The notes under the pieces were generated by a model. That model searched no databases. It saw nothing but the letters and a program-made list of their open reading frames with translations, and was not told where the DNA came from. Below are positions 1 through 64,000 of a stretch of DNA of 64,000 nucleotides, piece by piece; positions within the stretch are counted from its first letter, which is position 1; each line of letters opens with the position of its first letter. The stretch is taken from contig QFQY01000014.1 of NCBI GenBank assembly GCA_003248805.1, positions 41,000 through 104,999 on the forward strand. The letters are read 5' to 3'. The DNA is from Chelatococcus sp. (GTDB taxonomy: Bacteria; Pseudomonadota; Alphaproteobacteria; Rhizobiales; Beijerinckiaceae). Position numbers and translations under genes: made by a program.

Positions 1-2
1 AG

Positions 3-254
3 GCGCAGGCCTGGACGGCGGCCAACCCCGACAAGACGGCCGAGATCTTCGCGCCCTTCGTCCCGGCCAAGGTCACGCCCGAGACGGTCGCCGCGATCCT
101 GCGCAGCCACACCCATGACCATCATTCCACCGGCGCGGCGCTCCGCGACGACGTCGCGCTGTTCACCGAGCAGCTCAAGCTCGTCAACGTGATCCGCAAG
201 AACACCGACGCCAAGGCCTTTGCGCAGAAGATCGTCCCCAATGTCCCCGTTTGA
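3..254 (+). CDS. ABC transporter substrate-binding protein, C-terminal fragment (5' end outside window); probably NitT/TauT (SsuA-like) family
   Basis: Frame 3 is open from the window edge to TGA at 252-254 (AQAWTAANPDKTAEIFAPFVPAKVTPETV...KIVPNVPV). It lies directly upstream of a matching permease and ATPase. The family call is by context only. Confidence 0.5.
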   Translation, partial: AQAWTAANPDKTAEIFAPFVPAKVTPETVAAILRSHTHDHHSTGAALRDDVALFTEQLKLVNVIRKNTDAKAFAQKIVPNVPV

Positions 255-1260
255 ACAGACCAGCTCCGCACCAGCATTCGACCGGCCGCGCCTGCCGGTC
301 GATGGCTCGGTGCTGGCGCGGGGCGCGCTCGCCACGGCGGCCTGGACCGCCGTGGCGGCCTCCGTCACGCTGCTCGCCAACAAGAAGGTCGGCTTTGCCG
401 ACCCGCTCTATGTCGGCGAGACCAATGCCGGCTTCGTCGGTTGGGCCGTTCTGCTGGCGCTGGCGACGGCGGTCGGCGCGCTCTGGCCGCCGCTCGGCCG
501 GCGCCTCGGCCGGGCCGCGCCCTGGCTCGTGGTGCTCGCGCTCTTCGTCGGCATCTGGGATGTGCTGACGGCGAAGCTTGGCCTGCTGCCCGTGCCCTTC
601 TTCGCCCCGCCATCCGCGCTGGTCGAGGTCTATGCCGAGGACTGGCCGCGGCTGGGCGAAAGCGTGCTGCATTCGCTGCGCCTGCTCGCGCTGGGCTTCC
701 TGTTCGGCACGCTCTCCGGCTTCGTCACCGGCGTCGCGATCGGCTGGTCGCGCGGGCTCGGCTACTGGGTCCATCCGGTGCTGCGCTTCCTCGGCCCGAT
801 CCCTTCGACCGCGCTCCTGCCGATGGCCTTCTTCTTCTTCCCGTCGAGCTTCTCGGCGGCGATCTTCCTGATCGCGCTCGCCACCTGGTTCCCGGTCACG
901 GTGCTGACCTGGTCCGGCGTCGCCAGCGTCGACAAGGCCTATTACGACGTCGCCCGGACGCTCGGCGCAGGGCGCGCCTTCCTGATCTTCAAGGTCGCCA
1001 TCCCTGCCGCCCTGCCGCATGTCTTCGTCGGCCTGTTCATGGGGCTCGGCGCCTCCTTCTCGGTGCTCGTCGCGGCCGAGATGATGGGGGTCAAGTCCGG
1101 CCTCGGCTACTACCTGCAATGGGCGCAGGGCTGGGCCGCCTATTCCAACATGTATGGCGCGCTGATCGTGATGGCGCTGATCTTCTCGGGGCTCATCACG
1201 CTGCTCTTCGCCGTGCGCGACCGCCTGCTCGGCTGGCAGAAGGATGTCGTGAAATGGTAG
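241..1260 (+). CDS. ABC transporter permease, nitrate/sulfonate/bicarbonate (SsuC/TauC-like) family
   Basis: ORF 220..1260. The ATG at 241 overlaps the upstream stop. The protein is multi-pass hydrophobic with a BPD-type permease core (…LGAGRAFLIFKVAIPAALPHVFVGLFMGLGASFSVLVAAEMMG…). Confidence 0.8.
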   Translation: MSPFEQTSSAPAFDRPRLPVDGSVLARGALATAAWTAVAASVTLLANKKVGFADPLYVGETNAGFVGWAVLLALATAVGALWPPLGRRLGRAAPWLVVLALFVGIWDVLTAKLGLLPVPFFAPPSALVEVYAEDWPRLGESVLHSLRLLALGFLFGTLSGFVTGVAIGWSRGLGYWVHPVLRFLGPIPSTALLPMAFFFFPSSFSAAIFLIALATWFPVTVLTWSGVASVDKAYYDVARTLGAGRAFLIFKVAIPAALPHVFVGLFMGLGASFSVLVAAEMMGVKSGLGYYLQWAQGWAAYSNMYGALIVMALIFSGLITLLFAVRDRLLGWQKDVVKW

Positions 1261-2060
1261 CCGCCCAGCTCGCTGTCGCGCCCGCGACCGGCACTCCCGG
1301 GTCCAACGGCGCCGAACTCTCGATCGCGGGCGTCTCGCATGCCTTCGATCTCGAAGGCCGCCCTCTGCCGGTCCTTGATGATATCGATCTCGAGATTCGG
1401 GCCGGCGAGTTCGTCGCCCTGCTCGGGCCGAGCGGCTGCGGCAAGTCGACCTTGCTCAGGCTCGTCGCCGGGCTCGAACAGCCCTCCCAGGGTCGGATCG
1501 CGGCGGCAGGGGAGGAGATCACCACGCCCGATCCCTCCCGCGTCGTCGTCTTCCAGGACCCGACGCTCTATCCATGGCGCACGGTCTGGAAGAACGTCGC
1601 GCTCGGGCTGGAAGCTCGCGGCCTGCTCGCCAGCCAGAAAGGCCGCGTCGACGACGCCCTGAAGACCGTCGGCCTCGCCGGATTCGAGCGCGCGTTCCCG
1701 CGCCAGCTCTCGGGAGGTATGGCGCAGCGCGCGGCCCTCGCCCGCGCCCTCGTCAACGACCCCAGCGTGCTCATCTTGGACGAACCGCTCGGCAAGCTCG
1801 ACTCGCTGACGCGGATCGCCATGCAGACCGAGATCGCCGAGCTCTGGCGCCAGCGTGGCTTCACCACCCTGCTCGTCACCCACGACGTCGAGGAAGCCCT
1901 GTTCCTGGCGCAGCGCGTCATCGTGCTGAGCGAGCGCCCGGCCCGGATCAAGGCCGAGATCGTCAACGCCCTGCCCTATCCGCGCCATCGCGGCGATCCG
2001 CGCCTCGCGGAATTGCGCGGGCAGGCGCTCGCCCATCTCGGGCTCGACGCGAGCTGGTAA
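1254..2060 (+). CDS. ABC transporter ATP-binding protein (SsuB/TauB-like)
   Basis: This is the 3' part of track ORF 441..2060, starting at ATG 1254, which overlaps the permease stop. It has Walker A GPSGCGKST, signature LSGGMAQR and Walker B LILDEP. Confidence 0.9.
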   Translation: MVAAQLAVAPATGTPGSNGAELSIAGVSHAFDLEGRPLPVLDDIDLEIRAGEFVALLGPSGCGKSTLLRLVAGLEQPSQGRIAAAGEEITTPDPSRVVVFQDPTLYPWRTVWKNVALGLEARGLLASQKGRVDDALKTVGLAGFERAFPRQLSGGMAQRAALARALVNDPSVLILDEPLGKLDSLTRIAMQTEIAELWRQRGFTTLLVTHDVEEALFLAQRVIVLSERPARIKAEIVNALPYPRHRGDPRLAELRGQALAHLGLDASW

Positions 2061-2096
2061 GTCAGCCCTCCCTTTCCTCTCCGATAGGATACTTCC

Positions 2097-2450
2097 ATGT
2101 CTCGACGTCTCGCGCTGACGCTCGCCCTTGCTCTGGCCGCAACGCAGGCCTCCGCCCACGCCCATCTCAAGACCGCTTCCCCAGCCGAGGGAGCAACTGT
2201 CGCCGCGCCGGCAGAGATCACCCTCGGCTTCACCGAGGAGCTGGAGGTCAAGCTCAGCAGCATCATCGTCAAGGATGCGCGCGGCGTGGTTGTCAGCGCC
2301 GCACCGGCCGAGGCCGTACGGGGAGACCGAAAGGCGCTCAAGGTCCGACTCAAGCCGGTATCGCCCGGCGCCTACAGTGTCGAATGGGCCGCGACCTCGG
2401 TCGATACCCACCGCGTCAACGGGCAATATCGCTTCACTGTCAGGCCCTGA
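2097..2450 (+). CDS. copC: CopC-family periplasmic copper-binding protein
   Basis: 117 aa. Signal peptide followed by mature N-terminal HAHLKTASPAEGATV, the typical CopC H-x-H-L start. Its size and beta-rich sequence fit the family, and a CopD-like gene follows immediately. Confidence 0.85.
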   Translation: MSRRLALTLALALAATQASAHAHLKTASPAEGATVAAPAEITLGFTEELEVKLSSIIVKDARGVVVSAAPAEAVRGDRKALKVRLKPVSPGAYSVEWAATSVDTHRVNGQYRFTVRP

Positions 2451-2451
2451 T

Positions 2452-4236
2452 GTGGAGGCGCTGATCGGGACGGCGCTCCCGGCCCTGCGGGCCGTCCACC
2501 TCGTTGTCCTGTTCGGAGCGCTCGGGTCGGCGACAGTCCGCCTCCTCCTCGGGCGGGGGCTGGCCACCGGGGCGGGTGGGGAGGCGCTGCCGGGGCAGCT
2601 CGCGATCTGCGGCCGTCTTTGCGTTCTCCTCGCCATCGTCAGCGGCGCGGGCTGGTTCTGGCTTCAGGGCTCTGTCATGGCGGGGCGGCCGATCGCCGAC
2701 CTCCCGACACTGCGAACCATCGCGGAAACCGGCTTCGGCAAGGCGCTGCTGCTGCGTGCAGCCCTTCTTGCCGGCGCCGTGGCGCTATTCAGGCGCGGGG
2801 GCTGGGCGAGCCCGGCGGCGCTGTCGCTTTTGGTGCTTGCAGCCCTGCTGCAGGGAGCGCTGGGACACGGGGCGGCGACCGATCCGACGACGATGACTGC
2901 ACTCGGCATCCATGCCGCGGCGGCAGGGCTGTGGCTCGGATGCCTGCCACCTCTGTTGATGGTTTGCATGCATCTGCCGGACCAGGCGCCGATACTCGCA
3001 AAACGCTTCACGCCGTTGGGGCTGGCCTGTGTAGCGATCCTCGCGGCGACCTCCCTCATGCAGGCCCAGGCGTTCGCCGGCACGCTGCCGGCGCTGCTCG
3101 GCACCGATTACGGCAAGCTCGCTCTGGTCAAGCTCGCGCTGTTCGCCGGGCTCCTGCTGCTGGCGGCCGCCAATCGCTTTCGCTTCGTTCCAAAAGCGGA
3201 AGCAGGCGGCTCCGTCTCAGGACTGACGCTGTCGATCGCCGCCGAGATCGGCCTGGGTTTGGCGATCGTGGGGGTCGCCGCGACACTCGCCAACCAGCCA
3301 CCGGGAATCCACGATCAGCCGAACTGGCCATTCGCCCTGCGTCCGGTCCCGGGGCTCTGGGACGACGCCTATCTGCGTTCAGGACTTTTAGGACTGCTGA
3401 AATCCATCTGTATCGTGGTCGCTCTGGCAACCCTCGCGGTGCTGGTCCGGCGGCTGCGATGGGCCGCATTGCTGGCGGGCGTGGTGGCGTTGGCATTTGT
3501 CCGGATTCCGCCGTGGCGCCCCTATGTGGTGGATGCGGTGCCGACGAGTTTCCAGTCGTCGCCGACCGGCTATGGCGCGCGCTCGATCGCGGCGGGCCAA
3601 GCCCTGTTCCAGAGCACCTGCGCCGATTGCCACGGCAAGGATGCGCGAGGCCGCGGGCCGATGGCGGTCGCGCGTTCCGTCTGGCCGCCCGACCTCTCCG
3701 CACCGCTGATCGCAGGGCGCCCCGATGGCGAACTGTTCTGGTCGATCCGCCACGGTGTCGGAGCGATGCCGCCGGCGCCCGGCCTGGATGACGCTTCTGT
3801 CTGGGCCCTCGTCGATTTCATTCGGCTACGGGCCGGTGCGCGAGCCTTCGAGTCGGCCGAAATGCAATGGGGCAACCCGACTCGTGTGCCGGGTTTCGTC
3901 GCTCGCTGCCGGAAGGGGACGATCCTCGGCCCGGGAAGCGGCGAGCCGCTTCAGCTCTGGATCGAGCGCGACGCAGCAGGCGTGAGGGCTTGGGTTCAAG
4001 CGATGTGCAGCGCGGAACGATGCCCGGTCGAGGATCCGGAACCGCTGGCGACGGCGCTGGCCGAACTGACCAGGAGCCCTTTTCCGCCTGCACAGGTCCT
4101 GGTCGATGCCAATGGCTGGCTGCGGCGCACCTTCAGGACCGACGACGAGGCCGCGCCCACTCTCGTGGCGGGGGAAATGTTCCGCATCCGCGAGCGACCC
4201 CTCGACGGCACCGCAGCGCACCATCGCAGGCCGTGA
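2452..4236 (+). CDS. copD: CopD-family membrane protein fused to a C-terminal cytochrome c (CxxCH) domain and a further soluble domain
   Basis: In frame with track ORF 2128..4236. A GTG at 2452 sits right after the copC stop. The N-terminal ~400 aa form many hydrophobic helices. A haem-binding motif CADCHGKDARG is followed by WSIRHGVGAMP. The start codon is uncertain. Confidence 0.7.
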   Translation: MEALIGTALPALRAVHLVVLFGALGSATVRLLLGRGLATGAGGEALPGQLAICGRLCVLLAIVSGAGWFWLQGSVMAGRPIADLPTLRTIAETGFGKALLLRAALLAGAVALFRRGGWASPAALSLLVLAALLQGALGHGAATDPTTMTALGIHAAAAGLWLGCLPPLLMVCMHLPDQAPILAKRFTPLGLACVAILAATSLMQAQAFAGTLPALLGTDYGKLALVKLALFAGLLLLAAANRFRFVPKAEAGGSVSGLTLSIAAEIGLGLAIVGVAATLANQPPGIHDQPNWPFALRPVPGLWDDAYLRSGLLGLLKSICIVVALATLAVLVRRLRWAALLAGVVALAFVRIPPWRPYVVDAVPTSFQSSPTGYGARSIAAGQALFQSTCADCHGKDARGRGPMAVARSVWPPDLSAPLIAGRPDGELFWSIRHGVGAMPPAPGLDDASVWALVDFIRLRAGARAFESAEMQWGNPTRVPGFVARCRKGTILGPGSGEPLQLWIERDAAGVRAWVQAMCSAERCPVEDPEPLATALAELTRSPFPPAQVLVDANGWLRRTFRTDDEAAPTLVAGEMFRIRERPLDGTAAHHRRP

Positions 4237-4300
4237 CCCGAAGACAAAGGCGGCTGAGACTGCGCGCAGGCGAGGCTGTCGGGCTACCGCGGGCCGACTG

Positions 4301-4843
4301 TCAGATGCCGGCTCCGGCCTGGAGCTCGTCCTCGATCTGCCCGTAGACACCGCGCCAGTAGAGCAGGGCCCGCTCGGTCGTGGCGTGGCGGATCGCCTTG
4401 ATGCGCCCGATCAGGATTGCGTGGGAGTGTCGCTCCAGCGCTTCCTCCGTCTCGCAGTCGATGACCGCCAGGGCGCCGTCGAGCGTCGGGGCGCCGGTGA
4501 CGAGGGGAGCCCAGCTCGCTTCCGCGAACCGGGCCTCGCCCTTGAATCCGCCGCGGCCGGCGAAACGGTCGGCGATCGGCCGGTGCCGGGCGGCGAGCAC
4601 GTTGATCGCGAAATGGCCGGCTCTCTCAATCGTCGGCCAGGCGGAGGCCGCGCGGTTGACGCAGACGATCACCGTCGGAGGCTCGGCGGAGAGGGCGGTG
4701 ACGGAGGTCGCCGTGAGGCCGCCCCTGACCCCGCCATGACTCGCCGTGATGATGCTCACGGCGCCGGCCACGTTGCGCATCACCGCCTTGAAGGCGTCCG
4801 TCGGGATGTCGTCCGCCGCGAGGCGGTTCGGCAGGTCATTCAT
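4301..4843 (-). CDS. Flavin reductase (NAD(P)H:FMN oxidoreductase, HpaC/SsuE-functional class)
   Basis: The start MNDLPNRL (ATG complement of 4841-4843) overlaps the upstream gene by 8 nt. It carries flavin_reduct-type sequence FKAVMRNVAGAVSIITASHGGVRGGLTATSVTALSAEPPTVIVCVN. Confidence 0.85.
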   Translation of the reverse strand: MNDLPNRLAADDIPTDAFKAVMRNVAGAVSIITASHGGVRGGLTATSVTALSAEPPTVIVCVNRAASAWPTIERAGHFAINVLAARHRPIADRFAGRGGFKGEARFAEASWAPLVTGAPTLDGALAVIDCETEEALERHSHAILIGRIKAIRHATTERALLYWRGVYGQIEDELQAGAGI

Positions 4844-5948
4844 GGGAGGTCTCGATCGCAGGAGAGGCGCTGTCGGTAGCGGTGCGCAGCAGGGGCAGCA
4901 GCGTGCGCCCTTGCCGCTCGATCTCGCGGAGATAGGGCGTGTCGGACAGGATGAATCTGGTGATGCCGAGATCGCGATATCTGCGCAGCGAGCGCGCGAC
5001 CTCCTCGGCCGAGCCGACGAGCCAGGTCGTTCCGGCACCGCCGCCGCCGAACTTGCCGGGCGTGGTGTAGAGGTTGTCGTCGAGAACCTCGCCGCCGGCC
5101 TGCAGATCGAACAGGCGCTGCTGGCCGACCGCGACGCCATGCCTGTGGTCGTTCCAGCGCGTGCCGCTGCCCTTCGCCATCTCCGCCACCCTGGCCTCGG
5201 CCGCGGCCCAGGCTTCGGCGGAGCTGCCGCGCACCAGGGTGGTGATCCGCAGGCCGAACTCCAGAGGCGGCAGATCGCGGTCGAGCGTCACGGCGAGCGC
5301 CTTCAGCCGCTCGATCCGCCGGCGGATGTCGTCGAGCGGCTCGCCCCAGAAGAGCTGCACGTCGGCGTCCGTCGCCGCCACGCGCTCGGCCGCTTCGGAG
5401 GCGCCGCCGAAATAGAGCGGCGGATGCCGCCGCGCGCCGCGGGCCCGGATGCGCGGCTGCACGGTCGAAGCGGCGACGCGGAAATGGGTGCCCTCGAACG
5501 TGACGTTCTCCTCCGTCCAGAGCCGGCGGACGAGACGCATGAACTCGCGCGTCCGCTCGTAGCGCTGCACCTGGTCGCCCTCGCTGTCGCCATAGGCGGC
5601 GAGCTCGTCCTTGCCGGAGACGATGTTGAAGCGGGTGCGACCGCCGCTGAGATGGTCGAGCGTCGCGGCGGCGGCGGCGAAGTGGGCCGGCCGCCAGTAG
5701 CCCGGGCGGATCGCGATCAGTGGCTCGAAACGGCTCGTGCGGGCGGTGAGCGCGGTGGCGAGGGTGAAGGTGTCCGGCCGTCCCCACCCCGTGCCGATCA
5801 GCGCGCCCGTCCAGCCATGCTGCTCGAGCGCCTCGGCATGGCTCGTCAGCGTCTCGAGGCTGTTGTGCCCGTCGCTGACCACGTCGCCGCGATGTCCGGC
5901 CTCGGCGGTATTGGGAATATACCAGAGATACTCGGAAGCGGCCGTCAT
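4836..5948 (-). CDS. LLM-class (luciferase-like) flavin-dependent monooxygenase, SsuD/alkanesulfonate-monooxygenase-like
   Basis: 370 aa. YLWYIPNTAEAGHRGD…ATLDHLSGGRTRFNIVSG…LYFGGASEAA is typical of SsuD-like LLM enzymes. It is translationally coupled to the flavin reductase. Confidence 0.8.
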   Translation of the reverse strand: MTAASEYLWYIPNTAEAGHRGDVVSDGHNSLETLTSHAEALEQHGWTGALIGTGWGRPDTFTLATALTARTSRFEPLIAIRPGYWRPAHFAAAAATLDHLSGGRTRFNIVSGKDELAAYGDSEGDQVQRYERTREFMRLVRRLWTEENVTFEGTHFRVAASTVQPRIRARGARRHPPLYFGGASEAAERVAATDADVQLFWGEPLDDIRRRIERLKALAVTLDRDLPPLEFGLRITTLVRGSSAEAWAAAEARVAEMAKGSGTRWNDHRHGVAVGQQRLFDLQAGGEVLDDNLYTTPGKFGGGGAGTTWLVGSAEEVARSLRRYRDLGITRFILSDTPYLREIERQGRTLLPLLRTATDSASPAIETSHE

Positions 5949-6006
5949 AGGGCGAACGCGCCCGTCGCCGGCCTGCGATCTCTCCGCATCGGCCTCATGA
6001 TCGGCC

Positions 6007-7269
6007 TCATGCGGCGAGCCCGAGATGGCCGCGCAGCGACGCCTGCTCGTAATCGCGGCGGAAGACGCCGCGTTCCTGCAGGATGGGGACGACCGTCGCG
6101 ACGAATTCGTCGAAGCCGCCCGGCGTCAGGTGCGGGGCGAAGACGAAGCCGTCGGCGGCATCCTCCTGCACATGCCGTTCGATCTCCTCCGCGACCTGCC
6201 GCGGAGTGCCGATAAACTGCTTGCGTTCGGTGACGCGGATGATGAGATCGCGGATGCTCAGCCCCTCGCGTCCGGCCAGTTCGCGCCAGGCCCTGGCGGT
6301 CTCGAGGCGGTCGTCGTAGCGGGTCGCACGGCCCTGGGCTAGCTGGGCGGAGACGTCGGGCTCGATCTCCGGCAGGGGGCCGTCCGGGTCGTAGGCGGAG
6401 AGATCCCGGTTCCAGACCTGCTCCAGAAAGACGATCGCGCCTTTCGGGCTGACCTGCTGGAGGCGGATGGCGCGGTGGCGCGCGCGGGCCTCCTCGGGCG
6501 TGTCGCCGAGGACGAAATTGGCGCCGGGCAGGATCTTCAGGGAGTCGCGGTCGCGGCCGTGGCGCGCGAGGCGGCCCTTGACGTCGGCGTAGAAGGCCTG
6601 CCCTTCCGCGAGCGTGCCGTGGCGCGAATAGATCAGGTCGGCGTGGCTCGCCGCGAGCTCGCGTCCCTCGTCGGAATCGCCGGCTTGCGCGATCACCGGC
6701 GTGCCTTGCGGCAAGGGGGCGGCGTCGGTCGTGCCGGCGATGCCGACATGCGGCCCATGGGCCTCGAAGGTGCCGCCGGCCCAGACCCGGCGTGCGGCCT
6801 CGATGAATTCCCGGGCGCGCTCGTAGCGCTGGGCGAAGGGCAGATGGTCGCCGCGCCGGAAATTGGCGCCGGTGAAGGCGCCGGGCGAGGTCACGACGTT
6901 CCAGCCCGAGCGCCCCTCGGAGAGGATGTCCAGCGTGGCGAGCTGGCGCGCGAGGGGATAGGGCTCGTTGAAGGTCGTCGTCAGCGTGCCGATGAGGCCG
7001 ACATGGCGCGTGACCGAGGACAGCGCGGTCAGGATCGCCAGCGTGTTGGGGCGGCCCGCCACGTCGAGTTCGTGGAAGCGGCCCTTCTGCTCGCGGACGC
7101 GCAGGCCTTCGGCGAGAAAGATGAAGTCGAACCGGCCGCGCTCGACCGTTTCGGCGAAACGGCGGAAGGACGAGAAGGCGATCTGGCTGCCCGCCTCGGG
7201 GTCGCTCCAGACGGTGAAGTTGTTGACGCCGGGAAACTGCGCGCCGAGGATGACCTGCTTCTTGCTCAC
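6007..7269 (-). CDS. NtaA/SnaA/DszA-family FMN-dependent monooxygenase
   Basis: Only the 3' 420 codons of track ORF 6007..8184 are credible. The GTG start (complement of 7267-7269) gives VSKKQVILGAQFPGVNNFTVW…LATLDILSEGRSGWNVVTS…FIGTPRQVAEEI. Confidence 0.85.
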   Translation of the reverse strand: MSKKQVILGAQFPGVNNFTVWSDPEAGSQIAFSSFRRFAETVERGRFDFIFLAEGLRVREQKGRFHELDVAGRPNTLAILTALSSVTRHVGLIGTLTTTFNEPYPLARQLATLDILSEGRSGWNVVTSPGAFTGANFRRGDHLPFAQRYERAREFIEAARRVWAGGTFEAHGPHVGIAGTTDAAPLPQGTPVIAQAGDSDEGRELAASHADLIYSRHGTLAEGQAFYADVKGRLARHGRDRDSLKILPGANFVLGDTPEEARARHRAIRLQQVSPKGAIVFLEQVWNRDLSAYDPDGPLPEIEPDVSAQLAQGRATRYDDRLETARAWRELAGREGLSIRDLIIRVTERKQFIGTPRQVAEEIERHVQEDAADGFVFAPHLTPGGFDEFVATVVPILQERGVFRRDYEQASLRGHLGLAA

Positions 7270-7286
7270 GACGTCGATCCTCGTCT

Positions 7287-8258
7287 TCAGGCTGCGGATG
7301 AGTAGCGGTTGGGCGTCGCGGGCAGGCCGAAGCGCCGACGCAAAGCCCCTTCGGCCGCAGGCCGCACCAGCCCGGCCGCCCGCAGCGCGGGCGCGGTGCG
7401 GGCGGCGAAGGCCTCGGCCTCCTCGGGCGCGCCCGACAGAACGATGCTGACGGCCCGCGCCCCGGCCTCGGCGGCGCCGCGCAGGGCTGCGAACAGGGGA
7501 TCGCTCTCGCCGAGTTCGGCCACGATCAGCGCCTGCCCGCCGCCGGGGCGCGCCTTGAAGGCTGCGATATGCGCCGCGTCCAGAATGGCGAGATCGGCTT
7601 CGGCGGCGAGCGCGTCGCCCTCGCCGGGGGCCCAGCGCGCGGCCACGACCGGCTGCCCCTGCGGCGGGCGCGGGGTGATCGACGGGCCGAGAACCTTGAA
7701 CGCCGCGCCGGCGAAGTCGACATAGTGGAGCTTGCCGCCGTCGAGATAGCGCTGGGTACGGGTGTCCCGGATCACCGCATCGTCCTCCCAACTGTCCCAG
7801 AGGCGGCGGATGGCGTCGACCGCGTCGGCGAGATCGCGGTCGAGCGCGGCCCCGTCCCCCGCGTCGGGAAAGCCGTTGAGCTTGCCGATCGCCCGGAACG
7901 CCGCGGCGTTGTGCGCGGCCGGCAGGCGCTGCGCCAGCAGCCCCGCTCTTCCCTCGCTGACATGGTCGAGGGTCGCGATCGCGGTCGAGACATGGAAAGG
8001 CTCGACGAGGTTGAGCGCCGCTCCGGCGATCAGGCCGATCCGCGGTGCCCGAGGCGCCAGCCAGTTGGCGAGCAAGGCGGCGTCCGGGCCGTCGCCGTCG
8101 GGATGCGCGAAGCCGTCCGCCAGCACGGCGAATTCGGCGACGCCGTCGAGCGCCGTGATCAGGCGCGTCCAGCGCTCGCGCCACTCTGCGGCGGCGCCGA
8201 GGGCACGGCTGCCGACATCCAGTGTCACGCCGAGGATCAGGGGTTCGATCGAGGTCAT
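7287..8258 (-). CDS. LLM-class flavin-dependent oxidoreductase
   Basis: 323 aa with IATLDHVSEGRAGLL and a luciferase-like TIM-barrel pattern. It lies in an operon with the NtaA-type gene. Confidence 0.7.
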   Translation of the reverse strand: MTSIEPLILGVTLDVGSRALGAAAEWRERWTRLITALDGVAEFAVLADGFAHPDGDGPDAALLANWLAPRAPRIGLIAGAALNLVEPFHVSTAIATLDHVSEGRAGLLAQRLPAAHNAAAFRAIGKLNGFPDAGDGAALDRDLADAVDAIRRLWDSWEDDAVIRDTRTQRYLDGGKLHYVDFAGAAFKVLGPSITPRPPQGQPVVAARWAPGEGDALAAEADLAILDAAHIAAFKARPGGGQALIVAELGESDPLFAALRGAAEAGARAVSIVLSGAPEEAEAFAARTAPALRAAGLVRPAAEGALRRRFGLPATPNRYSSAA

Positions 8259-8278
8259 GTCGTCGGTCCGGGGTTCGA

Positions 8279-8905
8279 TCAGGCGGCCAGCACGCCGTGA
8301 TGGGCGAGGCGCGCCACGATGCGCGCCTCCTGCTCCTGCTTCACCACGGCCACGCGCGCCGTCGCCGCCTCCAGCGACTCGGCCGGCGGCTTGACCGGAG
8401 AGGTCCCGGGCCTGCCGGCCGCGCGGCCGATCGCCTTCTCGAAGGGCAGCGAGCGATAGAGCGCCGGGTCGGCCGAGACGTCGAAGAGCGGCCGATACCC
8501 CAGCTTGAGATAGAGCGCCGTCGCTTCGGGCTGGCGGAAGCCCGTCGTCAGATAGGCGCGGCTGTAGCCGAGCGCCGCGGCGCGCGCCTCGAGCTCCGCA
8601 ACCACGCGCTCGGCCAGCCCCTGGCGGCGAAAGTCGTCATGGGTCCAGATGCGCTTGAGCTCGGCCGTCTCGTCGTCATGGCTCATGAAGGCGCCGCCGG
8701 CGATGGTGCGGCCGTCGCGCTGCAGCAGGACGAAGTCGCCCAGCGGTGGCCTGAAGGCTTCGGCCGGATAGCGGAAGAGCTCCGCGCGGGCGCCGCCAGG
8801 GCGGCTGTTGGCGCCGTAGCGCCCGTCATATTCGCGGATGAGTGCTTCGACGAGGGGCTGCGCCGCGGCGTCGTGATGCGACGACCGGATGAACACGTCA
8901 GTCAT
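8279..8905 (-). CDS. GNAT-family N-acetyltransferase (paralog of 14639..15166)
   Basis: Starts MTDVFIRSS (ATG complement of 8903-8905). It has the acetyl-CoA site RRQGLAERVVAELEARAAALGY. By eye it is roughly half identical to the second GNAT in the window. Confidence 0.8.
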   Translation of the reverse strand: MTDVFIRSSHHDAAAQPLVEALIREYDGRYGANSRPGGARAELFRYPAEAFRPPLGDFVLLQRDGRTIAGGAFMSHDDETAELKRIWTHDDFRRQGLAERVVAELEARAAALGYSRAYLTTGFRQPEATALYLKLGYRPLFDVSADPALYRSLPFEKAIGRAAGRPGTSPVKPPAESLEAATARVAVVKQEQEARIVARLAHHGVLAA

Positions 8906-9285
8906 GGTGAGATCTCCGTGAACGGGCCTCCTCACGACGCCCGCCATCGGGGCGCTGCGGAGCAGCCGTCCGGTTTCGGCGACCGGTGGTCGGGGCAAGA
9001 CGGCACCCGTCTCCGCTGCCGACAGCCGGCGGTGTCTGCTCGGTGAGAAAGCAAGCCGTGTCACTGAATGGTTTCGGTGATGGTGTTGTCAAATTCAATG
9101 ATCGAATATTGTTTTCGACCTCAAATATAAAGCGATTAGAGGGAGTATTTTTTCGTAGATATGACCAATGCCGTAATGGTTATTCTGTTTACAGTACAAA
9201 TAGAGGATTTTTCATCTTGGAATCGCTCTCGTGTCGCAGGCCGGATCGGCCCGTCGGCATTGCTCCGGCGTGGGCATCGCAGGCG

Positions 9286-9636
9286 TCAATGCGGCCAGGG
9301 CGTGCCGTGCCGCTCGGCCAGCACTTCGAGGATGCGGCGCGTATCGTTGAGGAAACGGCGGCCATCGATTTCGCCCGCGTCGGGCGGAGCGGTGGAGGGG
9401 TCCGCGAAGACGAGGACCGGCAGGCCCTGATGAGCCTCGTCCAGTGCCGCGATCACCGCCTCGCGCGGTCGGGCGAAAGGCACGCGCCGGATCTCGATGG
9501 AGTCGTTCAGCGCGGGAAAGCTCGCCAGCACGCCCTCGATCTGGTTGCAGAACGGGCAGAACCACAGCTTGCCCGGCAGCTTCGGGTCCTCGAAGCCGGG
9601 CTGGATCAGAAAGATGGTATCGCGCGGGGCGCTCAT
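9286..9636 (-). CDS. Small thioredoxin-fold-like protein with a CPFC motif (DUF3088-like)
   Basis: 116 aa, MSAPRDTIFLIQPGFEDPKLPGKLWFCPFCNQIEGVL. The family name is from memory of DUF3088 sequences. The CxxC motif is seen directly. Confidence 0.6.
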   Translation of the reverse strand: MSAPRDTIFLIQPGFEDPKLPGKLWFCPFCNQIEGVLASFPALNDSIEIRRVPFARPREAVIAALDEAHQGLPVLVFADPSTAPPDAGEIDGRRFLNDTRRILEVLAERHGTPWPH

Positions 9637-9733
9637 GATCGTGATGGCTCCTTCGAGTGGGGCTGGACGGGCGAAGGGCGGCCATCGGCAGCGATGTGGT
9701 TTGCCGGGGCGGCGGCCTGGCGGAAGCAGGGGT

Positions 9734-10660
9734 TCATCGCGGCTCGGACCCGATCGCGGCGCGCACTGTCCCGGCTGTCAGCTCAGGCCGGCACAGCTCG
9801 ATGAAGCGTTGGGCATAGCCCGGCAGAAAGCGGCCGCGCGGCACGGCGAGATAGGAGGTCGCCCGGGGGAAGAGATCGTCGGCGACCTTGACGAGATCGC
9901 GGTCGCGTTCCGGGTCGAAGGCGATTTCGGTGATGATTCCGAGACCAAGCCCGAGCGCGACATAGGACTTGATGACGTCGGAATCGATGGCGGAGACGAC
10001 GATGTCCGGCGACAGGCCACGCTCGCGGAAGGCCGCGTCGATCAGCGGTCGCCCGGTGAAGCCGTGGCCATAGGTGACGATCGGCCGCTCGGCGATTGTG
10101 GCGAGGTCGAGGCCGGTCCGGCCTGCGAAGGGATCGCCGCGGTCGGCGACGACGATGTGGCGCCAGCTATAGTAGGGAAAGGCGGCGAGTTCGGCGACGT
10201 TCGTCAGGCTTTCGGTCGCGATGCCGATATGGGCCGCGCCCTCGCGCAGGCGGGCGACGATGTCGCCGGGGTCGCCCTGGCTGATCGAGAGCCTGACCTG
10301 CGGAAACTGCGCCCGAAAGCGTTTGACGATGTCGGGCAGGGCGTAGCGCGCCTGGGTGTGGGTTGTGGCGATCACGAGCTCACCCGCCGACGGGTCGCGG
10401 AGATGGCCGGTCACGCGCTTGATGCTCGTCGCGTCGGCGAGGATGCGCTCGACATAGCCGAGAACGGCGCGCCCGGCTTCCGTGAGACCGAGCATGCGCT
10501 TGCCGCGCCGTTCGAACAGCGCGACGCCGAGTTCGAGCTCGAGATCCTTGATGTGCTTGGAGACGCCGGATTGCGAGGTGTTCAGCGCGGCCGCCGCCTC
10601 GGTGAAGTTGAAGCCGCTGCGGACGGCTTCCTGAACAATGCGGAGCTGCTGCAGGTTCAT
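9734..10660 (-). CDS. LysR-family transcriptional regulator, CysB/Cbl-like
   Basis: Starts MNLQQLRIVQEAVRSGFNFTEAAAALNTSQSGVSKHIKDLE (ATG complement of 10658-10660), the CysB-type HTH. The upstream extension of track ORF 9734..11011 is rejected. Confidence 0.85.
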   Translation of the reverse strand: MNLQQLRIVQEAVRSGFNFTEAAAALNTSQSGVSKHIKDLELELGVALFERRGKRMLGLTEAGRAVLGYVERILADATSIKRVTGHLRDPSAGELVIATTHTQARYALPDIVKRFRAQFPQVRLSISQGDPGDIVARLREGAAHIGIATESLTNVAELAAFPYYSWRHIVVADRGDPFAGRTGLDLATIAERPIVTYGHGFTGRPLIDAAFRERGLSPDIVVSAIDSDVIKSYVALGLGLGIITEIAFDPERDRDLVKVADDLFPRATSYLAVPRGRFLPGYAQRFIELCRPELTAGTVRAAIGSEPR

Positions 10661-10980
10661 CGATGAGGGAAGGGGTCTGGCGATCCGGACACGAGGGGCG
10701 AAGGCCGCGATCATAGGAGGCCGGCGCGAGGGTATCTTTCCGAAGTCGGCCTCGCCCGGAGGAGGACTTCCGCCCTGGCGCGGCGCCGGCGAATGCGCTC
10801 TTCCGCAGGCCTGCCCTCGCGACGGCCGGAAGCCTTGGCGGAGCCGGCTTCCCTGACGAGCGCACCCCGTTCCGAAGGCCGCGGACGAGCGAGGGCGTTG
10901 TCGCGAATTTTCGCCGCGGCAGAGAAGAAGTTCTGCCTGATCCCGGTTTCGAGGAGAAGCGAGCGTTCGAATTTCGAGCT

Positions 10981-10999
10981 TTATCGGCCTCAACGATAA
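10981..10999. promoter_or_regulatory. Candidate LysR-type operator (T-N11-A dyad) upstream of the 11086 operon
   Basis: Perfect dyad TTATCG-GCCTCAA-CGATAA in an AT-richer patch about 87 nt upstream of ATG 11086. It lies between the divergent CysB-like gene and the nine-gene operon. Confidence 0.35.
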
Positions 11000-11085
11000 G
11001 AAAATTCTCAATCCTTATTTAGCCGAACGGCCGCGTACCGCGACAATCGCCGCCAATCGCCCTCGACGGGCCTGCGGAGCGGAAC

Positions 11086-12060
11086 ATGACCTACGCGCTG
11101 AGTCTTCTCGACAAGAGCCCGATCGCGGACGGCTCGACACCCGAGCAGGCGCTCGCCGATTCCGTCGCCTATGCACGCCATGCCGAGCGGCTCGGCTATC
11201 ATCGCTTCTGGCTGGCGGAGCACCACGGCAACGGCGAGGTCGCGGGTGTCGCTCCCGAAATCCTGGCGGCCTGGATTCTGGCGTCGACCGACCGCATCCG
11301 CGTCGGCTCCGGCGGGGTGATGCTGCAGCATTACAGCCCCTTCAAGGTCGCGGAGAGCTTCAAGCTGCTCTCCGCCCTGGCACCCGGCCGCGTCGATCTC
11401 GGCATCGGCCGGGCGCCGGGCGGGCTGCCTCTGGCGACGCAGGCGCTTCAGTCGCGTCTCGACCGGTCGGCGCCGGCGGATTTCACCGCTCTGGTCGAGG
11501 CGCTCGACGGCTATCTGAATGATGACCTCGCCCGGCCGCTCGCCCGCGTCGCGCCGCGGCGCATTCTGCTGGGCGGCTCGCCGGAGAGCGGTGCTCTCGC
11601 CGCGCGCCTCGGCTGGGAATTCGTCTTCGCCGGTCATTTCAACGGCGACGCCGCGCTCATCGAAGCGAGCCTCGGGGCCTATCGTGCCGGCGGCGGCCAC
11701 GCGCCGGCGCTGGCGGTGCATGCCTTCGCGGCCGCCTCTTCGGCGGCGGCGCGGGAAGCGGTGCGCGAGACACGGATCTTCCGCGTGACCCTGTCGGACG
11801 GTCGTGCCGTGAACCTGCGCAGCCGCGAGCAGGCCGAGAGCTTCGCCCGTCAGGCGGGCGACACGCAGTTCACGATCCGCGAAACCCATCCCCACGTCAT
11901 CGCCGGCACGGGCGAGGAGGTCCGCGCCGAACTCGATGCCCTGGGCGAACGCTTCGGCGTGGCCGAGTTCGTGCTCGACAACCCGGTTCGGGACGCGGCC
12001 GCACGACGGCAGTCCATCGAGCTGATCGCCGCCGCCGGCGCCCGCCGGGCCGCGGCCTGA
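11086..12060 (+). CDS. LLM-class flavin-dependent oxidoreductase (luciferase-family group 1, YhbW/YtmO-like)
   Basis: 324 aa. LSLLDKSPI…[15 protein letters not shown]…[17 protein letters not shown]…[10 protein letters not shown] is characteristic of this LLM subgroup. Confidence 0.85.
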
Positions 12061-12095
12061 CCCTTCATCACTCTCGCATCCGACGAGGCCTGTCC

Positions 12096-13448
12096 ATGAG
12101 CGCGACCGCTGCGAAACCCGTCTCCTTCGGCATCATGCTGCATGGCGCCGGCGGGCATATGAACGCCTGGCGCCACCCGTCCGGCCCGGCCGATGCCAGC
12201 GTCAACCTGGACTTCTACATCGATACCGCCCGCAAGGCGGAGGCCGCCGGCATCGCCTTCGCCTTCGTGGCGGACGGGCTCTACATCAACGAAAAGTCGA
12301 TCCCGCATTTCCTCAACCGCTTCGAACCGCTGACGATCCTCTCGGCGCTGGCGGTCGCGACGACGAAGATCGGGCTCGCGGGCACGGTCTCGACCTCTTA
12401 TTCGGACCCCTTCACCGTCGCCCGGCAATTCGCCTCGCTCGATCTGATCTCGAAGGGGCGCGCCGGCTGGAACGTCGTCACGACGCCGCTCGAGGGCTCG
12501 GCGAAGAACTACAGCCGCCCGCATCCCGAGCACGCGCTGCGCTACGAGATCGCCGACGAATATCTCGAGGTCACGCAGGGGCTGTGGGATTCCTGGGACG
12601 AGGACGCATTCCCGCGCGACCGCGAGAGCAGCCGCTTCTTCGATCCCGCCAAGCTGCACCGGCTCGACCACAAGGGGCGCTTCTTCCAGGTCGAGGGGCC
12701 GCTCAACATCGCTCGCTCGAAGCAGGGCCAGCCGGTGATCTTCCAGGCAGGCTCCTCCGATGCCGGCATCAAGCTCGCCGGCAAATATGCCGACGCCGTC
12801 TTCACCCATTCGCCCTCGCTCGACGAGACGAAGGCGTTCCGCGACCAGGTTCGCGCCGCCGCCGTCGCCCATGGCCGCAGGGCCGACGACGTCAAGGTCT
12901 TCCCGGGCATCGGCCCGATCGTCGGCCGCACGGCGGAAGAGGCGCAGGCGAAATACGAGGTCATCCGCAACCTGCTCTCGATCGACGACGCGCTGGCCTA
13001 TCTCGGCCGCTTCTTCGACCATCACGACTTCACGCAGTACCCGCTCGACGCGCCGTTCCCGGAACTCGGAGACATCGGCAAGAACAGCTTCCGTTCGACG
13101 ACCGACCGCATCAAGAAGACGGCGCGGGAGAAGAACCAGACCTTGCGGGAAGCGGCGCTGGCGGCCGCGACGCCGAAGCCCAATTTTATCGGCACCGGCG
13201 CGCATGTCGCCGGCGAGATCATCCGCTGGATCGACGCGGGCGCGGCGGACGGGTTCATCCTCGGCTTCTCGGTCACGGCCGAGGGGCTCGCCGATTTCGT
13301 CGAGCTGGTCGTGCCCGAGCTGGAGGCGCGCGGCCGCTACAGCCGCGATCTCGCCGGGCAGACCCTGCGCGACCATCTCGGCCTGCCGTTCAAGCCGAGC
13401 CGCCATGCACAGGCGCAGCCCGCTCCCGCGCTGGCGGTGGCCGGATGA
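12096..13448 (+). CDS. NtaA/SnaA/DszA-family FMN-dependent monooxygenase
   Basis: 450 aa. [18 protein letters not shown]…[19 protein letters not shown]…[14 protein letters not shown]. Confidence 0.85.
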
Positions 13449-14623
13449 ACGCGCCGGTCCGGAACCCGTCGCCGATTCTTCCCGAGGTCGCGGAGGAGCT
13501 CGACCGCTTCATCGCCCTGCGCCGTCATTTCCACCGGAACCCGGAACTCTCGACGCAGGAGCGGGAGACGGCCCGGCACATCGCGGAACTGCTCGCCGAA
13601 TGGGGCTACGAGGTCGAGACCGGGATCGGCGGCGAGGGCGTGGTCGGCACGCTGCGTCTGGGAACCGGCACGAAGGCGCTGGGCATCCGGGCCGATTTCG
13701 ACGCGCTGCCGATCGCCGAGGCGACGAACCTGCCGCATGCCAGCCGGAACGCCGGTGTAATGCATGCCTGCGGCCATGACGGGCACACCACGATCCTGCT
13801 CGCCGCCGCCCGGGCGCTCGCCCGTCGCGGGCGCTTCGACGGCACGCTGCGGCTGATCTTTCAGCCGGCCGAGGAGATTTCGGTCGGCGCCAGAAACATG
13901 ATCCGCGAGCGTCTGTTCGAGCGCTTTCCAGTCGATGCGATCTTCGGACTGCACAACTGGCCGGGCGTGCCGGAGGGCGTGTTCGGCTTCGTCGACGGAC
14001 CCGCCATGGCGGCGGTCGACCGGGCCGTGATCAGGATCGTCGGACGCGGTGGTCACGGCGCCGCGCCGCACGAGACGGTCGATCCCGTCCTCGCCGCGGC
14101 CCATGTGGTGACCGCGCTGCAGAGCCTTGTCTCCCGCAACGTTCCCCCGCTGGAGACCGCCGTCGTCACGGTCGGCTCGATCCATGGTGGCACGGCTTCC
14201 AACGTGATCCCGGATTCGGTCGAGCTCCAGGCGACGATCCGCAGCTTTTCGCCGGCCGTGCGCCGGCTCCTCTCCGAGCGCCTGCCGGCTCTGGTGAAGG
14301 CTCAGGCGCAGGCCTTCGGCGCGACGGCGGAGGTCGAGTACCGGCTCGGAATGCCGGCCGTGGTCAACCATGCGGGCCCGTCGCAGTTCGCGCGCGAAAC
14401 GGCATTGTCCGTCTTCGGCGCCGCCGGGGTGGAGCCGCATCTGGCGCCGCGTACGGCGAGCGAGGATTTCGCCTATTTCCTGGAGGAGCGTCCCGGCGCC
14501 TTTCTGTTCGTCGGAGCGGGCGAGGGCGCGCCGCTGCATTCCCCCCACTACGATTTCAACGACGCGCTGATCGCGCCGGCCGCGACCTATTGGACCCGGC
14601 TCGCCGAGCGCTTTCTCGCCTGA
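13445..14623 (+). CDS. M20-family amidohydrolase (hippurate hydrolase / N-acyl-amino-acid deacylase type)
   Basis: ATG 13445 overlaps the preceding stop (ATGA). It has [12 protein letters not shown]…[10 protein letters not shown]…GGHGAAPH…SEDFAYF motifs. Confidence 0.9.
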
Positions 14624-14638
14624 AGACGGGAAAAGCCG

Positions 14639-15166
14639 ATGTCAGACATGTTCTTCTCCACCAGCCCGACCGACCCTGCGGCCCAGCCCCTCGTCCAGGA
14701 TCTGATCCGCGAATATGATGGGCGCTATGGCGACGTTCCCGGCCGCGCTCCGGCCGTCGTCGAGCTCAATCGCTACGCGCCGGAACTCTTCTTGCCGCCG
14801 CGCGGGCGCTTCCTGCTGCTGTTGCGCGACGGAGAGCCGATCGCCGGCGGCGCCTTCATGCCCCATGCCGAGCCCGAGACGGCCGAGGTCAAGCGCGTCT
14901 GGGCGCGTTCGGACCTGCGCCGCCAGGGGCTGGCCGCCCGCGTCGTCCGCGAACTCGAGCGCCTGGCCTGGGAGCAGGGCTACCGCCACTTCTACCTGAC
15001 CACCGGCAGCCGCCAGCCCGAGGCGGTCGGGCTCTATCTGTCGCTCGGTTACGAGCCGCATTTCGACCTGAACGTCGATGCCACCCAATTCAGCCATCTG
15101 CCTTTCCGCAAGCGCCTCGTCGCGCCGGCCGGTCGCGTCGCCGAGGCGCTCGCCTTTTCGGCCTGA
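14639..15166 (+). CDS. GNAT-family N-acetyltransferase (paralog of 8279..8905)
   Basis: 175 aa. AQPLVQDLIREYDGRYG…RRQGLAARVVRELERLAWEQGY. Confidence 0.85.
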   Translation: MSDMFFSTSPTDPAAQPLVQDLIREYDGRYGDVPGRAPAVVELNRYAPELFLPPRGRFLLLLRDGEPIAGGAFMPHAEPETAEVKRVWARSDLRRQGLAARVVRELERLAWEQGYRHFYLTTGSRQPEAVGLYLSLGYEPHFDLNVDATQFSHLPFRKRLVAPAGRVAEALAFSA

Positions 15167-15193
15167 GCCCCCACACCGTCAAAGGATCCAGCC

Positions 15194-16960
15194 ATGACCC
15201 TTGCCCTCGACGGCCGTGCCGCGACCGTTCCCCCGACATCCGTGCATGCGGGAGGCGCCGGGCTCCGGATCGTTCCGGCCCGCAATCCCTGGCGCATCCT
15301 CGGCGGCGCCTTCGCGCTGCTCGTCGTCCTCGCGGTGCTGAACTCGGTGCTGGGCAATCCGCGCTGGGGCTGGGACGTGTTCGCGGAGTGGTTCTTCGCC
15401 GAGCCGGTTCTGGTCGGCCTCGGCCGGACGCTGCTTCTGACGCTGCTCGGCGCCGTGCTCGGCTTCACCTTCGGGGCGCTGCTGGCGCTGGCGCGGCTCT
15501 CCGGCTCGGCCCCGCTGGCGGCGGTGTCCTGGACCTTCGTCTGGATCTTCCGCTCGATCCCCCTGATCGTGCTGCTGCTGATCCTCAACAATCTCGGCTA
15601 TCTCTATGAGACCGTCTCGCTCGGCGTGCCCTTCACCGGCTGGACGCTGTTCTCCTACCCGACGACGCAGCTCATCAGCCCCTTCATGGCGGCGGTGCTC
15701 GGGCTGACGCTGAATCAGGCCGCCTTCTCCGCCGAGTTCATCCGCGGCGGGCTGCTCGCGGTCGACCAGGGCCAGCACGAGGCCGCGGCCGCGCTGGGGC
15801 TGCCGAAGCGGCGCCAGTTCTTCCGCATCGTGCTGCCGCAGGCGATGCGCTCGATCACGCCCACCGCCTTCAACGACATCATCGGCCTCGCGAAGGGCAC
15901 CTCCAACGTCTACATCCTGGCGCTGCCGGAGCTGTTCTACACCGTCCAGGTCATCTACCGCCGCAATCTGGAGGTGATCCCGCTGCTGATGGTGGCGACG
16001 GTGTGGTATCTCGTCATCCTGACCGCGCTGTCGGTGGTCCAGTCCCAAATCGAGCGCTACTACGCCCGCGGCGCGCTCCGTCAGCAGAAGCCTTCGGTCT
16101 TCGCTCCGCTGCTGCGGCTCTTCGCCCGGGGCAGGACGAATGCAGCGGCGGAGCCACTCGCACCGTCATCGGCGCCCACCGCGCCGCTCGCTCATCGCCG
16201 GGGCGGCGAGATCGCCATCCGGAGCGTCTCGAAGAGCTTCGGCGAGCTCAAGGTGCTCGACGACGTCTCGCTGACGCTGCCCTCCGGCTCGGTCACAGCG
16301 ATCATCGGACCGTCCGGCTCGGGCAAATCGACGCTGCTGCGCTCGATCAACCATCTCGAACGCCTCGATCGCGGCGCGATCACGCTCGACGGCCAGCTCA
16401 TCGGCTATCGGCAGGAGGGCGAGCTTCTCTACGAACTGAAGGAGCGCGAGGTCCTGCGCCGGCGGGTCGATGTCGGCATGGTGTTCCAGAACTTCAACCT
16501 GTTCCCGCATCTGACCGCGCTGGAGAACGTCGTCGAGGCGCCGATCCATGCCCGCGGCGCGAGCCGCGCCGAAGCCGAGCTGGCGGCCCGCGACCTGCTC
16601 GCCCGCGTCGGCCTCTCCGACAAGGCCAACGCCTATCCGCGTCAGCTCTCGGGCGGCCAGCAGCAGCGCGTCGCCATCGCCCGCGCGCTGGCACTGAAGC
16701 CCAAGGCGCTGCTCTTCGACGAGCCGACCTCGGCGCTCGATCCCGAACTGGTCGGCGAGGTGCTGGCCGTCATCAAGGAGCTCGCCCGCTCGGGAGCGAC
16801 CCTCGTCATCGTCACCCATGAGATCGGCTTCGCCCGCGAGGTCGCCGACCAGGTCGTCTTCATGGATGGCGGCCGCATCGTCGAGGCCGGCCCGCCGGAG
16901 CGGGTGCTCGACGCCCCCGAACAGCGGCGCACCGCCGAATTCCTCGCCCGGGTGCTGTGA
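15194..16960 (+). CDS. Polar amino-acid ABC transporter, fused permease/ATP-binding protein
   Basis: Single 588-aa ORF. The N-terminal half is a HisM/GlnP-type permease (…[30 protein letters not shown]…). The C-terminal half is an ATPase ([35 protein letters not shown]). Confidence 0.85.
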
Positions 16961-17004
16961 AAGCGCCTCGTCCCCGATCGCCCTCCCGACCGAAAGGCCC
17001 TCCC

Positions 17005-17946
17005 ATGACCTCCTCGAACGCATTTTCCCGTCGCGTCCTGCTCGGCATCCTGGCCGGAGCCGCGCTCTGCCCCTCGCTCGCCTTCGCGCAGCAGAGTTTC
17101 GACCTCACCTCGGTCCAGAAGGGGCAGCCTCGTGCCGAGGCGGTGCCCGAGGCGATCAAGCTGCTGAAGGACGTGAAGCTCGCCAAGCCGGGCACCCTCA
17201 CCGTCGCCACGACGGGCACGCGCCTGCCCTTCGGCATCAACGCGACGGACGACCAGAAGGTTATCGTCGGCTCCGAGCCGGATATCGCCAGGCTCGTGGC
17301 CGACGGCCTCGGCCTGAAGCTCGAACTCGTGCAGGTGGCCTGGGCCGACTGGCCGCTCGGCGTAACCTCGGGCAAGTACGACGCGGCGATCTCGAACATC
17401 ACCGTCACGGAGCAGCGCAAGGAGAAGTTCGACTTCTCGACCTACCGCAAGGACCAGCTCGGCCTGTACGCCAGCCTCAAGAGCGGCATCAAGGAGATTT
17501 CCAGGCCGGAAGACATCGCCGGCCTCAGGGTGATCGTCTCCTCCGGCACCAACCAGGAGCAGATCCTGCTCCGCTGGATCAAGGCCAACGAGGCCAAGGG
17601 CCTGAAGACCACCGAGGTGCAGTATTATGACGACGACGTCGTGCTCTATCTCGCCCTCGATTCCGGCCGTGCCGACGTCTATTTCGGCCCCAACGGCATC
17701 CTGGGCTTCAAGGCCGCGCAGACCGGTACGACCCGCCTCGTCGGTTCCTTCTCAGGCGGCTGGCCGGAGACGGCCGAGATCGCCGTGACGACGAAGAAGG
17801 GCGCCGGCTTCGCCGATGCGATCACCGCCGTGCTCAACGCCCAGATCAAGAACGGCAACTATCAGAAGTCGCTGGCGCGCTGGGGCCTCTCGGCGGAGGC
17901 GATCGAGCTCTCCCGCAGCAATCCGGCCGGGCTGCCGAAAAGCTGA
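17005..17946 (+). CDS. Polar amino-acid ABC transporter substrate-binding protein (family 3), copy 1
   Basis: Starts MTSSNAFSRRVLLGILAGAALCPSLAFAQ (signal peptide), followed by …GSEPDIARLVADGLGLKLELVQVAWADWPLGVTSGKYDAAISNITVTEQRKEKFDFS. Confidence 0.85.
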   Translation: MTSSNAFSRRVLLGILAGAALCPSLAFAQQSFDLTSVQKGQPRAEAVPEAIKLLKDVKLAKPGTLTVATTGTRLPFGINATDDQKVIVGSEPDIARLVADGLGLKLELVQVAWADWPLGVTSGKYDAAISNITVTEQRKEKFDFSTYRKDQLGLYASLKSGIKEISRPEDIAGLRVIVSSGTNQEQILLRWIKANEAKGLKTTEVQYYDDDVVLYLALDSGRADVYFGPNGILGFKAAQTGTTRLVGSFSGGWPETAEIAVTTKKGAGFADAITAVLNAQIKNGNYQKSLARWGLSAEAIELSRSNPAGLPKS

Positions 17947-18050
17947 TGGCCGGAATCCTACGGCCCGAGCGCCCGCCGGCGCGCCGTCGCCGGGCGTTGT
18001 CCCCTCGACCTGCGGGGGCGCCACCGGCGCCCCTCGTTCGGAGCTTTGTC

Positions 18051-18974
18051 ATGATCACCCGCCGGGCGGCCATCGCCGCCGCCATCGCCCTGACACTCGC
18101 GGCGCCCGCCTTCGCCCAATCCATCTACGACCTCGGCCCCGAGCAGCCGGGCAGGCCGCGCACCAAACCCAATCCGGCCGCGATCGCGGCGATCTCGAAG
18201 GACTACAAGTTCGTCGAGCCCGGCGTACTCACGGTCGCGACAAACGCCAGCACGCCGCCGCTGGCGACCTATGCGACCGATTCCAAGACGTTGGTCGGCG
18301 CCGATCCCGATGTCGCCCAGCTCATCGCCGACGGCCTCGGCCTCAAGCTGAAGCTCGTGCCGACACCCTGGGCCGACTGGCCGCTCGGTGTGCTCTCGGG
18401 CAAATACGACGCGGCGATCTCGAATATCGGCGTCACCGAACAGCGCAAGGAGAAGTTCGATTTCTCCAGCTATCGGCTTGGGCTCCACGGCTTCTTCGTC
18501 AAGGCCGACAGCAAGGTCGACAAGATCGCCGAGCCGAAGGACGCGGCGGGGCTGCGCGTCGTGCTCGGCGCGGGCACCAATCAGGAACGCATCCTGCTCG
18601 AATGGAGCAAGCAGAACGTTGCGGCCGGCCTCAAGCCGATCGAGCTCATCACCTTCGACGACGAGGCCAACCGGCTTCTGGCGCTCTCCTCCGGACGCGC
18701 CGACGTCATCGTCCAGCCTCATGCGCAGCTTCTCTTCATCCAGCAGCGCGACCGGAACATCCGGCGCGTCGGCGTGCTCAGCGCCGGCTGGCCCGAGCGC
18801 TCGGACGTCGCGGTCGCGACCCGCAAGGGCGCCGGCATCGCCGAGGCGATCACGCTCGCGCTGGATGGCGCCTATCGCGACGGCAGTTTCGACGCCGCGC
18901 TGAAACGGTGGGGCGTCGAGGAGGAACGCCTCGACAGGCCGCAGACCAATCCCCGCGGCCTGCCGAAATATTGA
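18051..18974 (+). CDS. Polar amino-acid ABC transporter substrate-binding protein (family 3), copy 2 (tandem paralog)
   Basis: Starts MITRRAAIAAAIALTLAAPAFAQ. …GADPDVAQLIADGLGLKLKLVPTPWADWPLGVLSGKYDAAISNIGVTEQRKEKFDFS is nearly the same core as copy 1. Confidence 0.85.
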   Translation: MITRRAAIAAAIALTLAAPAFAQSIYDLGPEQPGRPRTKPNPAAIAAISKDYKFVEPGVLTVATNASTPPLATYATDSKTLVGADPDVAQLIADGLGLKLKLVPTPWADWPLGVLSGKYDAAISNIGVTEQRKEKFDFSSYRLGLHGFFVKADSKVDKIAEPKDAAGLRVVLGAGTNQERILLEWSKQNVAAGLKPIELITFDDEANRLLALSSGRADVIVQPHAQLLFIQQRDRNIRRVGVLSAGWPERSDVAVATRKGAGIAEAITLALDGAYRDGSFDAALKRWGVEEERLDRPQTNPRGLPKY

Positions 18975-18981
18975 GGGCGTC

Positions 18982-20001
18982 ATGGCGATCGGTTCTCTCG
19001 GCTTCCTGACGCCCGGCAATTTCGAGGGGCACGATCCGGCTACCGGCCTCGAGCGCGGCCTCGACCTGTTCGTGCTGGGCGAGCGGCTGGGCTATGATTC
19101 GGCTTGGGTGCGCCAGCGCCATCTCGAGCGCGGCGTCTCGTCCGCCGCGACCTTCCTCGCGGCGGCGACGCAGCGCACGCGCCGCATCGGGCTCGGCACG
19201 GCGGTGATCCAGCTCGGCTACGAGAACCCGTTCCGCCTCGCCGAGGACCTCGCGACGGTCGACGCCCTGTCCCATGGGCGGCTGCAGATCGGCGTCAGCG
19301 TCGGCGCGCCCGCCCATTCCCACTATCTCGGCGCGCATTTCTTCGACGGCCATCCGGACGCCGTCGATTTCGGCTACGATCGCGCCCTGCGCCTGCGGGA
19401 CAATCTGCGCAGCCCGCTGCTCGGCGGCGAGGATGCGGTCATCGTCTCGCCGGCCGGGCCGCAGCGGCCGCGCCTGCATCCGGTCGTCCCCGGACTCGGC
19501 GAGCGCCTTTGGTACGGCGGCGGCTCGCTGCGCTCGGCCGCCTGGGCCGGGCAGAACGGCTTTCGCCTGCTGACCGGCAACATCGTCCAGGGCGAGACCA
19601 GCGACCGCTTCTTCGAGGCGCAGCAGCGGATCGTCGAAACCTTTCTCGACGCCTGGTCCGGGCCGGGAGCACCGCAGATCGCGCTCGGCCGGGTCATCGT
19701 GCCGACCGATGGCGCCGACGCGGCCTCGCGCCGCCGCTATGCGGATTACGCGCAGAGCCGAACGGCCCGCACGCAGGGCCCGCAAGGGCCCAAGCGCACG
19801 CTCTTCGCTCCCGATCTCGTCGGCAGCGCCGACCAGATCCTGACGCAGCTTCGCAGCGATCCGATCCTGCCCTACGCCACGGCCTTCAGGCTCGAGCTGC
19901 CTTATGATTTCGCGCTCGGCGAATACGAGCAGATTCTCGACGACGTGCTGCGCCTGGTCGCGCCGGAACTCGGCTGGCGGCTGCCGGCCGTGGCCGCGTG
20001 A
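18982..20001 (+). CDS. LLM-class flavin-dependent oxidoreductase
   Basis: 339 aa. MAIGSLGFLTPGN…GYDSAWVRQRH…VDALSHGRLQIGVS. Confidence 0.75.
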   Translation: MAIGSLGFLTPGNFEGHDPATGLERGLDLFVLGERLGYDSAWVRQRHLERGVSSAATFLAAATQRTRRIGLGTAVIQLGYENPFRLAEDLATVDALSHGRLQIGVSVGAPAHSHYLGAHFFDGHPDAVDFGYDRALRLRDNLRSPLLGGEDAVIVSPAGPQRPRLHPVVPGLGERLWYGGGSLRSAAWAGQNGFRLLTGNIVQGETSDRFFEAQQRIVETFLDAWSGPGAPQIALGRVIVPTDGADAASRRRYADYAQSRTARTQGPQGPKRTLFAPDLVGSADQILTQLRSDPILPYATAFRLELPYDFALGEYEQILDDVLRLVAPELGWRLPAVAA

Positions 20002-20043
20002 ACGCTCCCGCCGTCCCCCGCCCACCACGGACAGGTCTCCTCC

Positions 20044-21228
20044 ATGAACCATCGAACGGCGGACGTCGTCGTGCTCGGCCTCGGTGCCATGGGCTCGGCC
20101 AGCCTGTTCCAGCTCGCCGCGCGGGGAGCGGATGTCCTCGGTGTCGACCAGTTCCGGCCGCCGCATGAGTTCGGCTCGAGCCATGGCGAGACGCGCGTCA
20201 CGCGCCTGGCGGTCGCCGAGGGGACGGCGCTGGCCCCGCTGGTGCGCCGCTCGCACGAGCTCTGGACGGAGCTGGAAGAGCTCAGCGGCGAGAGCCTGTT
20301 CGGGCGCGTCGGCTTCCTGGCCATATCGAGCGAGGGGCCGCGGCCGAGCCCGACCGATTTCGTCGAGCGCACACTCGCGGTCGCCCGCGCCAGCGACATC
20401 CACCACGAACTGATCGGCGCTAACGAAGCGCATCGGCGCTATCCGTGGCTGAACCTCTCCGAGAGCGACCGCGTCTATCACGAGCCGGATGGCGGATATC
20501 TCCATCCCGAGCGTTGTGTCGCCGCCCAGCTGCGGCTCGCCGAAGCGGCGGGGGCGCGCATCGCGCTCGGCACGCGTGTCGGCGAGATCGTGCCGCAACG
20601 CGATCATGTCGAGCTCCGGACCGATCGCGGCACGATCGTCGCTGGGCAGGTCGTGGTCAGCGCCGGGGCCTGGGCCGGGCGGCTGCTCGGTCCGGCCATC
20701 GCCGGCCTGCTCCGCCCGACGCGCGAGATCCTGCACTGGTATGGGCTCGATCCTGCCGCGCCAGCCGGTTGGGCCGAGGCGCCGGTCTATATCTGGTCCT
20801 ATGGGCCGCATCCGGAGGAGGGCTTCTATGGCTTCCCCGCGCTCGACGGAGCGGTGAAGCTCGCTCATGGCGAGAAGACGCGCGGGGTCGACCCCGACGG
20901 GTTCGACCGCTCGAGCCATGAAGGCGAATCGACGGCGTTCTACGCGCGTGCGGTCCAGGGGCGCCTGAAGGGGCTGCGGCCGGACCGGACGCGGCGCAAG
21001 ACCTGCCTCTATACCGTCTCGCCCGACAACGGCTTCATCATCGACCGCTGGCCGGAGAGCGAGCGCGTGCTCGTGGTTTCGCCCTGCTCGGGGCACGGTT
21101 TCAATCATTCGGCGGCGATCGGCGAAGCCGTCGCTCAGACGGTGTTCGACGGCGCGAGCCGCATCGATCTGTCGAGCTTCGGGCTGACCCGATTCCGCGA
21201 TCGCGCCGAACCCTCGAGAGCGGGATGA
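20044..21228 (+). CDS. solA: FAD-dependent amine oxidase of the monomeric sarcosine oxidase / N-methyltryptophan oxidase family
   Basis: DVVVLGLGAMGSA dinucleotide fold, HGETRVTRLA, the covalent-FAD cysteine context KTCLYTVSPD, and CSGHGFNHSAAIGE. The symbol denotes the family only. The substrate is unknown. Confidence 0.75.
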   Translation: MNHRTADVVVLGLGAMGSASLFQLAARGADVLGVDQFRPPHEFGSSHGETRVTRLAVAEGTALAPLVRRSHELWTELEELSGESLFGRVGFLAISSEGPRPSPTDFVERTLAVARASDIHHELIGANEAHRRYPWLNLSESDRVYHEPDGGYLHPERCVAAQLRLAEAAGARIALGTRVGEIVPQRDHVELRTDRGTIVAGQVVVSAGAWAGRLLGPAIAGLLRPTREILHWYGLDPAAPAGWAEAPVYIWSYGPHPEEGFYGFPALDGAVKLAHGEKTRGVDPDGFDRSSHEGESTAFYARAVQGRLKGLRPDRTRRKTCLYTVSPDNGFIIDRWPESERVLVVSPCSGHGFNHSAAIGEAVAQTVFDGASRIDLSSFGLTRFRDRAEPSRAG

Positions 21229-21273
21229 GGACGCCGTGTGATGCCCGGCGGTGGCGGAAGCCCCCGCGTCGGG

Positions 21274-22254
21274 TCACTCCACATAGGAGAGATAGCGCTC
21301 GCCGCTGTCAGGGAAGATCACCACGATGGTCTTGCCCGCGTTCTCCGGCCGGGCGGCCAGCGTCAGCGCGACATGCAGCGAAGCGCCCGACGACATGCCA
21401 GCGAGGATGCCTTCTTCTCGCGCGACGGCGCGAGCAGTGTCGAGCGCCGTCTCGGTGGTGACCTGCAATGCCTCGTCGATGAGGCCGAGGTCGAGATTGC
21501 CCGGCAGATGCAAGCGATCGACCTGCGTGACCTTGTGCACACCCTCGATGCCCGGAGCATAGGGTTGCTCCGGCGAGGGCAGCGATTCATCTGCCGGTTC
21601 GGAGATGACGACGCGCAGGCGCGGGTTCTTCTCCTTCAGGTACCGGCCGGTCCCGGAGACCGATCCGCCCGTTCCGACCGCGCTGACGAGGATGTCCACG
21701 TCGCCGCCGCTGTCGCGCCAAATCTCCGGCCCTGTGCCGGCGTAGTGGGCTTCCGGATTGGCCGGGTTGGCGCGCTGATCGGTGAAATAGGCGTCCGGAT
21801 TCTCGCTCACGATCCGCTCCAGGATCCTCTCGATCGCGTTCTCTTTGAGGAATTCCTGGTTGTCGATCAGCACCACCTCGGCGCCATAGAGCTTGAGCAG
21901 GTTGATCTTGTCCTTGCCGATCGTGCTGCGCAGGTAGAACTTGCTGCGATAGCCGCGCGCGGCGGCCACCGCCGCCAGGCCGATGCCGGTATTGCCGCTG
22001 GTGATGTCGACCAGCTTGCCGCCGCGCTTCAGCTTCCCGGCACGCTCCGCCGCCGTGATGATGCCGAGCGCCGCACGATCCTTGACGCTGCCGGCCGGGT
22101 TGAAGAACTCGACCTTCGCGAGGATGCGCGCGGCGAGTCCCCGATTGCGGACGATGTTGGCGAGTTCGACCAGAGGCGTCCCGCCGATCAGCGTCGTCAG
22201 ATCCGGGTGAATGTCGGACTGGGCCGACTTGTGAACTGTCGCAGCAGCGGTCAT
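21274..22254 (-). CDS. PLP-dependent cysteine synthase family protein (CysK/CysM-like)
   Basis: 326 aa. LIGGTPLVEL…KVEFFNPAGSVKDRAA (PLP lysine) …TSGNTGIGLA…GTGGSVSG. Confidence 0.85.
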   Translation of the reverse strand: MTAAATVHKSAQSDIHPDLTTLIGGTPLVELANIVRNRGLAARILAKVEFFNPAGSVKDRAALGIITAAERAGKLKRGGKLVDITSGNTGIGLAAVAAARGYRSKFYLRSTIGKDKINLLKLYGAEVVLIDNQEFLKENAIERILERIVSENPDAYFTDQRANPANPEAHYAGTGPEIWRDSGGDVDILVSAVGTGGSVSGTGRYLKEKNPRLRVVISEPADESLPSPEQPYAPGIEGVHKVTQVDRLHLPGNLDLGLIDEALQVTTETALDTARAVAREEGILAGMSSGASLHVALTLAARPENAGKTIVVIFPDSGERYLSYVE

Positions 22255-22338
22255 GAGGCCTCGCGAACGATCGGATATCGACGGTGGCGAGATGATAAGG
22301 TTAGCTCGATCGAGCTCAAATCTCGTTTTCGAATTTTA

Positions 22339-22355
22339 TTATCGGATATTTCGAT
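22339..22355. promoter_or_regulatory. Candidate LysR-type operator dyad in the divergent cysK-like/patB-like promoter region
   Basis: TTATCG-GATATTT-CGAT has the same half-site and 7-nt spacer as the dyad at 10981-10999. It lies in a 216-nt AT-richer intergenic region that also holds GATATCG-type cores at 22274-22280 and 22393-22399. Confidence 0.3.
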
Positions 22356-22470
22356 GGAGGGTCGCCTTCCTGTCGATGTCGAATTGTTTAAAGATATCGG
22401 CCGTGCCGAATGGAGAGATATTCGCTGAGATCGGCGCGAACTTTGGATTGTTTTTCTGCAGGTGTGCCGC

Positions 22471-23646
22471 ATGAGCCGTCGTGATGGAGCCAGGTCACGG
22501 GTGTACGACTTCGACACCGTTCACGAACGCCGTGAAACCGGCAGCACGAAATGGAGCCGCTATCCGGCCGACGTGCTGCCGCTCTGGATCGCCGATATGG
22601 ATTTCGCGGTCGCGCCCGAAATCCTCTCCGCGCTGAGGCTCCGGCTGGAGCACCCGGTGCTCGGCTATGCGGTGGCCAAAGCCGAACTTCGCGAGACGAT
22701 CGTCGAGGATCTCGTCGAGCGCTTCGACTGGCGGATCGCGCCGGACGACATCGTCTTTCTCCCCGGCGTCGAGCCCGGTTTCAACATGGCTCTCAAGGCG
22801 CGTCTCGCCCCCGGCGAGGCCGTGCTGGTGCAGACGCCGATGTACAGGCCGATCCTGGACGCGCCGCGGCATTGGGGCCTCGAACGGCTCGACGTTCCGC
22901 TCGTCCGCGGCCCGGAGGGCTACGAGCCGGATCGTGACGCGCTGGCCCGGGCGCTGCGGCGGTCGCGCGCCTTCCTGCTGTGCAATCCGCACAACCCGAC
23001 GGGACATGTCTATACGCGCGACGACCTCGCCTTCATCGCTGCGACCTGCGAGGCGAACGACACCCTGATCGTCTCCGACGAGATTCATTGCGATCTCGTC
23101 TTCGACGGCCGGCGGCACATCCCGATCGCAAGCCTCGCGCCCGAGGTGGCGCGGCGCACGATCACTCTGATGTCGGCGAGCAAGACCTACAATATTCCCG
23201 GTCTGAAGACGGCGTTCGCCGTCATCCAGGACCCGGCTCTGCGCGAGGCGTTCAACGGCGCGCGCAGCGGCATGGTCGACAGCGTCAACCTGATGGGGCT
23301 GGAGGCGACGCTGGCGGCTTATCGCGATGCGGGAGCCTGGCGTGTCGCCCTGATCGACTATCTGCAGGCGAACCGCGATGTCCTGGCCCGCGAACTCGCG
23401 CGGTTGCTGCCCGACATCGTCTATCACGCGCCGCAGGCTTCGTTCCTGGCCTGGCTCGATTGCCGCGCCCTCGATCTCGGACCCAGCCCGCAGCGCTTCT
23501 TTCTCGACGAGGCGAAGCTCGGACTCTATGCGGGCGAGGCTTTCGGCGCGGGTTACGAGGGCTTCGTGCGGCTGAATTTCGGTTGCACGCGCGCGACGCT
23601 TCTGACGGCCGTGGAACGGATGGCGGCAGCCGTCGCGCGGCGTTGA
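22471..23646 (+). CDS. MalY/PatB-family cystathionine beta-lyase (class I/II aminotransferase fold C-S lyase)
   Basis: FDTVHERRETGSTKWSRY…LPLWIADMDFAVAPEI…NPHNPTG…SASKTYNIPGLK (PLP lysine). The start could be ATG 22471 or GTG 22462. Confidence 0.85.
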   Translation: MSRRDGARSRVYDFDTVHERRETGSTKWSRYPADVLPLWIADMDFAVAPEILSALRLRLEHPVLGYAVAKAELRETIVEDLVERFDWRIAPDDIVFLPGVEPGFNMALKARLAPGEAVLVQTPMYRPILDAPRHWGLERLDVPLVRGPEGYEPDRDALARALRRSRAFLLCNPHNPTGHVYTRDDLAFIAATCEANDTLIVSDEIHCDLVFDGRRHIPIASLAPEVARRTITLMSASKTYNIPGLKTAFAVIQDPALREAFNGARSGMVDSVNLMGLEATLAAYRDAGAWRVALIDYLQANRDVLARELARLLPDIVYHAPQASFLAWLDCRALDLGPSPQRFFLDEAKLGLYAGEAFGAGYEGFVRLNFGCTRATLLTAVERMAAAVARR

Positions 23647-23657
23647 GGCGCCTCTCC

Positions 23658-24161
23658 TCAGCCCCATACCTGTTCGCTCGTCGTGACCTCGAGCTTCGAG
23701 CGCAGGCCGGCGAGCGCGATGCGATGGACGGTTTCGGTCGGGGCCGTGCAGAGGTCGCCGACGACCCGCACGCGAAAAGCGTCGGCGGCGCGCGACAATG
23801 CGGTGAAGACGACGCAGTTCTGGGTCATCATTCCGGCGATCAGGAGTTCCTCCGTTCCCGCCAGATGGTCGGCGAGATCGGTGTCCTGAAAAGCGTCGGC
23901 GGCATGTTTGGTCACGATGGGCGCGTCGCCGGCGGCCGCGAGAATCGCGGGGCTGATGGCGATGCCGGGCCCGTTCGAGGCGAAAAGGCCCGCCGCCTGG
24001 GTCGAGACATGGCGCACCAGCACGAGCCGGTCTCCGGATCCGCGCGCCCGCGCGATGGCGGAGACGATCCGCGCCTGCGTCTCTTCGACCTCCCAGAGCG
24101 GGAGCGTCCCGCCGGGGAAATAGTCGGCCTGGACATCGATGACGAGCAAGGTGCGGGACAT
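23658..24161 (-). CDS. Cysteine hydrolase / isochorismatase-family protein
   Basis: Starts MSRTLLVIDVQADYFPGG…, with later …KHAADAFQDTDL…LLIAGMMTQNCV (catalytic Cys context). Confidence 0.8.
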   Translation of the reverse strand: MSRTLLVIDVQADYFPGGTLPLWEVEETQARIVSAIARARGSGDRLVLVRHVSTQAAGLFASNGPGIAISPAILAAAGDAPIVTKHAADAFQDTDLADHLAGTEELLIAGMMTQNCVVFTALSRAADAFRVRVVGDLCTAPTETVHRIALAGLRSKLEVTTSEQVWG

Positions 24162-24257
24162 GGGGCGGGCTCCAACGAGGGGAATGTCCCGGACCATAAA
24201 TCGCTCGGCGGACCCGCTTCATTGGCCCGTTGGCCATTTTTCGGGTAGATCGGGCCA

Positions 24258-25193
24258 ATGCGTCTCGCAGTCCTCGCCTATGACGGGATCAGCCCCTTCA
24301 TGCTCTCGACGCCGCTGGCGGTCTTCGCGGAGCCCTTCGTGGCGGGCGGTCATGAGGTGACGGTCTATGCGGATTCGCCCCGGTTCGCCGCCGGTGGCGG
24401 CCTGACCATCGAAGCCGCGAGCCCTGTCGAGAAGGCGTCCGAGGCCGATGTCGTCATCCTGCCCGGCTGGCGCAGCGTCGACGAGCCGGTCTCCGACACG
24501 ATCCTGGCCGCGCTGAAGGCGGCGGACGCGCGTGGGGCCATTGTCGTCGGGCTGTGCCTCGGGGCGTTCGGGCTCGCCCAGGCGGGGCTGCTCTCGGGCC
24601 GGCGCGCGACGACGCATTGGGCGCGGGCCGAGACTCTGGCCGAGCGCTATCCCGACATCATGGTCGATGGCGGTGCGTTGTTCGTGGACGAAGGACGAAT
24701 CCTGACCTCGGCCGGCATTGCGGCAGGGCTCGATTGCTGCCTGCATCTGCTGGCCCGGCTGTCCGGGCTGGCGGAGGCCAATCGTGTCGCCCGGCATCTC
24801 GTGGTCGCGCCGCAGCGGGGAGGCGGGCAGCCGCAGCTGATCGAGCGGCCGGCCGCCGGCTCCTCGGCCGACCGGCGTGTCGCGGATCTTCTGGAGGGAT
24901 TGCGGGCCGCGCCCTGCGACGCGCCCTCGCTCGACATGCTCGCGCGGCAGGCCGGGATGAGCCGCCGCAGCCTGACCCGCCACATCCGCGCCCGGACCGG
25001 CGGCAGCCTGGGGGACTGGCTGCGGCGCCTGCGCCTCGCCCATGCGCAGGAGCTCATGATCGGCGGGATGCGCGGGCTCGATGGTGTCGCGGCGCGCAGC
25101 GGCTTCCCCGACGCGCAGGCGCTTCGCGCCGCGTTCCGCTCCGAGTTCGGTCTCACGCCGCGGCAGTGGCTCGCGCGCCAGAGGGTGGGCTGA
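24258..25193 (+). CDS. GlxA-family transcriptional regulator (DJ-1/PfpI domain with AraC-type HTH)
   Basis: MRLAVLAYDGISPFMLSTPLAVF…VVGLCLGAFGLAQAGLL… The C-terminal part reads LARQAGMSRRSLTRHIR…GFPDAQALRAAFRSEFGLTPRQW. Confidence 0.85.
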   Translation: MRLAVLAYDGISPFMLSTPLAVFAEPFVAGGHEVTVYADSPRFAAGGGLTIEAASPVEKASEADVVILPGWRSVDEPVSDTILAALKAADARGAIVVGLCLGAFGLAQAGLLSGRRATTHWARAETLAERYPDIMVDGGALFVDEGRILTSAGIAAGLDCCLHLLARLSGLAEANRVARHLVVAPQRGGGQPQLIERPAAGSSADRRVADLLEGLRAAPCDAPSLDMLARQAGMSRRSLTRHIRARTGGSLGDWLRRLRLAHAQELMIGGMRGLDGVAARSGFPDAQALRAAFRSEFGLTPRQWLARQRVG

Positions 25194-25515
25194 TGCGATC
25201 TGAGCGATCCGGTCCTTGCGATCGATGAGATCACTGGGGCAACATCGAAGAGTGGTTGGAGGCTGGCGGAAAGCTTTTGGAGCGTCGTGGAAACCGGTCG
25301 ACCACGGCACGGAGCGCTACGCAATCTTCGTCAGGGTCGCCGTTGCCACCGCGCAACCGGCCGGGCGCGGCGAATTTCCCAATGACCACAGGCCCATCAA
25401 TATCTCGTCGGGCGCGCCATTCCAGAAACCCTTGAGGTCACTCGGGTTTCGGCTTTGGAAAAACTCCTCGGAGGCCATCGGGAACCTCGGCTGGCACAGC
25501 TGTCGCAGGGTTCTC

Positions 25516-25640
25516 ATGGCTGCGATCCGCAAGAGGGGTTCCAGTTGGCACCCACAGGTGAGGCGCGAAGGTTCACCATCGGTGACCAAGAGCTTTCCCA
25601 CGAAGGCCGCTGCTGCCGCATGGGCTATGTGTTTGATCCC
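25516..25640 (+). pseudogene. Remnant of a tyrosine-recombinase (phage-type integrase) N-terminus
   Basis: MAAIRKRGSSWHPQVRREGSPSVTKSFPTKAAAAAWA matches the stereotyped N-terminus of alphaproteobacterial integrases (IRKRG.SW.AQVRR.G…K.F.TK.EAE.WA). Similarity ends after ~40 aa and no catalytic domain follows. Confidence 0.55.
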
Positions 25641-25759
25641 ATGGGTTGATGGAGCGATCCTTTCGACGGCATGGAGCGACGCGCTATGGGACAGGCGGGT
25701 CACGGGTGCGCCACGACCACGCACGCCGTCAGAGCTGCGAGACAGTGATCGCAAGCTTC

Positions 25760-25995
25760 GCTCGCGGAACTGAGCCGGCCTCTCGGCATCAACCCGAAGA
25801 CGATCGCGAAGGGCGGAAGCGATCGGCGACGGCGTGTGAACGGCCTTCGGCTCAGGCTGCGAACGACCCGTTCGCCTGGCCTGGTCCGTCTTCCGGCCGC
25901 CGAACTCATGGCGCCAGCGGTCGCAACGCACCGGCGCGATACCGGCCGGGCGGATCGCCCGGGCATGCCGCCAACGCCTCATGCAGGCGTCGGTC
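25760..25995 (+). mobile_element. Degenerate fragment of an IS481-type transposase N-terminal (HTH) region, frameshifted
   Basis: Pieces in different frames resemble the HTH region as I remember it: LGINPKTIAK(G)RKR in two frames, AAELMAPAVATHRRDT in one frame, and IP.GRIARACRQR in another. No intact ORF, DDE domain or terminal repeats were identified. Confidence 0.4.
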
Positions 25996-26159
25996 AGGTC
26001 GAGGTTGTTATGTTATAACAAAACATGGTAACGACCGCGTCATGTGCAGTCCTCCCTTGATCCCGGTCCTCCCGACGCGCCCCGCAAATCCTCCCGGCCT
26101 CGCTTCCGCCTCGCGGATGCAGGCGCATTTCGGGTCTTGTGCGTCGTCCGGGCGCGGAC

Positions 26160-26345
26160 CTATGATCGACAAGTCGGTTCCCGAGAGGGATCAAAAGGGA
26201 ATCCGGTATCCGTTCTTCGAACGGGAAACCGGAGCTGCCCCCGCAACTGTGAGCGGCGAGCGCCGTTCGTCTGGGCCACTGGGTTTTCCTGGGAAGGCCG
26301 GACGGCGCAAGGACCCGCGAGCCAGGAGACCTGCCGACGCAGGAT
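26160..26345 (+). promoter_or_regulatory. Cobalamin (AdoCbl) riboswitch
   Basis: Conserved core elements appear in order: GGTTCCC…AGGGA…AAAAGGGAATCCGGT…GCTGCCCCCGCAACTGTGAGCGG…GCCACTGG…GGGAAGGC, then the B12 box GAGCCAGGAGACCTGCC at 26318-26334. It sits ~170 nt upstream of the next ORF. Boundaries are approximate. Confidence 0.85.
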
Positions 26346-26513
26346 CGTACGTAGACCGGGCGGGGTGCACCGGCGGCGGATTTGGCGACGCGGGGCGCGG
26401 CGGCGAGGTTGATCGTCCGGCGCATGCCCCGTTGCGGCGAGTTCCCGACTGTTCCCCGGAGACTTGGGAGCAGTCGTCTTGAATCGTTGCCGTCATTCCA
26501 TCTCGACCGCGGA

Positions 26514-27356
26514 ATGTCCGTCGCGAGGGCGCTCATGAGCGCCCATGCGGAAGCCGACGACCTGCCGGCGCGGACCAATTACGACCTCAAGGAGGAAGTC
26601 CGCGCGTACTGGTCGCAGCGCTCGGAGACCTTCGACCTTTCTTACGGGCACAAGATCCGGTCCGACGCCGAGCTGGACGTCTGGAAGGCGCTGATCTCGT
26701 CCCACTGGCGGGCTCGCCCCGGCGACAGGGTCATCGAACTGGCTTCCGGCACCGGCGAGGTCACGCGCATCCTGCTGGCACTCGGCTGTTCGGTCGACGG
26801 CATCGACCTGTGCGAGCCGATGATCGCGCGGGCACGGGCCAAGCATGTCGGAGCCTCGGCGCGCTTCCTGCTCGGCGACGCCGAGAACACCATGATGCCG
26901 GACGACCATTACGATGCCGCCATCTGCCGGCATCTGGTCTGGACCCTGCCGGATCCGGCTCGCGCGCTGGCGGACTGGTGGCGCGTGCTCAGGCCGGGCG
27001 GCAGCCTCGTCGTGATCGACGGCGACTGGGTCAACAAGTCCTTCAAGGCCAGGCTGCTCGGGCGGCTTTCGCGCCTGGTCGACCGGATGTCCGGAGCATC
27101 GGTTCCCTGGGACCAGGCGGCGCATGAACGCATCATGCGCGGCGTCCACTTCCGGAAGGGGCTCAAGGCGCGCGACCTCGAAGCGATGCTCGCGCAGGCC
27201 GGCTTCACCGACATCCGCGTCGGAGCGCTGCACGGCATCAAGCGCCGGCAATTCGCCTCCGCCAGCTGGAGCGAGCGCCTGCGGCTGCTGGCGGCCTACG
27301 ACCAGACCTTCATCATCAGCGCCCGCAAGCCGGGCCGGAACGCCGCCGGAGAATAG
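26514..27356 (+). CDS. Class I SAM-dependent methyltransferase
   Basis: VIELASGTGEVTRILLALGCSVDGIDLCEPMI (motif I, GxGxG), …LRPGGSLVVID. The start is ATG 26514 or 26535. It is the first gene downstream of the riboswitch. Confidence 0.75.
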   Translation: MSVARALMSAHAEADDLPARTNYDLKEEVRAYWSQRSETFDLSYGHKIRSDAELDVWKALISSHWRARPGDRVIELASGTGEVTRILLALGCSVDGIDLCEPMIARARAKHVGASARFLLGDAENTMMPDDHYDAAICRHLVWTLPDPARALADWWRVLRPGGSLVVIDGDWVNKSFKARLLGRLSRLVDRMSGASVPWDQAAHERIMRGVHFRKGLKARDLEAMLAQAGFTDIRVGALHGIKRRQFASASWSERLRLLAAYDQTFIISARKPGRNAAGE

Positions 27357-27361
27357 CAGCC

Positions 27362-28915
27362 ATGACCGCATTTCCTTCCACGCGCCGCGAAATGCTCGGG
27401 GGCGCTCTCGCCGCCGGGCTCGGCCTGTCGGCGCCACGCGCCTTCGCGCAAAGCGCGACGGCCGGCGAGCTGCGGATCGCCCAGCCCTGGGAATTCAAGA
27501 CCCTGCAGCCCGACGAGGTCGGTTTCACGTTCACCCGCGCCGGGGTCGTCGAAACGCTCGTGGCCTATGGCAGCGACGGCGCGATCGAGCCCACCCTGGC
27601 CTCGTCCTGGACCGTCAGCGACGACGGGCTCGTCTGGCGCTTCACCCTGCGCGACGCCGTCTTTCATGACGGGACGAAGCTCGATGCCGCCGTCGCCAAG
27701 GCGTCCTTCGAGCGGCTGTTGCCGCGCTCGCTCTATCTCAGGCGCACGGGCATCGTCGGGATCGACGCGGATGGGAGAGACCTCGTCCTGCGGCTCGAGA
27801 AGCCTTTCGGGCCCTTCCTGGCGTATCTCGTCGACAGTTCCGCCGCGGTCCTGGCCCCCGGCGCCTTCGATGCCGCCGGCAATGTCACCGCCATGATCGG
27901 CACCGGCCCGTTCCGGATCGCCTCCATCGACCTGCCGCGTGCCATGACGCTCGCGCGCCACGGCGACTACTGGGGCCAGAAGGCGCATGTCGAGACGGTG
28001 CGCTACGATGCCGTCGTCAATGGCGATACGCGCAGCAACATCGCGGCCGCCAGCGATGCCGACGTCGTCTTCAACCTGACCGCCCCGGGAGTCGCCCGCG
28101 CGACGGCCGCCGGGATGAAGGTCTGGCGCACGATCATGCCGCGCGTGCACATCCTGATGCTGAACTGCGCGAAGCCGCAATTCACGGACGTCAGAACGCG
28201 AAAGGCCCTGAGCATGGCTCTGGACCGGCCGGGCATTGCCGGCGGCATCATGCGCAATCCGAAGCTCGCCGCGACGCAGTACCTGCCGCCCACGCTGCCG
28301 GATTGGCACTTCGCCGACCTGCCGCCGCTGGTCCAGGACGTCACCGGGGCCAATGCCCTGCTCGATGCGGCCGGATGGGCGCGGGGGCCGGACGGGGTCC
28401 GCGTCAAGGACGGCGTGCGCTTCGCTGGCACGATCCGCACTTTTCCGAACCGGCCCGAGCTGCCCGTGATCGCCAGCGCCATGCAGGCGCAGTTCAAGGC
28501 GGTCGGCTTCGATCTCGCGATCAGCGTCGGCGAATGGCAGGCGATCTACGAGGCGCAGAAGGACGGCTCGCTCGATCTCGGCCTGAGTTCGCGGAACCTC
28601 GTGATGGTGCCCGATCCGATCGGCACGATCGCGCTCGACTACGCCTCGGACATCGTCGCCACCGGCGGCAGCGGAACGACCGGCTGGCGCCATGACGGCC
28701 TGCGCCGCGATGTCGACCAGTACATGCGCGAAGCCGACGACGGCCGGAGCAAGGCTCTCCGTCGCGGCATCGCAGGGCTGATCCATGACGAACTGCCGAT
28801 CATCCCGGTCGTCTGGTACGACCAGATCGTCGCGACCCACCCTCGGATATCGGGCTTCGTCAACGATCCGCTCGAGCAGCGCTATTTCCTGAACCAGGTC
28901 CGGATCGCGTCGTGA
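27362..28915 (+). CDS. ABC transporter substrate-binding protein, family 5 (peptide/nickel/opine type), Tat-type signal
   Basis: 517 aa. N-terminus MTAFPSTRREMLGGALAAGLGLSAPRAFAQ, then …WRFTLRDAVFHDGTKLDA…GTGPFRI…. Confidence 0.85.
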   Translation: MTAFPSTRREMLGGALAAGLGLSAPRAFAQSATAGELRIAQPWEFKTLQPDEVGFTFTRAGVVETLVAYGSDGAIEPTLASSWTVSDDGLVWRFTLRDAVFHDGTKLDAAVAKASFERLLPRSLYLRRTGIVGIDADGRDLVLRLEKPFGPFLAYLVDSSAAVLAPGAFDAAGNVTAMIGTGPFRIASIDLPRAMTLARHGDYWGQKAHVETVRYDAVVNGDTRSNIAAASDADVVFNLTAPGVARATAAGMKVWRTIMPRVHILMLNCAKPQFTDVRTRKALSMALDRPGIAGGIMRNPKLAATQYLPPTLPDWHFADLPPLVQDVTGANALLDAAGWARGPDGVRVKDGVRFAGTIRTFPNRPELPVIASAMQAQFKAVGFDLAISVGEWQAIYEAQKDGSLDLGLSSRNLVMVPDPIGTIALDYASDIVATGGSGTTGWRHDGLRRDVDQYMREADDGRSKALRRGIAGLIHDELPIIPVVWYDQIVATHPRISGFVNDPLEQRYFLNQVRIAS

Positions 28916-28946
28916 ACGCCGCCGGAGGCATCGCTGGCGCGGCGGC

Positions 28947-29900
28947 ATGACGCCGCTCGCACGGCTCGTGATCTCGCGCCTGGGCCAGGCGGTCGCGACG
29001 GCGTGGCTGCTCGCGACGCTCTGTTTCGGCTTCATGCATGCGCTGCCGGGGGACGCCGCGCTGCGGATCGCCGGCGCGCGGCTGGGCGAGGACCGCGTGA
29101 CGGCGGAGGCGCTCGCGCGCATCCGCGCCGAGGAAGGGCTCGATCGGCCGCTGGCGATGCAATATGCGACCTGGCTCGGCCGGCTCGCGCGCGGCGATCT
29201 CGGCAACTCGCTGGTCTCGCGCCAGCCCGTCTGGCAGGAGCTCGCGGATCGTGGGCGCTACACGCTCGGCCTCGGCGCGCTCGGCTGGCTGCTCTCCTAT
29301 GCGATCGCCCTGCCGCTCGGCCTCTGTTGCGGGTTCCGGCCCGGAGGCTGGCTTGACCGGACGACGAATGCCTGCGCCGTCGCCCTGGCCTCGCTGCCGA
29401 GCTTCCTGATCGGCATCGGGCTGATCTCCGTCTTCGCCATCGCGCTGCGCTGGCTGCCGCCGGCCGGCTTCCGCACCACGGCCCATATGGTGCTGCCGGC
29501 CCTGACCTTGGCGCTCGGCCTCGCGGCCTTCTCGGTGAGGATCGTGCGCAATGCGGTGCTCGAGGTCCGCGGCGCCTTCTTCATGACGTTCGCCCGCTTG
29601 CGCGGCCATTCCACGCTCGCCGCCTTCAGGCAGCATGGCGTGCGCAACGCGGCGATCCCGATCACGACCTTCGCCGCGCTCCAGTTCGCCTATGTCGTGG
29701 ACGGCTTCGTCATCGTCGAGACCTTGTTCAACTATCCCGGCCTCGGCGATCTGCTCGTCCGGTCCCTGCTCGCGCGGGACGTGCCCGTCATCATGGGCGC
29801 GGCGCTGGTCATCGGGCTCTTGTATGCGGGGGTCAACCTGCTGGCCGACATCGCCTGCCTCAAGCTCGATCCGCGCCGTGCGGTGGAGGGCGCGGCATGA
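28947..29900 (+). CDS. ABC transporter permease (DppB/NikB-like)
   Basis: 317 aa. MTPLARLVISRLGQAVATAWLLATLCFGFMHALPGD… and a C-terminal …LLADIACLKLDPR. Confidence 0.85.
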   Translation: MTPLARLVISRLGQAVATAWLLATLCFGFMHALPGDAALRIAGARLGEDRVTAEALARIRAEEGLDRPLAMQYATWLGRLARGDLGNSLVSRQPVWQELADRGRYTLGLGALGWLLSYAIALPLGLCCGFRPGGWLDRTTNACAVALASLPSFLIGIGLISVFAIALRWLPPAGFRTTAHMVLPALTLALGLAAFSVRIVRNAVLEVRGAFFMTFARLRGHSTLAAFRQHGVRNAAIPITTFAALQFAYVVDGFVIVETLFNYPGLGDLLVRSLLARDVPVIMGAALVIGLLYAGVNLLADIACLKLDPRRAVEGAA

Positions 29901-30739
29901 GCGCGCTCGCCGAGCCCGCCGCCGCGGACCGCCGCCTGGGCCTGACGACCGGGCTCTGCCTGCTCGGAGCCGTCGCCGGCCTGGCGCTGCTGGGGCCGCT
30001 CGTCGTCGCGAACGACCCCAACGCCCAGGATCTGGTGCGGATTCTCGAAGCGCCAAGCTTCGCTCACCCGCTCGGCACGGACCATGTCGGACGCGACGTG
30101 CTGGCGAGGCTGGTGCATGGGGCTGCCCGCTCGCTGAGCCTCGGCCTCGTCTCCGTTGCCCTCGCGACGGGGGCGGGCACGGCCCTGGGCCTGCTCGCCG
30201 CTCATTCGGGGCGGCTCGCCGACAGCCTGCTCATGCGCCTGGCCGACCTGCTGCTCGCCTTCCCCGGCATGCTCCTGGCGCTGGTCATCGCCGGATTTCT
30301 GGGTGGCGGCGTGCTGCCGCTGCTCGTGGGGATCACGCTGTCGATCGTGCCCCAGTTCATGCGGATGGCACGCGCCGTCGCGCTCGGCGTCCTCGTCGAG
30401 TCGCATGTCGAGGCGGCGCGCCTCGCGGGCTTTTCCACGCGCAGGATCCTCGTCCGTCATGTCCTGCCGCCGGTCTGGCGACAGATCGCGACGCTCGCCA
30501 CGCTCGGCCTCGGGAGCACCATCATGTCGATCTCGGTCCTCGGCTTCCTGGGGCTCGGCCTCCAGCCGCCGACCCCGGAATGGGGTGCGACGATCAGCGA
30601 GATGCTGCCCTATCTGTCCGAAGGGCCGATCCAGCTCGCCGCACCCTGCCTGGCCATCTTCGCCTCGGTGCTCGGAGCGACCCTGGTCGGCCAGGCCCTG
30701 TCCGAGCAGCCGGCGACCTCGGCGGGCGAGGCGCGATGA
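29897..30739 (+). CDS. ABC transporter permease (DppC/NikC-like)
   Basis: 280 aa. Overlaps the previous stop (ATGA). …HPLGTDHVGRDVLARLVHGA… motif. Confidence 0.85.
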   Translation: MSALAEPAAADRRLGLTTGLCLLGAVAGLALLGPLVVANDPNAQDLVRILEAPSFAHPLGTDHVGRDVLARLVHGAARSLSLGLVSVALATGAGTALGLLAAHSGRLADSLLMRLADLLLAFPGMLLALVIAGFLGGGVLPLLVGITLSIVPQFMRMARAVALGVLVESHVEAARLAGFSTRRILVRHVLPPVWRQIATLATLGLGSTIMSISVLGFLGLGLQPPTPEWGATISEMLPYLSEGPIQLAAPCLAIFASVLGATLVGQALSEQPATSAGEAR

Positions 30740-32169
30740 GCGGCTGCGCGCTTCGTCTTTCGGGCCTGACGATCCGGGACGCCCGCGGAACCGCGCTTGT
30801 CGCCGGCGCGACCCTGGAGGTGCCGTTCGGCCAGGCTCTCGTCCTGATCGGCGAGAGCGGCAGCGGCAAGAGCCTGATCGCCCAGGCCGTGCTCGGACTC
30901 CTGCCGGAGGGCTTCTCGGCCGAAGGCGAGATCGCGATCGGACGCCACCGGCCGGTCGCGGCAGGCGACAGGGCGGCGCTGCGCCGCTTCTGGGCCCGTG
31001 AGGTGATGCTGTTGCCACAGGAGCCGCGGGCCGCCTTCGACCCGACGATGCGCATCGTGCGCCAGATCGCCCATGCCCGCCACGGGGCCCTGGAGCCGGT
31101 CGAGGCGCTGGCCGCCGTCGATCTGACTCCGGGGGATGGCGGGCGCTACCTCTTCGAGCTCTCGGGCGGCATGGCCCAGCGCGCGCTGTTCGCGGCCGTC
31201 CTGACCGGGTCCGCCCCGCTGGTGATCGCCGACGAGCCGACGAAAGGGCTCGACCAGCCCAGGATCGCGCAGACCGTCGCCCTGATCCGCGAGCTGCTGC
31301 GGCGCGGCCGGGCGCTGGTGATCGTGACCCATGATCTCGGGCTCGCGCGGGATCTGGGCGGGGCCGTCGCCGTCATGCGAGAGGGGCGAATCGTCGAGAC
31401 CGGGCGGAGCGAAACCGTCTTCTCCGCGCCGAGACATCCCTATACCAGGGCCTGGCTCGATGCGGACCCGACCCGGTGGCGCCCGTGCTGGTCCTGCCTC
31501 GCCATGGACGCCCCCGTTCTCGCCGCCCATGGCCTGAGTTTCGGCTATCGGCGCTCGGCGCCGCTGTTCCGGGATCTCGATGTGCATGTCCCGCGCGGGG
31601 GCGTGCTGGGGCTCAGGGGGCCGAGCGGCTCGGGCAAGTCGACGCTCGGCAACATCCTCCTCGGCCTGCAGGCGCCGCGGCAGGGCACGGTGCTGTGGGC
31701 GGGCGTCGATCCCTATCGCACCCCGGCTCTTCGGCAGCGACTGCGCCGCCGATACCAGAAGCTGCACCAGGATCCGGCCACCGTCTTCCTGCCGAACCGG
31801 GCGCTCTCCCGGCAGATCGCGGACCTCGCCGAAGTCGTCCCGGGGCTCGACCTCGACAAGGCGCTGCCGCCGCTGCTCGACCGCCTCAGGCTGAAGCCCG
31901 CCATCCTGTCGCGCTTCGCCTCGGAGGTCTCCGGCGGCGAGGCGCAGCGCGCCGCGCTCGCACGTATCCTGCTACTGGAACCCGAGCTGATCGTCGCGGA
32001 CGAGCCGACCTCCCGCCTCGACCCGCTGGTCCAGCGGGAGACCATGGCGCTCCTGCGCGAGATCGTCGCGGAGAGGCGGATGGGGCTCGTGCTGATCAGC
32101 CACGACACCGCGCTCACGCGGGCGAGCGCGGATGCGGTCATCGATCTCGGATGCGCCGCCGACCGGTAG
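30736..32169 (+). CDS. ABC transporter ATP-binding protein with two fused ATPase domains (DppD-DppF/NikD-NikE type)
   Basis: The 3' part of track ORF 29635..32169, from ATG 30736. Domain 1 has GESGSGKS, LSGGMAQR and ADEPTKGLD. Domain 2 has [17 protein letters not shown] and VADEPTSRLD. Confidence 0.85.
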   Translation: MSGCALRLSGLTIRDARGTALVAGATLEVPFGQALVLIGESGSGKSLIAQAVLGLLPEGFSAEGEIAIGRHRPVAAGDRAALRRFWAREVMLLPQEPRAAFDPTMRIVRQIAHARHGALEPVEALAAVDLTPGDGGRYLFELSGGMAQRALFAAVLTGSAPLVIADEPTKGLDQPRIAQTVALIRELLRRGRALVIVTHDLGLARDLGGAVAVMREGRIVETGRSETVFSAPRHPYTRAWLDADPTRWRPCWSCLAMDAPVLAAHGLSFGYRRSAPLFRDLDVHVPRGGVLGLRGPSGSGKSTLGNILLGLQAPRQGTVLWAGVDPYRTPALRQRLRRRYQKLHQDPATVFLPNRALSRQIADLAEVVPGLDLDKALPPLLDRLRLKPAILSRFASEVSGGEAQRAALARILLLEPELIVADEPTSRLDPLVQRETMALLREIVAERRMGLVLISHDTALTRASADAVIDLGCAADR

Positions 32170-32243
32170 TCCTCTCCGGCCGGGAGCCATCGCGACGAAA
32201 GGCCCCGTCCCGGATCGCGGACGCTGCCGCCCCGGGCGTCGCG

Positions 32244-33212
32244 TCAGGCGGCGTTGCGGAGCAACTGCTGGGAAACCCAGCCATAGGTGTGCTCGAGACC
32301 GACCCGCAGCGCCTGGGTCGGCTCCCAGCCCAGCTTGGCGCGGATTAGACGGTTGTCCGAATTGCGCCCCCGCACCCCCGTCGGACCCGGGATGTGGTTC
32401 TTCTCGATGCGTTTGCCGGCCACGTCCGCAATCATGTCGGCGAGCTGGTTGATCGTCACCATCTCCTCGGAGCCGATGTTCACGGGCTCCTTGTAGTCCG
32501 AGCGCATCAGCCGGATCGTCCCTTCCACGCATTCGTCGACATACAGGAACGAGCGCGTCTGCAGGCCGTCTCCCCAGATGTCGATGGTCCCGCCGTTCGG
32601 CACCGAGGCGATCTTGCGGCAGAGCGCGGCGGGCGCCTTCTCCTTGCCGCCGTTCCAGGTGCCTTCCGGCCCGAAGATGTTGTGGTAGCGGGCGATCCGC
32701 GTGATCATGCCCCGGTTGCGGCCATAGGTCATGTAGAGCCGTTCGCTGAACAGCTTCTCCCAGCCATATTCGCTGTCGGGAGCGGCCGGATAGGCCGAGG
32801 ATTCCTCGCAGTTGGGGTCGTCCGGGTCGACCTGGTTGCGCTCCGGATAGATGCAGGCGGAGGACGAGTAGAAGACGCGCTTGATGTTGCGCTTATAGGC
32901 CGCGTCGAGAACATTGAGGTTGATGCTCGCCGAATTGTGCATGATGTCGGCATCATGCTCGCCAGTAAAAATATATCCGGCGCCGCCCATGTCGGCCGCG
33001 AGCTGGTAGACTTCGTCGAATGATCGGTCGATCACCGACCGTGTGAAGTAGCTGTCGCGCAGATCGCCGACGGCGAAATCATCCGCTTGCGTCTCTGCGT
33101 ATTCATGATGCTTGAGATCGACGCCGCGAACCCAGAAGCCTTCCCGTTTCAGGCGTTTCACGAGATGGCCTGCAATAAATCCACCAGACCCGCACACAAG
33201 AGCCGATTTCAT
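32244..33212 (-). CDS. NAD-dependent epimerase/dehydratase, GDP-mannose 3,5-epimerase-like
   Basis: 322 aa. VCGSGGFIAGHL (Rossmann), …SSACIYP…YGWEKL (YxxxK) …WGDGLQTRSF. It is visibly lower in GC than its neighbours. Confidence 0.8.
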   Translation of the reverse strand: MKSALVCGSGGFIAGHLVKRLKREGFWVRGVDLKHHEYAETQADDFAVGDLRDSYFTRSVIDRSFDEVYQLAADMGGAGYIFTGEHDADIMHNSASINLNVLDAAYKRNIKRVFYSSSACIYPERNQVDPDDPNCEESSAYPAAPDSEYGWEKLFSERLYMTYGRNRGMITRIARYHNIFGPEGTWNGGKEKAPAALCRKIASVPNGGTIDIWGDGLQTRSFLYVDECVEGTIRLMRSDYKEPVNIGSEEMVTINQLADMIADVAGKRIEKNHIPGPTGVRGRNSDNRLIRAKLGWEPTQALRVGLEHTYGWVSQQLLRNAA

Positions 33213-33733
33213 TTTTACAAATTCCCCTGCTCTGAGATCGGCTTATAATTGCCGAGCCGTTTATCGCAGGGATCTCAGTGAAATAAGACTGGCAATTCTG
33301 AACTAGCGCTTCGCAATGGGGTTAGTCTCGAGGAGGGGTATCGGGCCCCCGGCTGGCGACGGCCTCCCGCTCCTTCGGCATCCCGATGATCTGCGCATTC
33401 CTCGGACGGTGACGCTGGTCTCGTCCGTTCCTTGATCGACGGACTTCCACTCGACCCGGAAGGAAGACGAGGGGCGGAGAGACCGTTTGGATACGTCTGG
33501 AGCCTCCCTCGAGACGCCGCTGCCCGGCTCGTCGGAGGAGGGCTCGAATTCTCAAACAGCTCTCAGGTCAGTGGCAGACAAGGCAAAGGATCTGCCGGAA
33601 GCGCAGGATCAGGCGCTCGGCGGCAGCGCGCATCAGCGGGGAGACGCGGACAGGCAAACCGTGATCGACGCGCTGAACACCGCCGAGATCGTTTTGCGAA
33701 TCCTGCTGCTTTGACGGCAGGCCGACCGCAGCG

Positions 33734-34012
33734 CTACTTCGCGCCGCGCTTCTTTCGATCGTCCTTGACCGGCTCCGCCGCAGACTTCGTCGAGCGAGTG
33801 AGCGTCGCGATCGCGAGCGGCGGCTTGCCCGACTTTTCGGCGATGATCTGGTCCTGCTCTGCGATGGCGGTGCGGGCGGGTTCGTCGCCATCGAGCCCGC
33901 CGAGCAGCGCGGTCGGGACGCGCCGATTCGATGTTCTGGATCCGTCTTCATAGACGACGTCGAACATCGTGAACTCGGCATCGAGGGCTTTGGATTTCGT
34001 GCGCTTGGCCAT
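33734..34012 (-). CDS. Small hypothetical protein (92 aa, lysine-rich termini)
   Basis: Clean ORF MAKRTKSKALDAEFTMFDVVYEDGSRTSNRRVP… with GC-rich third codon positions. No family was recognised. Confidence 0.5.
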   Translation of the reverse strand: MAKRTKSKALDAEFTMFDVVYEDGSRTSNRRVPTALLGGLDGDEPARTAIAEQDQIIAEKSGKPPLAIATLTRSTKSAAEPVKDDRKKRGAK

Positions 34013-34231
34013 AGAAGTCTACTGTCTCTCCGACCCCGCTTCCGATCCGGGAGCCTCTGGCTGCCGGCAGCGCCCATGGCTGCAAGCGAATCACCCGGAG
34101 GCTCGACAGGGCGTCATTCCAGCCTGAGCCGGCCCAAGCCCAATCGCACAGGATGTCGGGGGTAAAGGTTGGGGCAGCGCTTGCGCGCCATTCCGTAAAG
34201 ACTGCGGTATCAGTGCCTCACGGAGGGAATT

Positions 34232-34307
<76 letters not shown>

Positions 34308-34418
34308 TCCGGCGCCGCAACCGCGGCGCAGCGCTCTATAGGCGGGAGCGCTCGAAGACTCAAGCGCCGAATGTCATGCTAGCGACATTCTTTTTTCGCC
34401 GCCGCGGGCAGGTCGCCC

Positions 34419-34838
34419 TCAGGGCTCCTCGTCGCCCTCGATATCGCCGTCGATCAGGTCGGCGACGTCGTCGTCGCCTTCCTCGTCTTCCTCGAGGAAG
34501 GTGTCGTCGTCCTCGCCGGCGATGTCGTCCTCGATCTCGATGTCGTCCTCGCTGGTAACGACGGCTTCCTTCTCGGTGGCCTCGGCATCGGCCTCGTCGA
34601 GCGAAACGATCTCGACCGCGCCGTCGGCGGCCTCGGCCTCTTCCTCGTCATCCTCGGGCTTCGCGGCCGCGGCGGCCTTCGCCTGCGGCTCGAACATCGA
34701 ACGCGGGAACGACTGGCCCGTATAGGGCGAGACGATCGGATCCTTGTTCAGGTCATAGAATTTGCGGCCTGTCGTCGGGCAGACACGCTTCGTTCCCAGT
34801 TCCGGTTTCGCCACTGCGTCGGACCTTCGATCTGTCAT
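34419..34838 (-). CDS. FYDLN_acid-family protein (TIGR02300-like; zinc-ribbon N-terminus with acidic tail)
   Basis: 139 aa. GTKRVCPTTGRKFYDLNKDPIVSPYTG, followed by a long D/E-rich tail. Confidence 0.8.
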   Translation of the reverse strand: MTDRRSDAVAKPELGTKRVCPTTGRKFYDLNKDPIVSPYTGQSFPRSMFEPQAKAAAAAKPEDDEEEAEAADGAVEIVSLDEADAEATEKEAVVTSEDDIEIEDDIAGEDDDTFLEEDEEGDDDVADLIDGDIEGDEEP

Positions 34839-34925
34839 GTTCTGGAAAAGCAGGCGCGTCCGTTAGTCGGGGCGCGCCGCCCTGTCAAATGGTGTTTTCG
34901 CCGCTCCCGCCGCAGCGCCGCGTGA

Positions 34926-36991
<2,066 letters not shown>

Positions 36992-37068
36992 GCCTCGGAT
37001 TCGGGCGGGCGCCGCCCAGCTTTGACGCTTGGAACGAATCGAAAGCAAGCGCACACTGCCGTTGCGAC

Positions 37069-37893
37069 ATGACGACGGAGGTGGCGATGCGGCGTTGGCT
37101 GTTCGGTCTCTCGTGTCTGGCGGCAGCTCTGGCGACGAGTTCGCCCGGCGACGCCCAGCAGGCGACGGCGCCTCCCGAGGAGGTCGACGTGGCGCTCGTG
37201 TTGGCCGTCGACGTGTCCTATTCGATGGATCTCGACGAGCTCGCGCTCCAGCGCAACGGCTATATCGAGGCGTTCCGGGCGCGCGAACTGCACGACGCCA
37301 TCGCGAAGGGCGCGCTCGGCAAGATCGCGGTGACGTATTTCGAATGGGCCGGCGGCAATTTCCAGCACGTCATCAGGCCCTGGAAGATCATCGACGGGCC
37401 GGCTGCCGCGATCGCCTTCGCCGAGGAGCTCGGCGAGGCGCCCACCCGGCGCGGACGGCGGACCTCGATCTCGGGCGCCATCGATCTCGGCGTCTCGCTG
37501 CTGGAGCAGTCCAACGTCGTCGCCCTGCGCAAGGTGATCGACATCTCCGGCGACGGCGCCAACAATGACGGGCGCCCGGTCACGGCGGCGCGGGACGAGG
37601 CGAACGCCAAGGGCATCGCGATCAACGGCCTGCCGGTGATGCTGAAGCAGGCCAGCTATTTCGACATCGACAATCTCGACGTCTACTATCAGGACTGCGT
37701 CGTCACCGGCATCGGCGCCTTCGTCATTCCGATCCGCGAGCGCCATCAGTTCGTCGACGCGACGCGCACCAAGCTGCTGCGCGAGATCGCCGAGGCGCCG
37801 CCGGAGGCCACGGTGCAGAAGGCCCAGAGCTCGGCGCCCAACTCCTCCTGCCTCGCGGGCGAGCGCCAGTGGCGCGACCGGATGGGGAATTGA
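37069..37893 (+). CDS. DUF1194-type (vWA-like) secreted protein
   Basis: Signal-like N-terminus, then VDVALVLAVDVSYSMDLDELALQRNGY…ISGDGANNDG…GIAINGLPV. The start is 37069 or the ATG at 37087. Confidence 0.7.
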   Translation: MTTEVAMRRWLFGLSCLAAALATSSPGDAQQATAPPEEVDVALVLAVDVSYSMDLDELALQRNGYIEAFRARELHDAIAKGALGKIAVTYFEWAGGNFQHVIRPWKIIDGPAAAIAFAEELGEAPTRRGRRTSISGAIDLGVSLLEQSNVVALRKVIDISGDGANNDGRPVTAARDEANAKGIAINGLPVMLKQASYFDIDNLDVYYQDCVVTGIGAFVIPIRERHQFVDATRTKLLREIAEAPPEATVQKAQSSAPNSSCLAGERQWRDRMGN

Positions 37894-37901
37894 GTCCGGA
37901 C

Positions 37902-37928
37902 GGCATCCCGGGCGGCGCCCGGGATGCC
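37902..37928. terminator. Strong hairpin between convergent genes (possible bidirectional terminator)
   Basis: GGCATCCCGGGC-ggc-GCCCGGGATGCC forms a perfect 12-bp stem with a 3-nt loop. It lies between the DUF1194 stop (37893) and the HlyD-family stop (37937). There is no clear U-tract. Confidence 0.45.
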
Positions 37929-37936
37929 CGGTCCGC

Positions 37937-39280
37937 TCAGGTCTCGCGGAAGGCGCGGGCCATGCTGTCGCGCAGCGGCTGCATCAGATATTCGAAGAAG
38001 GTGCGCTCGGTCGTCTGGATATAGACCTCCGCCGGCATGCCCGGCGTCGGCTCGAAGCCGCGAACGCCGGCGACGCTCGCGCTCTTGAGCCTGACGCGGA
38101 CGACATAGACGTCGGGCGCCGACGGGGCCGAGCGCATCTTGTCGTCCGGCAAGGCGTCGGCCGAGATGTAGACCACGACGCCCTCGACCATCGGCGTGGT
38201 GCGCTGGTTCAGCGCGGTGAGCCGCACGGCGGCGGTCTGGCTGTGCTTGATCTTGTCGATGTCCTGCGGCCTCACCCGGGCTTCGATGACGAGCTCGTCC
38301 TGCAGGGAGACGATCTCCATGATCGCCTTGCCCGGCTCGATGACGCCACCTGGCGTGTGGTAACGCAGCTTCACGACCGTGCCCTTCACCGGGGCGAGGA
38401 TGCGTGTGCGCTCGAGCTGGTTGCGCATGCCGCGGCTGCGCTCCCGGACGTCGTTGAGCTCCGCGCTGATGTCCTGGAGCTGTTCCGAGGCGACCTTGAT
38501 CGCCTGCTTGCGGACGCCTTCCATCTGCTCGAGCGAACGGGCGATGCGCTCGCGCGAATCGCCGATATCGCCCGTGATGCGCCCGATCTCGCCCTGGATG
38601 TTGGCGGCGCTGCGCTGGAGGGACAGGACCTCGGGCTTGCGGATGTAGCCGCGCGCAAGCAGGGCCGCCTTGCCTTCCAGCTCCTCCTTGAGCAGTTCCG
38701 CCTGGCGATGGAGCGAGGCGACCTGGACCCGACTTCCGGCGATGCGCTCCTCCAGCCCGTCGATGCTCTTCTGGTAGGTGGCGACGTCGCTCGCGATGTT
38801 GGCGCGGCGAGCCTCGAAGGTCGCTCGCTGGGCGGCGAGCAGCGTGGCGATGTCGGAATCGCCGGCAGCCGCAGTGAGATGCGCAGGAAAGACGAGGCTG
38901 TCCTGCCCGGCGACTTCCGCCCGCAGCCGGGCCTCGATCGCCTCGGCGCGCATCTGCCGCAGATGCAGCCGCCGCAGCTCCGCCCGCGGGGAGACGTCGT
39001 CGAGCATGATCAGCGGCTGGCCGCTCTCCACCACATCGCCCTCGCGCACCAGAATCTGGCCGATCACGCCGCCTTCCAGATGCTGGATCGTCTTGTTCTG
39101 GCCGTTTGTGGTGAAGACGCCGGTCGCGATGACGGCGCCCGAGATCGGCGCCGTGTTGCCCCAGACGCCGAAGCCCATCACCGTCGCGGCCAGCACCGCC
39201 ACCCCGCAGAGCTTGGCCCAGCGGGCGTTGCGCGGCACGCCCTGGTACCAGGGCTGGACATCGAGCGTGAGGGCGGACAT
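37937..39280 (-). CDS. Type I secretion system membrane-fusion (periplasmic adaptor) protein, HlyD family
   Basis: 447 aa. One N-terminal TM segment (AKLCGVAVLAATVMGFGVWG), QHLEGGVIGQILVREGDVVESGQPL (lipoyl/barrel hairpin), a long coiled-coil region, and ILAPVKGTVVKL. Confidence 0.9.
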   Translation of the reverse strand: MSALTLDVQPWYQGVPRNARWAKLCGVAVLAATVMGFGVWGNTAPISGAVIATGVFTTNGQNKTIQHLEGGVIGQILVREGDVVESGQPLIMLDDVSPRAELRRLHLRQMRAEAIEARLRAEVAGQDSLVFPAHLTAAAGDSDIATLLAAQRATFEARRANIASDVATYQKSIDGLEERIAGSRVQVASLHRQAELLKEELEGKAALLARGYIRKPEVLSLQRSAANIQGEIGRITGDIGDSRERIARSLEQMEGVRKQAIKVASEQLQDISAELNDVRERSRGMRNQLERTRILAPVKGTVVKLRYHTPGGVIEPGKAIMEIVSLQDELVIEARVRPQDIDKIKHSQTAAVRLTALNQRTTPMVEGVVVYISADALPDDKMRSAPSAPDVYVVRVRLKSASVAGVRGFEPTPGMPAEVYIQTTERTFFEYLMQPLRDSMARAFRET

Positions 39281-39311
39281 CGGCGGGGCCTCCGGCGGGT
39301 TTTCGCTGCTG

Positions 39312-41351
39312 TCAGCTGGGCTGGGGCTGGCCGCCCTCGGGCGTGCGCTGCCCCGTGATCAAGGGCAGCACGTCGTCGCGTCGGCCGATCATCTGGAGGC
39401 CGCCGTCCTTGATCATCATGATCTTGTCGACGCTGCGCAGCAGGGTCGGGCGCTGCGTCACTGCGACGATGGTCATGCCCCGCGCCTTGGCCCGCTCGAA
39501 GGCCACGGCGAGCGCCTTCTCGCCGAGGACGTCGAGATTGGAGTTCGGCTCGTCGAGCACGACCAGCCGGGGATTGCCGAAGAAGGCGCGGGCGAGGCCG
39601 ATGCGCTGCTTCTGGCCGCCGGAGAGCGGGCTGCCGTCCATGCCGATCTGCGTTTCGTAGCCCTGGGCGAACTGCGAGATCATCTCGTGGATGTCGGCGA
39701 TCTCCGCGGCCTCGAACACCTCGGCATCGGTAGCGTCCTCCCGCATGCGGGCGATGTTGGCCTTGATCGAGGCCGGGAAGAGCTGCATGTCCTGCGGCAG
39801 GTAGCCGACGCTCTCGCCGAACTGGCGCGGGTCCCAGTTGCGCAGATCCATCATGTCGAGCCTGACATTGCCGGCCGTCGGGTTGATCGAACCGACGAGC
39901 ATGCGCGCCAGCGTGGACTTGCCGCAGCCGGACGCCCCGACGATGGCGAGCGAGTCGCCCGGTTCCAGGCTGAAACTGATGCCGTTGAGGATGACCTTCT
40001 TCGTCGGCGGAGGCACATAGAGGATGCGCTCGACGTCGAGCTTGCCCGCAGGGCGCGGCAGGCGCAGCCGGTCGAGGTTGAGCGGAGAGCTCTGCAGCAG
40101 CGCCTGGACCCGCGAATAGGCGGCCCGCGCATGGATGAAGCTGCGCCAGCCCTCGATCGTGCCCTCGAGCGGGGCGAGCGCGCGCCCGGCCACGACGGAG
40201 GAGGCGATCACCATGCCGCCGGTGAGCTGGCCGGACAGCGAGAGCCAGGCGCCCCAACCGAGCATCGCGATCTGGGTGGAGAGCCGGAAGAACTTGGAGA
40301 TGCCGGTCATCACGACATTGCGGTCCTGGGCGCTGACCTGCGCCCGCAGCGACTCCGCCGTCTCGCGACCCCAGATCACCACGCCCTCGGGGATCATGCC
40401 CATGGCGTTGATGACCTGCGCGTTGCGCGACATCGCCTCGGTCTGCAGGTTCGCGCGCGTCGAGTACGCGCTGGCCCTGGCGAAGGGCACCGCCGTGAGC
40501 TGCTGGTTGATATAGGCGAGAAGGACCAGCACCAGCGCGGCGACGGCAACGATATAGCCGAGGTCCGGATGGATCAGGAACACCGCCAGCAGATAGATCG
40601 GCGCGGTCGGCGCATCGAGCATCGTCAGGACGACCGGCCCGGTCAGAAAACTGCGGATCTGCTGAAGGTCCGCCAGCACCTGGAATTCGCGGCTCGAGCC
40701 GGTCTGCGCCGCCTTGGCCGCGGCTGCGAGCACCGGCGCGCCGAGCCGGCTTTCGACATCGGCCGCGACGCGGGTGAGGATGAAGCGGCGCATCATGTCG
40801 AGCAGGACATGGGCGAGGATCGCGATCATGACGATGATCGAGAGCATCACCAGCGTATCGAGGCTGCGGCTGGTCAGCACCCGGTCCGACATCTGGAAAA
40901 GGTAGATCGGCACGGCGAGCACGAGCGTGTTCACCATCACCGAGAACAGCGCCACGATCAGGAGATTGCGCCGCGCATCGGCCAGCCCCTTGCCGAGCAC
41001 CTGCCGGAAGTCGCGGTCCCCGAGGCGCTTCTCGATGGGCGAACCGCCGCCGCCTCCGCCGCCCCGGCCTCCGCCCCCGCCATGGGAGGGCGGCGCGCCG
41101 TTGCCGGGGCTCACCGAGGGAGCCTTCGGACGCATCGTCGCGGGGCGCCGGGGCGCCGGAGCCTCGGCAGGCGCTTCGGCGCGGGCGGGCGCGGTCTGCT
41201 CCGAAACGGGGTCGTTGCTGTTCGCGACCGCCCCGCGCCTCATCTCGTCGAGGCCCATTTCCTCGAGGCCCATGGCCCGGGGCAGGACCGGCCCCATGGG
41301 GGCGGCGGTCGATCGCGGCGACGCCGCGCTTGTCATGGGGTCGTCATGCAT
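39312..41351 (-). CDS. Type I secretion system permease/ATPase (PrtD/HasD type, no C39 peptidase domain), with an unusual low-complexity N-terminal extension
   Basis: The TMD begins …ARRNLLIVALFSVMVNTLVLAVPIYLFQMSDRVL. The NBD has GASGCGKST, LSGGQKQR and VLDEPNSNLD. About 100 aa upstream of the TMD are A/P-rich and include GGGGGRGGGGGGG. The alternative start at M73 (41135) would still retain the Gly tract. Confidence 0.85.
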   Translation of the reverse strand: MHDDPMTSAASPRSTAAPMGPVLPRAMGLEEMGLDEMRRGAVANSNDPVSEQTAPARAEAPAEAPAPRRPATMRPKAPSVSPGNGAPPSHGGGGGRGGGGGGGSPIEKRLGDRDFRQVLGKGLADARRNLLIVALFSVMVNTLVLAVPIYLFQMSDRVLTSRSLDTLVMLSIIVMIAILAHVLLDMMRRFILTRVAADVESRLGAPVLAAAAKAAQTGSSREFQVLADLQQIRSFLTGPVVLTMLDAPTAPIYLLAVFLIHPDLGYIVAVAALVLVLLAYINQQLTAVPFARASAYSTRANLQTEAMSRNAQVINAMGMIPEGVVIWGRETAESLRAQVSAQDRNVVMTGISKFFRLSTQIAMLGWGAWLSLSGQLTGGMVIASSVVAGRALAPLEGTIEGWRSFIHARAAYSRVQALLQSSPLNLDRLRLPRPAGKLDVERILYVPPPTKKVILNGISFSLEPGDSLAIVGASGCGKSTLARMLVGSINPTAGNVRLDMMDLRNWDPRQFGESVGYLPQDMQLFPASIKANIARMREDATDAEVFEAAEIADIHEMISQFAQGYETQIGMDGSPLSGGQKQRIGLARAFFGNPRLVVLDEPNSNLDVLGEKALAVAFERAKARGMTIVAVTQRPTLLRSVDKIMMIKDGGLQMIGRRDDVLPLITGQRTPEGGQPQPS

Positions 41352-41366
41352 GATTCCGGCAGCCCC

Positions 41367-43358
41367 TCAGCTCAGCATCTGCGACATGAGATGGTCGTTG
41401 GCGCTGCCGGAGCAGCCGCCGTAACCGGGCTCGGGATGGCCGCCGTCATCCTCCGGCTCCGAGGCGAAAACGGCGAGTTCCGGAGCGAGCAGGCTGGTGT
41501 CGTGGATGACGATCCGGTCGTCATCCGTGACGATGTTGGCCTGCACGAGAATGCTGGCCTCATAGGCATCGCCGCCGAGATATTTGGAGGTCGAGAGCGC
41601 GCCCGGGTCGACGATGCGCGCTTCGTTCAGCATCGTGTTGCCGCCGGTTGAGACGCCCTGTCCGCTGTCGTCGGTCGTGCTCGCCTGAACGCTCTGGTCG
41701 ACGTCGGACATCACGTTGACCTGCGTGATCGTGTTGACGTCGTAGTAGTCGCCATTGACGTAGAGGATCTTCAGCGTGCCGGAAGCGCTGCCCGTCAGCT
41801 GCCAGTCGGCGTCGGGCGTCAGGCGCGAGACATTCTGGTCCAGACCCTCCAGCAGGTTGCGCTGGGCGTCGTTGAGCGCCTTGAAGGCCGCGCTGTCATA
41901 GGTCGTGATGCCGGCGTCGTTGACGAGCCGGTTGAAGCCGGCCGAGACCTCCGCGCCGGTGTCGTCGGCGTTGCCTGCCGAGACGATCTTCGCGACGTCG
42001 CTGTCCAGCATGACGTTGTACTGGAAGATCCAGTCGGCCCGGTGGTAGGAGCCGCCGACGATGATGATGTCGTAGGAGTCGAAGCCGGAGACCTTGGCGA
42101 GATTGTCCTGGTCGTTGCCGCCCGTCCGGGCGTCGAAATAGGTGCCCGCCGTCACCTGGACCGAGCGGTCGTTGTCGTCCAGCCCGTTGAACTGGACCAC
42201 CGACTTCACGTCGTAGAAGTCGCCGCGAAAGACGTCGACCTGCCAGTGCGGCGTCGCGGCTGCGCCACGATGCGCCAGGGCGATGTCGTGGACGACGAAC
42301 TCCGCGATGTTGTGGACCTGGTTGCCGTCCGCCCGGACGAAAGGCGAGGCGGAATCGCTCCGGGCGATGTCGACCCGGTCGCTGTCCGTCAGGATGTTGA
42401 CCTGCACGATGCCGCGGCTGAAGAAGTAGTCGCCGCCGATCATCAGGGAGCCGCTCGCCTCGTTCGCGTCGACGATGAGCGCGGCGTTGACTTGCGTGTT
42501 CTGGCCCGCCTCGACCACGGTCGCGACGCCCTGTGCCGGGGCGGGTCCGTCGATGCGGCTCTCCGCCTGCGCGGCTGCGGCCTCCGTGGGGACACGCCAC
42601 GGCGCGATCTCGAGAGGGTCGATGACCGGCAGCGGCGCGTCGCTGACGACGCCGTCGACGATGCGGCCGACAGGCGGCGTGGCGGTGGCGCCCTCGTCCG
42701 GCGCCTCGCCGCTCGCGCGCCAGCCGGCATCGCGGGCCTCGACCGAGGCGATCAGGGACGTGGCGTCGCCCGCCGCATGGCGCGGCAGCGTTTCCGGAGT
42801 CTCGTCGAGGGCCCGCGCGAGCATTTGCGAAATCTCGAGAGACGTATCGACCGCGGGCGGGACGACGGGCTCTCCGTCCGCGCCGCGCAGGCCCTGCGCG
42901 ATCAGCGTGTCGCGATCCTCCATCGCATGGATCTGCTTGACCGCGACCAGGCTCTCGTATCCGCCCTCCTCGTAGGTGACGGCGATGTGCCGCGGCACGG
43001 CCAGGCCGGGACCATCCGCCTCCTGAAAAGACTGCGGCTGCAGCGCCGCCGGCTTGTAGGGCAGGGGGGTGGGCACCACGCTGCCGCCGGGCATGGGCAC
43101 GCCGGGGATCGCCATTCTTGGAATCGGAATCAGATGGCCGGGATCGAGGGGCGGCGACTCGGGCAGGAGCACCGGGCGTGACGAAAGATCGTCGAAGTCC
43201 GGGCGGGCGCCGGCGTCGCGGAGCATGGCCCCCGGTTCGTCCGGCGGACGGACCGCCGGCGCGCCGTCATAGATTTCAGAGGAACGGGCGAGCGCATCGG
43301 AGATGTGCAGATAGCCCGCGAAGTGCCAGATGGTTTCGGTGAAACCGGCCGCGTTCAT
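41367..43358 (-). CDS. Large repeat protein (663 aa from MNAAGF…), probable T1SS-associated protein; no RTX nonapeptides and no Sec signal
   Basis: ORF 41367..43490. The likely start is ATG (complement of 43356-43358). The N-terminal half is proline-rich. The C-terminal ~335 aa contain five degenerate modules G-x-N-x3-N-x-A-x-I … GGDYY-x4-I-x-Q-x-N-x-(L/M)-x-D-x-D. It ends 15 nt before the ABC gene ORF. Confidence 0.7.
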   Translation of the reverse strand: MNAAGFTETIWHFAGYLHISDALARSSEIYDGAPAVRPPDEPGAMLRDAGARPDFDDLSSRPVLLPESPPLDPGHLIPIPRMAIPGVPMPGGSVVPTPLPYKPAALQPQSFQEADGPGLAVPRHIAVTYEEGGYESLVAVKQIHAMEDRDTLIAQGLRGADGEPVVPPAVDTSLEISQMLARALDETPETLPRHAAGDATSLIASVEARDAGWRASGEAPDEGATATPPVGRIVDGVVSDAPLPVIDPLEIAPWRVPTEAAAAQAESRIDGPAPAQGVATVVEAGQNTQVNAALIVDANEASGSLMIGGDYFFSRGIVQVNILTDSDRVDIARSDSASPFVRADGNQVHNIAEFVVHDIALAHRGAAATPHWQVDVFRGDFYDVKSVVQFNGLDDNDRSVQVTAGTYFDARTGGNDQDNLAKVSGFDSYDIIIVGGSYHRADWIFQYNVMLDSDVAKIVSAGNADDTGAEVSAGFNRLVNDAGITTYDSAAFKALNDAQRNLLEGLDQNVSRLTPDADWQLTGSASGTLKILYVNGDYYDVNTITQVNVMSDVDQSVQASTTDDSGQGVSTGGNTMLNEARIVDPGALSTSKYLGGDAYEASILVQANIVTDDDRIVIHDTSLLAPELAVFASEPEDDGGHPEPGYGGCSGSANDHLMSQMLS

Positions 43359-43448
43359 GACACGATCCTGAGGGCTGCCACGGGCATCCGGCGATGGCGC
43401 TCGCAAGGAACGCCTTGCATGGCCGGACGGGCCGTGGAGAGACGCAAA

Positions 43449-43516
43449 GGGCCGCGCGGCGGCCTGGCACCGCGCGGCCCGACTCGACATCCGGCCCGAA
43501 GACCGACGGGGTCTTC
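43449..43516 (-). terminator. Two stem-loops immediately downstream of the Q/N-rich gene (candidate partial terminator/attenuator or RNA-stabilising structures)
   Basis: GAAGACC-gacgg-GGTCTTC at 43498-43516 starts 1 nt after the stop codon. GGGCCGCGCGG-N10-CCGCGCGGCCC at 43449-43480 is a perfect 11-bp stem. There is no U-tract. Confidence 0.4.
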
Positions 43517-43517
43517 G

Positions 43518-44357
43518 TCAAAGGGCGTCGTTGATGTCGCCGCCGACGACCTGCAGGTCGACGGAGTTGAACTGGATGTTCGCGCCCATCGCAATGTGCT
43601 GGGTGAAGGCTTCCTGCGTGATCGAAGCCGCGGCGCTCGCGGTGCCGACGCCCGAGAAGTCGCCATCGTCGCCGGTGATCGCGCCGACGTTGGAGGTCGC
43701 CTCGCCACCCCAGGCCTTCGCCGTCATCGAGAAGTCGCCCACGGAGCTGGGATCGTGCGAGCGGCCGAAGCTCTCGGCGTCGAGCCCACCGGCGGCGTAG
43801 GACACCGAGGCGCCGCAGAGCGAGTCGTTGTCGGTCAGGTTGCTGACCTGATCGAGATTGAAGTTGGAGCCCGTGGTCGTGAGCTGGCTCACGACATCCG
43901 GCATCACGATCGACTGGCCGAGGTCGCTGATGTTGTCGATGTCGATCGCGTCGTTGTCGGACGGCACGCCGCTGTAGTCCGCGGAGATACCGAGATCGAC
44001 GTTGACACAGACGTTCACCGCCGTGTCGACCGTGTTCTCGACATGGTTCTGAACGTCGTTCGTGTTGGTGTTCGCGTTCTCGTTGCCGTTCTCGCTGTAG
44101 TTCAGGTTGCCATTGGCGTTACCGTTGGCGTTGCCGTTCAGATTGCCGTTGGCGTTGCCGTTGACGGCAGTGTTCCAGACGCTCGTGTCGACCGCCTGGC
44201 CGGCATACTGCGACTGGCCCTGGCCCTGGTAGGAGCCCTGGCCCTGGGCCTGACCTTGCCCCTGACCCTGGCCCTGCAACTGGGCCTGCAGCTCGGCCTG
44301 AGCCTGAGCCTGATCCTGGCTCGGATCATACGGTTTCGGGTGCGACCTGTTGCTCAT
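43518..44357 (-). CDS. Low-complexity Q/G- and N/G/A-rich repeat protein (279 aa), candidate type I secretion substrate
   Basis: Starts MSNRSHPKPYDP (ATG complement of 44355-44357), preceded by GGGAGAG. AQAQAELQAQLQGQGQGQGQAQGQGSYQGQGQSQYAGQ is followed by NGNANGNLNGNANGNANGNLNYSENGNENANTNTN. There is no signal peptide. The C-terminus is …GANIQFNSVDLQVVGGDINDAL. Confidence 0.7.
   Translation of the reverse strand: MSNRSHPKPYDPSQDQAQAQAELQAQLQGQGQGQGQAQGQGSYQGQGQSQYAGQAVDTSVWNTAVNGNANGNLNGNANGNANGNLNYSENGNENANTNTNDVQNHVENTVDTAVNVCVNVDLGISADYSGVPSDNDAIDIDNISDLGQSIVMPDVVSQLTTTGSNFNLDQVSNLTDNDSLCGASVSYAAGGLDAESFGRSHDPSSVGDFSMTAKAWGGEATSNVGAITGDDGDFSGVGTASAAASITQEAFTQHIAMGANIQFNSVDLQVVGGDINDAL
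44076..44320. repeat. In-frame short tandem DNA repeats encoding the N/G/A and Q/G tracts
   Basis: Reiterated GTTGCCGTT/GGCGTT units lie at 44076-44168. Reiterated CTGGCC/CTGACC/CTGAGC hexamers lie at 44196-44320 (plus-strand reading). Confidence 0.8.
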
Positions 44358-44905
44358 GACACTCTCCCGTTGGTGATGTCGGAGCGTCGTCGAAAGACCC
44401 CATCGCATCTCTTCTGTGACGCGAAAGTGGTACCTCTTCGAACACTCCTGATATCCTGTTGCGGTTCATTTGTTGCGGTGCCGGCCACTTGTAAAAATCG
44501 GGAAAACACCGCTCTCGACTGTCGTCCGGATAGATTTGGGTCGCTAATACCAGGTCATGGCGTCCTCCCATTCGCTTCGTCCCGACCGCCGAGCGCGCCG
44601 CCGATCCCTTGCCGGGATTTCTCTTTCGACGCTTCGCGGAGGATATGAAGTAGTTATTTGTGGTTAGCGCCGCTCGAATGGCGTGTCGATTTCAGTAAAA
44701 AAACGAAGTTGCGCAAATCCCTTAAGCGGATTTGCGTATCGCTTCTGAGCTCAGCGAGATTAACGACTCGGCAGATGCTCGTTTTCTTGAGCCGAGAATT
44801 CAACCATGCTATCGAAGCGTCAACTTTGATAAGCCGTACCCATCGCCGACGGGTCGTTGTCTTTTCCCGACCCGACCAGAAAAAGACGGGGCGGAGGAGG
44901 AAGCC

Positions 44906-45724
44906 ATGTGCGGATCAGGGAAATTCCGCTGCGAGGCGGAGGCCTATCTCTTTGTCGAAAGCCTCTCCTGGGATGGCAGCCCGCGCTGCCCGCACTGCGG
45001 CGAGCGTTCGCGGCTGGGCCGCCTGCGGGGCCGCAGCACCTCGCCCGGAACCTGGAAATGCTATCGTTGCCGGAAGCCGTTTTCCGTGCGCATCGGCACC
45101 GCGTTCCACAACAGCCATGTGCCGCTGCATGTCTGGCTGCAGGCGCTCTATCTCATGGCCGCCTCGGGGGGGCGCGTCAGCGTCCATTCGCTCTCGCAGG
45201 TGCTGATGGTGTCCCAGCGGACGGCCTGGCACCTCAAGCAGAGGATCGCCGCGAGCTTCGAGGCGCTCGCTCCAGACGGGACCGGAAAGGCCGCGGCGCC
45301 GGCCGGCGATGTCGATCTCGCTCTCACGCCACAGCCGGGCGAGCCGGGCGAGCCCTGGTTGAACGTCAGCCGCTACGAGCGCTTCCGGCAGGCGGCCGAG
45401 GCGAAAGGCGGACCCGAGACGCGGCCGCTCTTCCTGGCCGGCCTGCACGGCCTGCTGGGGCACAAGCTCCAGGCCGCGCCGCGCGGCGAGGAGCGAGACG
45501 AAGTCCAGCTCGAGCTTCTGCTGGAGGCCCGGCCCGAGCGTGATCGCTCGCTGCCGGCTCACGCAGGCGCGCTCCTCAGCAGCGGCCTTCGGACAGCGGG
45601 TCCGTCACATGCCGATCCCACAACGCCTGAAGATGGCCGCCATGTTCGTGCGCAGCCGCCGCATCCGTTTCCGAGCCGGCATCTGAACCCGCGAAATATC
45701 GGCTCGCGTCTCCACCCGTTCTAG
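44906..45724 (+). CDS. IS1595-type transposase N-terminal zinc-ribbon/HTH domain protein lacking a recognisable DDE domain
   Basis: ATG 44906 is preceded by GGAGGAGG. …SPRCPHCGERS…WKCYRCRKPFSVRIGTAFHNSHVPLHVWLQALYLM…VSQRTAWHLKQRI resembles the Zn-ribbon N-terminus of IS1595 transposases. No VE.DE.Y.GG-type catalytic region follows. The last ~150 nt overlap a convergent ORF and lose the GC3 bias. Confidence 0.55.
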   Translation: MCGSGKFRCEAEAYLFVESLSWDGSPRCPHCGERSRLGRLRGRSTSPGTWKCYRCRKPFSVRIGTAFHNSHVPLHVWLQALYLMAASGGRVSVHSLSQVLMVSQRTAWHLKQRIAASFEALAPDGTGKAAAPAGDVDLALTPQPGEPGEPWLNVSRYERFRQAAEAKGGPETRPLFLAGLHGLLGHKLQAAPRGEERDEVQLELLLEARPERDRSLPAHAGALLSSGLRTAGPSHADPTTPEDGRHVRAQPPHPFPSRHLNPRNIGSRLHPF

Positions 45725-46112
45725 ACGCCAGCGAGGCGTCGATGCTCTGCAGCGAGGCAAAGAAGGCCGAGCCGGCCGCCGCCCCCTCGGCGAAGGCCGT
45801 GTCTCTGGAACTCGACAACAGGAGGATCTCCTCACCGATCAGTTCCGGCCTCGCCCCGGTCATGGCGGCGAGGACGCTCGTCTGGACCGAGGCGAGCGCA
45901 TGCTCGGGAAGACGGCCGCCCGCATGCCTCGCCATCAGCGTGACGAGAGCGGTGAGGAAGCCGAGGGTGCGGGGAAGTGGGCGGCCGGGCATCGCCGAGG
46001 CGGGGTCCTCGTCCGCCCGGAAGGCGGAAGCGGCCCGGCCGGTGCGCAAAAAGGGCGCGAGCCTGGCCGAGATGGCCTTGCTGACGGATCTGGCTCGCAG
46101 CAAGCCAAACAT
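45576..46112 (-). CDS. Hypothetical protein (178 aa)
   Basis: MFGLLRARSVSKAISARLAPFLR… It has GC-rich third positions through to the stop. No family was recognised. It converges on and overlaps the 3' end of the previous ORF. Confidence 0.45.
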   Translation of the reverse strand: MFGLLRARSVSKAISARLAPFLRTGRAASAFRADEDPASAMPGRPLPRTLGFLTALVTLMARHAGGRLPEHALASVQTSVLAAMTGARPELIGEEILLLSSSRDTAFAEGAAAGSAFFASLQSIDASLASRTGGDASRYFAGSDAGSETDAAAAHEHGGHLQALWDRHVTDPLSEGRC

Positions 46113-46280
46113 GGTCGCGCCCTCGCGGCAGCGTGGATTTCGTGCCAGTTTAGAGCAGTCTGCGCCCTGGCGGGAGCCGCTCTTCCGAGGGAAGAGGTCA
46201 TCGGTCTCCGGCATCGGCGATGTTTCTGCGCTCGGCTCTGTCCGTCCGAACGGACTGCGATCTTGCGGAAGGCGAAGACA

Positions 46281-46862
46281 ATGAACCGCTCGTCCTTGCC
46301 GCCGCCGCCGGATTTCGCGGCGCTCGAAATGGCGGCGCAGGCCGGCTCGGACGAGCGCCAGCGCTTCCTCGCCCTGATCGGCGACCTCAATTTCGCCTGG
46401 GCGAACAATGAGAGCCTCCTGATCTACCTGCTCATGCTTCTGGCCGGCGTCGACGAGCGGAAGGCGGCGATCATCCACGCGACGCTCAATACGACGCGGG
46501 CCAGGCTCGACCTGATCCAGCGCCTCGCCAAGATCGGCCTCCCGGACGGCATGGAACGAGGCGAGCTCGAGGGCATCGTCGATGCGTTCACCGCCGCGAC
46601 GCGGCTGCGCAACGATCTGATGCACGCGACTTTCGTGATCGGCAGCGGCGGCGCCTTCACCCATACCCACAGCATGAAGCTGCAGGAGGCGGGAAACCGC
46701 CTGCGCTTCGGCACCCGCCGTCTCCTCGACGAGGCGAGGCTGACCGAGATCCGCAAGGCGGTTCAGGATCTCAAGGCGTTGAACCGGCGAATCTGGGGCT
46801 TCCTGCCGGTTCTCGAGGAGGCACTCGGCAAGCCGGGCGGGCAGGGCCCCGCTGCCGGTTGA
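46281..46862 (+). CDS. Hypothetical helical protein (193 aa)
   Basis: The ATG at 46281 lies within track ORF 45900..46862. MNRSSLPPPPDFAALEMAAQAGSDERQRFLALIGDLNFAWANNESLLIYLL… No family was recognised. Confidence 0.5.
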   Translation: MNRSSLPPPPDFAALEMAAQAGSDERQRFLALIGDLNFAWANNESLLIYLLMLLAGVDERKAAIIHATLNTTRARLDLIQRLAKIGLPDGMERGELEGIVDAFTAATRLRNDLMHATFVIGSGGAFTHTHSMKLQEAGNRLRFGTRRLLDEARLTEIRKAVQDLKALNRRIWGFLPVLEEALGKPGGQGPAAG

Positions 46863-46874
46863 GCCGGCTGCCTC

Positions 46875-47786
46875 TCACTGCGCCGCCCCGGACTCCGCCG
46901 ACATGGCGGCCACGGCCGTCCGGACGCGGTCGACGAAATCGCTGACCAGGGGCGACCGGAACCGGCCGGCCGGCCAGACCGTGCCGATATCGTAGAGCAC
47001 GGCCGGCCGGAATGGTCGGACGACGATGCCCCGGCCGCCATACTCGGCGGCCGTATAGGGATCGACGAGCCCGATCCCGGCGCCGGACGCGACGAGCGAG
47101 CAGACGATCATCGACAGCGGCGTCTCGACCCGTATCTGCCGCGTGACGCGCGCCGCCGAGAACAGCGCGTCGGTCCGGTAGCGCCACAGGGTCGATCCTG
47201 CGAGCGAGACGAAAGGCTCGTCGACGAAATCCCGCGGCTCCAGGAACGCCTTCCCGGCCAGCCGGTGGCCCTCCGGCAGAACCGCGACGGCGGACACTGA
47301 GGGCAGGGCCTCGACCTCGATATTGGGGAAGTCGAGCGGATACTGGGCGAAGCCGATGTCGCAGAAGCCCGTGGAGACCCAGTCGACGACCTGCGAGGAG
47401 ATGCTGCCGTAGATCGCCACGTCGAGACCCGGTCTCTCCTTGAGATAGGCGGCGATGACGCGCGAGAGGAAGCCGACGTTGAAGGTCGGCAGGGCCGCGA
47501 TGCGCAGGCTCCCGGACAGCCCTTCCCGGAGATTGCGCGCCGTGTTCTGGATCTGCTCGAGCCCGACGAACTGCCGCTCGACCTCGCGATATAACGAGAG
47601 TGCCTCATTGGTCGGGACGAGTCTCGTGCCGCGCCGTTCGAAGAGCGTCAGCCCGAGCGTATATTGCAGGTCGTGGATCAGCCGCGTCACCGCCGGCTGG
47701 CTTATATTCAGCGCGCGAGCCGCCGAAGTGACCCCTCCCGTCACGATCACGGTCCGGAAGGCCTCGATCTGGCGTGGGTTCAGCAT
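46875..47786 (-). CDS. LysR-family transcriptional regulator
   Basis: Starts MLNPRQIEAFRTVIVTGGVTSAARALNISQPAVTRLIHDLQ (ATG complement of 47784-47786). It is divergent from the ABC/oxidoreductase operon. Confidence 0.85.
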   Translation of the reverse strand: MLNPRQIEAFRTVIVTGGVTSAARALNISQPAVTRLIHDLQYTLGLTLFERRGTRLVPTNEALSLYREVERQFVGLEQIQNTARNLREGLSGSLRIAALPTFNVGFLSRVIAAYLKERPGLDVAIYGSISSQVVDWVSTGFCDIGFAQYPLDFPNIEVEALPSVSAVAVLPEGHRLAGKAFLEPRDFVDEPFVSLAGSTLWRYRTDALFSAARVTRQIRVETPLSMIVCSLVASGAGIGLVDPYTAAEYGGRGIVVRPFRPAVLYDIGTVWPAGRFRSPLVSDFVDRVRTAVAAMSAESGAAQ

Positions 47787-47907
47787 CGTTCGAACATCCC
47801 TCGCGGCAGCCCATAACATTTGGATATGGAACGAGCGAATCATTCGATTTGACTAAATCCAGCCTGACGGGAAACCTCGCCCGATCATCCGAAAAGGAGG
47901 GGATCTC

Positions 47908-48945
47908 ATGAAATCGACCGTGTTTGGATTCTTGCTCGCCACGACCGCGCTGGTCGGCGCCGGTTCCGCCTTCGCGCAGCAGAAGACGCTCTATGTCGCG
48001 GGCTATGGCGGCTCCTACGAGCAGACCATGCGCAAGGATGTCATCCCGGCCTTCGAGAAGCAGGCCAACGTCAAGATCGAATATGTCGCCGGCAATTCGA
48101 CCGACACCCTGGCCAAACTCCAGGCGCAGAAGGGCAACCAGCAGATCGACGTCGCCATCGTCGACGACGGCCCGGCCTATCAGGCGGTGGCGCTCGGCTT
48201 CTGCGGCACGCTGACCGACGGCCCGGTCTACAAGGACGTGGCGCCGGTGATGAAGTTCAAGTCCAACAAGGGCGTCGGCCTCGGCCTCGTCGGCACCGGC
48301 CTGTTCTACAACAAGAAGGTCTTCGAGGAGAACAAGTGGCCGGCGCCGACCTCCTGGACCGACCTCAAGTCCAAGACCTACGGCAAGAAGATCGTCTCCC
48401 CGCCGATCAACAACACCTATGGCCTGCATGCCCTGATCGCCTTCGCGCAGATCGGCGGCGGCGGCGAGACCAATATCGAGCCGGGTTTCGAGGCCTTCAA
48501 GAAGGACATCAACCCCAACATCGTCGCGTATGAGCCCTCGCCGGCGAAGATGACCGAGCTCTTCCAGAACGGCCAGGCCGTGCTCGGCGTCTGGGGTTCC
48601 GGCCGCGTCAAGGCCTTCGCCGATACCGGCTTCCCGGTCGAGTTCGTCTACCCGAAGGAAGGCGGCTTCGCGCTCGGCGTGGCGGCCTGCCCGATCGAGG
48701 GCTCGAAGAACGCGGCCGAGGCGAACGCCTTCATCCAGTTCATGCTCTCGCCCGCGATCCAGAAGGTGATGGCAACCGGCGCCGGCTTCGGCCCCGCCAA
48801 CGTGACCGTGACCCTGACCCCCGACGAGCAGAAGGGCCTGCCCTATGGCGAGGACGTGAAGAAGCTCAAGGCGGTCGACTGGGACATCGTCAACGCCAAG
48901 CGCGAGGAATGGACCAGGCGCTGGAATCGCGAGGTCGAGCGCTGA
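47908..48945 (+). CDS. ABC transporter substrate-binding protein, family 1 (PotD/PotF-like)
   Basis: 345 aa with signal peptide MKSTVFGFLLATTALVGAGSAFAQ. It is preceded by AAGGAGG. Confidence 0.8.
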   Translation: MKSTVFGFLLATTALVGAGSAFAQQKTLYVAGYGGSYEQTMRKDVIPAFEKQANVKIEYVAGNSTDTLAKLQAQKGNQQIDVAIVDDGPAYQAVALGFCGTLTDGPVYKDVAPVMKFKSNKGVGLGLVGTGLFYNKKVFEENKWPAPTSWTDLKSKTYGKKIVSPPINNTYGLHALIAFAQIGGGGETNIEPGFEAFKKDINPNIVAYEPSPAKMTELFQNGQAVLGVWGSGRVKAFADTGFPVEFVYPKEGGFALGVAACPIEGSKNAAEANAFIQFMLSPAIQKVMATGAGFGPANVTVTLTPDEQKGLPYGEDVKKLKAVDWDIVNAKREEWTRRWNREVER

Positions 48946-48958
48946 GGTCCAATCCGTC

Positions 48959-49045
48959 ATTCTCGGGTGCCGCTCGCGGCGACCCGAGAATCTCGTGACG
49001 AGGACGCCCCCCACTGCACGGGATGGTCGGGTCAAGCCCGACCAT
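48959..49045. repeat. REP-like intergenic element with two hairpins
   Basis: ATTCTCGGGT-N13-ACCCGAGAAT at 48959-48991 and ATGGTCGGG-tcaag-CCCGACCAT at 49023-49045. It lies between the SBP and ATPase genes. Confidence 0.6.
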
Positions 49046-49080
49046 GACGCCCGCGTTCAAGCAAGAGCGACCCGAACCCC

Positions 49081-50121
49081 ATGTCACATCTCGTTCTCGA
49101 AGGGCTCGGCAAGTCCTATGGCGCGGCGGTCGCCGTCGAAGCGCTCGACCTCGCGGTGGAGCGCGGCGAGTTCGTCTCGCTGCTCGGCCCCTCCGGCTGC
49201 GGCAAGACGACGACGCTCCAGATGATCGCCGGTTTCGCGCAGGTCGATCGCGGCCGAATCCTGCTCGATGGCTCAGACCTCGTCGCGGTGCCGCCGTCCA
49301 GGCGCGGACTCGGCATCGTGTTCCAGAGCTACGCGCTCTTTCCGCACATGACGGTCGCCGAGAACATCGCCTTCGGGCTCGAGATGCGCGGCATCGGCAA
49401 GGCCGAGCGCGAGGCGCGCACGCTCGAGGCGATGGCGCTGGTCGGCCTGAAGGGGTTCGCGGAGCGCTATCCGCGCCGGATGTCGGGCGGCCAGCAGCAG
49501 CGCGTCGCCCTGGCGCGGGCGCTCGTCATCAAGCCGGCGCTGCTCCTGCTCGACGAGCCGCTCTCCAATCTCGACGCCAAGCTGCGCGAAGAGATGCAGG
49601 GCGAGCTGCGCCAGATCCAGCGCTCGGTCGGCACCACGACGATCCTCGTCACCCACGACCAGCACGAGGCGATGGCGCTGTCGGACCGCATCGTGGTGAT
49701 GAACCAGGGGCGCGCCGAGCAGGTCGGCACGCCGGACGGCGTCTATGGCCGTCCCGCCAGCCGCTTCGTCGCCAATTTCCTCGGCAAGACCAACCTGCTG
49801 AAGGCGAGCGGAAACGGGCAGGGGCAGGCGGCGGTCGACGGCTTCACGCTGGCCATGGCCGAAGCCCCGGCCGGCGCATTCACGCTCGCGGTCCGGCCCG
49901 AGCGGCTGACGATCGCCCCGGCCGGCGCCCCGGGCTTTCCGGCGCGCGTGACGAGCCGCGTCTTCCAGGGCGCGCACTGGCTGCTCGGCGCCGAGAGCGC
50001 CGCGGGCCCGCTCATCCTGATCCGCCCCAATGACGGCGCCCCGGTTCCGGCCGAAGGCGAGTCGGTGAGGCTTTCCTTCGCGCCGGCGGATGCCGCGCTC
50101 CTCGCCGGTGGAGCGCCCTGA
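49081..50121 (+). CDS. ABC transporter ATP-binding protein (PotA/UgpC-like with C-terminal TOBE-type domain)
   Basis: [35 protein letters not shown]. Confidence 0.9.
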   Translation: MSHLVLEGLGKSYGAAVAVEALDLAVERGEFVSLLGPSGCGKTTTLQMIAGFAQVDRGRILLDGSDLVAVPPSRRGLGIVFQSYALFPHMTVAENIAFGLEMRGIGKAEREARTLEAMALVGLKGFAERYPRRMSGGQQQRVALARALVIKPALLLLDEPLSNLDAKLREEMQGELRQIQRSVGTTTILVTHDQHEAMALSDRIVVMNQGRAEQVGTPDGVYGRPASRFVANFLGKTNLLKASGNGQGQAAVDGFTLAMAEAPAGAFTLAVRPERLTIAPAGAPGFPARVTSRVFQGAHWLLGAESAAGPLILIRPNDGAPVPAEGESVRLSFAPADAALLAGGAP

Positions 50122-50987
50122 TGAGCTTCGCCGCCAGCGAGCGCAGCGCGCCCTATTGGCTCTCCGGGCCGGCGCTGCTCGTCTTCCTCGGCCTCGTCAT
50201 CGTGCCGCTGGCGATGACCGTGCTGCTCTCCTTCTACGACTGGGGGCAGTACAAGGGCATCGTTCCGGAGTTCACCCTGAAGAACTGGATCGAGATCGCG
50301 ACCGATTCCTATTTCTTCGAGATCTTCGTGCGGACGTTTCGCATCGCCGTCCTGGTGACGCTGGCGTCGGTCGTGGTCGGCGTGCCGGAAGCCTATATCC
50401 TCAACCGGATGTCGCCCGGCTGGCGCAGCGCCTGCCTGCTCGTCGTCATCGGGCCGCTGCTGGTCTCCGTCGTGGCGCGCACGCTCGGCTGGGCGTTGCT
50501 GCTCGGCTCGACCGGCCTCGTCAACCAGGGTCTGATGGCGCTGGGGCTGATCGGCACGCCGCTCGAATTCATGTTCACCGAGACGGGCGTGATCATCGCG
50601 CTGACCCATGTGCTGATCCCCTTCATGATCCTGGCGGTCTGGGCCTCGCTGCAGCGCCTCGACCCGCAGGTCGAGAACGCGGCCGAATCGCTCGGGGCGG
50701 GCTGGCTCACCATCTGGCGGCGCGTGATCCTGCCGCAGATCGTGCCCGGCATCCTGTCCGGCGCCATCATCGTCTTCGCGCTGGCTGCGAGCGCCTTCGC
50801 CTCGCCCGCAATCATCGGCGGACGCCGGCTCAAGGTCGCGGCGACGCTCGCCTATGACGAGTTCCTCAACACGCTGAACTGGCCGCTCGGCGCGGCGGTG
50901 GCCGTGCTGCTGCTGGTCGCCCTCGTCGCCATCATCGTCGGCTCGAACCGGCTGGTGGAGCGCCGCTACGCGCAGGTGTTCGAATGA
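50121..50987 (+). CDS. ABC transporter permease (PotB-like)
   Basis: 288 aa multi-pass membrane protein. …AAESLGAGWLTIWRRVILPQIVPGILSGAIIVF… (EAA loop). Confidence 0.85.
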   Translation: MSFAASERSAPYWLSGPALLVFLGLVIVPLAMTVLLSFYDWGQYKGIVPEFTLKNWIEIATDSYFFEIFVRTFRIAVLVTLASVVVGVPEAYILNRMSPGWRSACLLVVIGPLLVSVVARTLGWALLLGSTGLVNQGLMALGLIGTPLEFMFTETGVIIALTHVLIPFMILAVWASLQRLDPQVENAAESLGAGWLTIWRRVILPQIVPGILSGAIIVFALAASAFASPAIIGGRRLKVAATLAYDEFLNTLNWPLGAAVAVLLLVALVAIIVGSNRLVERRYAQVFE

Positions 50988-51029
50988 TGCCTGCCCGCGC
51001 CATTTCTTCGGCTTGCGCCGCGACGTCAG

Positions 51030-51140
51030 CCCTCATCCTGAGGAGCGCCGCAGGCGCGTCTCGAAGGATGCTTCAGGAGGCGCTGGAGACAGCTGGAGCA
51101 TCCTTCGAGACGCCGCTTACGCGGCTCCTCAGGATGAGGG
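51030..51140. repeat. Long imperfect palindromic (REP/RIME-like) element inserted between two permease genes
   Basis: The left arm CCCTCATCCTGAGGAGCGCCGCAGGCGCGTCTCGAAGGATGC (51030-51071) pairs with the right arm GCATCCTTCGAGACGCCGCTTACGCGGCTCCTCAGGATGAGGG (51098-51140). Confidence 0.75.
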
Positions 51141-51162
51141 CTGGAGAGGCAGGAGGTCGCGC

Positions 51163-51963
51163 ATGAGACGAAACGGCCCCCTCGCGCTCGCCTTCCACCT
51201 GGCTTTCGTCGTCTTCATGCTGGCGCCGCTCGCCATCGTCTGCGTCGTCGCCTTCACGCCGGAGGGCTATCTCTCCCTGCCGACGCGCGGGCCGAGCCTG
51301 CGCTGGTTCAAGGCGATCTTCGACTATCCGGAGTTCCTGCGCGCCTTCTACGCTTCGCTCTGGCTCGCCGCCCTGTCCTCGACGATCGCCATCGCGCTCG
51401 CCGTGCCGGCCGCGCTCGCCATCGCGCGTTATCGTTTCCCGGGGCGCGAGGCGATCACGGCACTGTTCATGTCACCGCTGATGGTGCCGCATATCGTGCT
51501 CGGTATCGCGTTCCTGCGCTTCTTCACGCAGATCGGATTGTCCGGCACCTTCACCGGCCTGGTCCTGAGCCATGTCATCGTCATCCTGCCCTTCGCGCTC
51601 AGGCTCGTGCTCGCCGCCTCCTACGGCATCGACAGGCGCATCGAGCATGCCGCGATCTCGCTCGGCGCCGGAACGATGACCGTGTTCCGCCGGGTCACGC
51701 TGCCGCTGATCCTGCCGGGCGTCGTCTCGGGCTGGCTGCTGGCGGCGATCAACTCCTTCGACGAGGTGACGATGACGGTCTTCATCGCCTCGCCGGCCAC
51801 CACCACGCTGCCCGTCCGGATGTTCCTCTACATCCAGGACAACATCGATCCCCTGATCGCGGCGGTCTCCGCCTGCCTGATCGCGCTGACCGCAGTGTTG
51901 CTGCTGGCGCTCGACAGGCTCTACGGCCTCGACCGTCTGTTCGTCGGAACCGGAAAAGGTTGA
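51163..51963 (+). CDS. ABC transporter permease (PotC-like)
   Basis: ATG 51163 is preceded by AGGAGG. MRRNGPLALAFHLAFVVFMLAP…AAISLGAGTMTVFRRVTLPLILPG. Confidence 0.85.
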   Translation: MRRNGPLALAFHLAFVVFMLAPLAIVCVVAFTPEGYLSLPTRGPSLRWFKAIFDYPEFLRAFYASLWLAALSSTIAIALAVPAALAIARYRFPGREAITALFMSPLMVPHIVLGIAFLRFFTQIGLSGTFTGLVLSHVIVILPFALRLVLAASYGIDRRIEHAAISLGAGTMTVFRRVTLPLILPGVVSGWLLAAINSFDEVTMTVFIASPATTTLPVRMFLYIQDNIDPLIAAVSACLIALTAVLLLALDRLYGLDRLFVGTGKG

Positions 51964-53099
51964 ATCCCGTGTCGTCTACGATTCCGAAGGAGCCGGATGT
52001 CGCCGTCATCGGCGGCGGCGTGGTCGGAGGCTCGATCGCGCTCGGCCTCGCCCGCAGCGGCGCGCGCGTCGCCATTCTCGACGAGGGCGATGTCGCCTTC
52101 CGGGCCTCGCGCGGCAATTTCGCGCTGGTCTGGGTTCAGTCCAAGGGCTTCGGCATGCCCGAATACGCCCTCTGGTCGCGCCGTTCGGCCGATGCCTGGC
52201 ACGGGCTGGCCGAGATCCTGCGCGACGAGACCGGCATCGACACCGCCCACAGCCAGCCCGGCGGCTTCATGCTCTGCCTCTCCGAGGCGGAGCTGGACAA
52301 GCGCGTCCAATTGATGCGCCGCCTCCATAACCAGGAATCCATGACCGGCTTCACCTACGAGGTGCTCGACCATGCGGAGACGAAGCGGCGCCTGCCCGAT
52401 ATCGGCAGGGACGTGGTGGGGTCGCTCTATTCGCCGCATGACGGCCATGTGAACTCGCTGAAGCTCTTCCGCTCCCTGCGCGAGGCCACCATCCGGCGCG
52501 GCGTCGACTACCGTCCGAACCATCCCGTCGCGACCATCGCCCCGCAGGATGGCGGGTTCCGGATTTCGGGCCCCTGGGGCGAGATGCGGGCGGGCAGGGT
52601 GGTGCTCTGCGCCGGCCTCGGCAATGCGCGGCTCGCCCCCATGGTCGGGCTCGACGCGCCGGTGAAGCCGAGCAAGGGCCAGATCATCGTCACCGAGAAG
52701 ACCGAGCCCTTCCTCGACAATCCGATGGTGACGCTGCGCCAGACCGACGAAGGCGGCGTGATGATCGGCGACAGCCAGGAGGACCGCGAGTTCGATACGG
52801 TGGCGAGCCCGGCGATCGCCTCTGTCCTGGCCGAGCGCGCGATCAAGATGTTCCCGCGGCTGGCCGGCCTCAACGTGGTGCGGACATGGTCCGCGCTGCG
52901 CGTCATGAGCCCCGACGGCTTCCCGATCTACGAGCAGTCCGTGAGCTGTCCCGGCGCCTTCGTCGTCACCTGCCATTCCGGTGTGACCCTGGCGGCCAAC
53001 CATGTCCTCACCCTTGCCCCCGCCATCCTCGCCGGCGCCCTGCCGGACGCGGTCGCAAGCTTTTCCGCACGGAGGTTCCATGTTCCGGCTCATGCGTGA
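51960..53099 (+). CDS. FAD-dependent oxidoreductase, beta-subunit-like component of heteromeric amine/opine/D-hydroxyproline dehydrogenases (OoxB/HcnC/LhpB class)
   Basis: DVAVIGGGVVGGSIALGLARSG dinucleotide fold. 379 aa. It is followed by a small 2Fe-2S gene and an OoxA/HcnB-like gene with overlapping stops and starts. The start is TTG 51960 or GTG 51969. Confidence 0.75.
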   Translation: MNPVSSTIPKEPDVAVIGGGVVGGSIALGLARSGARVAILDEGDVAFRASRGNFALVWVQSKGFGMPEYALWSRRSADAWHGLAEILRDETGIDTAHSQPGGFMLCLSEAELDKRVQLMRRLHNQESMTGFTYEVLDHAETKRRLPDIGRDVVGSLYSPHDGHVNSLKLFRSLREATIRRGVDYRPNHPVATIAPQDGGFRISGPWGEMRAGRVVLCAGLGNARLAPMVGLDAPVKPSKGQIIVTEKTEPFLDNPMVTLRQTDEGGVMIGDSQEDREFDTVASPAIASVLAERAIKMFPRLAGLNVVRTWSALRVMSPDGFPIYEQSVSCPGAFVVTCHSGVTLAANHVLTLAPAILAGALPDAVASFSARRFHVPAHA

Positions 53100-53388
53100 C
53101 GCGGCCCCGGCCGCCGCGCTGAATTTCACCTTCGACGGCAGGGCGATGGCCGGCCGCGCGGGCGATACCGTCGCCGCCGCCCTGCTCGCCAACGGCGTCA
53201 CCACCTGCCGCGAGACTCCCGTCTCGGGTGCGCCGCGCGCGCCCTATTGCCTGATGGGCGTCTGCTTCGAGTGTCTCGTCGTGATCGACGGCGTCGGCAA
53301 TCGCCAGGGCTGCCTGGTGCCGCTCGCCGACGGCATGACCATCGAGACCCAGCACGGGCGCCGGCGCCTGGGGGAGAGCACGCCGTGA
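53080..53388 (+). CDS. Small (2Fe-2S)-binding protein (HcnA / gamma-subunit-like)
   Basis: ATG 53080 is preceded by GGAGG. FTFDGRAMAGRAGDTVAAALLANGV…APYCLMGVCFECLVVIDG. Confidence 0.75.
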   Translation: MFRLMRDAAPAAALNFTFDGRAMAGRAGDTVAAALLANGVTTCRETPVSGAPRAPYCLMGVCFECLVVIDGVGNRQGCLVPLADGMTIETQHGRRRLGESTP

Positions 53389-54845
53389 CACCCGCCCGCG
53401 ACATCGACGCCCTCGCCGCCGCCTACGATCTCGTCGTGGTCGGCGCCGGCCCGGCCGGCCTCTCGGCTGCGGCACGCGCCGCCGAACTCGGCCTTTCGGT
53501 CCTGCTCGCCGACGAGAACCCGGCTCCCGGCGGCCAGATCTACCGCGCGATCACGACGACGCCCGTGCAGAACCGCGCCATCCTCGGCGAGGATTACTGG
53601 CGCGGCTCCGGTATCGTCGCCCGCTTCGAGCGCTCGAAGGCCGTCTACGCCGCGGGCTGCACGGTCTGGTCGCTCGGGCCCTCCGACACCGACCCCGCCA
53701 GCGACAGTTTCGAGATCGGGCTCTCGCTCGGCGGCAAGGCGCGCATGATCGCAGCCTCGCAGGTCATCCTGGCCACCGGCGCGCAGGAGCGGCCCTTCCC
53801 GATCCCGGGCTGGACGCTGCCCGGCGTGATGACGGCGGGCGCCGCGCAGATCGCGCTGAAGGGCGCCGGCATCGTGCCCGCCGGCCGCACCGTGATCGCC
53901 GGTTGCGGCCCGCTGCTCTACCTGCTCGCGGCCCAGCTCGCGGCTGCCGGCAGCGAGATCGTGGCCGTGCTCGACACGACGCCGCGCGCCAACTGGGCGA
54001 AGGCGCTCGCAGCCTTCCCCGATTTCCTGCGCTCCCCCTATCTCGCCAAGGGCCTGAAGCTGATGGCGGCGACACGACGCAGGTTGCGCTTCGTGTCCGG
54101 CGTCACGGGCCTCGCCGCGGGCGGCGAAGGCCGGCTCGTCTCCGTCACGGCCCAGCGCGGGGGAGCGTCCGAAACCATCGCCTGCGACACGCTGCTGCTG
54201 CACCAGGGCGTGATCCCGGGCGTGAACCTGTCCAACGCGGCAGGCTGCGCCCATGATTTCGACGAGACGCAGCATGCCTTCGTGCCGCGCCTCGATGCGT
54301 GGTTCGCAAGCTCCGTCGCGGGCATCGCCATCGCCGGAGACGGGGCGGGCATCGGTGGCGCGGAAAGCGCGGCTCTCCGCGGCGAGATCGCGGCCTTCGA
54401 CGCGGCCCGCCGTCTCGGCCGCCTGAGTCCGGCCGAGCGCGACCGCCAGGCCGCTCCCATCCGCGCCGATCTCGAACGCTGCCTGCGCGGGCGCCGCTTT
54501 CTCGACCTGCTCTACAGGCCGGCCCCGCAATTCCTCGCGCCCCGGGACGATGCCACCATCGTCTGCCGCTGCGAGGAGGTCACGGCCGGGCAGATCCGCG
54601 ACGCCGCGACCCGTCTCGGAGTCACCGGCCCCAACCAGATGAAGGCCTTCCTGCGCTGCGGCATGGGTCCGTGCCAGGGCCGGCTCTGTGGCCCGACCGT
54701 GGTCGAGCTGATCGCGCAGGCGCGCGGCACCACGCCCGCCGAGGTCGGCTATTACCGGCTGCGTCCGCCGGTGAAGCCGGTCACGCTGGCCGAGCTCGCG
54801 GGCCTGCCCCAGACGGAGGCCGCCGTGAAGGCGGTCGTGCGGTGA
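53385..54845 (+). CDS. NAD(P)/FAD-dependent oxidoreductase, alpha-subunit-like (OoxA/HcnB/LhpF class)
   Basis: GTG 53385 overlaps the preceding stop (GTGA). DLVVVGAGPAGLSAAARAAELG…, and a C-terminal Cys cluster …IVCRCEEVTAGQI…LRCGMGPCQGRLCG. Confidence 0.75.
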   Translation: MTPARDIDALAAAYDLVVVGAGPAGLSAAARAAELGLSVLLADENPAPGGQIYRAITTTPVQNRAILGEDYWRGSGIVARFERSKAVYAAGCTVWSLGPSDTDPASDSFEIGLSLGGKARMIAASQVILATGAQERPFPIPGWTLPGVMTAGAAQIALKGAGIVPAGRTVIAGCGPLLYLLAAQLAAAGSEIVAVLDTTPRANWAKALAAFPDFLRSPYLAKGLKLMAATRRRLRFVSGVTGLAAGGEGRLVSVTAQRGGASETIACDTLLLHQGVIPGVNLSNAAGCAHDFDETQHAFVPRLDAWFASSVAGIAIAGDGAGIGGAESAALRGEIAAFDAARRLGRLSPAERDRQAAPIRADLERCLRGRRFLDLLYRPAPQFLAPRDDATIVCRCEEVTAGQIRDAATRLGVTGPNQMKAFLRCGMGPCQGRLCGPTVVELIAQARGTTPAEVGYYRLRPPVKPVTLAELAGLPQTEAAVKAVVR

Positions 54846-55972
54846 ACGCCGGGCGCCCCAGCGCCGACGTCATCGTTATCGGCGGCGGCATCCATGGCTG
54901 CTCGACCGCGTTGCATTGCGCATTGCGCGGGCTCTCGGTCATCCTGATCGAGAAGGACCATGCCGGCCGTCACGCTTCCGGCGTCAATGCCGGCGGCGTG
55001 CGCCAGCTCGCGCGGCACGTCGCCGAAATTCCGCTCTCCAACGCCTCGATGGCGATCTGGCATCGGATCGCGGAGCTCGTCGACGACGATTGCGGGTTCA
55101 GCTCCGACGGGCAGGTGCTGGTCGCGGAGAACGAGGCCGACCTCGCCCAGTGCCGGGCTCGCGTCGACGACCTCAACCTGCGCGGCTTCCACCACGAAGA
55201 GATGATCGACGCGAAGGAGCTGCGCGAGATCGTCCCGGCCGTCTCGGAGGAGTGCCCCGGCGGCGTGATCTCGCGGCGCGACGGCGCCGCCATTCCGCTC
55301 CGCACCACGCAGGCCTTCAAGCTCAAGGCCGCCGCCCTCGGCGTCGATATCCGCGAAGGGGTGCGCGTCGATACGGTCGAGCGGGACGGTGCGAACTGGC
55401 GCGTCGTTACGGATTCCGGTGCGTTTCTCGCCCCGCGCGTCGTCAATGCGGCCGGCGCCTGGGGGAACCGCATCGCGACCGCGCTCGGTGAGCCGGTGCC
55501 GCTCGAGCCCGTCGCGCCGATGCTCTCGATCACCGCCCCGCTGCCGGCCTTCATCAGGCCGGTGGTGATCCTGCGCGGGCGCAAGCTCTCCTTCAAGCAG
55601 TTCGACAACGGCACGGTGCTGATCGGCGGCGGCTATCTCGGCCGCGCGATTCCGGACGAGAACCGCACGATCCTCGACTGGCCCAAGCTCGCGGCCAATC
55701 TGAAGACGGTCTGGGAGCTGTTCCCCATCATGCGCGGCGCCTCGATCGTCCGCGCCTGGGCCGGCATCGAGGGCCGTGTCGCGGACGATCTGCCCATCTT
55801 CGGCAAGAGCGCGAGGCATGAGGGCCTCTATCACCAGTTCGGCTTTTCGCTGCACGGCTTCCAGCTCGGCCCCGGCGCCGGCGCCGTGATGGCCGAGATC
55901 ATCGCGACAGGCCGCTCGAACGTGCCGATCGACGGGCTCGGCATCGAGCGTTTCGCTCGCGGAACGTCGTGA
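54842..55972 (+). CDS. FAD-dependent oxidoreductase (DadA / sarcosine-oxidase-beta-like), second copy in the operon
   Basis: GTG 54842 overlaps the preceding stop. DVIVIGGGIHGCSTALHCALRG…HQFGFSLHGFQLGPGAG. Confidence 0.75.
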   Translation: MNAGRPSADVIVIGGGIHGCSTALHCALRGLSVILIEKDHAGRHASGVNAGGVRQLARHVAEIPLSNASMAIWHRIAELVDDDCGFSSDGQVLVAENEADLAQCRARVDDLNLRGFHHEEMIDAKELREIVPAVSEECPGGVISRRDGAAIPLRTTQAFKLKAAALGVDIREGVRVDTVERDGANWRVVTDSGAFLAPRVVNAAGAWGNRIATALGEPVPLEPVAPMLSITAPLPAFIRPVVILRGRKLSFKQFDNGTVLIGGGYLGRAIPDENRTILDWPKLAANLKTVWELFPIMRGASIVRAWAGIEGRVADDLPIFGKSARHEGLYHQFGFSLHGFQLGPGAGAVMAEIIATGRSNVPIDGLGIERFARGTS

Positions 55973-55983
55973 TCACAGCCATT

Positions 55984-56066
55984 CCGTCATTGCGAGCGCA
56001 GCGAAGCAATCCAGGGAGCCTCGCGCTCTATGAGTCTGGATTGCTTCGCTGCGCTCGCAATGACGG
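55984..56066. repeat. Perfect 31-bp inverted repeat (REP-like element of the GTCATTGCGAGCG type)
   Basis: CCGTCATTGCGAGCGCAGCGAAGCAATCCAG (55984-56014) and CTGGATTGCTTCGCTGCGCTCGCAATGACGG (56036-56066), with a 21-nt loop. Confidence 0.85.
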
Positions 56067-56097
56067 CGAGACACCCCTTCACCACAGGAGAACCACG

Positions 56098-56445
56098 ATG
56101 ACCATCAAGCGCAGCATCAAGACGCCGATCCAGAACCGCATCGTCGAGACCGGCGGGCTCGTCTTCGTCGGCGGCGTCATTGCCGACGACACCAGCAAGA
56201 CCATGGGGCCGCAGACCGAGAACATCCTCGGCAAGATCGAGGGCTATCTCGGCGAGGTCGGGCTCGACCGCAAGGCGATCGTCGCCGCGCAGATCTACGT
56301 GACCGATCTCTCCCAGAAGAAGGAGATGGACGCGGCCTGGACCGGCTTCTTCGGGGACGACATGCCGACCCGCGCCACGGTCGGCGTCGCCGATCTCGGC
56401 GGCGGCGCCATGATCGAGGTCGTGGTCACCGCGTCGCGCGGCTGA
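56098..56445 (+). CDS. RidA/YjgF-family reactive enamine/imine deaminase
   Basis: 115 aa. …GLVFVGGVIADD…ENILGKIEGYL…AAQIYVTDL…MPTRATVGVADL…IEVVVTA. Confidence 0.85.
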   Translation: MTIKRSIKTPIQNRIVETGGLVFVGGVIADDTSKTMGPQTENILGKIEGYLGEVGLDRKAIVAAQIYVTDLSQKKEMDAAWTGFFGDDMPTRATVGVADLGGGAMIEVVVTASRG

Positions 56446-58941
56446 TCAGGTGCCGCGCGGCTTCGCCCGGGTCGTGGGCGGAGCCGCTGCCGGATCGTCC
56501 GGCCAGGGGTGGCGCGGATAGCGCCCCTTCATCTCGGATTTCACCGCCGCCCAGGACCCCCGCCAGAAGCCCGGCAGGTCGCGCGTGACCTGGATCGGGC
56601 GATGCGCCGGCGACAGCAACTCCAGCACCAGCGGCACACGACCGCCGGCGAGCGCCGGATGGGTCGAGAGCCCGTAGAGCTCCTGCACCCGGACCGAGAT
56701 CGTCGGCCCCGCCTCGGCGGCATAGTCCACTGCGAGCGAGGAGCCGGTCGGCGCGGTGAAATGCGTCGGCGCCTCGGTCTCCAGCCGTCGTTTCATCTCC
56801 CACGGGATCAGGCTCGCGAGCGCGCCGTCGAGGTCGCCCGGCTCGATCGCCGCAAGCGAGGCCCGGCCCAGGATATGCGGCGCGAGCCAGATGTCCGGGT
56901 TGCGCGCCAGTCCCTCGTCGGAGAGGTCCGGCCAATCGGCTTCCGGCTCCGCCCGGCGCAGGAAGGCGATGCGCTCGCGCAACTGGCTTTGCCCCCGCGT
57001 CCAGGGCAGCAGGCCGATGCCGAGGCCGGCTATCCCGCGCGCCAGCACCTCGGCGTTCTCCGGGCTCGCCTCGACGGGCAGCGGGCGTTCCGACAGGGTG
57101 AGCGCGCCGAAGCGCCGCGCCGCCCGGGCCCGGAGCGCGCGCGCGGCACGGTCGAACACTGCTTCCGCCGTCTCTAAGATCGGAAACGGCGCCAGACCCT
57201 GTGCGACGAGCGCGGCAATCTCGGTCTCGGCGATCGCGGCGCCGGCCATGATCCGTGCCTGCTGGGCCGAGCCGGTCATCTCCGCCACGACGATGAGGGA
57301 CTCGCGCGCGAGTCGTTGGCCGGGTTCGAGTGCCGCGCCGCGTCCATTGGCGAGGAGAAACTGGCCGGAACCGGGGTTGCGCGCCTTGGCCACGCGGTCG
57401 GGATAGGCAAAGGCGAGCATCAGGCCGGGCGAGAGCGGCTGCCGGGATATGACGGGAACGGCTTGCGCCGCCATACGCGCCCAGCCCTCGGCGAGGCGGC
57501 GCATATCGGCGGCGCGGCCGCCGCGCTCGCGCGCGAAGCGCTCGAGCCGCTCCGCCAGATCTATCGCATCCCCGCCGAGCCCGCGCTCGACCATCAGGGC
57601 CGCGAGCATCGCGGCGGGCTCCGCCTCGCCGAAGCGCGCGGCCGCGACGACCATCCGCGCCAGGCGCGGCGGCAAGGGCAGGCCGCGCAGGACGCGCCCC
57701 TCCGGCGTGATGCGACCCTCTTCGTCGAAGGCGCCGATGCCGGCGAGCAGGGCGCGCGCCTCCTTGACGGCGGGAGCCGGCGGCGGATCGAGAAAGGCGA
57801 GACGGGCGGGATCGGACACGCCCCAGGCGGCGCAGTCGAGCAGCAGTCCCGAGAGATCGGCGGAGAGGATCTCGGGCCGGGCGAAGGCCTCGAGCGCGCC
57901 GGTCGCGGCCTCCTCCCAGAGCCGGTAGCAGATACCTGGCTCGGTGCGCCCCGCGCGGCCCCGGCGCTGATCGGCCGCCGCGCGGCTGACGCGGCGCGTC
58001 TCCAGCCGGGTGATGCCGATATCCGGCTCGTAGACCGGCACGCGTGCGAGGCCGGAATCGATCACGACACGCACGCCCTCGATCGTCAGCGAGGTTTCCG
58101 CGATGGCGGTCGCCAGCACGACCTTGCGGCGGCCGGGCGGGGCGGGCAGCACGGCGCGATCCTGCTCGGCCTGATCGAGCGCGCCGTAAAGCGGCGCGAT
58201 CTCGACGGAGGCGTCGCGGATGCGCTCGCGCAGCCTTTCCTCGACGCGCCTGATCTCGCCCTGACCGGGCAGGAAGACGAGGAGAGAGCCGGCCTGCTCC
58301 GCGAGCGCGAGAAGAACGGTGTCCGTGACCTGATCCTCGATCCGCTTCAGCGGGTCGCGGCCGCGATAGCGCGTCTCGACCGGAAAGGAACGGCCCTCGC
58401 TGGCGATCAGCGGGGCGTCGCCGAGCAATTTGCCCACGCGCGCGCCGTCGAGCGTCGCCGACATCACCAGGATGCGCAGGTCCTCGCGCAGGCCGCCCTG
58501 TGCGTCGAGCGCCAGCGCCAGCCCGAAATCGGCGTCGAGCGAACGCTCGTGGAATTCGTCGAAGAGCACGGCGGCGATGCCGTCGAGCGCGGGATCGTCG
58601 AGGATCATCCGGGCGAAGACGCCCTCGGTGACGACCTCGATGCGCGTGCGCGGCCCCACTTTGGAGCCGAGCCGAACGCGCAGGCCGACCGTCTCGCCCA
58701 CGCGCTCGCCCAGCGTCTGCGCCATGCGGGCCGCCGCGCCGCGCGCGGCCAGCCGGCGCGGCTCCAGCAGGATGAGCTTCTTTCCACCCGTCCAGGCCTC
58801 GTCCAGCAAGGCGAGCGGCACGCGCGTCGTCTTGCCTGCGCCGGGCGGAGCGACGAGCACGGCATTCGACTGCCCGGCCAGCGCGGCGCAGAGCTCGCCG
58901 AGCACGGCGTCGATCGGCAAAGCGGTGTCGAAGGAGCGCAT
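56446..58941 (-). CDS. hrpB: ATP-dependent RNA helicase HrpB (DEAH box)
   Basis: The 3' 831 codons of track ORF 56446..61218. Starts MRSFDTALPIDAVL…APPGAGKTT…LFDEFHERSL…VMSATLD…ATAIAETSLTIEGV…QRRGRAGR… with the C-terminal HrpB tail. Confidence 0.9.
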   Translation of the reverse strand: MRSFDTALPIDAVLGELCAALAGQSNAVLVAPPGAGKTTRVPLALLDEAWTGGKKLILLEPRRLAARGAAARMAQTLGERVGETVGLRVRLGSKVGPRTRIEVVTEGVFARMILDDPALDGIAAVLFDEFHERSLDADFGLALALDAQGGLREDLRILVMSATLDGARVGKLLGDAPLIASEGRSFPVETRYRGRDPLKRIEDQVTDTVLLALAEQAGSLLVFLPGQGEIRRVEERLRERIRDASVEIAPLYGALDQAEQDRAVLPAPPGRRKVVLATAIAETSLTIEGVRVVIDSGLARVPVYEPDIGITRLETRRVSRAAADQRRGRAGRTEPGICYRLWEEAATGALEAFARPEILSADLSGLLLDCAAWGVSDPARLAFLDPPPAPAVKEARALLAGIGAFDEEGRITPEGRVLRGLPLPPRLARMVVAAARFGEAEPAAMLAALMVERGLGGDAIDLAERLERFARERGGRAADMRRLAEGWARMAAQAVPVISRQPLSPGLMLAFAYPDRVAKARNPGSGQFLLANGRGAALEPGQRLARESLIVVAEMTGSAQQARIMAGAAIAETEIAALVAQGLAPFPILETAEAVFDRAARALRARAARRFGALTLSERPLPVEASPENAEVLARGIAGLGIGLLPWTRGQSQLRERIAFLRRAEPEADWPDLSDEGLARNPDIWLAPHILGRASLAAIEPGDLDGALASLIPWEMKRRLETEAPTHFTAPTGSSLAVDYAAEAGPTISVRVQELYGLSTHPALAGGRVPLVLELLSPAHRPIQVTRDLPGFWRGSWAAVKSEMKGRYPRHPWPDDPAAAPPTTRAKPRGT

Positions 58942-59136
58942 CGCGGGGGTGTGGCGCAGCCGCGCGCGCCACGCAAGCGGGGCTTGCTGGAACGAGTCTA
59001 AATGAGTGCTTTGGCCGCACTCGCGGCGCAGGGTTGCACCTGCTATAGGACCAGAATCCAGACGGCCTGCCGTCCCGGCCATGGCGCAGATTGGAGCCCG
59101 GTCGGCGGCGCCCGTTTCAAACGAAGCAGTTTCTCG

Positions 59137-60078
59137 ATGCATCTTACGATCGGCACAAGGCGCAGCCCGCTCGCCATGGCTCAGACCGAGCAGATCATGG
59201 CACTCATCCGGGCCAGGCATCCGCATGTCGAGTTCTCGCTCAAGCCGATCGCGACCATCGCCGACAAGGACCGGGTCTCCCACTTCCATCAGTTCGGCAT
59301 CATCGGCGTCTTCTCCACCGAGCATGAGGAGCAGCTCGTCTCGGGCGAGGTCGACATCGTCGTCCATTCGCTGAAGGATCTGCCGACGAAGCTGCGCGAC
59401 GGTCTCGTGCTGGCCGCCGTGCCGGGGCGCGAGGATCCGCGCGACATCCTCTGCGGGTCTCCCCTGGCCGAGCTGAAGCCCGGCGCCCGTGTCGGGACTG
59501 GGTCGCTCAGGCGGCGCGCGCAGCTGCTGGCGCTGACGCCGGGCGTCGAGATCGTGCCGATCCGCGGCAATATTGGCCCGCGCCTGGCCCGGACCGAGGG
59601 CGAGGACGGGCTCGACGCGGTGATCCTCGCCTGCGCCGGCCTGCAGCGCCTCGGCCTCAAGCCGGGCCACTCGGAAATCCTGGAGCCGGGACTGTTTCCA
59701 TACGCGGTCGGGCAGGGCGCTCTCGGCGTCCAGGCGCGCGCGGCCGACACGGAGATCCTCGCCATCCTGAAGGACATCGAGGACGCGAAGACGCGGGCGG
59801 AGGTCGATGCCGAACGGGCGATGCTGCATGCGCTCGGGGCGGGCTGCAGCCTGCCGGTCGGCACCAGCGCCCATTGGCGCGACGGCAAACTCGTGCTCAG
59901 CGGCCAGGTCACCTCGATCGACGGTCGCAAGCGCGTCGTCGAGGAGCTGGAAGGCTCTCCGGAAGAGGCGGCGCAGCTCGGCCTCGCCGTGGCGGATGCG
60001 CTGCGCGCCGCCGGAGGCGCCGCGATCCTCGAAGCCTCCTATGGCAATTTCGCCCATTTCAAGCTTCACGGACACTGA
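59137..60078 (+). CDS. hemC: Hydroxymethylbilane synthase (porphobilinogen deaminase)-family protein, divergent
   Basis: IGTRRSPLAMAQTE…VHSLKDLP…GTGSLRRRAQL…RGNIGPRL…AERAMLHALGAGCSLPVG (cofactor Cys). The usual T.GD and GGKGLF.KE motifs are replaced by TIAD and GIIGVFSTE. Confidence 0.75.
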   Translation: MHLTIGTRRSPLAMAQTEQIMALIRARHPHVEFSLKPIATIADKDRVSHFHQFGIIGVFSTEHEEQLVSGEVDIVVHSLKDLPTKLRDGLVLAAVPGREDPRDILCGSPLAELKPGARVGTGSLRRRAQLLALTPGVEIVPIRGNIGPRLARTEGEDGLDAVILACAGLQRLGLKPGHSEILEPGLFPYAVGQGALGVQARAADTEILAILKDIEDAKTRAEVDAERAMLHALGAGCSLPVGTSAHWRDGKLVLSGQVTSIDGRKRVVEELEGSPEEAAQLGLAVADALRAAGGAAILEASYGNFAHFKLHGH

Positions 60079-60144
60079 GCCCCGCGCCGCCGCCTTGGCG
60101 ACGCCTCTCGCCAAGCCGGCGTCCGGCATGCTAACCGCAAGCTC

Positions 60145-60990
60145 ATGACAGAGACCGGCCAGACCCGCATCGAGACCCGCTTCCAGTCCTGCGCCCGCGA
60201 GGGCCGGGCCGCACTGGTGACTTTCGTCACCGCAGGCGACCCCGACCTCGCCACCTCGCAGGCGATCCTGAACGCCCTGCCGGCGGCGGGGGCGGATGTG
60301 ATCGAGCTCGGCGTGCCGTTCACCGATCCGATGGCCGACGGCATCCCGGTCCAGCTCGCCGGCCAGCGCGCGCTCAAGGCGGGGCAGACGCTGAAGAAGA
60401 CTTTGGCGATGGTCGAGGCCTTCCGCGCCGCCGGCCACGATACGCCGATCGTGCTGATGGGCTACTACAACCCGATCTACGTCTACGGCGTCGAGCGCTT
60501 CCTCGCGGATGCGCGCCGGGTCGGCGTCGACGGGCTGATCGTCGTCGATCTGCCGCCGGAGGAAGATGCCGAGCTCTGCCTGCCGGCGCTCGCGGCGGGT
60601 ATCAGCTTCATCCGCCTCGCTACGCCTACGACCGACGACAAGCGCCTGCCCAAGGTGCTCGGGAACACGTCGGGCTTCGTCTATTACGTCTCGATGACCG
60701 GCGTCACCGGCGGCTCCATCGCGAATTACGACGCGGTCGGCGACGCGGTGGCGCGCATCAAGCGTCATACGCGCCTGCCCGTCGCGGTCGGATTCGGCGT
60801 CAAGACCGCGCAGGACGCCGTGGCGATCGCGCGCGGCGCGGACGGCGTCGTCGTCGGCTCGGCGCTCGTCGAGCGCGTCCGGCTCTCGCTCGATGCCGAG
60901 GGCAAGGCCACGGAAAAGACCGTTTCGGCGGTCACTTCGCTGGTGGCGGAACTCGCCGCCGGCGTCCGCTCCGTCGCGAAGGCCGCCTGA
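60145..60990 (+). CDS. trpA: Tryptophan synthase alpha chain
   Basis: 281 aa. …[12 protein letters not shown]…[21 protein letters not shown]…[10 protein letters not shown]…GFGV. Confidence 0.9.
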
Positions 60991-61078
60991 GCTCATTCCC
61001 GCATCGGCTTTTCCCGAAGACCGGTGCCACCGTTCGGGCCGATGCTCACAGGCTCCGGCGCAAGTCAGGAACGATCCG

Positions 61079-61978
<900 letters not shown>

Positions 61979-62009
61979 AACCGGGCGGCGGGCGGAGGTC
62001 CGGGACGAT

Positions 62010-63332
62010 ATGGGGTCTTCCGACACGCTGCTGGCGCGTTTCCTGGCGCTGCATCCCAAGCTGATCGACCTTTCGCTCGGGCGCATTCTCACCCTGCTCG
62101 AAAAGCTCGGCGATCCCCAGAAGCGCCTGCCGCCGGTGATCCACGTCGCGGGAACCAACGGCAAGGGCTCGACGATCGCCTTCATGCGGGCGATCCTGGA
62201 GGCGGCCGGGCTCAGGGTGCACGTCTACACCTCGCCGCATCTCGTGCGTTTCCATGAGCGCATCCGGCTCGGCGCGCCCGGGGGTGGGCGGTTCGTCGAC
62301 GAGGCGGCGCTCGTGGAGGCGCTGGAGCGTTGCGAGCGGGCCAATGACGGGGCGGCGATCACCTTCTTCGAGATCACCGGCGCCGCCGCCTTCCTGCTCT
62401 TCGCCGAGCACGAGGCCGATGTGCTGCTGCTCGAGGTCGGGCTCGGCGGCCGTTTCGACGCGACGAACGTCATCGACCATCCGGCCTGCGCGGTGGTGAC
62501 GCCGGTCTCGATGGACCATGCCGAGTATCTCGGCGACAGTGTCACCAAGATCGCGGGCGAAAAGGCGGGCATCTTCAAGCGCGGCGCGCCTGCCGTGATC
62601 GCGCCGCAGGAGCCGGAGCCGACCGCCGTGCTGGAAGCCGCCGCCGAGCGGGCCGGCGCCTCCAAGATTCTGGTCGGGGCGCAGGATTTCCATGTCCATG
62701 AGGCCGGCGGCCGGCTGGTCTACGAAGATCAGGACGGGCTTTTGGACCTGCCCCTGCCGAAGCTCGCGGGGCGCCACCAGCATGTCAATGCGGGCACGGC
62801 GATCGCGGCCCTGCGGGCCGCCGGCTATGGCGGCCTGCCCGCCAGCGCCTTCGAACAGGGGATGCTGAACGCGGACTGGCCCGCGCGGCTGCAGCGGCTG
62901 GCGCGCGGCAACCTGCTCGAGCTCCTGCCGCCGCGTGCGGAGCTCTGGCTCGACGGCGGGCACAACCCGGATGGCGGGCGCGTTCTCGCCCAGGCCATGG
63001 CCGATCTCGCCGACCGCAACCCGGCCCCGCTGGTGCTGGTTGCCGGCCTGCTGTCGACCAAGGATGCACGCGCCACGCTCGGCCATTTCAAGGGGCTGGC
63101 GCAGGGGCTCTTCGCCGTCCCGATCCACAACCAGCTCGCCGCACGCTCGGCCGAGGAGGTCGCGGCTATCGCTCGGGAGGCCGGACTGAAGGCCGAGGCC
63201 TCAGGCTCTGTCGAGCAGGCGTTGCGCGAGATCGCGGCGCGTGCCTGGCCGGCCCCGCCGCGCATCCTGATCTGCGGCTCGCTCTATCTCGCCGGAGAAG
63301 TGCTCGCCGCCAACGGCACGCCGCCGGTGTAG
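62010..63332 (+). CDS. folC: Bifunctional folylpolyglutamate synthase / dihydrofolate synthase
   Basis: 440 aa. …[12 protein letters not shown]…[14 protein letters not shown]…DGGHNPDG. Confidence 0.9.
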
Positions 63333-63357
63333 GCGGCGACAACCTGAAGGGGACGCC

Positions 63358-64000
63358 ATGACGAGTTGGACCCGCAGGACCGTCTCCGCCATCGGGCAGG
63401 GCGGCTGGTATATCGAGCGCGGGCAGCGGCGCGAGGCGGTGGCGGCCCTGCGCCGCGGCCTCGACCTCGGGCTCACCCATATCGACACTGCCGAGATGTA
63501 TGGCGACGGGCGTTCGGAAGAGATCATCGGCGAGGCGATCTCGGAGCGGCGCGACGAGGTCTTCCTGGTGTCGAAGGTGCTGCCTCACAACGCCTCGCGG
63601 GCCGGCACCATCGCCGCCTGCGAGCGCTCCCTGCGCCGCCTCGGCACCGACCGGCTCGACGCCTACCTGCTGCACTGGCGCGGCGGATACCCGTTGGCCG
63701 AAACCTTCGCCGCCTTCGAGGCGCTGAAGCGGGACGGAAAGATCCTCTCCTGGGGCGTCAGCAATTTCGACGTCGACGATCTGGAGGAGGCGCTCGGCGT
63801 CGCCGGGGAGGGGGCCATCGCCTGCAACCAGGTGCTCTACCATCTCGGCGAGCGGGCGATCGAGCATGCGGTGCTGCCCTGGTGCGCGCGCCACGGCGTC
63901 GCGGTCACGGCCTACAGCCCGTTCGGGCATGACGATTTCCCGGAGCCGGCGAGCCCCGGCGGCGCGGTGCTGGGCGAGATCGCCGCCAGCCATGGCGCGA
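63358..64000 (+). CDS. Aldo/keto reductase (3' end outside window)
   Basis: It is absent from the ORF track because no stop is reached. ATG 63358 gives [20 protein letters not shown]…[23 protein letters not shown]…VSKV…LDAYLLHW…GVSNF. Confidence 0.8.

Follow-up and report, generated by a model that had tools for sequence, protein, structure and literature searches.

A gene island of Chelatococcus sp. with a probable proteobacterial Cmo-type operon for S-alkylcysteine salvage

The chemistry of the Cmo pathway and its operon have been described previously (PMC10863075; PMC10221552). [quoted passage not shown] Loci of the yxe type have been surveyed by a three-of-five-component definition (PMC9706529). 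Literature searches returned no experimental data on proteobacterial members. In a stretch of 64,000 nucleotides from Chelatococcus sp. (contig QFQY01000014.1; hereafter the window), an earlier note had read a nine-gene operon as an S-alkylcysteine salvage system corresponding to both the ytmI and the yxe operons of B. subtilis. We assigned gene families with Pfam and NCBIfam and compared the window proteins directly with these two operons.

All nine operon genes were present with the coordinates and families previously listed (Table 1). The operon (11086–21228) is enclosed in a larger gene island that extends from 4301 to 22254. Its tight packing downstream of a divergent CysB-like regulator was borne out by gap measurement and regulator models, with gaps of 7–42 nt, or overlaps of 4 nt and 1 nt, on longest-ORF starts. 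For the two binding-protein genes, the longest-ORF starts (16957 and 17946) were set aside, as signal peptides pointed to 17005 and 18051; each of these likely starts yields a signal peptide ending AFA, followed by Q, and the gaps before the two genes then become 44 and 104 nt. The regulator gene is separated from the operon by a spacer of 425 bp; a 425-aa ORF was rejected as its coding region in favor of the true start at 10660. The window is alphaproteobacterial, and its closest relative in the genome collection was Bosea sp. Root381, with 77–85% DNA identity across aligned segments of the locus and a CmoJ-like protein 91% identical to that of the window.

Table 1 Features of the gene island and its flank, with supporting models.
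Feature	Position	Strand	Model and score
Flavin reductase (NAD(P)H:flavin, Flavin_Reduct); last gene of divergent operon	4301..4843	-	PF01613, 131 bits
SsuD-like LLM monooxygenase	4836..5948	-	NF001939/TIGR03565
NtaA2, second NtaA/DmoA-family monooxygenase, 420 aa	6007..7269	-	TIGR03860, 359 bits
LLMB, short divergent NtaA-like LLM, 323 aa	7287..8258	-	partial TIGR03860, 105 bits
GNATup, GNAT paralogue	8279..8905	-	PF00583
DUF3088 thioredoxin-clan protein, CPFC	9286..9636	-	PF11287, 140 bits
CysB/Cbl-family LysR regulator	9734..10660	-	NF009327, 371 bits
Dyad TTATCG-N7-CGATAA, candidate LysR box	10981..10999		
CmoO-like LLM, MsnO8 family	11086..12060	+	TIGR03558, 309 bits
CmoJ-like monooxygenase, NtaA/DmoA family	12096..13448	+	TIGR03860, 521 bits
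M20 amidohydrolase / N-acyl-amino-acid deacylase	13445..14623	+	TIGR01891, 349 bits
GNAT acetyltransferase	14639..15166	+	PF00583
Fused permease-ATPase, polar amino-acid ABC importer, 588 aa	15194..16960	+	BPD_transp_1 + ABC_tran
Periplasmic binding protein 1	17005..17946 (longest ORF 16957-17946)	+	SBP_bac_3
Periplasmic binding protein 2	18051..18974 (longest ORF 17946-18974)	+	SBP_bac_3
LLM2, accessory LLM	18982..20001	+	PF00296; weak TIGR04027, 107 bits
MSOX/MTOX-family FAD amine oxidase, accessory	20044..21228	+	NF008425, 397 bits (cut-off 257)
CysK/CysM-like PLP enzyme	21274..22254	-	TIGR01136, 314 bits (cut-off 344, not reached)
PatB-family C-S lyase	22462..23646	+	TIGR04350, 411 bits (cut-off 340)

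The likeness to the B. subtilis cmo (ytmI) operon lies in homologues of CmoO, CmoJ, the M20 deacylase and the ATPase. The CmoJ-like monooxygenase matched CmoJ/YtnJ over its full length with 57% identity (502 bits), compared with 44% (387 bits) for YxeK, and was the top match for CmoJ in the whole window in the reciprocal search. In a phylogeny, which the earlier note had proposed as a check, it grouped with CmoJ in 196 of 200 bootstraps, and YxeK-like proteins and NtaA paralogues fell outside this clade. A firm grouping with nitrilotriacetate or pristinamycin-type enzymes, expected by the same note if its reading were wrong, was not seen in this tree, which was neighbour-joining only and contained no bona fide NtaA, ScmK or pristinamycin SnaA sequences. 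The PDB matches were 3sdo (626 bits) and the CmoJ structures 1tvl, 1yw1 and 6ask (540 bits), with far lower scores for DszA (265 bits), DmoA (217 bits) and EDTA monooxygenase (195 bits). The CmoO-like LLM matched CmoO/YtmO, also over its full length, with 42% identity (239 bits). From this homology, the CmoO-like protein is predicted to be an N-acetyl-S-alkylcysteine S-oxygenase, and the CmoJ-like, FMNH2-dependent enzyme is predicted to cleave the C–S bond of the sulfoxide.

The M20 protein was 40% identical to SndA/YtnL (257 bits) and 39% to YxeP (250 bits), in agreement with its proposed kinship to these enzymes; its top PDB match was YxeP (1ysj, 263 bits), and it is a predicted N-acetylcysteine deacetylase. 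Bosea Root381, whose locus is otherwise colinear, lacks this gene, as do most Burkholderia loci; deacetylation may happen elsewhere or may not be obligatory. In the transporter, the permease half of the fused protein was 31–37% identical to TcyL, TcyM and YxeN, and the ATPase half 50–52% to TcyN and YxeO (52% and 246 bits for TcyN). Bosea, Burkholderia and Celeribacter likewise have a single gene call for this fusion, which differs from the arrangement in Bacillus. The one-to-one match to Bacillus that had been claimed holds for the catalytic core at full length; binding proteins 1 and 2 were only 24–25% and 22–26% identical, respectively, to TcyK and YxeM, and the in-operon GNAT corresponds at family level only. 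BLAST of this GNAT against SnaA and YxeL gave no match, and hhalign recovered similarity at the level of the GNAT fold only. It belongs to a different, proteobacteria-specific subfamily, which 41 of the 42 proteobacterial loci contained but none of the 38 Bacillota loci. Neither SnaA nor YxeL is an orthologue of this protein, which is predicted to be an S-alkylcysteine N-acetyltransferase.

Further differences from Bacillus lie in other genes. A DUF3088 thioredoxin-clan protein stands in place of the glutaredoxin-like CmoI. An assignment of DUF3088 to the thioredoxin clan, with HHpred ranking Grx2 first, has been published (PMC3091736), but homology to CmoI/YtnI was not detectable by hhalign (E 0.12), so that the suggested parallel to ytnI stands as analogy and not as homology. 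Among nine cluster-linked homologues only the first cysteine of CPFC was invariant, the second not being conserved; in Stenotrophomonas the gene immediately precedes cmoO in the same orientation. The protein is a candidate for reducing the sulfenic acid product, a role that would make it a functional analogue of CmoI. The operon also contains two additions relative to B. subtilis, one further LLM (LLM2) and an MSOX-type oxidase. Of 16 beta- and 10 alphaproteobacterial loci, 11 and 3, respectively, contained LLM2. The oxidase matched monomeric sarcosine oxidase (212 bits) and MTOX (139 bits) in the PDB. Its supposed lack of a Bacillus counterpart is true of B. subtilis but not of other Bacillota cmo clusters: in 10 Bacillota loci, mostly Paenibacillus, homologues with 32–35% identity lie downstream of M20, by or near CmoJ. 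LLM2 and the oxidase are recurrent accessories.

Clusters of CmoO, CmoJ, M20 (not always present), GNAT, ABC and binding-protein genes recur across alpha-, beta- and gammaproteobacteria. The genes as called in Bosea, Celeribacter and Burkholderia agree with this, and the arrangement, seen in matching order in dozens of genomes, is not due to chance. Among 42 proteobacterial genomes, a CmoO-like gene occurred in 40, the GNAT in 41, a binding protein in 41 and M20 in 24; in 64 of 80 genomes the CmoJ-like gene had a CmoO-like gene within 3 kb. CmoJ-like proteins were 72–91% identical to that of the window in most alpha-, beta- and Xanthomonadales loci, with three alpha loci lower (66–71%).

The regulator is CysB/Cbl-like and not YtlI-like, another difference from Bacillus. 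Its best-scoring models were CysB/Cbl (NF009327, cut-off 402; Cbl, 341 bits; CysB, 304 bits), all under cut-off, and its identity to YtlI of B. subtilis was no more than 28%, limited to the N-terminal ~195 residues. A perfect dyad containing T-N11-A lies in an A+T-rich patch 87 bp upstream of the cmoO start and is partly kept in Bosea Root381. A copy with two mismatches was observed at 22339–22357, between the cysK-like gene and patB. The content of Cys+Met was 0.78% in the island proteins, compared with 2.99% in 23 other window proteins (Mann-Whitney p = 6e-8; Fisher p = 7e-23). Neither Cys nor Met occurs in three island proteins of 322–419 residues; NtaA2 and LLM2 both lack internal Cys/Met; values were 0.54% for the SsuD-like and 0.31% for the CysK/CysM-like protein. 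This strong depletion points to expression under sulfur starvation and, together with the regulator type, supports control by sulfur limitation in silico. PatB, at 3.56%, is a neighbour, probably outside the sulfur-sparing set. The CysK/CysM-like gene is convergent with the operon, and in Bosea BE125 patB comes straight after LLM2.

The island also contains a second, divergent module of GNATup, the LLMB–NtaA2 pair, the SsuD-like gene and the flavin reductase. GNATup is 57% identical to the in-operon GNAT, and the alignment sets its start at Met 8905. NtaA2 was 35–40% identical to CmoJ and YxeK, and its top PDB match was 7e36_B, which is the NtaA-family member of the two chains in an LLM entry; LLMB matched 7e36_A along its full length (58 bits). 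LLMB, always directly upstream of NtaA2 homologues and kept with them in metagenome loci L089–L116, is a putative partner subunit of NtaA2. LLM2 is also part of the GNAT–LLMB–NtaA2 module in metagenome loci. The SsuD-like LLM scored 216–228 bits with the alkanesulfonate monooxygenase models, under their cut-offs. The flavin reductase, whose ATG at 4843 overlaps the upstream gene's stop by 8 nt, probably supplies FMNH2 to all of the island's two-component LLM monooxygenases. The divergent module most likely serves other organosulfur substrates as a paralogous route.

Taken together, the full-length core homology and the placement in the CmoJ clade support the salvage reading first drawn from family content, and we consider it probable that the operon is a proteobacterial Cmo system for S-alkylcysteines, expressed under sulfur scarcity. 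In the scheme we propose from homology and synteny, with each chemical step taken from the Bacillus enzymes, S-substituted cysteine would be imported by the two binding proteins and a homodimeric fused permease-ATPase and N-acetylated by the GNAT. The CmoO-like LLM would then convert the thioether to the sulfoxide, and the CmoJ-like monooxygenase, with FMNH2 from the flavin reductase, would cleave the C–S bond to give an aldehyde and N-acetylcysteine sulfenic acid. The latter would be reduced, possibly aided by the single-Cys DUF3088 protein, and M20 would remove the acetyl group to release cysteine. The A+T-rich region with the dyad is probably where the regulator acts to activate the operon.

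An unlikely alternative, though the strongest, is that the same enzyme logic acts on a related but different sulfur compound, such as directly imported plant S-alk(en)ylcysteine sulfoxides, thioethers of homocysteine or methionine and the corresponding sulfoxides, thioethers of the lanthionine or djenkolate type, or adducts of thiols with electrophiles that exceed simple S-alkylcysteines in size. The specificity-determining parts (binding proteins and GNAT) are the least conserved relative to Bacillus, the presence of two binding proteins, LLM2 and the MSOX-like oxidase hints at a range of substrates that is wider or more elaborate, and the paralogous module adjoins the operon. However, the clear CmoO and highly conserved CmoJ homologues argue for one conserved reaction, and the broad S-alkyl range of B. 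subtilis CmoJ makes this alternative overlap with S-alkylcysteine salvage itself. We regard as improbable a yxe-type detoxification of S-(2-succino)cysteine, with the CmoJ-like enzyme acting as YxeK (ScmK) on N-acetyl-2SC. The GNAT, NtaA-family monooxygenase, ABC transporter and M20 would also fit the yxe operon, M20 is equally near YxeP and SndA, and three-of-five-component surveys could count such clusters. Yet the monooxygenase falls outside the YxeK-like group, a CmoO sulfoxidase homologue adjoins it although the yxe pathway has no such gene, and homologues of YxeQ and YxeL were found nowhere in the window; moreover, YxeK is not sulfur-poor (about 2% Cys+Met), unlike the window enzyme and the CmoJ clade. 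The correspondence noted earlier applies to cmo (ytmI) and not equally to yxe. An aminopolycarboxylate (nitrilotriacetate/EDTA type) or other non-sulfur degradation cluster, already disfavoured, is very improbable: it draws on the homologues' database names ('nitrilotriacetate monooxygenase family') and the deposited title of 3sdo, but such names are family-level labels rather than tested functions, EDTA monooxygenase scored far below CmoJ, and the neighbours are sulfur-depleted and sulfur- or cysteine-related (CysB-like regulator, CysK-like enzyme, PatB lyase, SsuD-like LLM).

New here are the extent of the island, its second divergent module and the Cys/Met depletion of its proteins. On the preferred Cmo reading, the operon is no rarity; it represents a known pathway in a form that is widespread among proteobacteria.

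The window has a G+C content of about 69%, and such high G+C yields many spurious long ORFs, so genes were chosen by third-position G+C and family matches (see table). Every gene listed in the earlier note proved to be real, with the family stated there confirmed by profile matches. With longest-ORF starts, the nine operon genes (11086–21228) overlap by 1–4 nt or are separated by 7–42 nt. The likely starts of both binding proteins give signal peptides ending in AFA before a Q, and with these starts the preceding gaps are 44 and 104 nt. Regulator and operon are divergently transcribed, with 425 bp between them. Elsewhere in the window, G+C drops to 0.64 around an ORF (44726–45724) that encodes a transposase zinc ribbon of the IS1595 type, and to 0.63 at 32000–34000, around an NAD-dependent epimerase gene.

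Genes and candidate regulatory sites of the island and its right flank (window coordinates)
Feature	Coordinates	Strand	Evidence or remark
Flavin reductase	4301-4843	-	PF01613; start overlaps upstream stop
SsuD-like LLM	4836-5948	-	
NtaA2, 420-aa NtaA/DmoA family	6007-7269	-	TIGR03860 359 bits
LLMB, short NtaA-like LLM	7287-8258	-	
GNAT paralogue	8279-8905	-	57% to in-operon GNAT
DUF3088	9286-9636	-	140 bits, CPFC motif
CysB/Cbl-like LysR regulator	9734-10660	-	NF009327 371 bits, cut-off 402
Perfect dyad, candidate site	10981-10999		TTATCG-N7-CGATAA; A+T-rich patch of spacer, T-N11-A core
MsnO8-family LLM (CmoO-like)	11086-12060	+	TIGR03558 309 bits
NtaA/DmoA family (CmoJ-like)	12096-13448	+	TIGR03860 521 bits
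M20 amidohydrolase	13445-14623	+	TIGR01891 349 bits
GNAT	14639-15166	+	PF00583
Fused permease-ATPase	15194-16960	+	single 588-aa ORF
SBP_bac_3, first	16957-17946	+	likely start 17005
SBP_bac_3, second	17946-18974	+	likely start 18051
LLM2, accessory LLM	18982-20001	+	PF00296
MSOX/MTOX-type oxidase	20044-21228	+	NF008425 397 bits, cut-off 257
CysK/CysM-like PLP enzyme	21274-22254	-	convergent with operon
Dyad copy	22339-22357		2 mismatches; cysK-like/patB spacer
PatB-family C-S lyase	22462-23646	+	TIGR04350 411 bits, cut-off 340

The predicted proteins were compared by BLASTP with those of the B. subtilis ytmI operon (SnaA, CmoO, CmoI, CmoJ and SndA being YtmI, YtmO, YtnI, YtnJ and YtnL; locus obtained via the PDB sequence of YtnJ) and of the B. 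halotolerans yxe operon (obtained via the PDB sequence of YxeP). The 12096 product aligned over its full length with CmoJ at 57% identity (502 bits), against 44% (387 bits) with YxeK; for scale, identity is 48% between CmoJ and YxeK, 51% between SndA and YxeP, and 44% between SnaA and YxeL. The same gene was the top tblastn match of CmoJ in the window, and the PDB ranking of its product was headed by B. pseudomallei 3sdo (626 bits), followed by CmoJ (540), DszA (265), DmoA (217) and EDTA monooxygenase (195). A neighbour-joining tree was built from 44 NtaA-family sequences of the fetched loci, with one distorting LLM of 28% identity left out. In this tree, for which the PDB ranking stands in for the missing authentic NtaA, DszA and pristinamycin SnaA, the CmoJ-like group was monophyletic in 196/200 bootstraps. 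The group contained B. subtilis CmoJ, proteins from Listeria, Paenibacillus, Enterobacterales, alpha- and betaproteobacteria and Xanthomonadales, and the window protein. Outside it fell the YxeK-like proteins, the NtaA2 protein of the window's divergent module and a paralogue from Bosea. BLAST and tree thus agree on a CmoJ-type monooxygenase, and the alternative considered in the earlier note, a firm placement with nitrilotriacetate or pristinamycin enzymes, was not borne out by the grouping with CmoJ in a tree that lacks the authentic representatives of those enzymes. In some Burkholderia loci (L027 at 17183, L064 at 11651, and L071) the CmoJ-like gene is followed downstream by a second one; this paralogue has 59–62% identity to the window protein, and the tree joins it to the Enterobacterales sequences.

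The earlier note had proposed a one-to-one correspondence with the Bacillus operons. This held for the CmoO, CmoJ and M20 homologues: the 11086 product has 42% identity to CmoO (239 bits) and the M20 enzyme 40% to SndA (257 bits) and 39% to YxeP (250 bits), all over the full length. The M20 enzyme, whose closest solved relative in a PDB search was YxeP, is equidistant from SndA and YxeP, so its homology is at the subfamily level. The correspondence failed for the SnaA-type GNAT, CmoI, RibR and YtnM, and a tblastn search of the whole window with all Bacillus proteins returned no homologue of SnaA, YxeL, CmoI, RibR, YtnM or YxeQ. Neither window GNAT was matched by SnaA or YxeL in BLASTP or tblastn, and the hhalign comparison with SnaA/YxeL-type sequences (93% probability, E 4e-7, 90 columns) reflects similarity at the level of the GNAT fold only; the SnaA role thus appears to be filled by a GNAT from another subfamily. 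The importer protein joins one permease domain to an ATPase domain of the polar amino-acid ABC type. Its ATPase half matched TcyN (52%, 246 bits) and YxeO (50%, 240 bits), its permease half had 31–37% identity to TcyL, TcyM and YxeN, and the binding proteins had 22–26% to TcyK and YxeM. The regulator matched YtlI at 28%, over the N-terminal approximately 195 residues only.

Taken as a whole, the window operon resembles the B. subtilis ytmI operon for S-alkylcysteine salvage (Chan 2014; Hazra 2022/2023, PMC10863075; PMC10221552) in its CmoO, CmoJ and M20 homologues, the first two of which are poor in sulfur amino acids in both operons. Both also have a GNAT, a LysR-type regulator transcribed divergently, an ABC importer for polar amino acids that is served by two binding proteins, and what would be the same logic of acetylation, sulfoxidation, cleavage and deacetylation. 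The window operon differs in that a fused permease-ATPase takes the place of TcyL, TcyM and TcyN, the regulator is closer to the CysB/Cbl family than to YtlI, CmoI, RibR and YtnM are missing from the window while a DUF3088 gene lies nearby, LLM2 and an MSOX-like oxidase are added, a flavin reductase is present within the island, and the transporter, regulator and accessory proteins are also sulfur-depleted. With the B. subtilis yxeK-yxeQ (scm) operon, which serves S-(2-succino)cysteine breakdown (Niehaus 2018; Matthews 2022; PMC9706529), it has in common a GNAT, an NtaA-family monooxygenase and an M20 enzyme, and the single permease domain of its importer is nearer to YxeN-YxeO than to TcyLMN. 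Unlike yxe, however, the window has a CmoO homologue, lacks YxeQ and YxeL, and encodes a monooxygenase outside the YxeK clade; the contexts also differ, being presumably sulfur starvation for the window operon and damage control for yxe.

The survey of gene neighbourhoods scanned one genome per species, and the 80 returned loci, annotated by tblastn, comprised 42 from proteobacteria (10 alpha, 16 beta, 4 Xanthomonadales and 12 Enterobacterales) and 38 from Bacillota. A CmoO-like gene lay near the CmoJ-like gene in 71/80 loci (within 3 kb in 64/80; 40/42 proteobacterial loci), as in the window, where the CmoO homologue lies 35 nt upstream of 12096. The proteobacterial loci carried the window-type GNAT subfamily (41/42), an SBP_bac_3 protein (41/42), and less often M20 (24/42), LLM2 (15/42) or DUF3088 (8/42). 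Neither the window-type GNAT nor DUF3088 was found in any of the 38 Bacillota loci, where a YtlI-type regulator (24/38), CmoI (10/38) and a SnaA/YxeL-type GNAT (6/38) were present instead. These counts define two architectural types, the window being of the proteobacterial one. Clusters of the same type, with the common order CmoO-CmoJ-(M20)-GNAT-fused ABC-binding protein(s), occur in Bosea sp. Root381 and BE125, Celeribacter indicus, Variovorax, Burkholderia spp. (including the locus of the 3sdo protein), Stenotrophomonas, Pantoea and Citrobacter. According to gene calls, Bosea BE125 and C. indicus have the order LLM-CmoJ-M20-GNAT-fused ABC-SBP-SBP, and Burkholderia has a rearranged subset of the same genes. 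Because a tblastn HSP can cross the stop between adjacent genes, as it did in the yxe locus, tblastn coverage does not prove an ABC fusion; fusion is claimed solely for loci in which gene calls show it, and it is one called gene in Bosea BE125, Burkholderia pseudomultivorans and C. indicus.

An exact-sequence look-up of the 12096 product returned no identical record. Its homologues had 88–92% identity in metagenomes and about 80% in Bosea, Chelatococcus, Celeribacter, Paracoccus, Acidovorax, Burkholderia and Vogesella. Across the surveyed loci, identity of the CmoJ-like protein was 72–91% in most alphaproteobacteria, betaproteobacteria and Xanthomonadales and 58–62% in Enterobacterales. The alphaproteobacterial origin given earlier was correct, the nearest species genome being Bosea sp. 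Root381 (91% protein identity for 12096; 77–85% DNA identity over colinear segments). Relative to this genome the M20 and LLM2 genes form extra segments in an otherwise colinear locus. M20 is missing from Root381 and from most Burkholderia, so deacetylation may come from elsewhere in some strains. Among the proteobacteria sampled, the MSOX-like gene was present in the window and Root381 only, and the LLMB-NtaA2 module was adjacent in the closest relatives only. The Cmo pathway has been called "widely distributed in soil bacteria" (PMC10863075), and the loose locus definition of a yxe survey could have counted clusters of this kind (PMC9706529). The literature search returned no experimental study of a proteobacterial cluster of this type; a match for a Pantoea "nitrilotriacetate monooxygenase" concerned the unrelated HiVir cluster, and a P. 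aeruginosa paper on glyoxal had no bearing on the subject.

Homology, tree and synteny together support the S-alkylcysteine salvage interpretation of the earlier note and sharpen it: the cluster is best read as Cmo-type, not yxe-type, with a widespread proteobacterial architecture and replaced accessory parts. We infer all of the pathway chemistry from homology. In this pathway the 12096 enzyme would use FMNH2 and O2 to convert an N-acetyl-S-alkylcysteine sulfoxide to an aldehyde and N-acetylcysteine sulfenic acid.

The DUF3088 protein is a candidate for the reduction of this sulfenic acid. The earlier note drew a parallel between this CPFC-bearing gene and ytnI; in the literature DUF3088 is assigned to the thioredoxin-like clan, where Grx2 and GST_N are closest to it (PMC3091736), which makes it an analogue of CmoI at best. 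Homology to CmoI was rejected, since BLASTP gave no match and the hhalign comparison of the families was not significant (E 0.12, probability 0.5%). In nine cluster-linked DUF3088 homologues only the first Cys of CPFC was invariant (variants CPHG, CRHS and CPHC). The cmo operon of Stenotrophomonas begins with this gene, which has the same orientation as cmoO and precedes it by about 20 nt; in comparison loci L024, L025, L028 and L029 DUF3088 was found at about 8630–8980 or 3648–3974. The invariant cysteine and the position in Stenotrophomonas fit a monothiol role in which DUF3088, possibly with glutathione, would reduce the sulfenic acid product as an analogue of CmoI. A single-sequence AlphaFold model reached a pLDDT of only 65 and Foldseek against the PDB gave no match at E < 1; given this weak model, we rely on the Pfam match and the literature.

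Proteins for sulfur scavenging are characteristically depleted in sulfur amino acids. Excluding the initiator, the 18 island proteins contained 46 Cys+Met among 5933 residues (0.78%), compared to 2.99% (range 1.7–4.7%) in the 23 other window proteins (Mann-Whitney p = 6e-8, PatB left out; Fisher p = 7e-23), and 17 of the 18 had at most 1.8%. NtaA2, LLMB and LLM2 (322–419 residues) contained none, and the CmoO-like and CmoJ-like proteins, both binding proteins and the CysK-like enzyme had 0.3–0.45%. The window transporter had 0.85%, versus 3.5–4.3% for B. subtilis TcyLMN, and the CmoJ clade 0–1.5%, versus about 2% for YxeK. The depletion supports expression under sulfur limitation, as judged from composition, and delimits a sulfur-sparing island of about 18 kb (4301–22254) that includes the second, paralogous module. 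PatB, with 3.56%, is the exception that marks the island boundary and is probably outside the regulon. The CysK/CysM-like enzyme lacks Cys and contains a single internal Met, and may be a form of cysteine synthase used under sulfur starvation. The island also resembles the CysB/Cbl-controlled ssu/tau/msu/sfn systems, with which proteobacteria scavenge organosulfur compounds and which are induced by sulfate starvation, in its two-component FMNH2-dependent LLMs with a dedicated flavin reductase, its ABC importer, its CysB-like regulator and its Cys/Met-poor proteins. Those systems free sulfite from sulfonates or sulfones, whereas the window system is predicted to restore the cysteine thiol from a thioether via N-acetylated intermediates.

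The top-scoring models for the regulator all fell under their curated cut-offs (NF009327, 371 vs 402; Cbl, 341 vs 491; CysB, 304 vs 436). A candidate site at which this regulator may bind is the perfect dyad in the A+T-rich patch of the spacer, 87 bp before the start of the cmoO-like gene; together with its copy upstream of patB it may represent a shared LysR-type box. Allowing up to 2 mismatches, the dyad matched 3 times in the window, with 0.62 matches expected by chance. The exact dyad was found in 0/88 loci, a related box being seen in Bosea Root381 only, which keeps the right half and a downstream TTATTT block. A sigma-70 scan of 9000–11200 returned no promoter, and terminator scans gave nothing above shuffle expectation.

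Downstream of the regulator and DUF3088 genes, a second tight operon on the minus strand makes up the divergent module. In a PDB search the closest solved relative of NtaA2 was chain B of 7E36, a structure in which an LLM of 324 aa is combined with an NtaA-family protein of 421 aa and which is cited in a paper on the heterodimeric NtfO1-NtfO2 hydroxylase. LLMB lies directly upstream of NtaA2 in many metagenome contigs (L089–L116), usually in the order GNAT-(LLM2)-LLMB-NtaA2-(reductase) with a divergent CmoO paralogue, and in some contigs this set adjoins the CmoJ-M20-GNAT-ABC set. LLM2 is a frequent accessory of both modules. The divergent module seems to encode a paralogous pathway that follows the logic of the first, and its flavin reductase would meet the need of two-component monooxygenases.

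The oxidase at the end of the operon scored 212 bits with MSOX in the PDB and 139 bits with E. coli MTOX. It was described earlier as having no Bacillus counterpart. This is true of B. subtilis itself, but 10 Bacillota loci (L040, L046, L055, L058, L065, L067, L068, L069, L074 and L075) have MSOX-family genes (32–35% identity) downstream of M20, either adjoining CmoJ or close to it. Most of these loci are from Paenibacillus, one is from Brevibacillus and one from Bacillus. In Bosea Root381 the oxidase comes after the second binding protein. The occurrence in Bacillota cmo clusters and in the window points to a recurrent pathway partner in two phyla.

A speculative extension, which we regard as improbable, is that the island goes beyond the Bacillus pathway and combines an MSOX-type rescue of aldehyde-trapped cysteine with a second salvage route in the divergent module. 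CmoJ would free an aldehyde, formaldehyde in the case of S-methylcysteine, beside the newly formed cysteine. Formaldehyde and cysteine combine to thioproline (bioRxiv 10.1101/2020.03.19.981027), and L-thioproline is a minor substrate of Bacillus sarcosine oxidase, in which a tyrosine hinders cyclic imino acids (PMC12582975). The MSOX-type oxidase would turn thiazolidine-4-carboxylates into N-formyl- or N-acyl-cysteine, to be hydrolysed by the M20 enzyme. Oxidation of thioproline would give N-formylcysteine, a plausible M20 substrate. In the MSOX-like protein of the window a provisional motif alignment suggests that the hindering tyrosine is kept (FYGFP), and the motif therefore adds no support for the thioproline idea. 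In the second route, GNAT-LLMB-NtaA2-(LLM2)-reductase would salvage thioethers or other organosulfur compounds by means of a heteromeric short-LLM and NtaA-type monooxygenase similar to NtfO1-NtfO2.

These results do not overturn current understanding, the spread of the pathway in soil bacteria having already been published (PMC10863075). They name the probable substitutes for Bacillus components, namely a GNAT subfamily of proteobacteria, an ABC importer in fused form and DUF3088, which may help to reduce the sulfenate, as well as the recurrent accessories LLM2 and the MSOX-like oxidase. In databases the genes of such clusters still go under "nitrilotriacetate monooxygenase family" or "LLM class oxidoreductase". 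The scarcity of Cys and Met across the island offers a marker, readable from sequence alone, that bounds the probable regulon. Cmo salvage would thereby change from a Bacillus curiosity to a conserved trait of the sulfur-starvation type in alpha-, beta- and gammaproteobacteria.

Follow-up and report, generated by a model that had tools for sequence, protein, structure and literature searches.

A type I secretion gene set of the Hyphomicrobiales with two repeat-rich proteins of no known family: a probable secreted system of the surface or matrix, not described before

How type I secretion works is well known for RTX proteins and far less so for non-RTX cargo. The locus analyzed here raises the question of what a type I exporter might carry when the two genes directly ahead of it encode repeat-rich proteins of no known family. 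The window is the whole 64,000-nucleotide stretch of Chelatococcus sp. DNA that was analyzed. A preliminary description had proposed a four-gene operon on its minus strand, and the four open reading frames are present where it placed them, in the order SP, LP, ABC and MFP:

43518..44357, minus strand: SP, small putative cargo, 279 aa, Q/N/G-rich (open reading frame and homologue alignment)
41367..43358, minus strand: LP, large putative cargo, 663 aa, no known family (open reading frame and family searches)
39312..41351, minus strand: ABC, PrtD-type type I secretion ABC permease/ATPase, 679 aa, core residues 123-662 (TIGR01842)
37937..39280, minus strand: MFP, HlyD-family type I secretion membrane-fusion (adaptor) protein, 447 aa (TIGR01843)
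44358..44730, minus strand: AT-richer region 5' of the SP gene, probable promoter and 5' UTR (GC drop)

Ribosome-binding sites precede the chosen starts of SP (GGGAGAG ahead of the ATG at 44357) and LP (AGGA ahead of the ATG at 43358). The chosen starts agree with the N-termini of homologues, and independent gene calls on near-identical contigs gave 279, 663 and 679 aa for SP, LP and ABC. Longer starts, giving a 296-aa SP and a 707-aa LP, were ruled out by the same three lines of evidence. The intergenic gaps are approximately 160 nt between SP and LP, 15 nt between LP and ABC and 31 nt between ABC and MFP. No terminator was found between the SP and LP genes by consensus scan; one, if present, would imply differential expression. 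The GC content is approximately 0.58-0.63 in the region upstream of SP, compared with 0.68-0.70 in the genes, and a consensus scan of this region revealed no sigma-70 consensus. The cluster in the window adjoins the housekeeping genes aroA and cmk.

The identity of the exporter was evaluated by profile and structure searches. ABC scored 688.7 bits against the PrtD model TIGR01842 (cutoff 510), aligning with profile positions 1-541 of 544. The score against a HlyB-type model was 271 bits, and the HlyB and LssB models were far under their own cutoffs. The closest solved relative in the PDB is Aquifex PrtD, 5L22 (E 2e-111), and the E-value for HlyB is 6e-58. A Pfam search gave no Peptidase_C39 match in ABC; the lack of an N-terminal C39 or C39-like domain separates PrtD-type ABC proteins from the bacteriocin and HlyB classes. 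MFP scored 382.8 bits against TIGR01843 (cutoff 208.65) and also matched Pfam HlyD_3 and HlyD_D23. Both scores uphold the earlier assignment of a PrtD/HlyD type I secretion operon. As was also described previously, there is no TolC-like gene in the cluster, nor did the 10 kb around it contain any OEP-family gene in the four annotated loci. An unlinked TolC serves many PrtD-type systems, and the outer-membrane channel is presumably borrowed from elsewhere in the genome. ABC departs from a plain PrtD at its amino end:

40986..41351, minus strand: ABC N-terminal extension, residues 1-122, P/A-rich, low complexity (alignment)

The last part of the extension is a poly-Gly run and then, directly ahead of TM1, SPIEKRLGDRDFR. 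In an alignment of 15 cluster ABC proteins its length varies from approximately 90 to more than 220 aa, and, where the alignment extends that far, the poly-Gly run is followed by a junction of the form xP[LI]xxRxxDxxF[RK].

The possibility that the arrangement is peculiar to this genome was addressed by a census of about 80 Hyphomicrobiales species genomes from at least ten genera, in which loci with enough flanking DNA were counted. In the same order and on the same strand, LP was followed by ABC in 77 of 77 loci and by MFP in 74 of 74, and SP lay ahead of LP in 76 of 77. By tblastn SP was detected in 75 of 77 loci; of the two loci missed, L078 proved to contain a divergent copy when its upstream open reading frames were inspected. 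The co-occurrence that the preliminary description had proposed to look for was strongly positive, and the linkage of LP and SP to type I secretion is strong. The LP family comprises 747 clusters at 50% identity, all unannotated and almost all full-length (620-730 aa), and the gene set also occurs in Bradyrhizobium, Nitrobacter, Methylobacterium, Afipia, Microvirga and Bosea. Far from a local oddity, the system is widespread in the Hyphomicrobiales. Literature searches on functional amyloid and on type I secretion in Bradyrhizobium, Nitrobacter, Bosea and Methylobacterium returned nothing on the SP and LP families.

Furthermore, the conserved unit is larger than four genes. It adds famA, famB, a LuxR/GerE regulator, a Zn-ribbon protein in Bosea-like and Salinarimonas genomes and, in Nitrobacteraceae, a GNAT-TPR protein. 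The additional genes identified in the window are:

46281..46862, plus strand: famA, unannotated, 193 aa (present in 70 of 70 loci)
45576..46112, minus strand: famB, unannotated, 178 aa (53 of 70 loci by tblastn)
44906..45724, plus strand: Zn_ribbon_IS1595-domain protein, 272 aa, divergent from the SP gene (PF12760, E 6.6e-9)

famA is always divergently paired with famB, and neither matched Pfam or NCBIfam. The window famA is 47-60% identical to its counterparts in Nitrobacter or Methyloceanibacter and is more conserved than the cargo. The Zn_ribbon_IS1595 protein, also called as 272 aa independently, may be a regulator; tblastn placed it within the cluster or next to it in 19 related loci, of which 16 are Bosea-type and 3 are from Salinarimonas.

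SP and LP had been described as non-RTX proteins of no characterized family, lacking a Sec or Tat signal, and each of these statements was sustained. Pfam and NCBIfam scans, which took in SP, LP, famA, famB and 21 LP homologues, returned nothing above noise for either SP or LP; the noise-level matches of the scans were RPC5_C, EBNA2, pheganomycin and FokI. Searches of PDB sequences with single sequences and profiles of both proteins gave no match. There was no PF00353 match, and neither protein contains the GGxGxDxUx nonapeptide or even the loose form GxGx[DN]. Read directly from the sequence, the N-terminus of SP, MSNRSHPKPYDPSQDQAQ, carries neither a Sec nor a Tat signal, and that of LP, MNAAGFTETIWHFAGYLH, is without a basic n-region, hydrophobic core or twin arginine. 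Both proteins are acidic and poor in cysteine (SP: pI 4.05, net charge -28, 2 Cys; LP: pI 4.25, net charge -57, 1 Cys).

The domain structure of LP was examined by homologue alignment and AF2 modeling (pLDDT 72, pTM 0.70), and three regions were delineated:

43284..43358, minus strand: conserved LP N-terminal peptide MxxGGxTExIWHFAGYLxIxD, residues 1-25 (homologue alignment)
41505..42512, minus strand: LP five-module beta-repeat domain, residues 283-618 (repeats, HMM and AF2)
41370..41486, minus strand: LP disordered C-terminus, residues 625-663, putative uncleaved type I secretion signal (conservation and AF2)

In the N-terminal peptide H12, F13, G15 and L17 are invariant and I10, W11 and Y16 nearly so. 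It is followed by a Pro-rich, low-confidence linker of about 95 aa, and pLDDT is below 50 for residues 1-119. A potential LapG-type cleavage site (NAAG, residues 2-5) was rejected, as it is not conserved in homologues. Residues 120-260 were modeled as a folded alpha/beta domain, which includes a degenerate sixth repeat copy (QIHAMEDRD, residue 142).

The five repeats reported previously correspond to five modules: M1 (283-331), M2 (approximately 344-400), M3 (411-458), M4 (474-557, with an insert) and M5 (570-618). An HMM built from M1, M3 and M5 alone recovered the second half of M4 (E 3e-5). The modules follow the pattern GxNxQxNxAxIxD ... GGDYYxxxxIxQxNxLxDxD. The Q of every QxN is invariant among 21 homologues, whose identity to the window LP is for the most part only about 30-50%. 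The invariant residues are nearly all G, N, Q, D, I, L or Y with i, i+2 spacing within the repeats, and there are ten conserved Asp in repeated DxD pairs. AF2 predicted five 23-residue strands in the repeat domain, with pLDDT mostly above 90. The preliminary description had proposed a structural check for a beta-solenoid or beta-helix; no significant fold match was obtained for LP, and SP gave a pLDDT of only 43. Foldseek searches of the LP model against PDB and BFVD returned nothing at E <0.01, with TM-scores of approximately 0.05, and no fold was assigned. Weak matches to beta-solenoids and to FapC amyloid (E >0.1, TM approximately 0.03-0.12) give no more than a hint of a solenoid; the top one was the FapC fibril 9u4u (E 0.14, TM 0.04-0.12). 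The idea that LP is itself an outer-membrane beta-barrel in place of TolC was discarded on account of its extreme acidity, the absence of a signal peptide and the lack of any barrel-like fold match.

Type I substrates carry an uncleaved secretion signal within their last 50-60 residues. The LP C-terminus (residues 625-663, pLDDT <50) contains a conserved PELVAF stretch, an acidic linker, the invariant D655 and a hydrophobic tail; E627 and F631 are also invariant. It ends D-x-h-x-S-x-h-h-x, the penultimate residue always being L or M. R and K account for 1.4% of the last 20 residues; however, E and P are not depleted, unlike in RTX C-termini.

SP consists of a Q-x-Q-x tract, an N-x-N-x tract and a conserved domain of about 140 aa:

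43521..43940, minus strand: SP conserved C-terminal domain, residues 140-279, ending VVGGDINDAL (invariant residues)

This domain carries FNLDQVSNLTDND, the motif common with LP, and QEAFTQHIAMGANIQFNS. Its invariant residues are Q158, F166, Q170, F209, G217, Q248, A250, F251, Q253, I255, G258, N260, Q262 and N264, and at one locus (L023) the domain is present four times in tandem. The AF2 model of SP was of low confidence throughout, with no confident monomer fold, and was unusable for fold searches. The last 20 residues are 49% D/L/T/V/I/F and 2.7% R/K/E/P.

The relation between the two proteins was then considered. The strict motif [ILVMF].Q.N.[LM].D.D had 191 occurrences among 78 LPs, 63 among 61 SPs and none in the rest of 15,114 six-frame open reading frames (2.3 million residues searched in all). 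The short motifs noted earlier in both proteins are real and conserved, and in the strict form are confined to SP and LP among these reading frames. Moreover, 24 of the 27 non-LP matches of a repeat-core HMM were SPs. However, comparison of the SP and LP profiles by hhalign was not significant (E 0.023, probability 2%), the best E-value of the repeat-core HMM on SP was 0.36, and the full-module HMM gave E >=6. Homology of SP and LP was set aside as unproven, and the common motif could be convergent or serve, for example, in recognition.

An export pump beside two family-less, repeat-rich proteins, in a gene set that recurs, suggests that the set probably encodes a secreted system of the surface or matrix that has not been described before. 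Judged from composition, both SP and LP look like type I cargo, being acidic, with few Cys and C-termini almost free of R and K. The R/K-poor C-termini and the D/L/T/V/I/F enrichment of SP are compatible with the published C-terminal features of type I substrates (PMC8861453). The leading reading, whose chances we judge to be evenly balanced, is that a dedicated PrtD/HlyD system serves SP and LP as putative cargo, and that the two act together outside the cell as structural, non-enzymatic parts of a surface or matrix. We infer secretion, cation dependence, LP-SP interaction and a structural role, as well as a fibre, adhesin or matrix function. The invariant residues of repeat type, the AF2 strands and the weak solenoid and FapC matches favour a structural rather than enzymatic LP. 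Similarly, co-occurrence in 76 of 77 loci, the exclusive motif, the lack of a confident AF2 fold for SP alone and its repeatable C-terminal domain favour a partnership of SP with LP.

The following sequence of events can be envisaged. SP and LP would be unfolded in the cytoplasm, recognized by their disordered, basic-residue-free C-termini and exported C-terminus first. Outside the cell the LP modules would fold into beta structure with a long-strand face carrying the I-Q-N-L-D-D pattern, and stacking of the modules would align these positions in ladders of Gln, Asn, hydrophobic residues and Asp. Pairing of the Asp ladders would require Ca2+ or a different cation, so that they would act as a functional counterpart of RTX repeats and keep LP from folding ahead of export. 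The strand register behind these ladders and the putative cation sites are read from sequence periodicity only. SP, disordered alone, would contribute one I/L-Q-N-L-D-D strand and one GxNxQxN strand and would dock onto or extend the LP scaffold.

A more specific proposal, to which we give a small chance, is a curli-like cross-beta fibre dependent on type I secretion, in which LP would be the scaffold and SP the polymer. LP, exported C-terminus first, would form a five-rung Q/N/Asp-ladder solenoid, with the Asp ladders as a Ca2+ switch replacing RTX repeats. It would be tethered in or at the secretion channel via its Pro-rich linker of about 100 aa and the N-terminal peptide, and its free edge would template polymerization of SP, the bearer of one matching rung. 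famA, famB and GNAT-TPR would control or modify the process. If true, bacterial functional amyloids or fibres would gain a new class, and post-secretion folding would have a non-RTX route that is likewise new.

It is also conceivable, but unlikely, that one of the two proteins is exported while the other is a cytoplasmic or envelope accessory such as a chaperone, secretion plug or regulator, or assembly factor. In one version SP would be the cargo and LP the accessory, binding the ABC extension, famA or famB through its N-terminal peptide. Such a strongly conserved N-terminal peptide is unusual in type I cargo and may point to a partner or a role in the cytoplasm; the folded 120-260 domain is likewise atypical of classical cargo, and the family-specific ABC extension could be a docking site. 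Moreover, LP, ABC and MFP are tightly packed, with a wider gap to SP, so that LP is operonically nearer to the machinery. However, LP has all the hallmarks of cargo, including near absence of Cys, a disordered, conserved C-terminus free of R and K and a hydrophobic tail. Its ten conserved Asp in DxD pairs are hard to explain for a cytoplasmic protein, and no chaperone-like family was matched.

It appears improbable that LP is exported as an enzyme built on a beta-helix, for example a glycanase or lyase of exopolysaccharide, with SP an unrelated co-secreted protein or modulator. Invariant residues of LP are repeat-structural (G, N, Q, D) with no conserved catalytic-type constellation outside the repeats, and no glycoside hydrolase or lyase family was found in Pfam or NCBIfam. 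Rhizobium type I systems do export glycanases, for example the PrsDE substrates PlyA and PlyB, and the Foldseek matches include pectate lyases, polygalacturonase and pectin methylesterase, although all of them fall in the weak range given above. The cluster adjoins glycosyltransferase genes in Methylobacterium DM1 and Glyco_hydro_39 genes in Blastochloris, but such polysaccharide-gene neighbours are not kept across genera. There is very little probability that SP, LP or both are an exported bacteriocin or toxin, with famA and famB as immunity or regulatory proteins. Export of Gly-rich, acidic, Cys-poor proteins by an ABC and MFP pair is typical of microcins and rhizobial bacteriocins, and two small unannotated genes are indeed linked to the cluster. 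However, ABC has no C39 peptidase domain, a double-glycine leader is not evident, and famA and famB, read from their sequences, have neither a transmembrane segment nor a signal peptide. Furthermore, famA is the better conserved, at 47-60% identity against about 31-33% for the putative toxins, which is the reverse of what an arms race between toxin and immunity protein usually produces. Synteny of the cluster also extends over whole families, with apparently vertical inheritance, and its neighbours in the window are aroA and cmk.

What is new here is two putative cargo families, a repeat with Asp pairs that might stand in for the RTX calcium switch, an LP beta fold predicted with confidence and without a solved or viral match, and a PrtD-type ABC with a peculiar poly-Gly extension. 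The hosts are soil and water bacteria that include agriculturally and environmentally important genera, and the system could explain an unrecognized surface structure of these Hyphomicrobiales. Several hosts are genetically tractable, so secretion, calcium dependence and a fibre, matrix or adhesion role are directly testable.

The gene set resembles PrtDEF, AprDEF and HasDEF in that ABC and MFP exceed the TIGR01842 and TIGR01843 cutoffs, the cargo genes lie directly upstream of ABC, and SP and LP, like the cargo of those systems, are acidic, Cys-poor and without an N-terminal signal. It differs in having no outer-membrane gene in the cluster, two co-conserved cargo candidates with no RTX nonapeptides and no known protease, lipase or hemophore family, a long disordered poly-Gly N-terminal extension on ABC, and the extra conserved famA, famB and GNAT-TPR. 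As in RTX proteins, LP has Asp-containing repeats in its C-terminal half, ahead of a putative C-terminal signal, is predicted to be beta-rich, and, from its sequence, could plausibly undergo cation-triggered folding after export. Unlike RTX proteins, its motif is I-x-Q-x-N-x-L-x-D-x-D in 45-aa modules rather than Gly-rich nonapeptides, it has no PF00353 match, and the predicted strands of 23 residues contrast with the short strands of the RTX beta-roll.

The parallel with curli (CsgA/CsgB) and Fap (FapC/FapB) is a protein pair with a common short Q/N-containing strand motif, the smaller partner (SP) being disordered alone. LP has five imperfect repeats, with i, i+2 conserved residues as in Q/N ladders, and the FapC fibril as its weak top Foldseek match. 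However, neither Curlin_rpt nor Fap was matched, the neighbours are type I secretion genes rather than Sec with CsgG or FapF, the LP modules are about twice the length of a curlin repeat, and LP has an extra N-terminal domain and linker. Compared with the S-layer proteins RsaA, SapA and SlaA and the LapA-like adhesins, SP and LP show no sequence or fold similarity and no RTX repeats. LP is far smaller than LapA-type adhesins, its arrangement with SP as a pair is not typical of these surface proteins, and no LapG or LapD genes (BTLCP-type, LapD-type) were found among the annotated neighbours in four loci. Nevertheless, SP and LP as putative type I cargo share with these surface proteins, whose roles are structural, an acidic, Cys-poor and repeat-rich character, and, as in RsaA or LapA, the distinct conserved N-terminus of LP could serve as an anchor.

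The preliminary description placed four open reading frames on the minus strand within 37937-44357, and these were borne out exactly as described:

43518-44357, minus strand, gene for the small putative cargo protein (SP), 279 aa
41367-43358, minus strand, gene for the large putative cargo protein (LP), 663 aa
39312-41351, minus strand, gene for the PrtD-type exporter (ABC), 679 aa
37937-39280, minus strand, gene for the HlyD-family adaptor (MFP), 447 aa

The start codons chosen there were also correct: a ribosome-binding site precedes each gene, the N-termini match those of homologues and independent gene calls agree, those on near-identical metagenomic contigs giving 279, 663 and 679 aa for SP, LP and ABC. 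The genes are separated by approximately 160 nt (SP-LP), 15 nt (LP-ABC) and 31 nt (ABC-MFP). A protein from a Chelatococcus sp. MAG, PZU92722.1, is 99% identical to LP, which places the source of the window in the Hyphomicrobiales, near Bosea and Chelatococcus. The near-identical start contexts of the SP and LP genes form a 14-nt direct repeat (43355-43368 and 44354-44367; GTGTCATGA on the coding strand), which may be a shared translation-initiation signal or the trace of an old duplication.

When one genome per GTDB species was scanned, 127 genomes proved to encode an LP relative. A gene-neighbourhood census, which the preliminary description had proposed, was carried out on the best 80 of these 127 by tblastn with the window proteins as queries. 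These 80 belong to Bosea, Bradyrhizobium, Afipia, Nitrobacter, Tardiphaga, Pseudorhodoplanes, Xanthobacteraceae, Microvirga, Methylobacterium/Methylorubrum, Salinarimonas, Roseibium and related MAGs, and wherever the flank suffices the order SP, LP, ABC, MFP is kept on one strand. Among loci with enough flank, ABC was present in 77 of 77, MFP in 74 of 74 and SP in 75 of 77, or 76 of 77 when a divergent Microvirga copy in locus L078 is counted. The same arrangement was reached from the SP side in Nitrobacter Nb-311A, Methylobacterium DM1, B. paxllaeri and Blastochloris tepida, where the LPs are 32-33% identical to that of the window. An exhaustive profile search gave 747 LP clusters at 50% identity, 477 of them at E <=1e-30 and nearly all full-length (620-730 aa). 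Their source names are all 'hypothetical protein', except for one automatic 'Type I secretion protein'.

Both SP and LP had been said to match no characterised family, and profile as well as single-sequence searches of Pfam, NCBIfam and PDB sequences returned only noise. The reported absence of the RTX nonapeptide also held, with neither protein matching GGxGxDxUx or the looser GxGx[DN], and direct reading of the N-termini agreed that neither carries a Sec or Tat signal. Both proteins are strongly acidic (SP, pI 4.05, net charge -28, 2 Cys; LP, pI 4.25, net charge -57, 1 Cys). In the SP family the last 20 residues are 49% D/L/T/V/I/F and 2.7% R/K/E/P; in the LP family they contain 1.4% R+K, and the penultimate residue is always L or M. 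When compared with the features of RTX C-termini (PMC8861453), these C-termini are compatible with known type I secretion signals and are putative signals of that kind. Because synteny is invariant and the sequence properties are cargo-like, at least one of the two proteins is probably cargo of the adjacent type I secretion system (T1SS); that both are is somewhat less probable. A search of the literature available without subscription found nothing on either family.

The assignment of the transporter genes was confirmed by curated models: ABC scored 688.7 bits against TIGR01842 (PrtD subfamily; cutoff 510) and MFP 382.8 bits against TIGR01843 (cutoff 208.65). The scores of ABC on HlyB, LssB and bacteriocin models were far under cutoff, and profile searches found no C39 or C39-like domain in it. 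Its closest solved relative is Aquifex PrtD (5L22, E 2e-111; E. coli HlyB, 6e-58). Within the PrtD/HlyD class the export machinery is ordinary and shows the class features that were looked for. As noted earlier, the cluster lacks a TolC-like gene, nor do four annotated loci have one within 10 kb. ABC begins with a low-complexity extension rich in Pro and Ala (residues 1-122; 40986-41351), the end of which reads GGGGGRGGGGGGGSPIEKRLGDRDFR. Among 15 cluster ABC proteins from different genera, the extension varies in sequence and in length (approximately 90 aa to over 220 aa), and in those aligned as far as the junction it closes with a poly-Gly run, at most about ten Gly long, and then xP[LI]xxRxxDxxF[RK], just before TM1. 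The poly-Gly form was seen in the window, in loci L001 and L003-L005 and in others, and in Methylobacterium, Microvirga and Salinarimonas the extension also carries the motif LSxGLRxLDALYxxxAGxxYIG.

The structure of LP was predicted by AlphaFold2 with a 32-sequence alignment (pLDDT 72, pTM 0.70, 240 residues at pLDDT >=90). The protein is laid out as follows:

residues 1-25, strongly conserved peptide MxxGGxTExIWHFAGYLxIxD
residues 26-119, Pro-rich linker, modelled at low confidence
residues 120-260, predicted alpha/beta domain
residues 279-620, predicted almost all-beta domain with five 23-residue strands
residues 625-663, predicted disordered

The last 39 residues, conserved yet predicted to be disordered, comprise PELVAF, an acidic linker, the invariant D655 and a hydrophobic tail. 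The five repeats of the preliminary description were recovered as modules M1 (283-331), M2 (~344-400), M3 (411-458), M4 (474-557, with an insert) and M5 (570-618), each of the form GxNxQxNxAxIxD ... GGDYYxxxxIxQxNxLxDxD. An HMM trained on just M1, M3 and M5 recovered M4's second half (E 3e-5), and a degenerate sixth copy, QIHAMEDRD, lies at residue 142. G, N, Q, D, I, L and Y make up nearly all the invariant and near-invariant positions in a set of 21 homologues, the majority of which share just ~30-50% identity with the window LP, and these positions follow an i, i+2 spacing (e.g. I544-Q546-N548-M550-D552-D554 and G572-N574-N578-A580-I582-D584). Such spacing is characteristic of beta strands that have one face conserved. 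With all five modules stacked in register, that face would present ladders of Gln, Asn, hydrophobic residues and paired Asp. A structural check for a beta-solenoid had been suggested; in a Foldseek search of PDB and BFVD no match reached E <0.01, and the weak top matches, every one a beta-solenoid, were the FapC amyloid fibril, SufD, tapirins and pectate lyases.

The family alignment shows SP beginning with an N-terminus that is short and variable. Next come a tract in which every second residue is Q (QGQLQGQAxLQGQ...) and one in which N recurs every second or fourth residue (NGNANGNLNGN in the window; DNKVDNKL in Nitrobacteraceae and DNSDNS in Microvirga), and these are followed by a conserved domain of ~140 aa. 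The last contains GNxFNIDQVNNLVDND, FSMxAxAxGG and QEAFTQxIVMGANIQFNS and ends in ...VVGGDxxDxL. The DNA of the low-complexity tracts repeats with periods of 12 and 24 nt. AlphaFold2 gave no confident fold for the monomer (pLDDT 43). In a Bradyrhizobium MAG (L023:7813-9816), the SP gene is a 668-aa reading frame with four tandem copies of the ~140-aa domain and no Q-x-Q tract; the domain therefore behaves as an autonomous unit. Two Microvirga homologues (L063:8888-9913 and L078:8901-9890), one of them missed by tblastn, have long DNS/DNSDNS repeats in place of the Q-x-Q and N-x-N tracts and retain the C-terminal motifs …NQNISxGANIQY…VVGGDSS….

The two proteins had been described as sharing short motifs, and at the motif level this stands. 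The residues that I-x-Q-x-N-x-[LM]-x-D-x-D of LP carries on one strand face recur on that face in the SP stretch F-x-L-x-Q-x-N-x-L-x-D-x-D, GANIQFN in SP matches GxNxQxN in LP, and SP ends in GGD where the LP modules go on as GGDYY. The pattern [ILVMF].Q.N.[LM].D.D has 191 occurrences in 78 LPs, 63 in 61 SPs and none in the remaining ~15,000 six-frame reading frames of 84 loci (2.3 M residues scanned). Since the pattern was set after the data had been seen and the SPs are not mutually independent, its sharing counts as one observation, and a suggestive one. Homology, however, is unproven: hhalign of SP against LP gave E 0.023 at a probability of 2%, SPs made up 24 of the 27 non-LP matches to a repeat-core HMM at a best E of only 0.36, and a full-module HMM gave E >=6 on SP.

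The conserved unit is larger than the four genes of the preliminary description. The window holds the following neighbours:

46281-46862, plus strand, famA, a family in 70 of 70 loci
45576-46112, minus strand, famB, a family in 53 of 70 loci (tblastn)
44906-45724, plus strand, Zn_ribbon_IS1595-domain protein, 272 aa (PF12760, E 6.6e-9)
37069-37893, plus strand, DUF1194 protein (PF06707, E 7e-74)

The products of famA and famB, unannotated and ~190 aa long, have no match in Pfam or NCBIfam. Their genes are divergently transcribed ~3 kb or less from the operon and, between lineages, are inverted as a unit or lie downstream of the MFP gene. Between the window and Nitrobacter/Methyloceanibacter, famA is 47-60% identical and is more conserved than the putative cargo. 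The Zn_ribbon_IS1595 protein lacks the transposase catalytic domain and may be a domesticated DNA-binding regulator; its gene overlaps the 3' end of famB by ~150 nt at its own 3' end, has famB on one side and the SP gene on the other in most Bosea-type clusters, and is near famA/famB in Salinarimonas. A LuxR/GerE regulator adjoins the cluster in 45 of 70 loci, notably in Nitrobacteraceae. In 40 of 70 loci a protein of 500-635 aa combines Acetyltransf_6 (FemAB-like GNAT, PF13480) with TPR repeats and may modify the cargo. Its gene directly follows MFP in Bradyrhizobium, Afipia, Nitrobacter, Tardiphaga and Blastochloris (e.g. L001:16458-17978; L004, L005) and lies upstream in Pseudorhodoplanes and some Xanthobacteraceae; neither the window nor the Bosea, Microvirga or Methylobacterium loci have it. 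A 64-67-aa reading frame follows it in L001 and L004.

On one side the window cluster is bordered by DUF1194, cmk and aroA; a LysR regulator borders it on the other. The DUF1194 gene, directly downstream of and convergent with MFP, takes the place of the Nitrobacteraceae GNAT-TPR gene; tblastn found none beside the cluster in any other locus. Elsewhere in the window are a cobalamin riboswitch unrelated to the cluster (26158-26352, plus strand; RF00174, 117 bits) and a tRNA gene (34235-34307, minus strand; RF00005, 67 bits), the latter between a gene for a FYDLN-type acidic protein (34419-34838) and a stretch of lower GC (about 0.60) at 32.5-34 kb.

Four considerations favour a partnership of LP with SP and a role that is structural and non-enzymatic: the conserved residues cluster at repeat-structural positions, the SP and LP genes stay together, a strand motif is common to both proteins and SP looks unfolded alone. 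The possibility was considered that one of the two is an accessory factor and not cargo; this has some support, as does the proposal that LP is a secreted beta-helix enzyme, but both fit the conservation pattern less well than structural cargo does. A bacteriocin with immunity proteins, for which there is likewise some support, also fits this pattern less well. The combined explanation, that SP and LP are both T1SS cargo and act as structural, non-enzymatic partners, stands at about even chances. If stacked, the paired Asp at the end of each long LP strand would be electrostatically unfavourable unless neutralised by a cation, and this suggests that LP folding may be switched by Ca2+ in a manner analogous to RTX repeats.

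The secretion system itself was already known; the two putative cargo families, the repeat, its predicted fold, the unusual ABC extension and the further conserved genes are new. Although their function is putative, such features spread across an important bacterial order go well beyond a routine 'T1SS with hypothetical neighbour'. Compared with known systems, the putative cargo falls outside the RTX class and resembles it in principle only, in having Asp-containing repeats upstream of a putative C-terminal signal. It falls equally outside curli and Fap, and the likeness to these, again in principle only, is that of paired proteins with a common Q/N strand motif.

Follow-up and report, generated by a model that had tools for sequence, protein, structure and literature searches.

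A predicted five-unit beta-repeat protein of Hyphomicrobiales as a candidate non-RTX cargo of type I secretion

The window analyzed here is a 64,000-nucleotide stretch of DNA from Chelatococcus sp. It contains a gene for a 663-aa protein with a repetitive C-terminal part, and the locus raises the question of what this repeat is and what the protein does. An earlier note, made from the sequence alone, had described a five-fold degenerate module at 41505-42509, which corresponds to aa 284-618 of the protein. The five units quoted there lie at aa 285-329, 345-399, 413-456, 474-556, and 572-616. The start of the 663-aa protein is the ATG common to its homologues in the family alignment. The alignment gives no support to a 707-aa reading that starts at an upstream ATG. 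The features of the locus are listed in Table 1.

The repeat unit has a 49-residue core, xTGxNxxxNxAxI…VxGDYYxxxxIxQxNxxxDxDxV, and is present in five copies. With a profile built from 85 family units, the window protein shows exactly five domains, at 59.6-67.7 bits each, and the remaining six-frame ORFs of the window show none. When units were compared with each other by Smith-Waterman alignment, nine of the ten pairs scored above 300 shuffles (z 5.0-17.0), the sole weak pair being units 2 and 3 (z 2.1). Self-BLASTP of the protein returns the diagonal only, with no off-diagonal match, which indicates that the repeat is too diverged for this method. The five units are kept position by position in homologues with identities down to 30%. 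Within the unit, N9 and Q37 are invariant, and conservation is at least 94% at N5, G27, N39, and D45 and 88% at D43. All five units keep the DxD pair, as does an additional half-unit described below. The five-fold repeat first read from the translation is borne out by the shuffles, by the five profile domains, and by conservation in homologues.

Table 1. Features of the repeat-protein locus, in window positions
Feature	Residues (aa)	Positions	Strand	Basis or remark
T1SS periplasmic adaptor gene, HlyD/AprE family		37937..39280	minus	TIGR01843, 382.8 bits (cut-off 208.65)
T1SS ABC permease/ATPase gene, PrtD subfamily		39312..41351	minus	TIGR01842, 688.7 bits (cut-off 510); ABC_tran, ABC_membrane
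Repeat-protein gene	663 in total	41367..43358 (stop codon included)	minus	ORF list and family alignment
Disordered acidic C-terminal tail	627-663	41370..41480	minus	pLDDT 32-40
Repeat unit 5	570-618	41505..41651	minus	66.7 bits
Repeat unit 4	472-558	41685..41945	minus	60.0 bits; insertion of about 38 residues
Repeat unit 3	411-458	41985..42128	minus	60.4 bits
Repeat unit 2	343-401	42156..42332	minus	59.6 bits; 10-residue insertion between strands A and B
Repeat unit 1	283-331	42366..42512	minus	67.7 bits
N-terminal domain region	120-275	42534..43001	minus	AlphaFold2 model
Orphan half-unit 0, IAVTYEEGGYESLVAVKQIHAMEDRDTLIA	125-154	42897..42986	minus	equivalent to unit positions about 19-49
Pro-rich low-confidence linker	26-119	43002..43283	minus	pLDDT 26-41
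Conserved N-terminal motif, GFTETIWHFAGYLH…R	5-25	43284..43346	minus	family alignment
Small partner gene	279 in total	43518..44357	minus	ORF list; 100% identical 279-aa database protein

The search with an HMM of the units that the earlier note had proposed yielded a well-populated family. The profile matches 668 clusters (50% identity) at E<=1e-3 among 1.84 billion proteins, 278 of them at E<=1e-30. Members of the best 150 clusters are 325-771 aa long, mostly 630-730, and the short members inspected are N-terminally cut fragments. Exactly five units are present in 221 of the 225 members retrieved, which identifies the repeat as a fixed domain and not a variable array. The family appears to be previously undescribed and, as far as seen, is present in Hyphomicrobiales only. 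In a collection of species-representative genomes, each genome gave a single locus, and identities fall from Bosea toward more distant genera. The single locus and the graded identities give the appearance of a vertically inherited, housekeeping trait and not of a mobile weapon. The host bacteria are soil and root-associated alphaproteobacteria.

The repeat could not be assigned to a known family. Pfam returned zero families for the whole protein at E<=1, NCBIfam returned a single sub-threshold noise match, and among the 85 isolated units no Pfam family was common to more than two. The database homologues of the protein carry no precomputed Pfam domains. Sequence searches of the PDB, with both single-sequence and profile queries, found no relative. 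The best Foldseek match in the PDB is the amyloid protein FapC, with an E value of 0.22 and TM-scores of 0.05-0.15, which is noise. In BFVD the best match has an E value of 3e-4, yet its TM-score is 0.07 and its rmsd 40 Å. All Foldseek rows, including FapC and the beta-helix proteins, were rejected as noise because TM-scores did not exceed 0.15. The latter rows comprise beta-helix and solenoid proteins (pectate lyase, SufBD, LpxD, tapirin, and phage depolymerases), which likewise have repetitive beta strands and polar ladders. Their E values are all above 0.2, with TM-scores of at most 0.1 and an rmsd of about 30 Å, so that no shared fold can be demonstrated. The RTX nonapeptide pattern, even when relaxed to G.G.D, has no match in the repeat protein or in the product of the small gene beside it; a single match in 3 of 225 family members is read as chance. 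The DxD context of the repeat is neither GGxGxD nor DxDxDG. No paper on the repeat family came up in a search of the literature on Bosea and Bradyrhizobium type I secretion systems (T1SS) and on solenoid cargo without RTX repeats. The statement that the repeat is unlike RTX, cadherin, and other repeats is upheld by the family searches of the protein and its units, the missing RTX nonapeptide, and the lack of a PDB relative.

A structure was predicted with AlphaFold2 from a 41-sequence alignment, and the model was read as secondary structure and pLDDT. The model has a pTM of 0.70, and 252 residues have a pLDDT of at least 90. The confidently modeled stretch extends over about aa 120-625, with low-confidence residues 258-274 (pLDDT below 50) within it. 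Across aa 279-620, pLDDT is mostly 80-96 and strands are found throughout, including a 23-residue strand in each unit, apart from a helix at aa 497-507 inside the insertion of unit 4. The prediction, also proposed in the earlier note, agrees over this region with the beta structure suggested there.

Each unit would be composed of a short linker strand, strand A (GxNxxxNxAxI), an insertion-tolerant loop, strand B, a tight Gly-Asp turn, and strand C, the 23-residue strand (YYxxxxIxQxNxLxDxDxV). Strand B would pair with the start of strand C, and the remainder of C would run antiparallel to strand A of the next unit. By this pairing of C with the next A, the units would interlock into one continuous all-beta body. 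Two polar stripes would cross the strands, one of invariant Asn and Gln (N9, Q37, and N39) and one of an acidic set (N5, D43, and D45).

Coevolution within the family gives antiparallel registers between B and C (position sum about 53) and between C of one unit and A of the next (sum about 48). Full-length mean-field DCA is noisy (Meff 175), unit identity confounds the pooled unit-pair DCA (Meff 745), and only registers common to both analyses were used. The strongest couplings from one unit to the next are D43 with D45, L41 with position 7, and D45 with N5. The couplings among D43, D45, and N5 fit an Asp/Asn stripe over neighboring strands. The conserved Asp pairs could plausibly bind Ca2+; they and the couplings between them hint at Ca2+-dependent folding of the repeats. 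The full-length analysis also contains an unexpected strong in-register coupling between units 1 and 3, 2 and 4, and 1 and 5. Contacts, concerted evolution among similar units, or effects of the alignment could account for this coupling. In-register couplings of units i and i+2 do not suit a simple meander.

Two familiar beta architectures were considered and rejected. A five-bladed beta-propeller is disfavored by the 23-residue strands and by the lack of a Foldseek match to the abundant propellers. For an outer-membrane beta-barrel, no signal peptide was seen, no porin-like Foldseek match was found, and the terminal residue is non-aromatic in the positions tabulated.

The N-terminal half had been described as proline-rich and probably disordered. 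This description stands for aa 1-119, which contain 21 Pro and have low pLDDT, and where the linker is poorly conserved and variable in length in family alignments. It fails for aa 120-257, which are modeled as a folded alpha/beta domain with a pLDDT of 73-93 over most of its length, strands at 125-131 and 136-154, and helices at 173-185 and 199-216. The region of aa 120-275 has no match in Pfam. The description also has to be amended for the first 25 or so residues, which carry TETIWHFAGYLH, among the most conserved motifs of the family. Its nearly invariant columns are I10, W11, H12, F13, G15, Y16, and L17, and the pattern [ED]xIWHF[AIL]GY is conserved enough to be searched for across genomes. 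In the model the motif is a helix at aa 6-25 of low confidence (pLDDT about 40).

The N-terminal domain contains an orphan half-unit. Its degenerate core, GGYESLVAVKQIHAMEDRD (aa 132-150), lies inside the strands of aa 125-154 and is modeled with the strand-turn-long-strand pattern of the units. Q142 is invariant, D148 and D150 are at least 90% conserved, and N144 is nearly invariant, the window protein having His at this position. At the equivalent site of the Phreatobacter homologue, the unit profile has a weak partial match.

The C-terminal tail opens with a conserved PELAVFA box, in which E627 and F631 are conserved, and ends …DHLMSQMLS. Across the 225 members, the last ten residues follow the pattern [HQ]-D-[DH]-[LVMI]-[MLT]-[SG]-[SNG]-[IVM]-[LM]-x, and the last 45 residues average 7.6 D+E and 0.5 K+R. 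The terminal motif differs from the textbook PrtD-class signal. The tail is the likely uncleaved type I secretion signal. The whole repeat protein has a pI of 4.25 and one Cys.

The T1SS neighborhood, which was absent from the earlier note, is the main clue to the function of the repeat protein. Its gene is the second of a four-gene cassette in the order small Gln/Gly/Asn-rich gene, repeat gene, PrtD-type ABC exporter, and HlyD/AprE adaptor, found in 80 Hyphomicrobiales genomes. The same order recurs in Bosea, Bradyrhizobium, Afipia, Nitrobacter, Tardiphaga, Microvirga, Salinarimonas, Roseibium, Stappia, Pseudorhodoplanes, and Phreatobacter. All four lie on the same strand, separated by short gaps that in the window measure 159, 15, and 31 bp, the ABC gene beginning 15 bp past the stop of the repeat gene. 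The flanks differ between genera, and the four genes alone are constant. In every locus where the contig is long enough, the ABC exporter is found at the same downstream position with 68-86% identity, and the adaptor gene downstream of it is conserved as well. The window ABC protein has a Gly/Pro-rich low-complexity N-terminal extension of about 120 aa, the reality of which is uncertain. No outer-membrane factor gene is present in the cassette. In T1SS this component is often unlinked.

By tblastn the small partner gene is present in 76 of the 84 loci, directly upstream of the repeat gene where the coordinates show its position. An alternative upstream ATG at 44408 would yield a product of 296 aa. 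The protein is acidic (pI 4.05) and contains, from the N-terminus, a (Q-G/Q-A)n tract, an (N-x)n or V-x-N-x tract, and a conserved C-terminal region that includes FNLDQVSNLTDNDSL and QEAFTQHIAMGANIQFNS. The (N-x)n tract has Asn at every second residue. Its 299 homologues are all unnamed, and no Pfam domains were found in them. AlphaFold2 gives the monomer as disordered, with a pLDDT of 43.7 and no usable fold. The small partner is a putative second cargo. Comparison of its family with the unit profile by hhalign aligns 13 columns (iDQVNnLvDnD~l with I~Q~Nil~D~D~v) with a P value of 0.005 and a probability of only 7%. In the family alignment the protein ends GANIQFNS…V.GGD, resembling the first half of a unit. 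The motif likeness of partner and unit is not statistically significant and is a lead only.

On balance, the 663-aa protein is probably a non-RTX cargo of the adjoining PrtD/HlyD-type T1SS, with a new beta-repeat domain. The general traits of such substrates are present: no Sec or Tat signal was seen, and the protein is acidic, poor in Cys, and encoded beside its own exporter. No Sec-type signal was seen by eye in the first 30 residues of either putative cargo, and the N-terminus of the repeat protein, MNAAGFTETIWHFAGYLHISDALARS, was read as having neither a basic n-region nor a hydrophobic h-region. An acidic pI, few Cys, a disordered, acidic C-terminal end carrying a conserved motif, and repeats before the tail match the substrate traits given in a review of RTX proteins (PMC3034196).

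The repeat, its family, the synteny, the composition, the missing known domains, and the predicted beta structure are results of the analysis. Secretion of this protein through the adjoining T1SS, its folding as it leaves the cell, a dependence on cations, and a structural role outside the cell are inferred. The proposed architecture is the N-terminal motif, a Pro-rich linker of about 95 residues, a small domain ending in the half-repeat, the five units, and a tail of about 37 residues. The repeat domain, placed just upstream of the putative secretion signal as RTX repeats are, would be unfolded in the cytoplasm. It would fold outside the cell from its C-terminal end, possibly aided by cations that neutralize the Asp stripe. 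Outside, it may serve as a structural or adhesive protein of the surface or matrix, together with the co-exported small Gln/Asn-rich protein.

The closest comparison is with RTX proteins such as the AprA and PrtB proteases, lipases, and RsaA-type S-layer proteins. These are likewise encoded beside a PrtD-type exporter and an HlyD-type adaptor, and linkage to a T1SS ABC exporter and a membrane-fusion protein was found here with TIGR01842 and TIGR01843 above their cut-offs. The repeat protein shares the acidic, Cys-poor character and the apparent lack of an N-terminal signal peptide (general traits, PMC3034196), and a Gly/Asp/Asn beta repeat with conserved Asp directly before a disordered C-terminal tail. 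It differs in having no tandem GGxGxDxUx nonapeptides and no HemolysinCabind match, and in its unit of 49 or more residues with 23-residue strands, whereas RTX has 9 residues per half-turn. Its unit count is fixed at five, and its invariant residues are Asn and Gln and not Gly.

Among other roles, a two-component extracellular fibre or polar zipper is unlikely. The repeat protein would here be a folded template or anchor, with its Asn/Gln/Asp stripes nucleating or capping polymerization of the small partner, much as CsgB does for CsgA in curli, with export by T1SS. Such a pairing is suggested by the co-conservation of both genes beside one exporter, by an acidic partner with (QG)n and (N-x)n tracts that is disordered alone in the model, by its unit-like 13-residue stretch and C-terminal end, and by the orphan second half-unit on the N-terminal side of the repeat protein. 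Curli CsgA/CsgB and FapC also have imperfect repeats with fixed Gln/Asn and Gly, and the system here has a Gln/Asn-rich partner. FapC, the top Foldseek row, is non-significant and its TM-scores amount to noise, and the likeness of partner and unit motifs, as stated above, is not significant either. Neither the protein, the units, nor the partner matches Curlin_rpt (PF07012) or a Fap family, and the cassette neighbors are T1SS genes and not csg or fap genes. Curli and Fap subunits leave through the CsgG and FapF outer-membrane channels after Sec, whereas T1SS is proposed here, and coevolution in this family indicates antiparallel hairpin pairing and not only in-register parallel stacking. A fuller version is slightly less likely again: a T1SS-exported two-protein assembly in which the five-and-a-half-unit body, displaying ordered stripes of Asn/Gln and of Asp, would template or cap polymerization of the disordered partner by polar-zipper strand addition, as a curli-like pair that evolved independently, with one-step secretion and a fold absent from the PDB.

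It is quite improbable that the repeat protein is an accessory of the export apparatus, an envelope anchor or plug for the small protein, and not itself cargo. Retention would then depend on the N-terminal motif and the Pro-rich tether, much as an N-terminal module keeps LapA-type adhesins in place; surface-retained T1SS adhesins are known. The very conserved motif and the flexible linker of about 95 residues that follows it, estimated to be long enough to cross the envelope conduit, are consistent with this arrangement. The motif is modeled as a low-confidence helix and not as a folded plug, no LapG- or LapD-like genes are near the cassette, and the ABC exporter is of the PrtD type, without the C39-like domain of LapB/LssB (best match TIGR01842; the LssB/LapB-type model TIGR03375 scores 335, far below its cut-off of 693). 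The LapB/LssB exporter, the folded N-terminal retention module, and LapG/LapD that mark LapA-like systems are therefore all missing here. LapA- and MpIBP-type adhesins are similar in being modular, with an N-terminal element, an extender, and C-terminal repeats and signal, and in the adhesive or structural role proposed here. The 663-aa protein is much smaller and has no Ig-like, VCBS, or RTX modules.

Very improbable is a secreted toxin or bacteriocin, for instance a beta pore-former, with the small protein as helper or second toxin. Bacteriocins and toxins are among T1SS cargo (PMC3034196), and the long amphipathic beta-hairpins of the model are compatible with beta pore-formers. Against this, the cassette has no conserved immunity-like gene and its flanks vary between genera, inheritance looks vertical from the single locus per genome and the identities declining from Bosea, and no toxin family shows similarity in Pfam, NCBIfam, or Foldseek. 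Lastly, the chance that the periodicity is an accident or compositional artifact of a high-GC ORF is practically nil, for although the window is 63-73% GC in 2-kb windows, has many long spurious ORFs on both strands, and shows self-BLASTP no repeat, such an origin is ruled out by the shuffle tests, the five 60-bit profile matches, the same five units conserved across 668 clusters, and the confident structure model.

Type I secretion cargo is usually recognized by its RTX repeats; where these are missing, T1SS cargo is difficult to predict and under-annotated. The probable non-RTX cargo described here belongs to a well-populated family of 668 clusters, with its own exporter, a putatively co-exported disordered Gln/Asn-rich partner, and a fixed five-unit domain unmatched by curated families or solved structures. 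The family is conserved in the retrieved genomes of Bosea, Bradyrhizobium, Afipia, and Nitrobacter. At minimum, there is a case for two new domain-family entries and for replacing the name "hypothetical protein" by a better one. If the repeat does fold on exit as RTX repeats do, it would be a second, independent answer to the same export problem, and possibly a new scaffold for secretion or display. Should the two proteins co-assemble, bacteria of soil and roots would have a novel type of surface fibre or matrix.

The repeat protein, the 663-aa product of a minus-strand ORF, carries five units in its C-terminal half, numbered 1 to 5 from the N-terminal side. [quoted passage not shown] The key functional clue is the T1SS cassette together with a small partner gene, both outside the repeat interval itself (41505-42509, aa 284-618). 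Features are listed in the table.

Features of the window, with identity to the window protein and presence among 84 loci compared by tblastn
Feature	Position	Strand	Remark	Identity	Loci
Small partner gene	43518-44357	-	279 aa; 159 bp upstream of repeat gene, same strand	34-72% (genome loci)	76/84
Repeat-protein gene	41367-43358	-	ORF; 663 aa from ATG common to all homologues	30-61% (genome loci)	all
N-terminal motif	aa 5-25, 43284-43346	-	TETIWHFAGYLH		
Degenerate half-unit	aa 125-150		IAVTYEEGGYESLVAVKQIHAMEDRD		
Five units	aa 285-329, 345-399, 413-456, 474-556, 572-616		repeat protein		
ABC permease/ATPase, PrtD subfamily	39312-41351	-	TIGR01842, 688.7 bits (cut-off 510)	68-86% (genome loci)	all except two ending at contig ends
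Exporter N-terminal extension	40990-41351	-	about 120 aa		
HlyD-family adaptor	37937-39280	-	TIGR01843, 382.8 bits (cut-off 208.65)	53-79%	wherever contig extends to it
426-aa ORF	36466-37746	-	directly downstream of adaptor		
IS1595-type zinc-ribbon protein	44732-45724	+	divergent, upstream of cassette		
Cobalamin riboswitch	26158-26352	+	RF00174, 117 bits		
tRNA-Ala (GGC)	34232-34307	-	only tRNA of the window		
EPSP synthase gene	34929-36344	+	after tRNA-Ala		

When the units were aligned with each other by Smith-Waterman, nine of the ten pairs scored above all 300 shuffles (z 5.0-17.0), units 2 and 3 forming the sole weak pair (z 2.1). Aligning the units of the window protein and of 16 homologues, 85 in all, gives a core of 49 columns, xTGxNxxxNxAxIxx…VxGDYYxxxxIxQxNxxxDxDxxxx. 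N9 and Q37 are invariant, N5 (94%), G27 (99%), N39 (98%), and D45 (95%) are nearly so, and A11 and D43 are conserved at 88%. Insertions of about 10 residues in unit 2 and about 38 residues in unit 4 fall at the same point, between core positions 17 and 18. Searched with the unit HMM, the window protein gives exactly five domains, each of 59.6-67.7 bits, and a six-frame translation of the window contains no further match. The five-fold repeat claimed in the earlier note is borne out by the shuffle comparison, which detects internal periodicity, and by the five HMM domains; an artefact is excluded. It is extended slightly by a degenerate half of a sixth unit in the N-terminal domain, with an invariant Gln and with two Asp whose conservation in the family is 90% or higher.

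The whole repeat protein has no Pfam-A match at E ≤ 1 and only a sub-threshold noise match in NCBIfam, and when the 85 units were searched singly, no Pfam family matched more than two of them. In the PDB, neither the repeat protein nor the family profile nor the unit profile has a sequence match. Precomputed Pfam domains are absent in all 93 database homologues, which are named "hypothetical protein" or "Uncharacterized protein" with a single exception, an automated "Type I secretion protein". The repeat protein contains no RTX nonapeptide, the relaxed G.G.D included, and no DxDxDG motif. The claim of a novel repeat, distinct from any defined Pfam repeat, withstood every test run. Repeat cargo of type I secretion is a kind already known; this signature and fold are absent from Pfam, NCBIfam, and PDB.

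Among 1.84 billion cluster representatives, 668 proteins matched the 49-position unit profile at E ≤ 1e-3 and 278 at E ≤ 1e-30. The best 150 are mostly 630-730 aa long with 4-7 matched stretches, five or six in most, and the short members inspected among them are N-terminally cut fragments at contig ends. Because 221 of the 225 retrieved members have exactly five significant units (the other four have four), the repeat region is a fixed five-unit domain and not an array of variable copy number. Named members belong to Bosea, Bradyrhizobium, Afipia, Hyphomicrobium, Oricola, Phreatobacter, Methylobacterium, and Xanthobacteraceae. A one-genome-per-species scan found 128 relatives, the best 80 of which add Nitrobacter, Tardiphaga, Microvirga, Salinarimonas, Roseibium, Stappia, and Pseudorhodoplanes. 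Every match with a taxonomic placement is in the order Hyphomicrobiales. The closest relative is metagenomic (99% identity), and the nearest named genus is Bosea (about 60%).

An AlphaFold2 model built on a 41-sequence alignment has a pTM of 0.70 and 252 residues with pLDDT ≥ 90. Residues 1-119 are of low confidence, with a helix (6-25) that covers the highly conserved TETIWHFAGYLH and is followed by a Pro-rich stretch. The proposal that the N-terminal half is disordered holds for this part but not for residues 120-257, a mostly confident alpha/beta domain; residues 258-274 are again of low confidence. Residues 279-620 are modelled as all beta. In every unit a short linker strand is followed by strand A, which is 9-12 residues long, then by strand B with 4-8 residues, and then, directly after the Gly-Asp turn, by strand C, which runs unbroken for 23 residues. 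Foldseek gave no credible likeness: the best PDB row was FapC (E 0.22) and the next were beta-helix proteins, all with TM ≤ 0.15, and the best BFVD row (E 3e-4) had a TM of 0.07 and an rmsd of 40 Å.

Residue coevolution was analyzed by mean-field direct coupling analysis (DCA) on 241 full-length sequences (effective number, Meff, 175) and on a pool of 1300 pairs of consecutive units (Meff 745). Each run is imperfect, and two antiparallel registers are common to both. In the first, strand B would run against the beginning of strand C around G27-D28, with a position sum of about 53. In the second, which has a sum of about 48, positions 35-45 in strand C of one unit (i) would lie opposite positions 13-5 in strand A of the next (i+1). 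Coupling is strongest for D43(i)-D45(i+1), L41(i)-position 7(i+1), and D45(i)-N5(i+1), which correspond to D452-D554, M550-M576, and D554-N574 in the window protein. With these predicted registers, N5, D43, and D45 become neighbours on adjacent strands, as do N9, Q37, and N39, and two stripes of conserved polar residues would cross the strands. Folding of the putative beta domain assisted by cations at the Asp stripe is plausible, though less likely than not. Units 1-3, 2-4, and 1-5 also show strong in-register coupling (z 6.9-10.2; aa 283-618, 41505-42512), which is not seen for 1-2 or 2-3. It is not accounted for by simple sequential stacking or a meander, and could come from packing in two layers, from concerted evolution among units that resemble each other, or from the alignment. 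Given these several possible causes, the beta body may be an extended antiparallel meander or may consist of strand-turn-strand arches in layers.

The ABC and adaptor genes lie directly downstream of the repeat gene on the same strand, with gaps of 15 and 31 bp. The four window proteins were compared by tblastn with 84 loci, 80 of them from genomes of different species. Essentially every locus with a long enough contig has the small gene, the repeat gene, the ABC gene, and the adaptor gene in this order. The Phreatobacter small gene gave no tblastn match, yet a clear homologue is visible at the locus. Genes beyond the four differ from genus to genus, and therefore the four-gene cassette is the conserved unit. 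The 426-aa ORF has no Pfam match and no tblastn match in other loci and is probably a spurious high-GC ORF; the cassette therefore ends at the adaptor, without an outer-membrane factor gene.

The exporter ORF begins with a low-complexity extension, containing the run GGGGGRGGGGGGGS and Pro/Ala-rich stretches, before its conserved core. The Phreatobacter exporter is similar in length (688 aa), but in many loci several hundred bases separate the repeat gene from the start, farther downstream, of the tblastn match to the window exporter. The extension may be a real domain or an over-long start call. Upstream of the cassette, the protein with an IS1595-type transposase zinc-ribbon domain is kept at the same place not only in three near-identical metagenome contigs but also in Bosea-type loci (27 loci in all), at about 43-52% identity in the matches listed. 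This is unusual for a transposase and points to a domesticated regulator.

The small protein belongs to a family of 299 matches, all unnamed and without Pfam domains, with homologues also in Blastochloris and Methylobacterium. It has an N-terminal (Q-G/Q-A)n tract, a middle in which every second or fourth residue is Asn (NGNLNGNANGN…, VENKVDNKV…), and a conserved C-terminal region that contains FNIDQVNNLVDNDxL and ends QEAFTQxIxMGANIQFNS…V.G.D…(D/S)xL. The former box aligns with the second half of the unit over 13 columns (hhalign, P 0.005, probability 7%), and the last box looks like its first half (GxNxxxN…GGD); neither similarity reaches significance. In an AlphaFold2 model, the monomer is disordered (pLDDT 43.7). 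A curli-like nucleator/subunit pair formed by the repeat protein and this small protein is unlikely.

Reading of both sequences reveals no basic/hydrophobic N-terminal signal. Both proteins are acidic (pI 4.25 for the repeat protein and 4.05 for the small protein) and Cys-poor. The last 37 residues of the repeat protein are disordered in the model; across the family, the last 45 average 7.6 acidic and 0.5 basic residues, and the last ten are conserved as [HQ]-D-[DH]-[LVMI]-[MLT]-[SG]-[SNG]-[IVM]-[LM]-x. T1SS cargo has an uncleaved C-terminal signal of about 60 residues, just upstream of which RTX repeats are unfolded in the cytoplasm and fold outside; RTX proteases have a pI of 4.0-4.6, and RTX lipases and S-layer proteins have no cysteines (PMC3034196). 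The repeat protein is alike in layout but differs in the kind of repeat. Synteny and composition make its export by the adjacent T1SS likely.

The N-terminal motif is among the most conserved stretches of the family and precedes a disordered Pro-rich linker of about 95 residues. Its putative role may be docking, retention, or chaperone binding. Retention at the surface by this motif and a Pro-rich tether is more doubtful than the curli-like pair, and a toxin or bacteriocin is the least probable reading.

As an exported cargo, the repeat protein would, judging from its architecture, be a structural or adhesive protein acting outside the cell with its small partner. The family would be of higher interest if its folding proved to be triggered by cations or if it proved to assemble with the Gln/Asn-rich partner.
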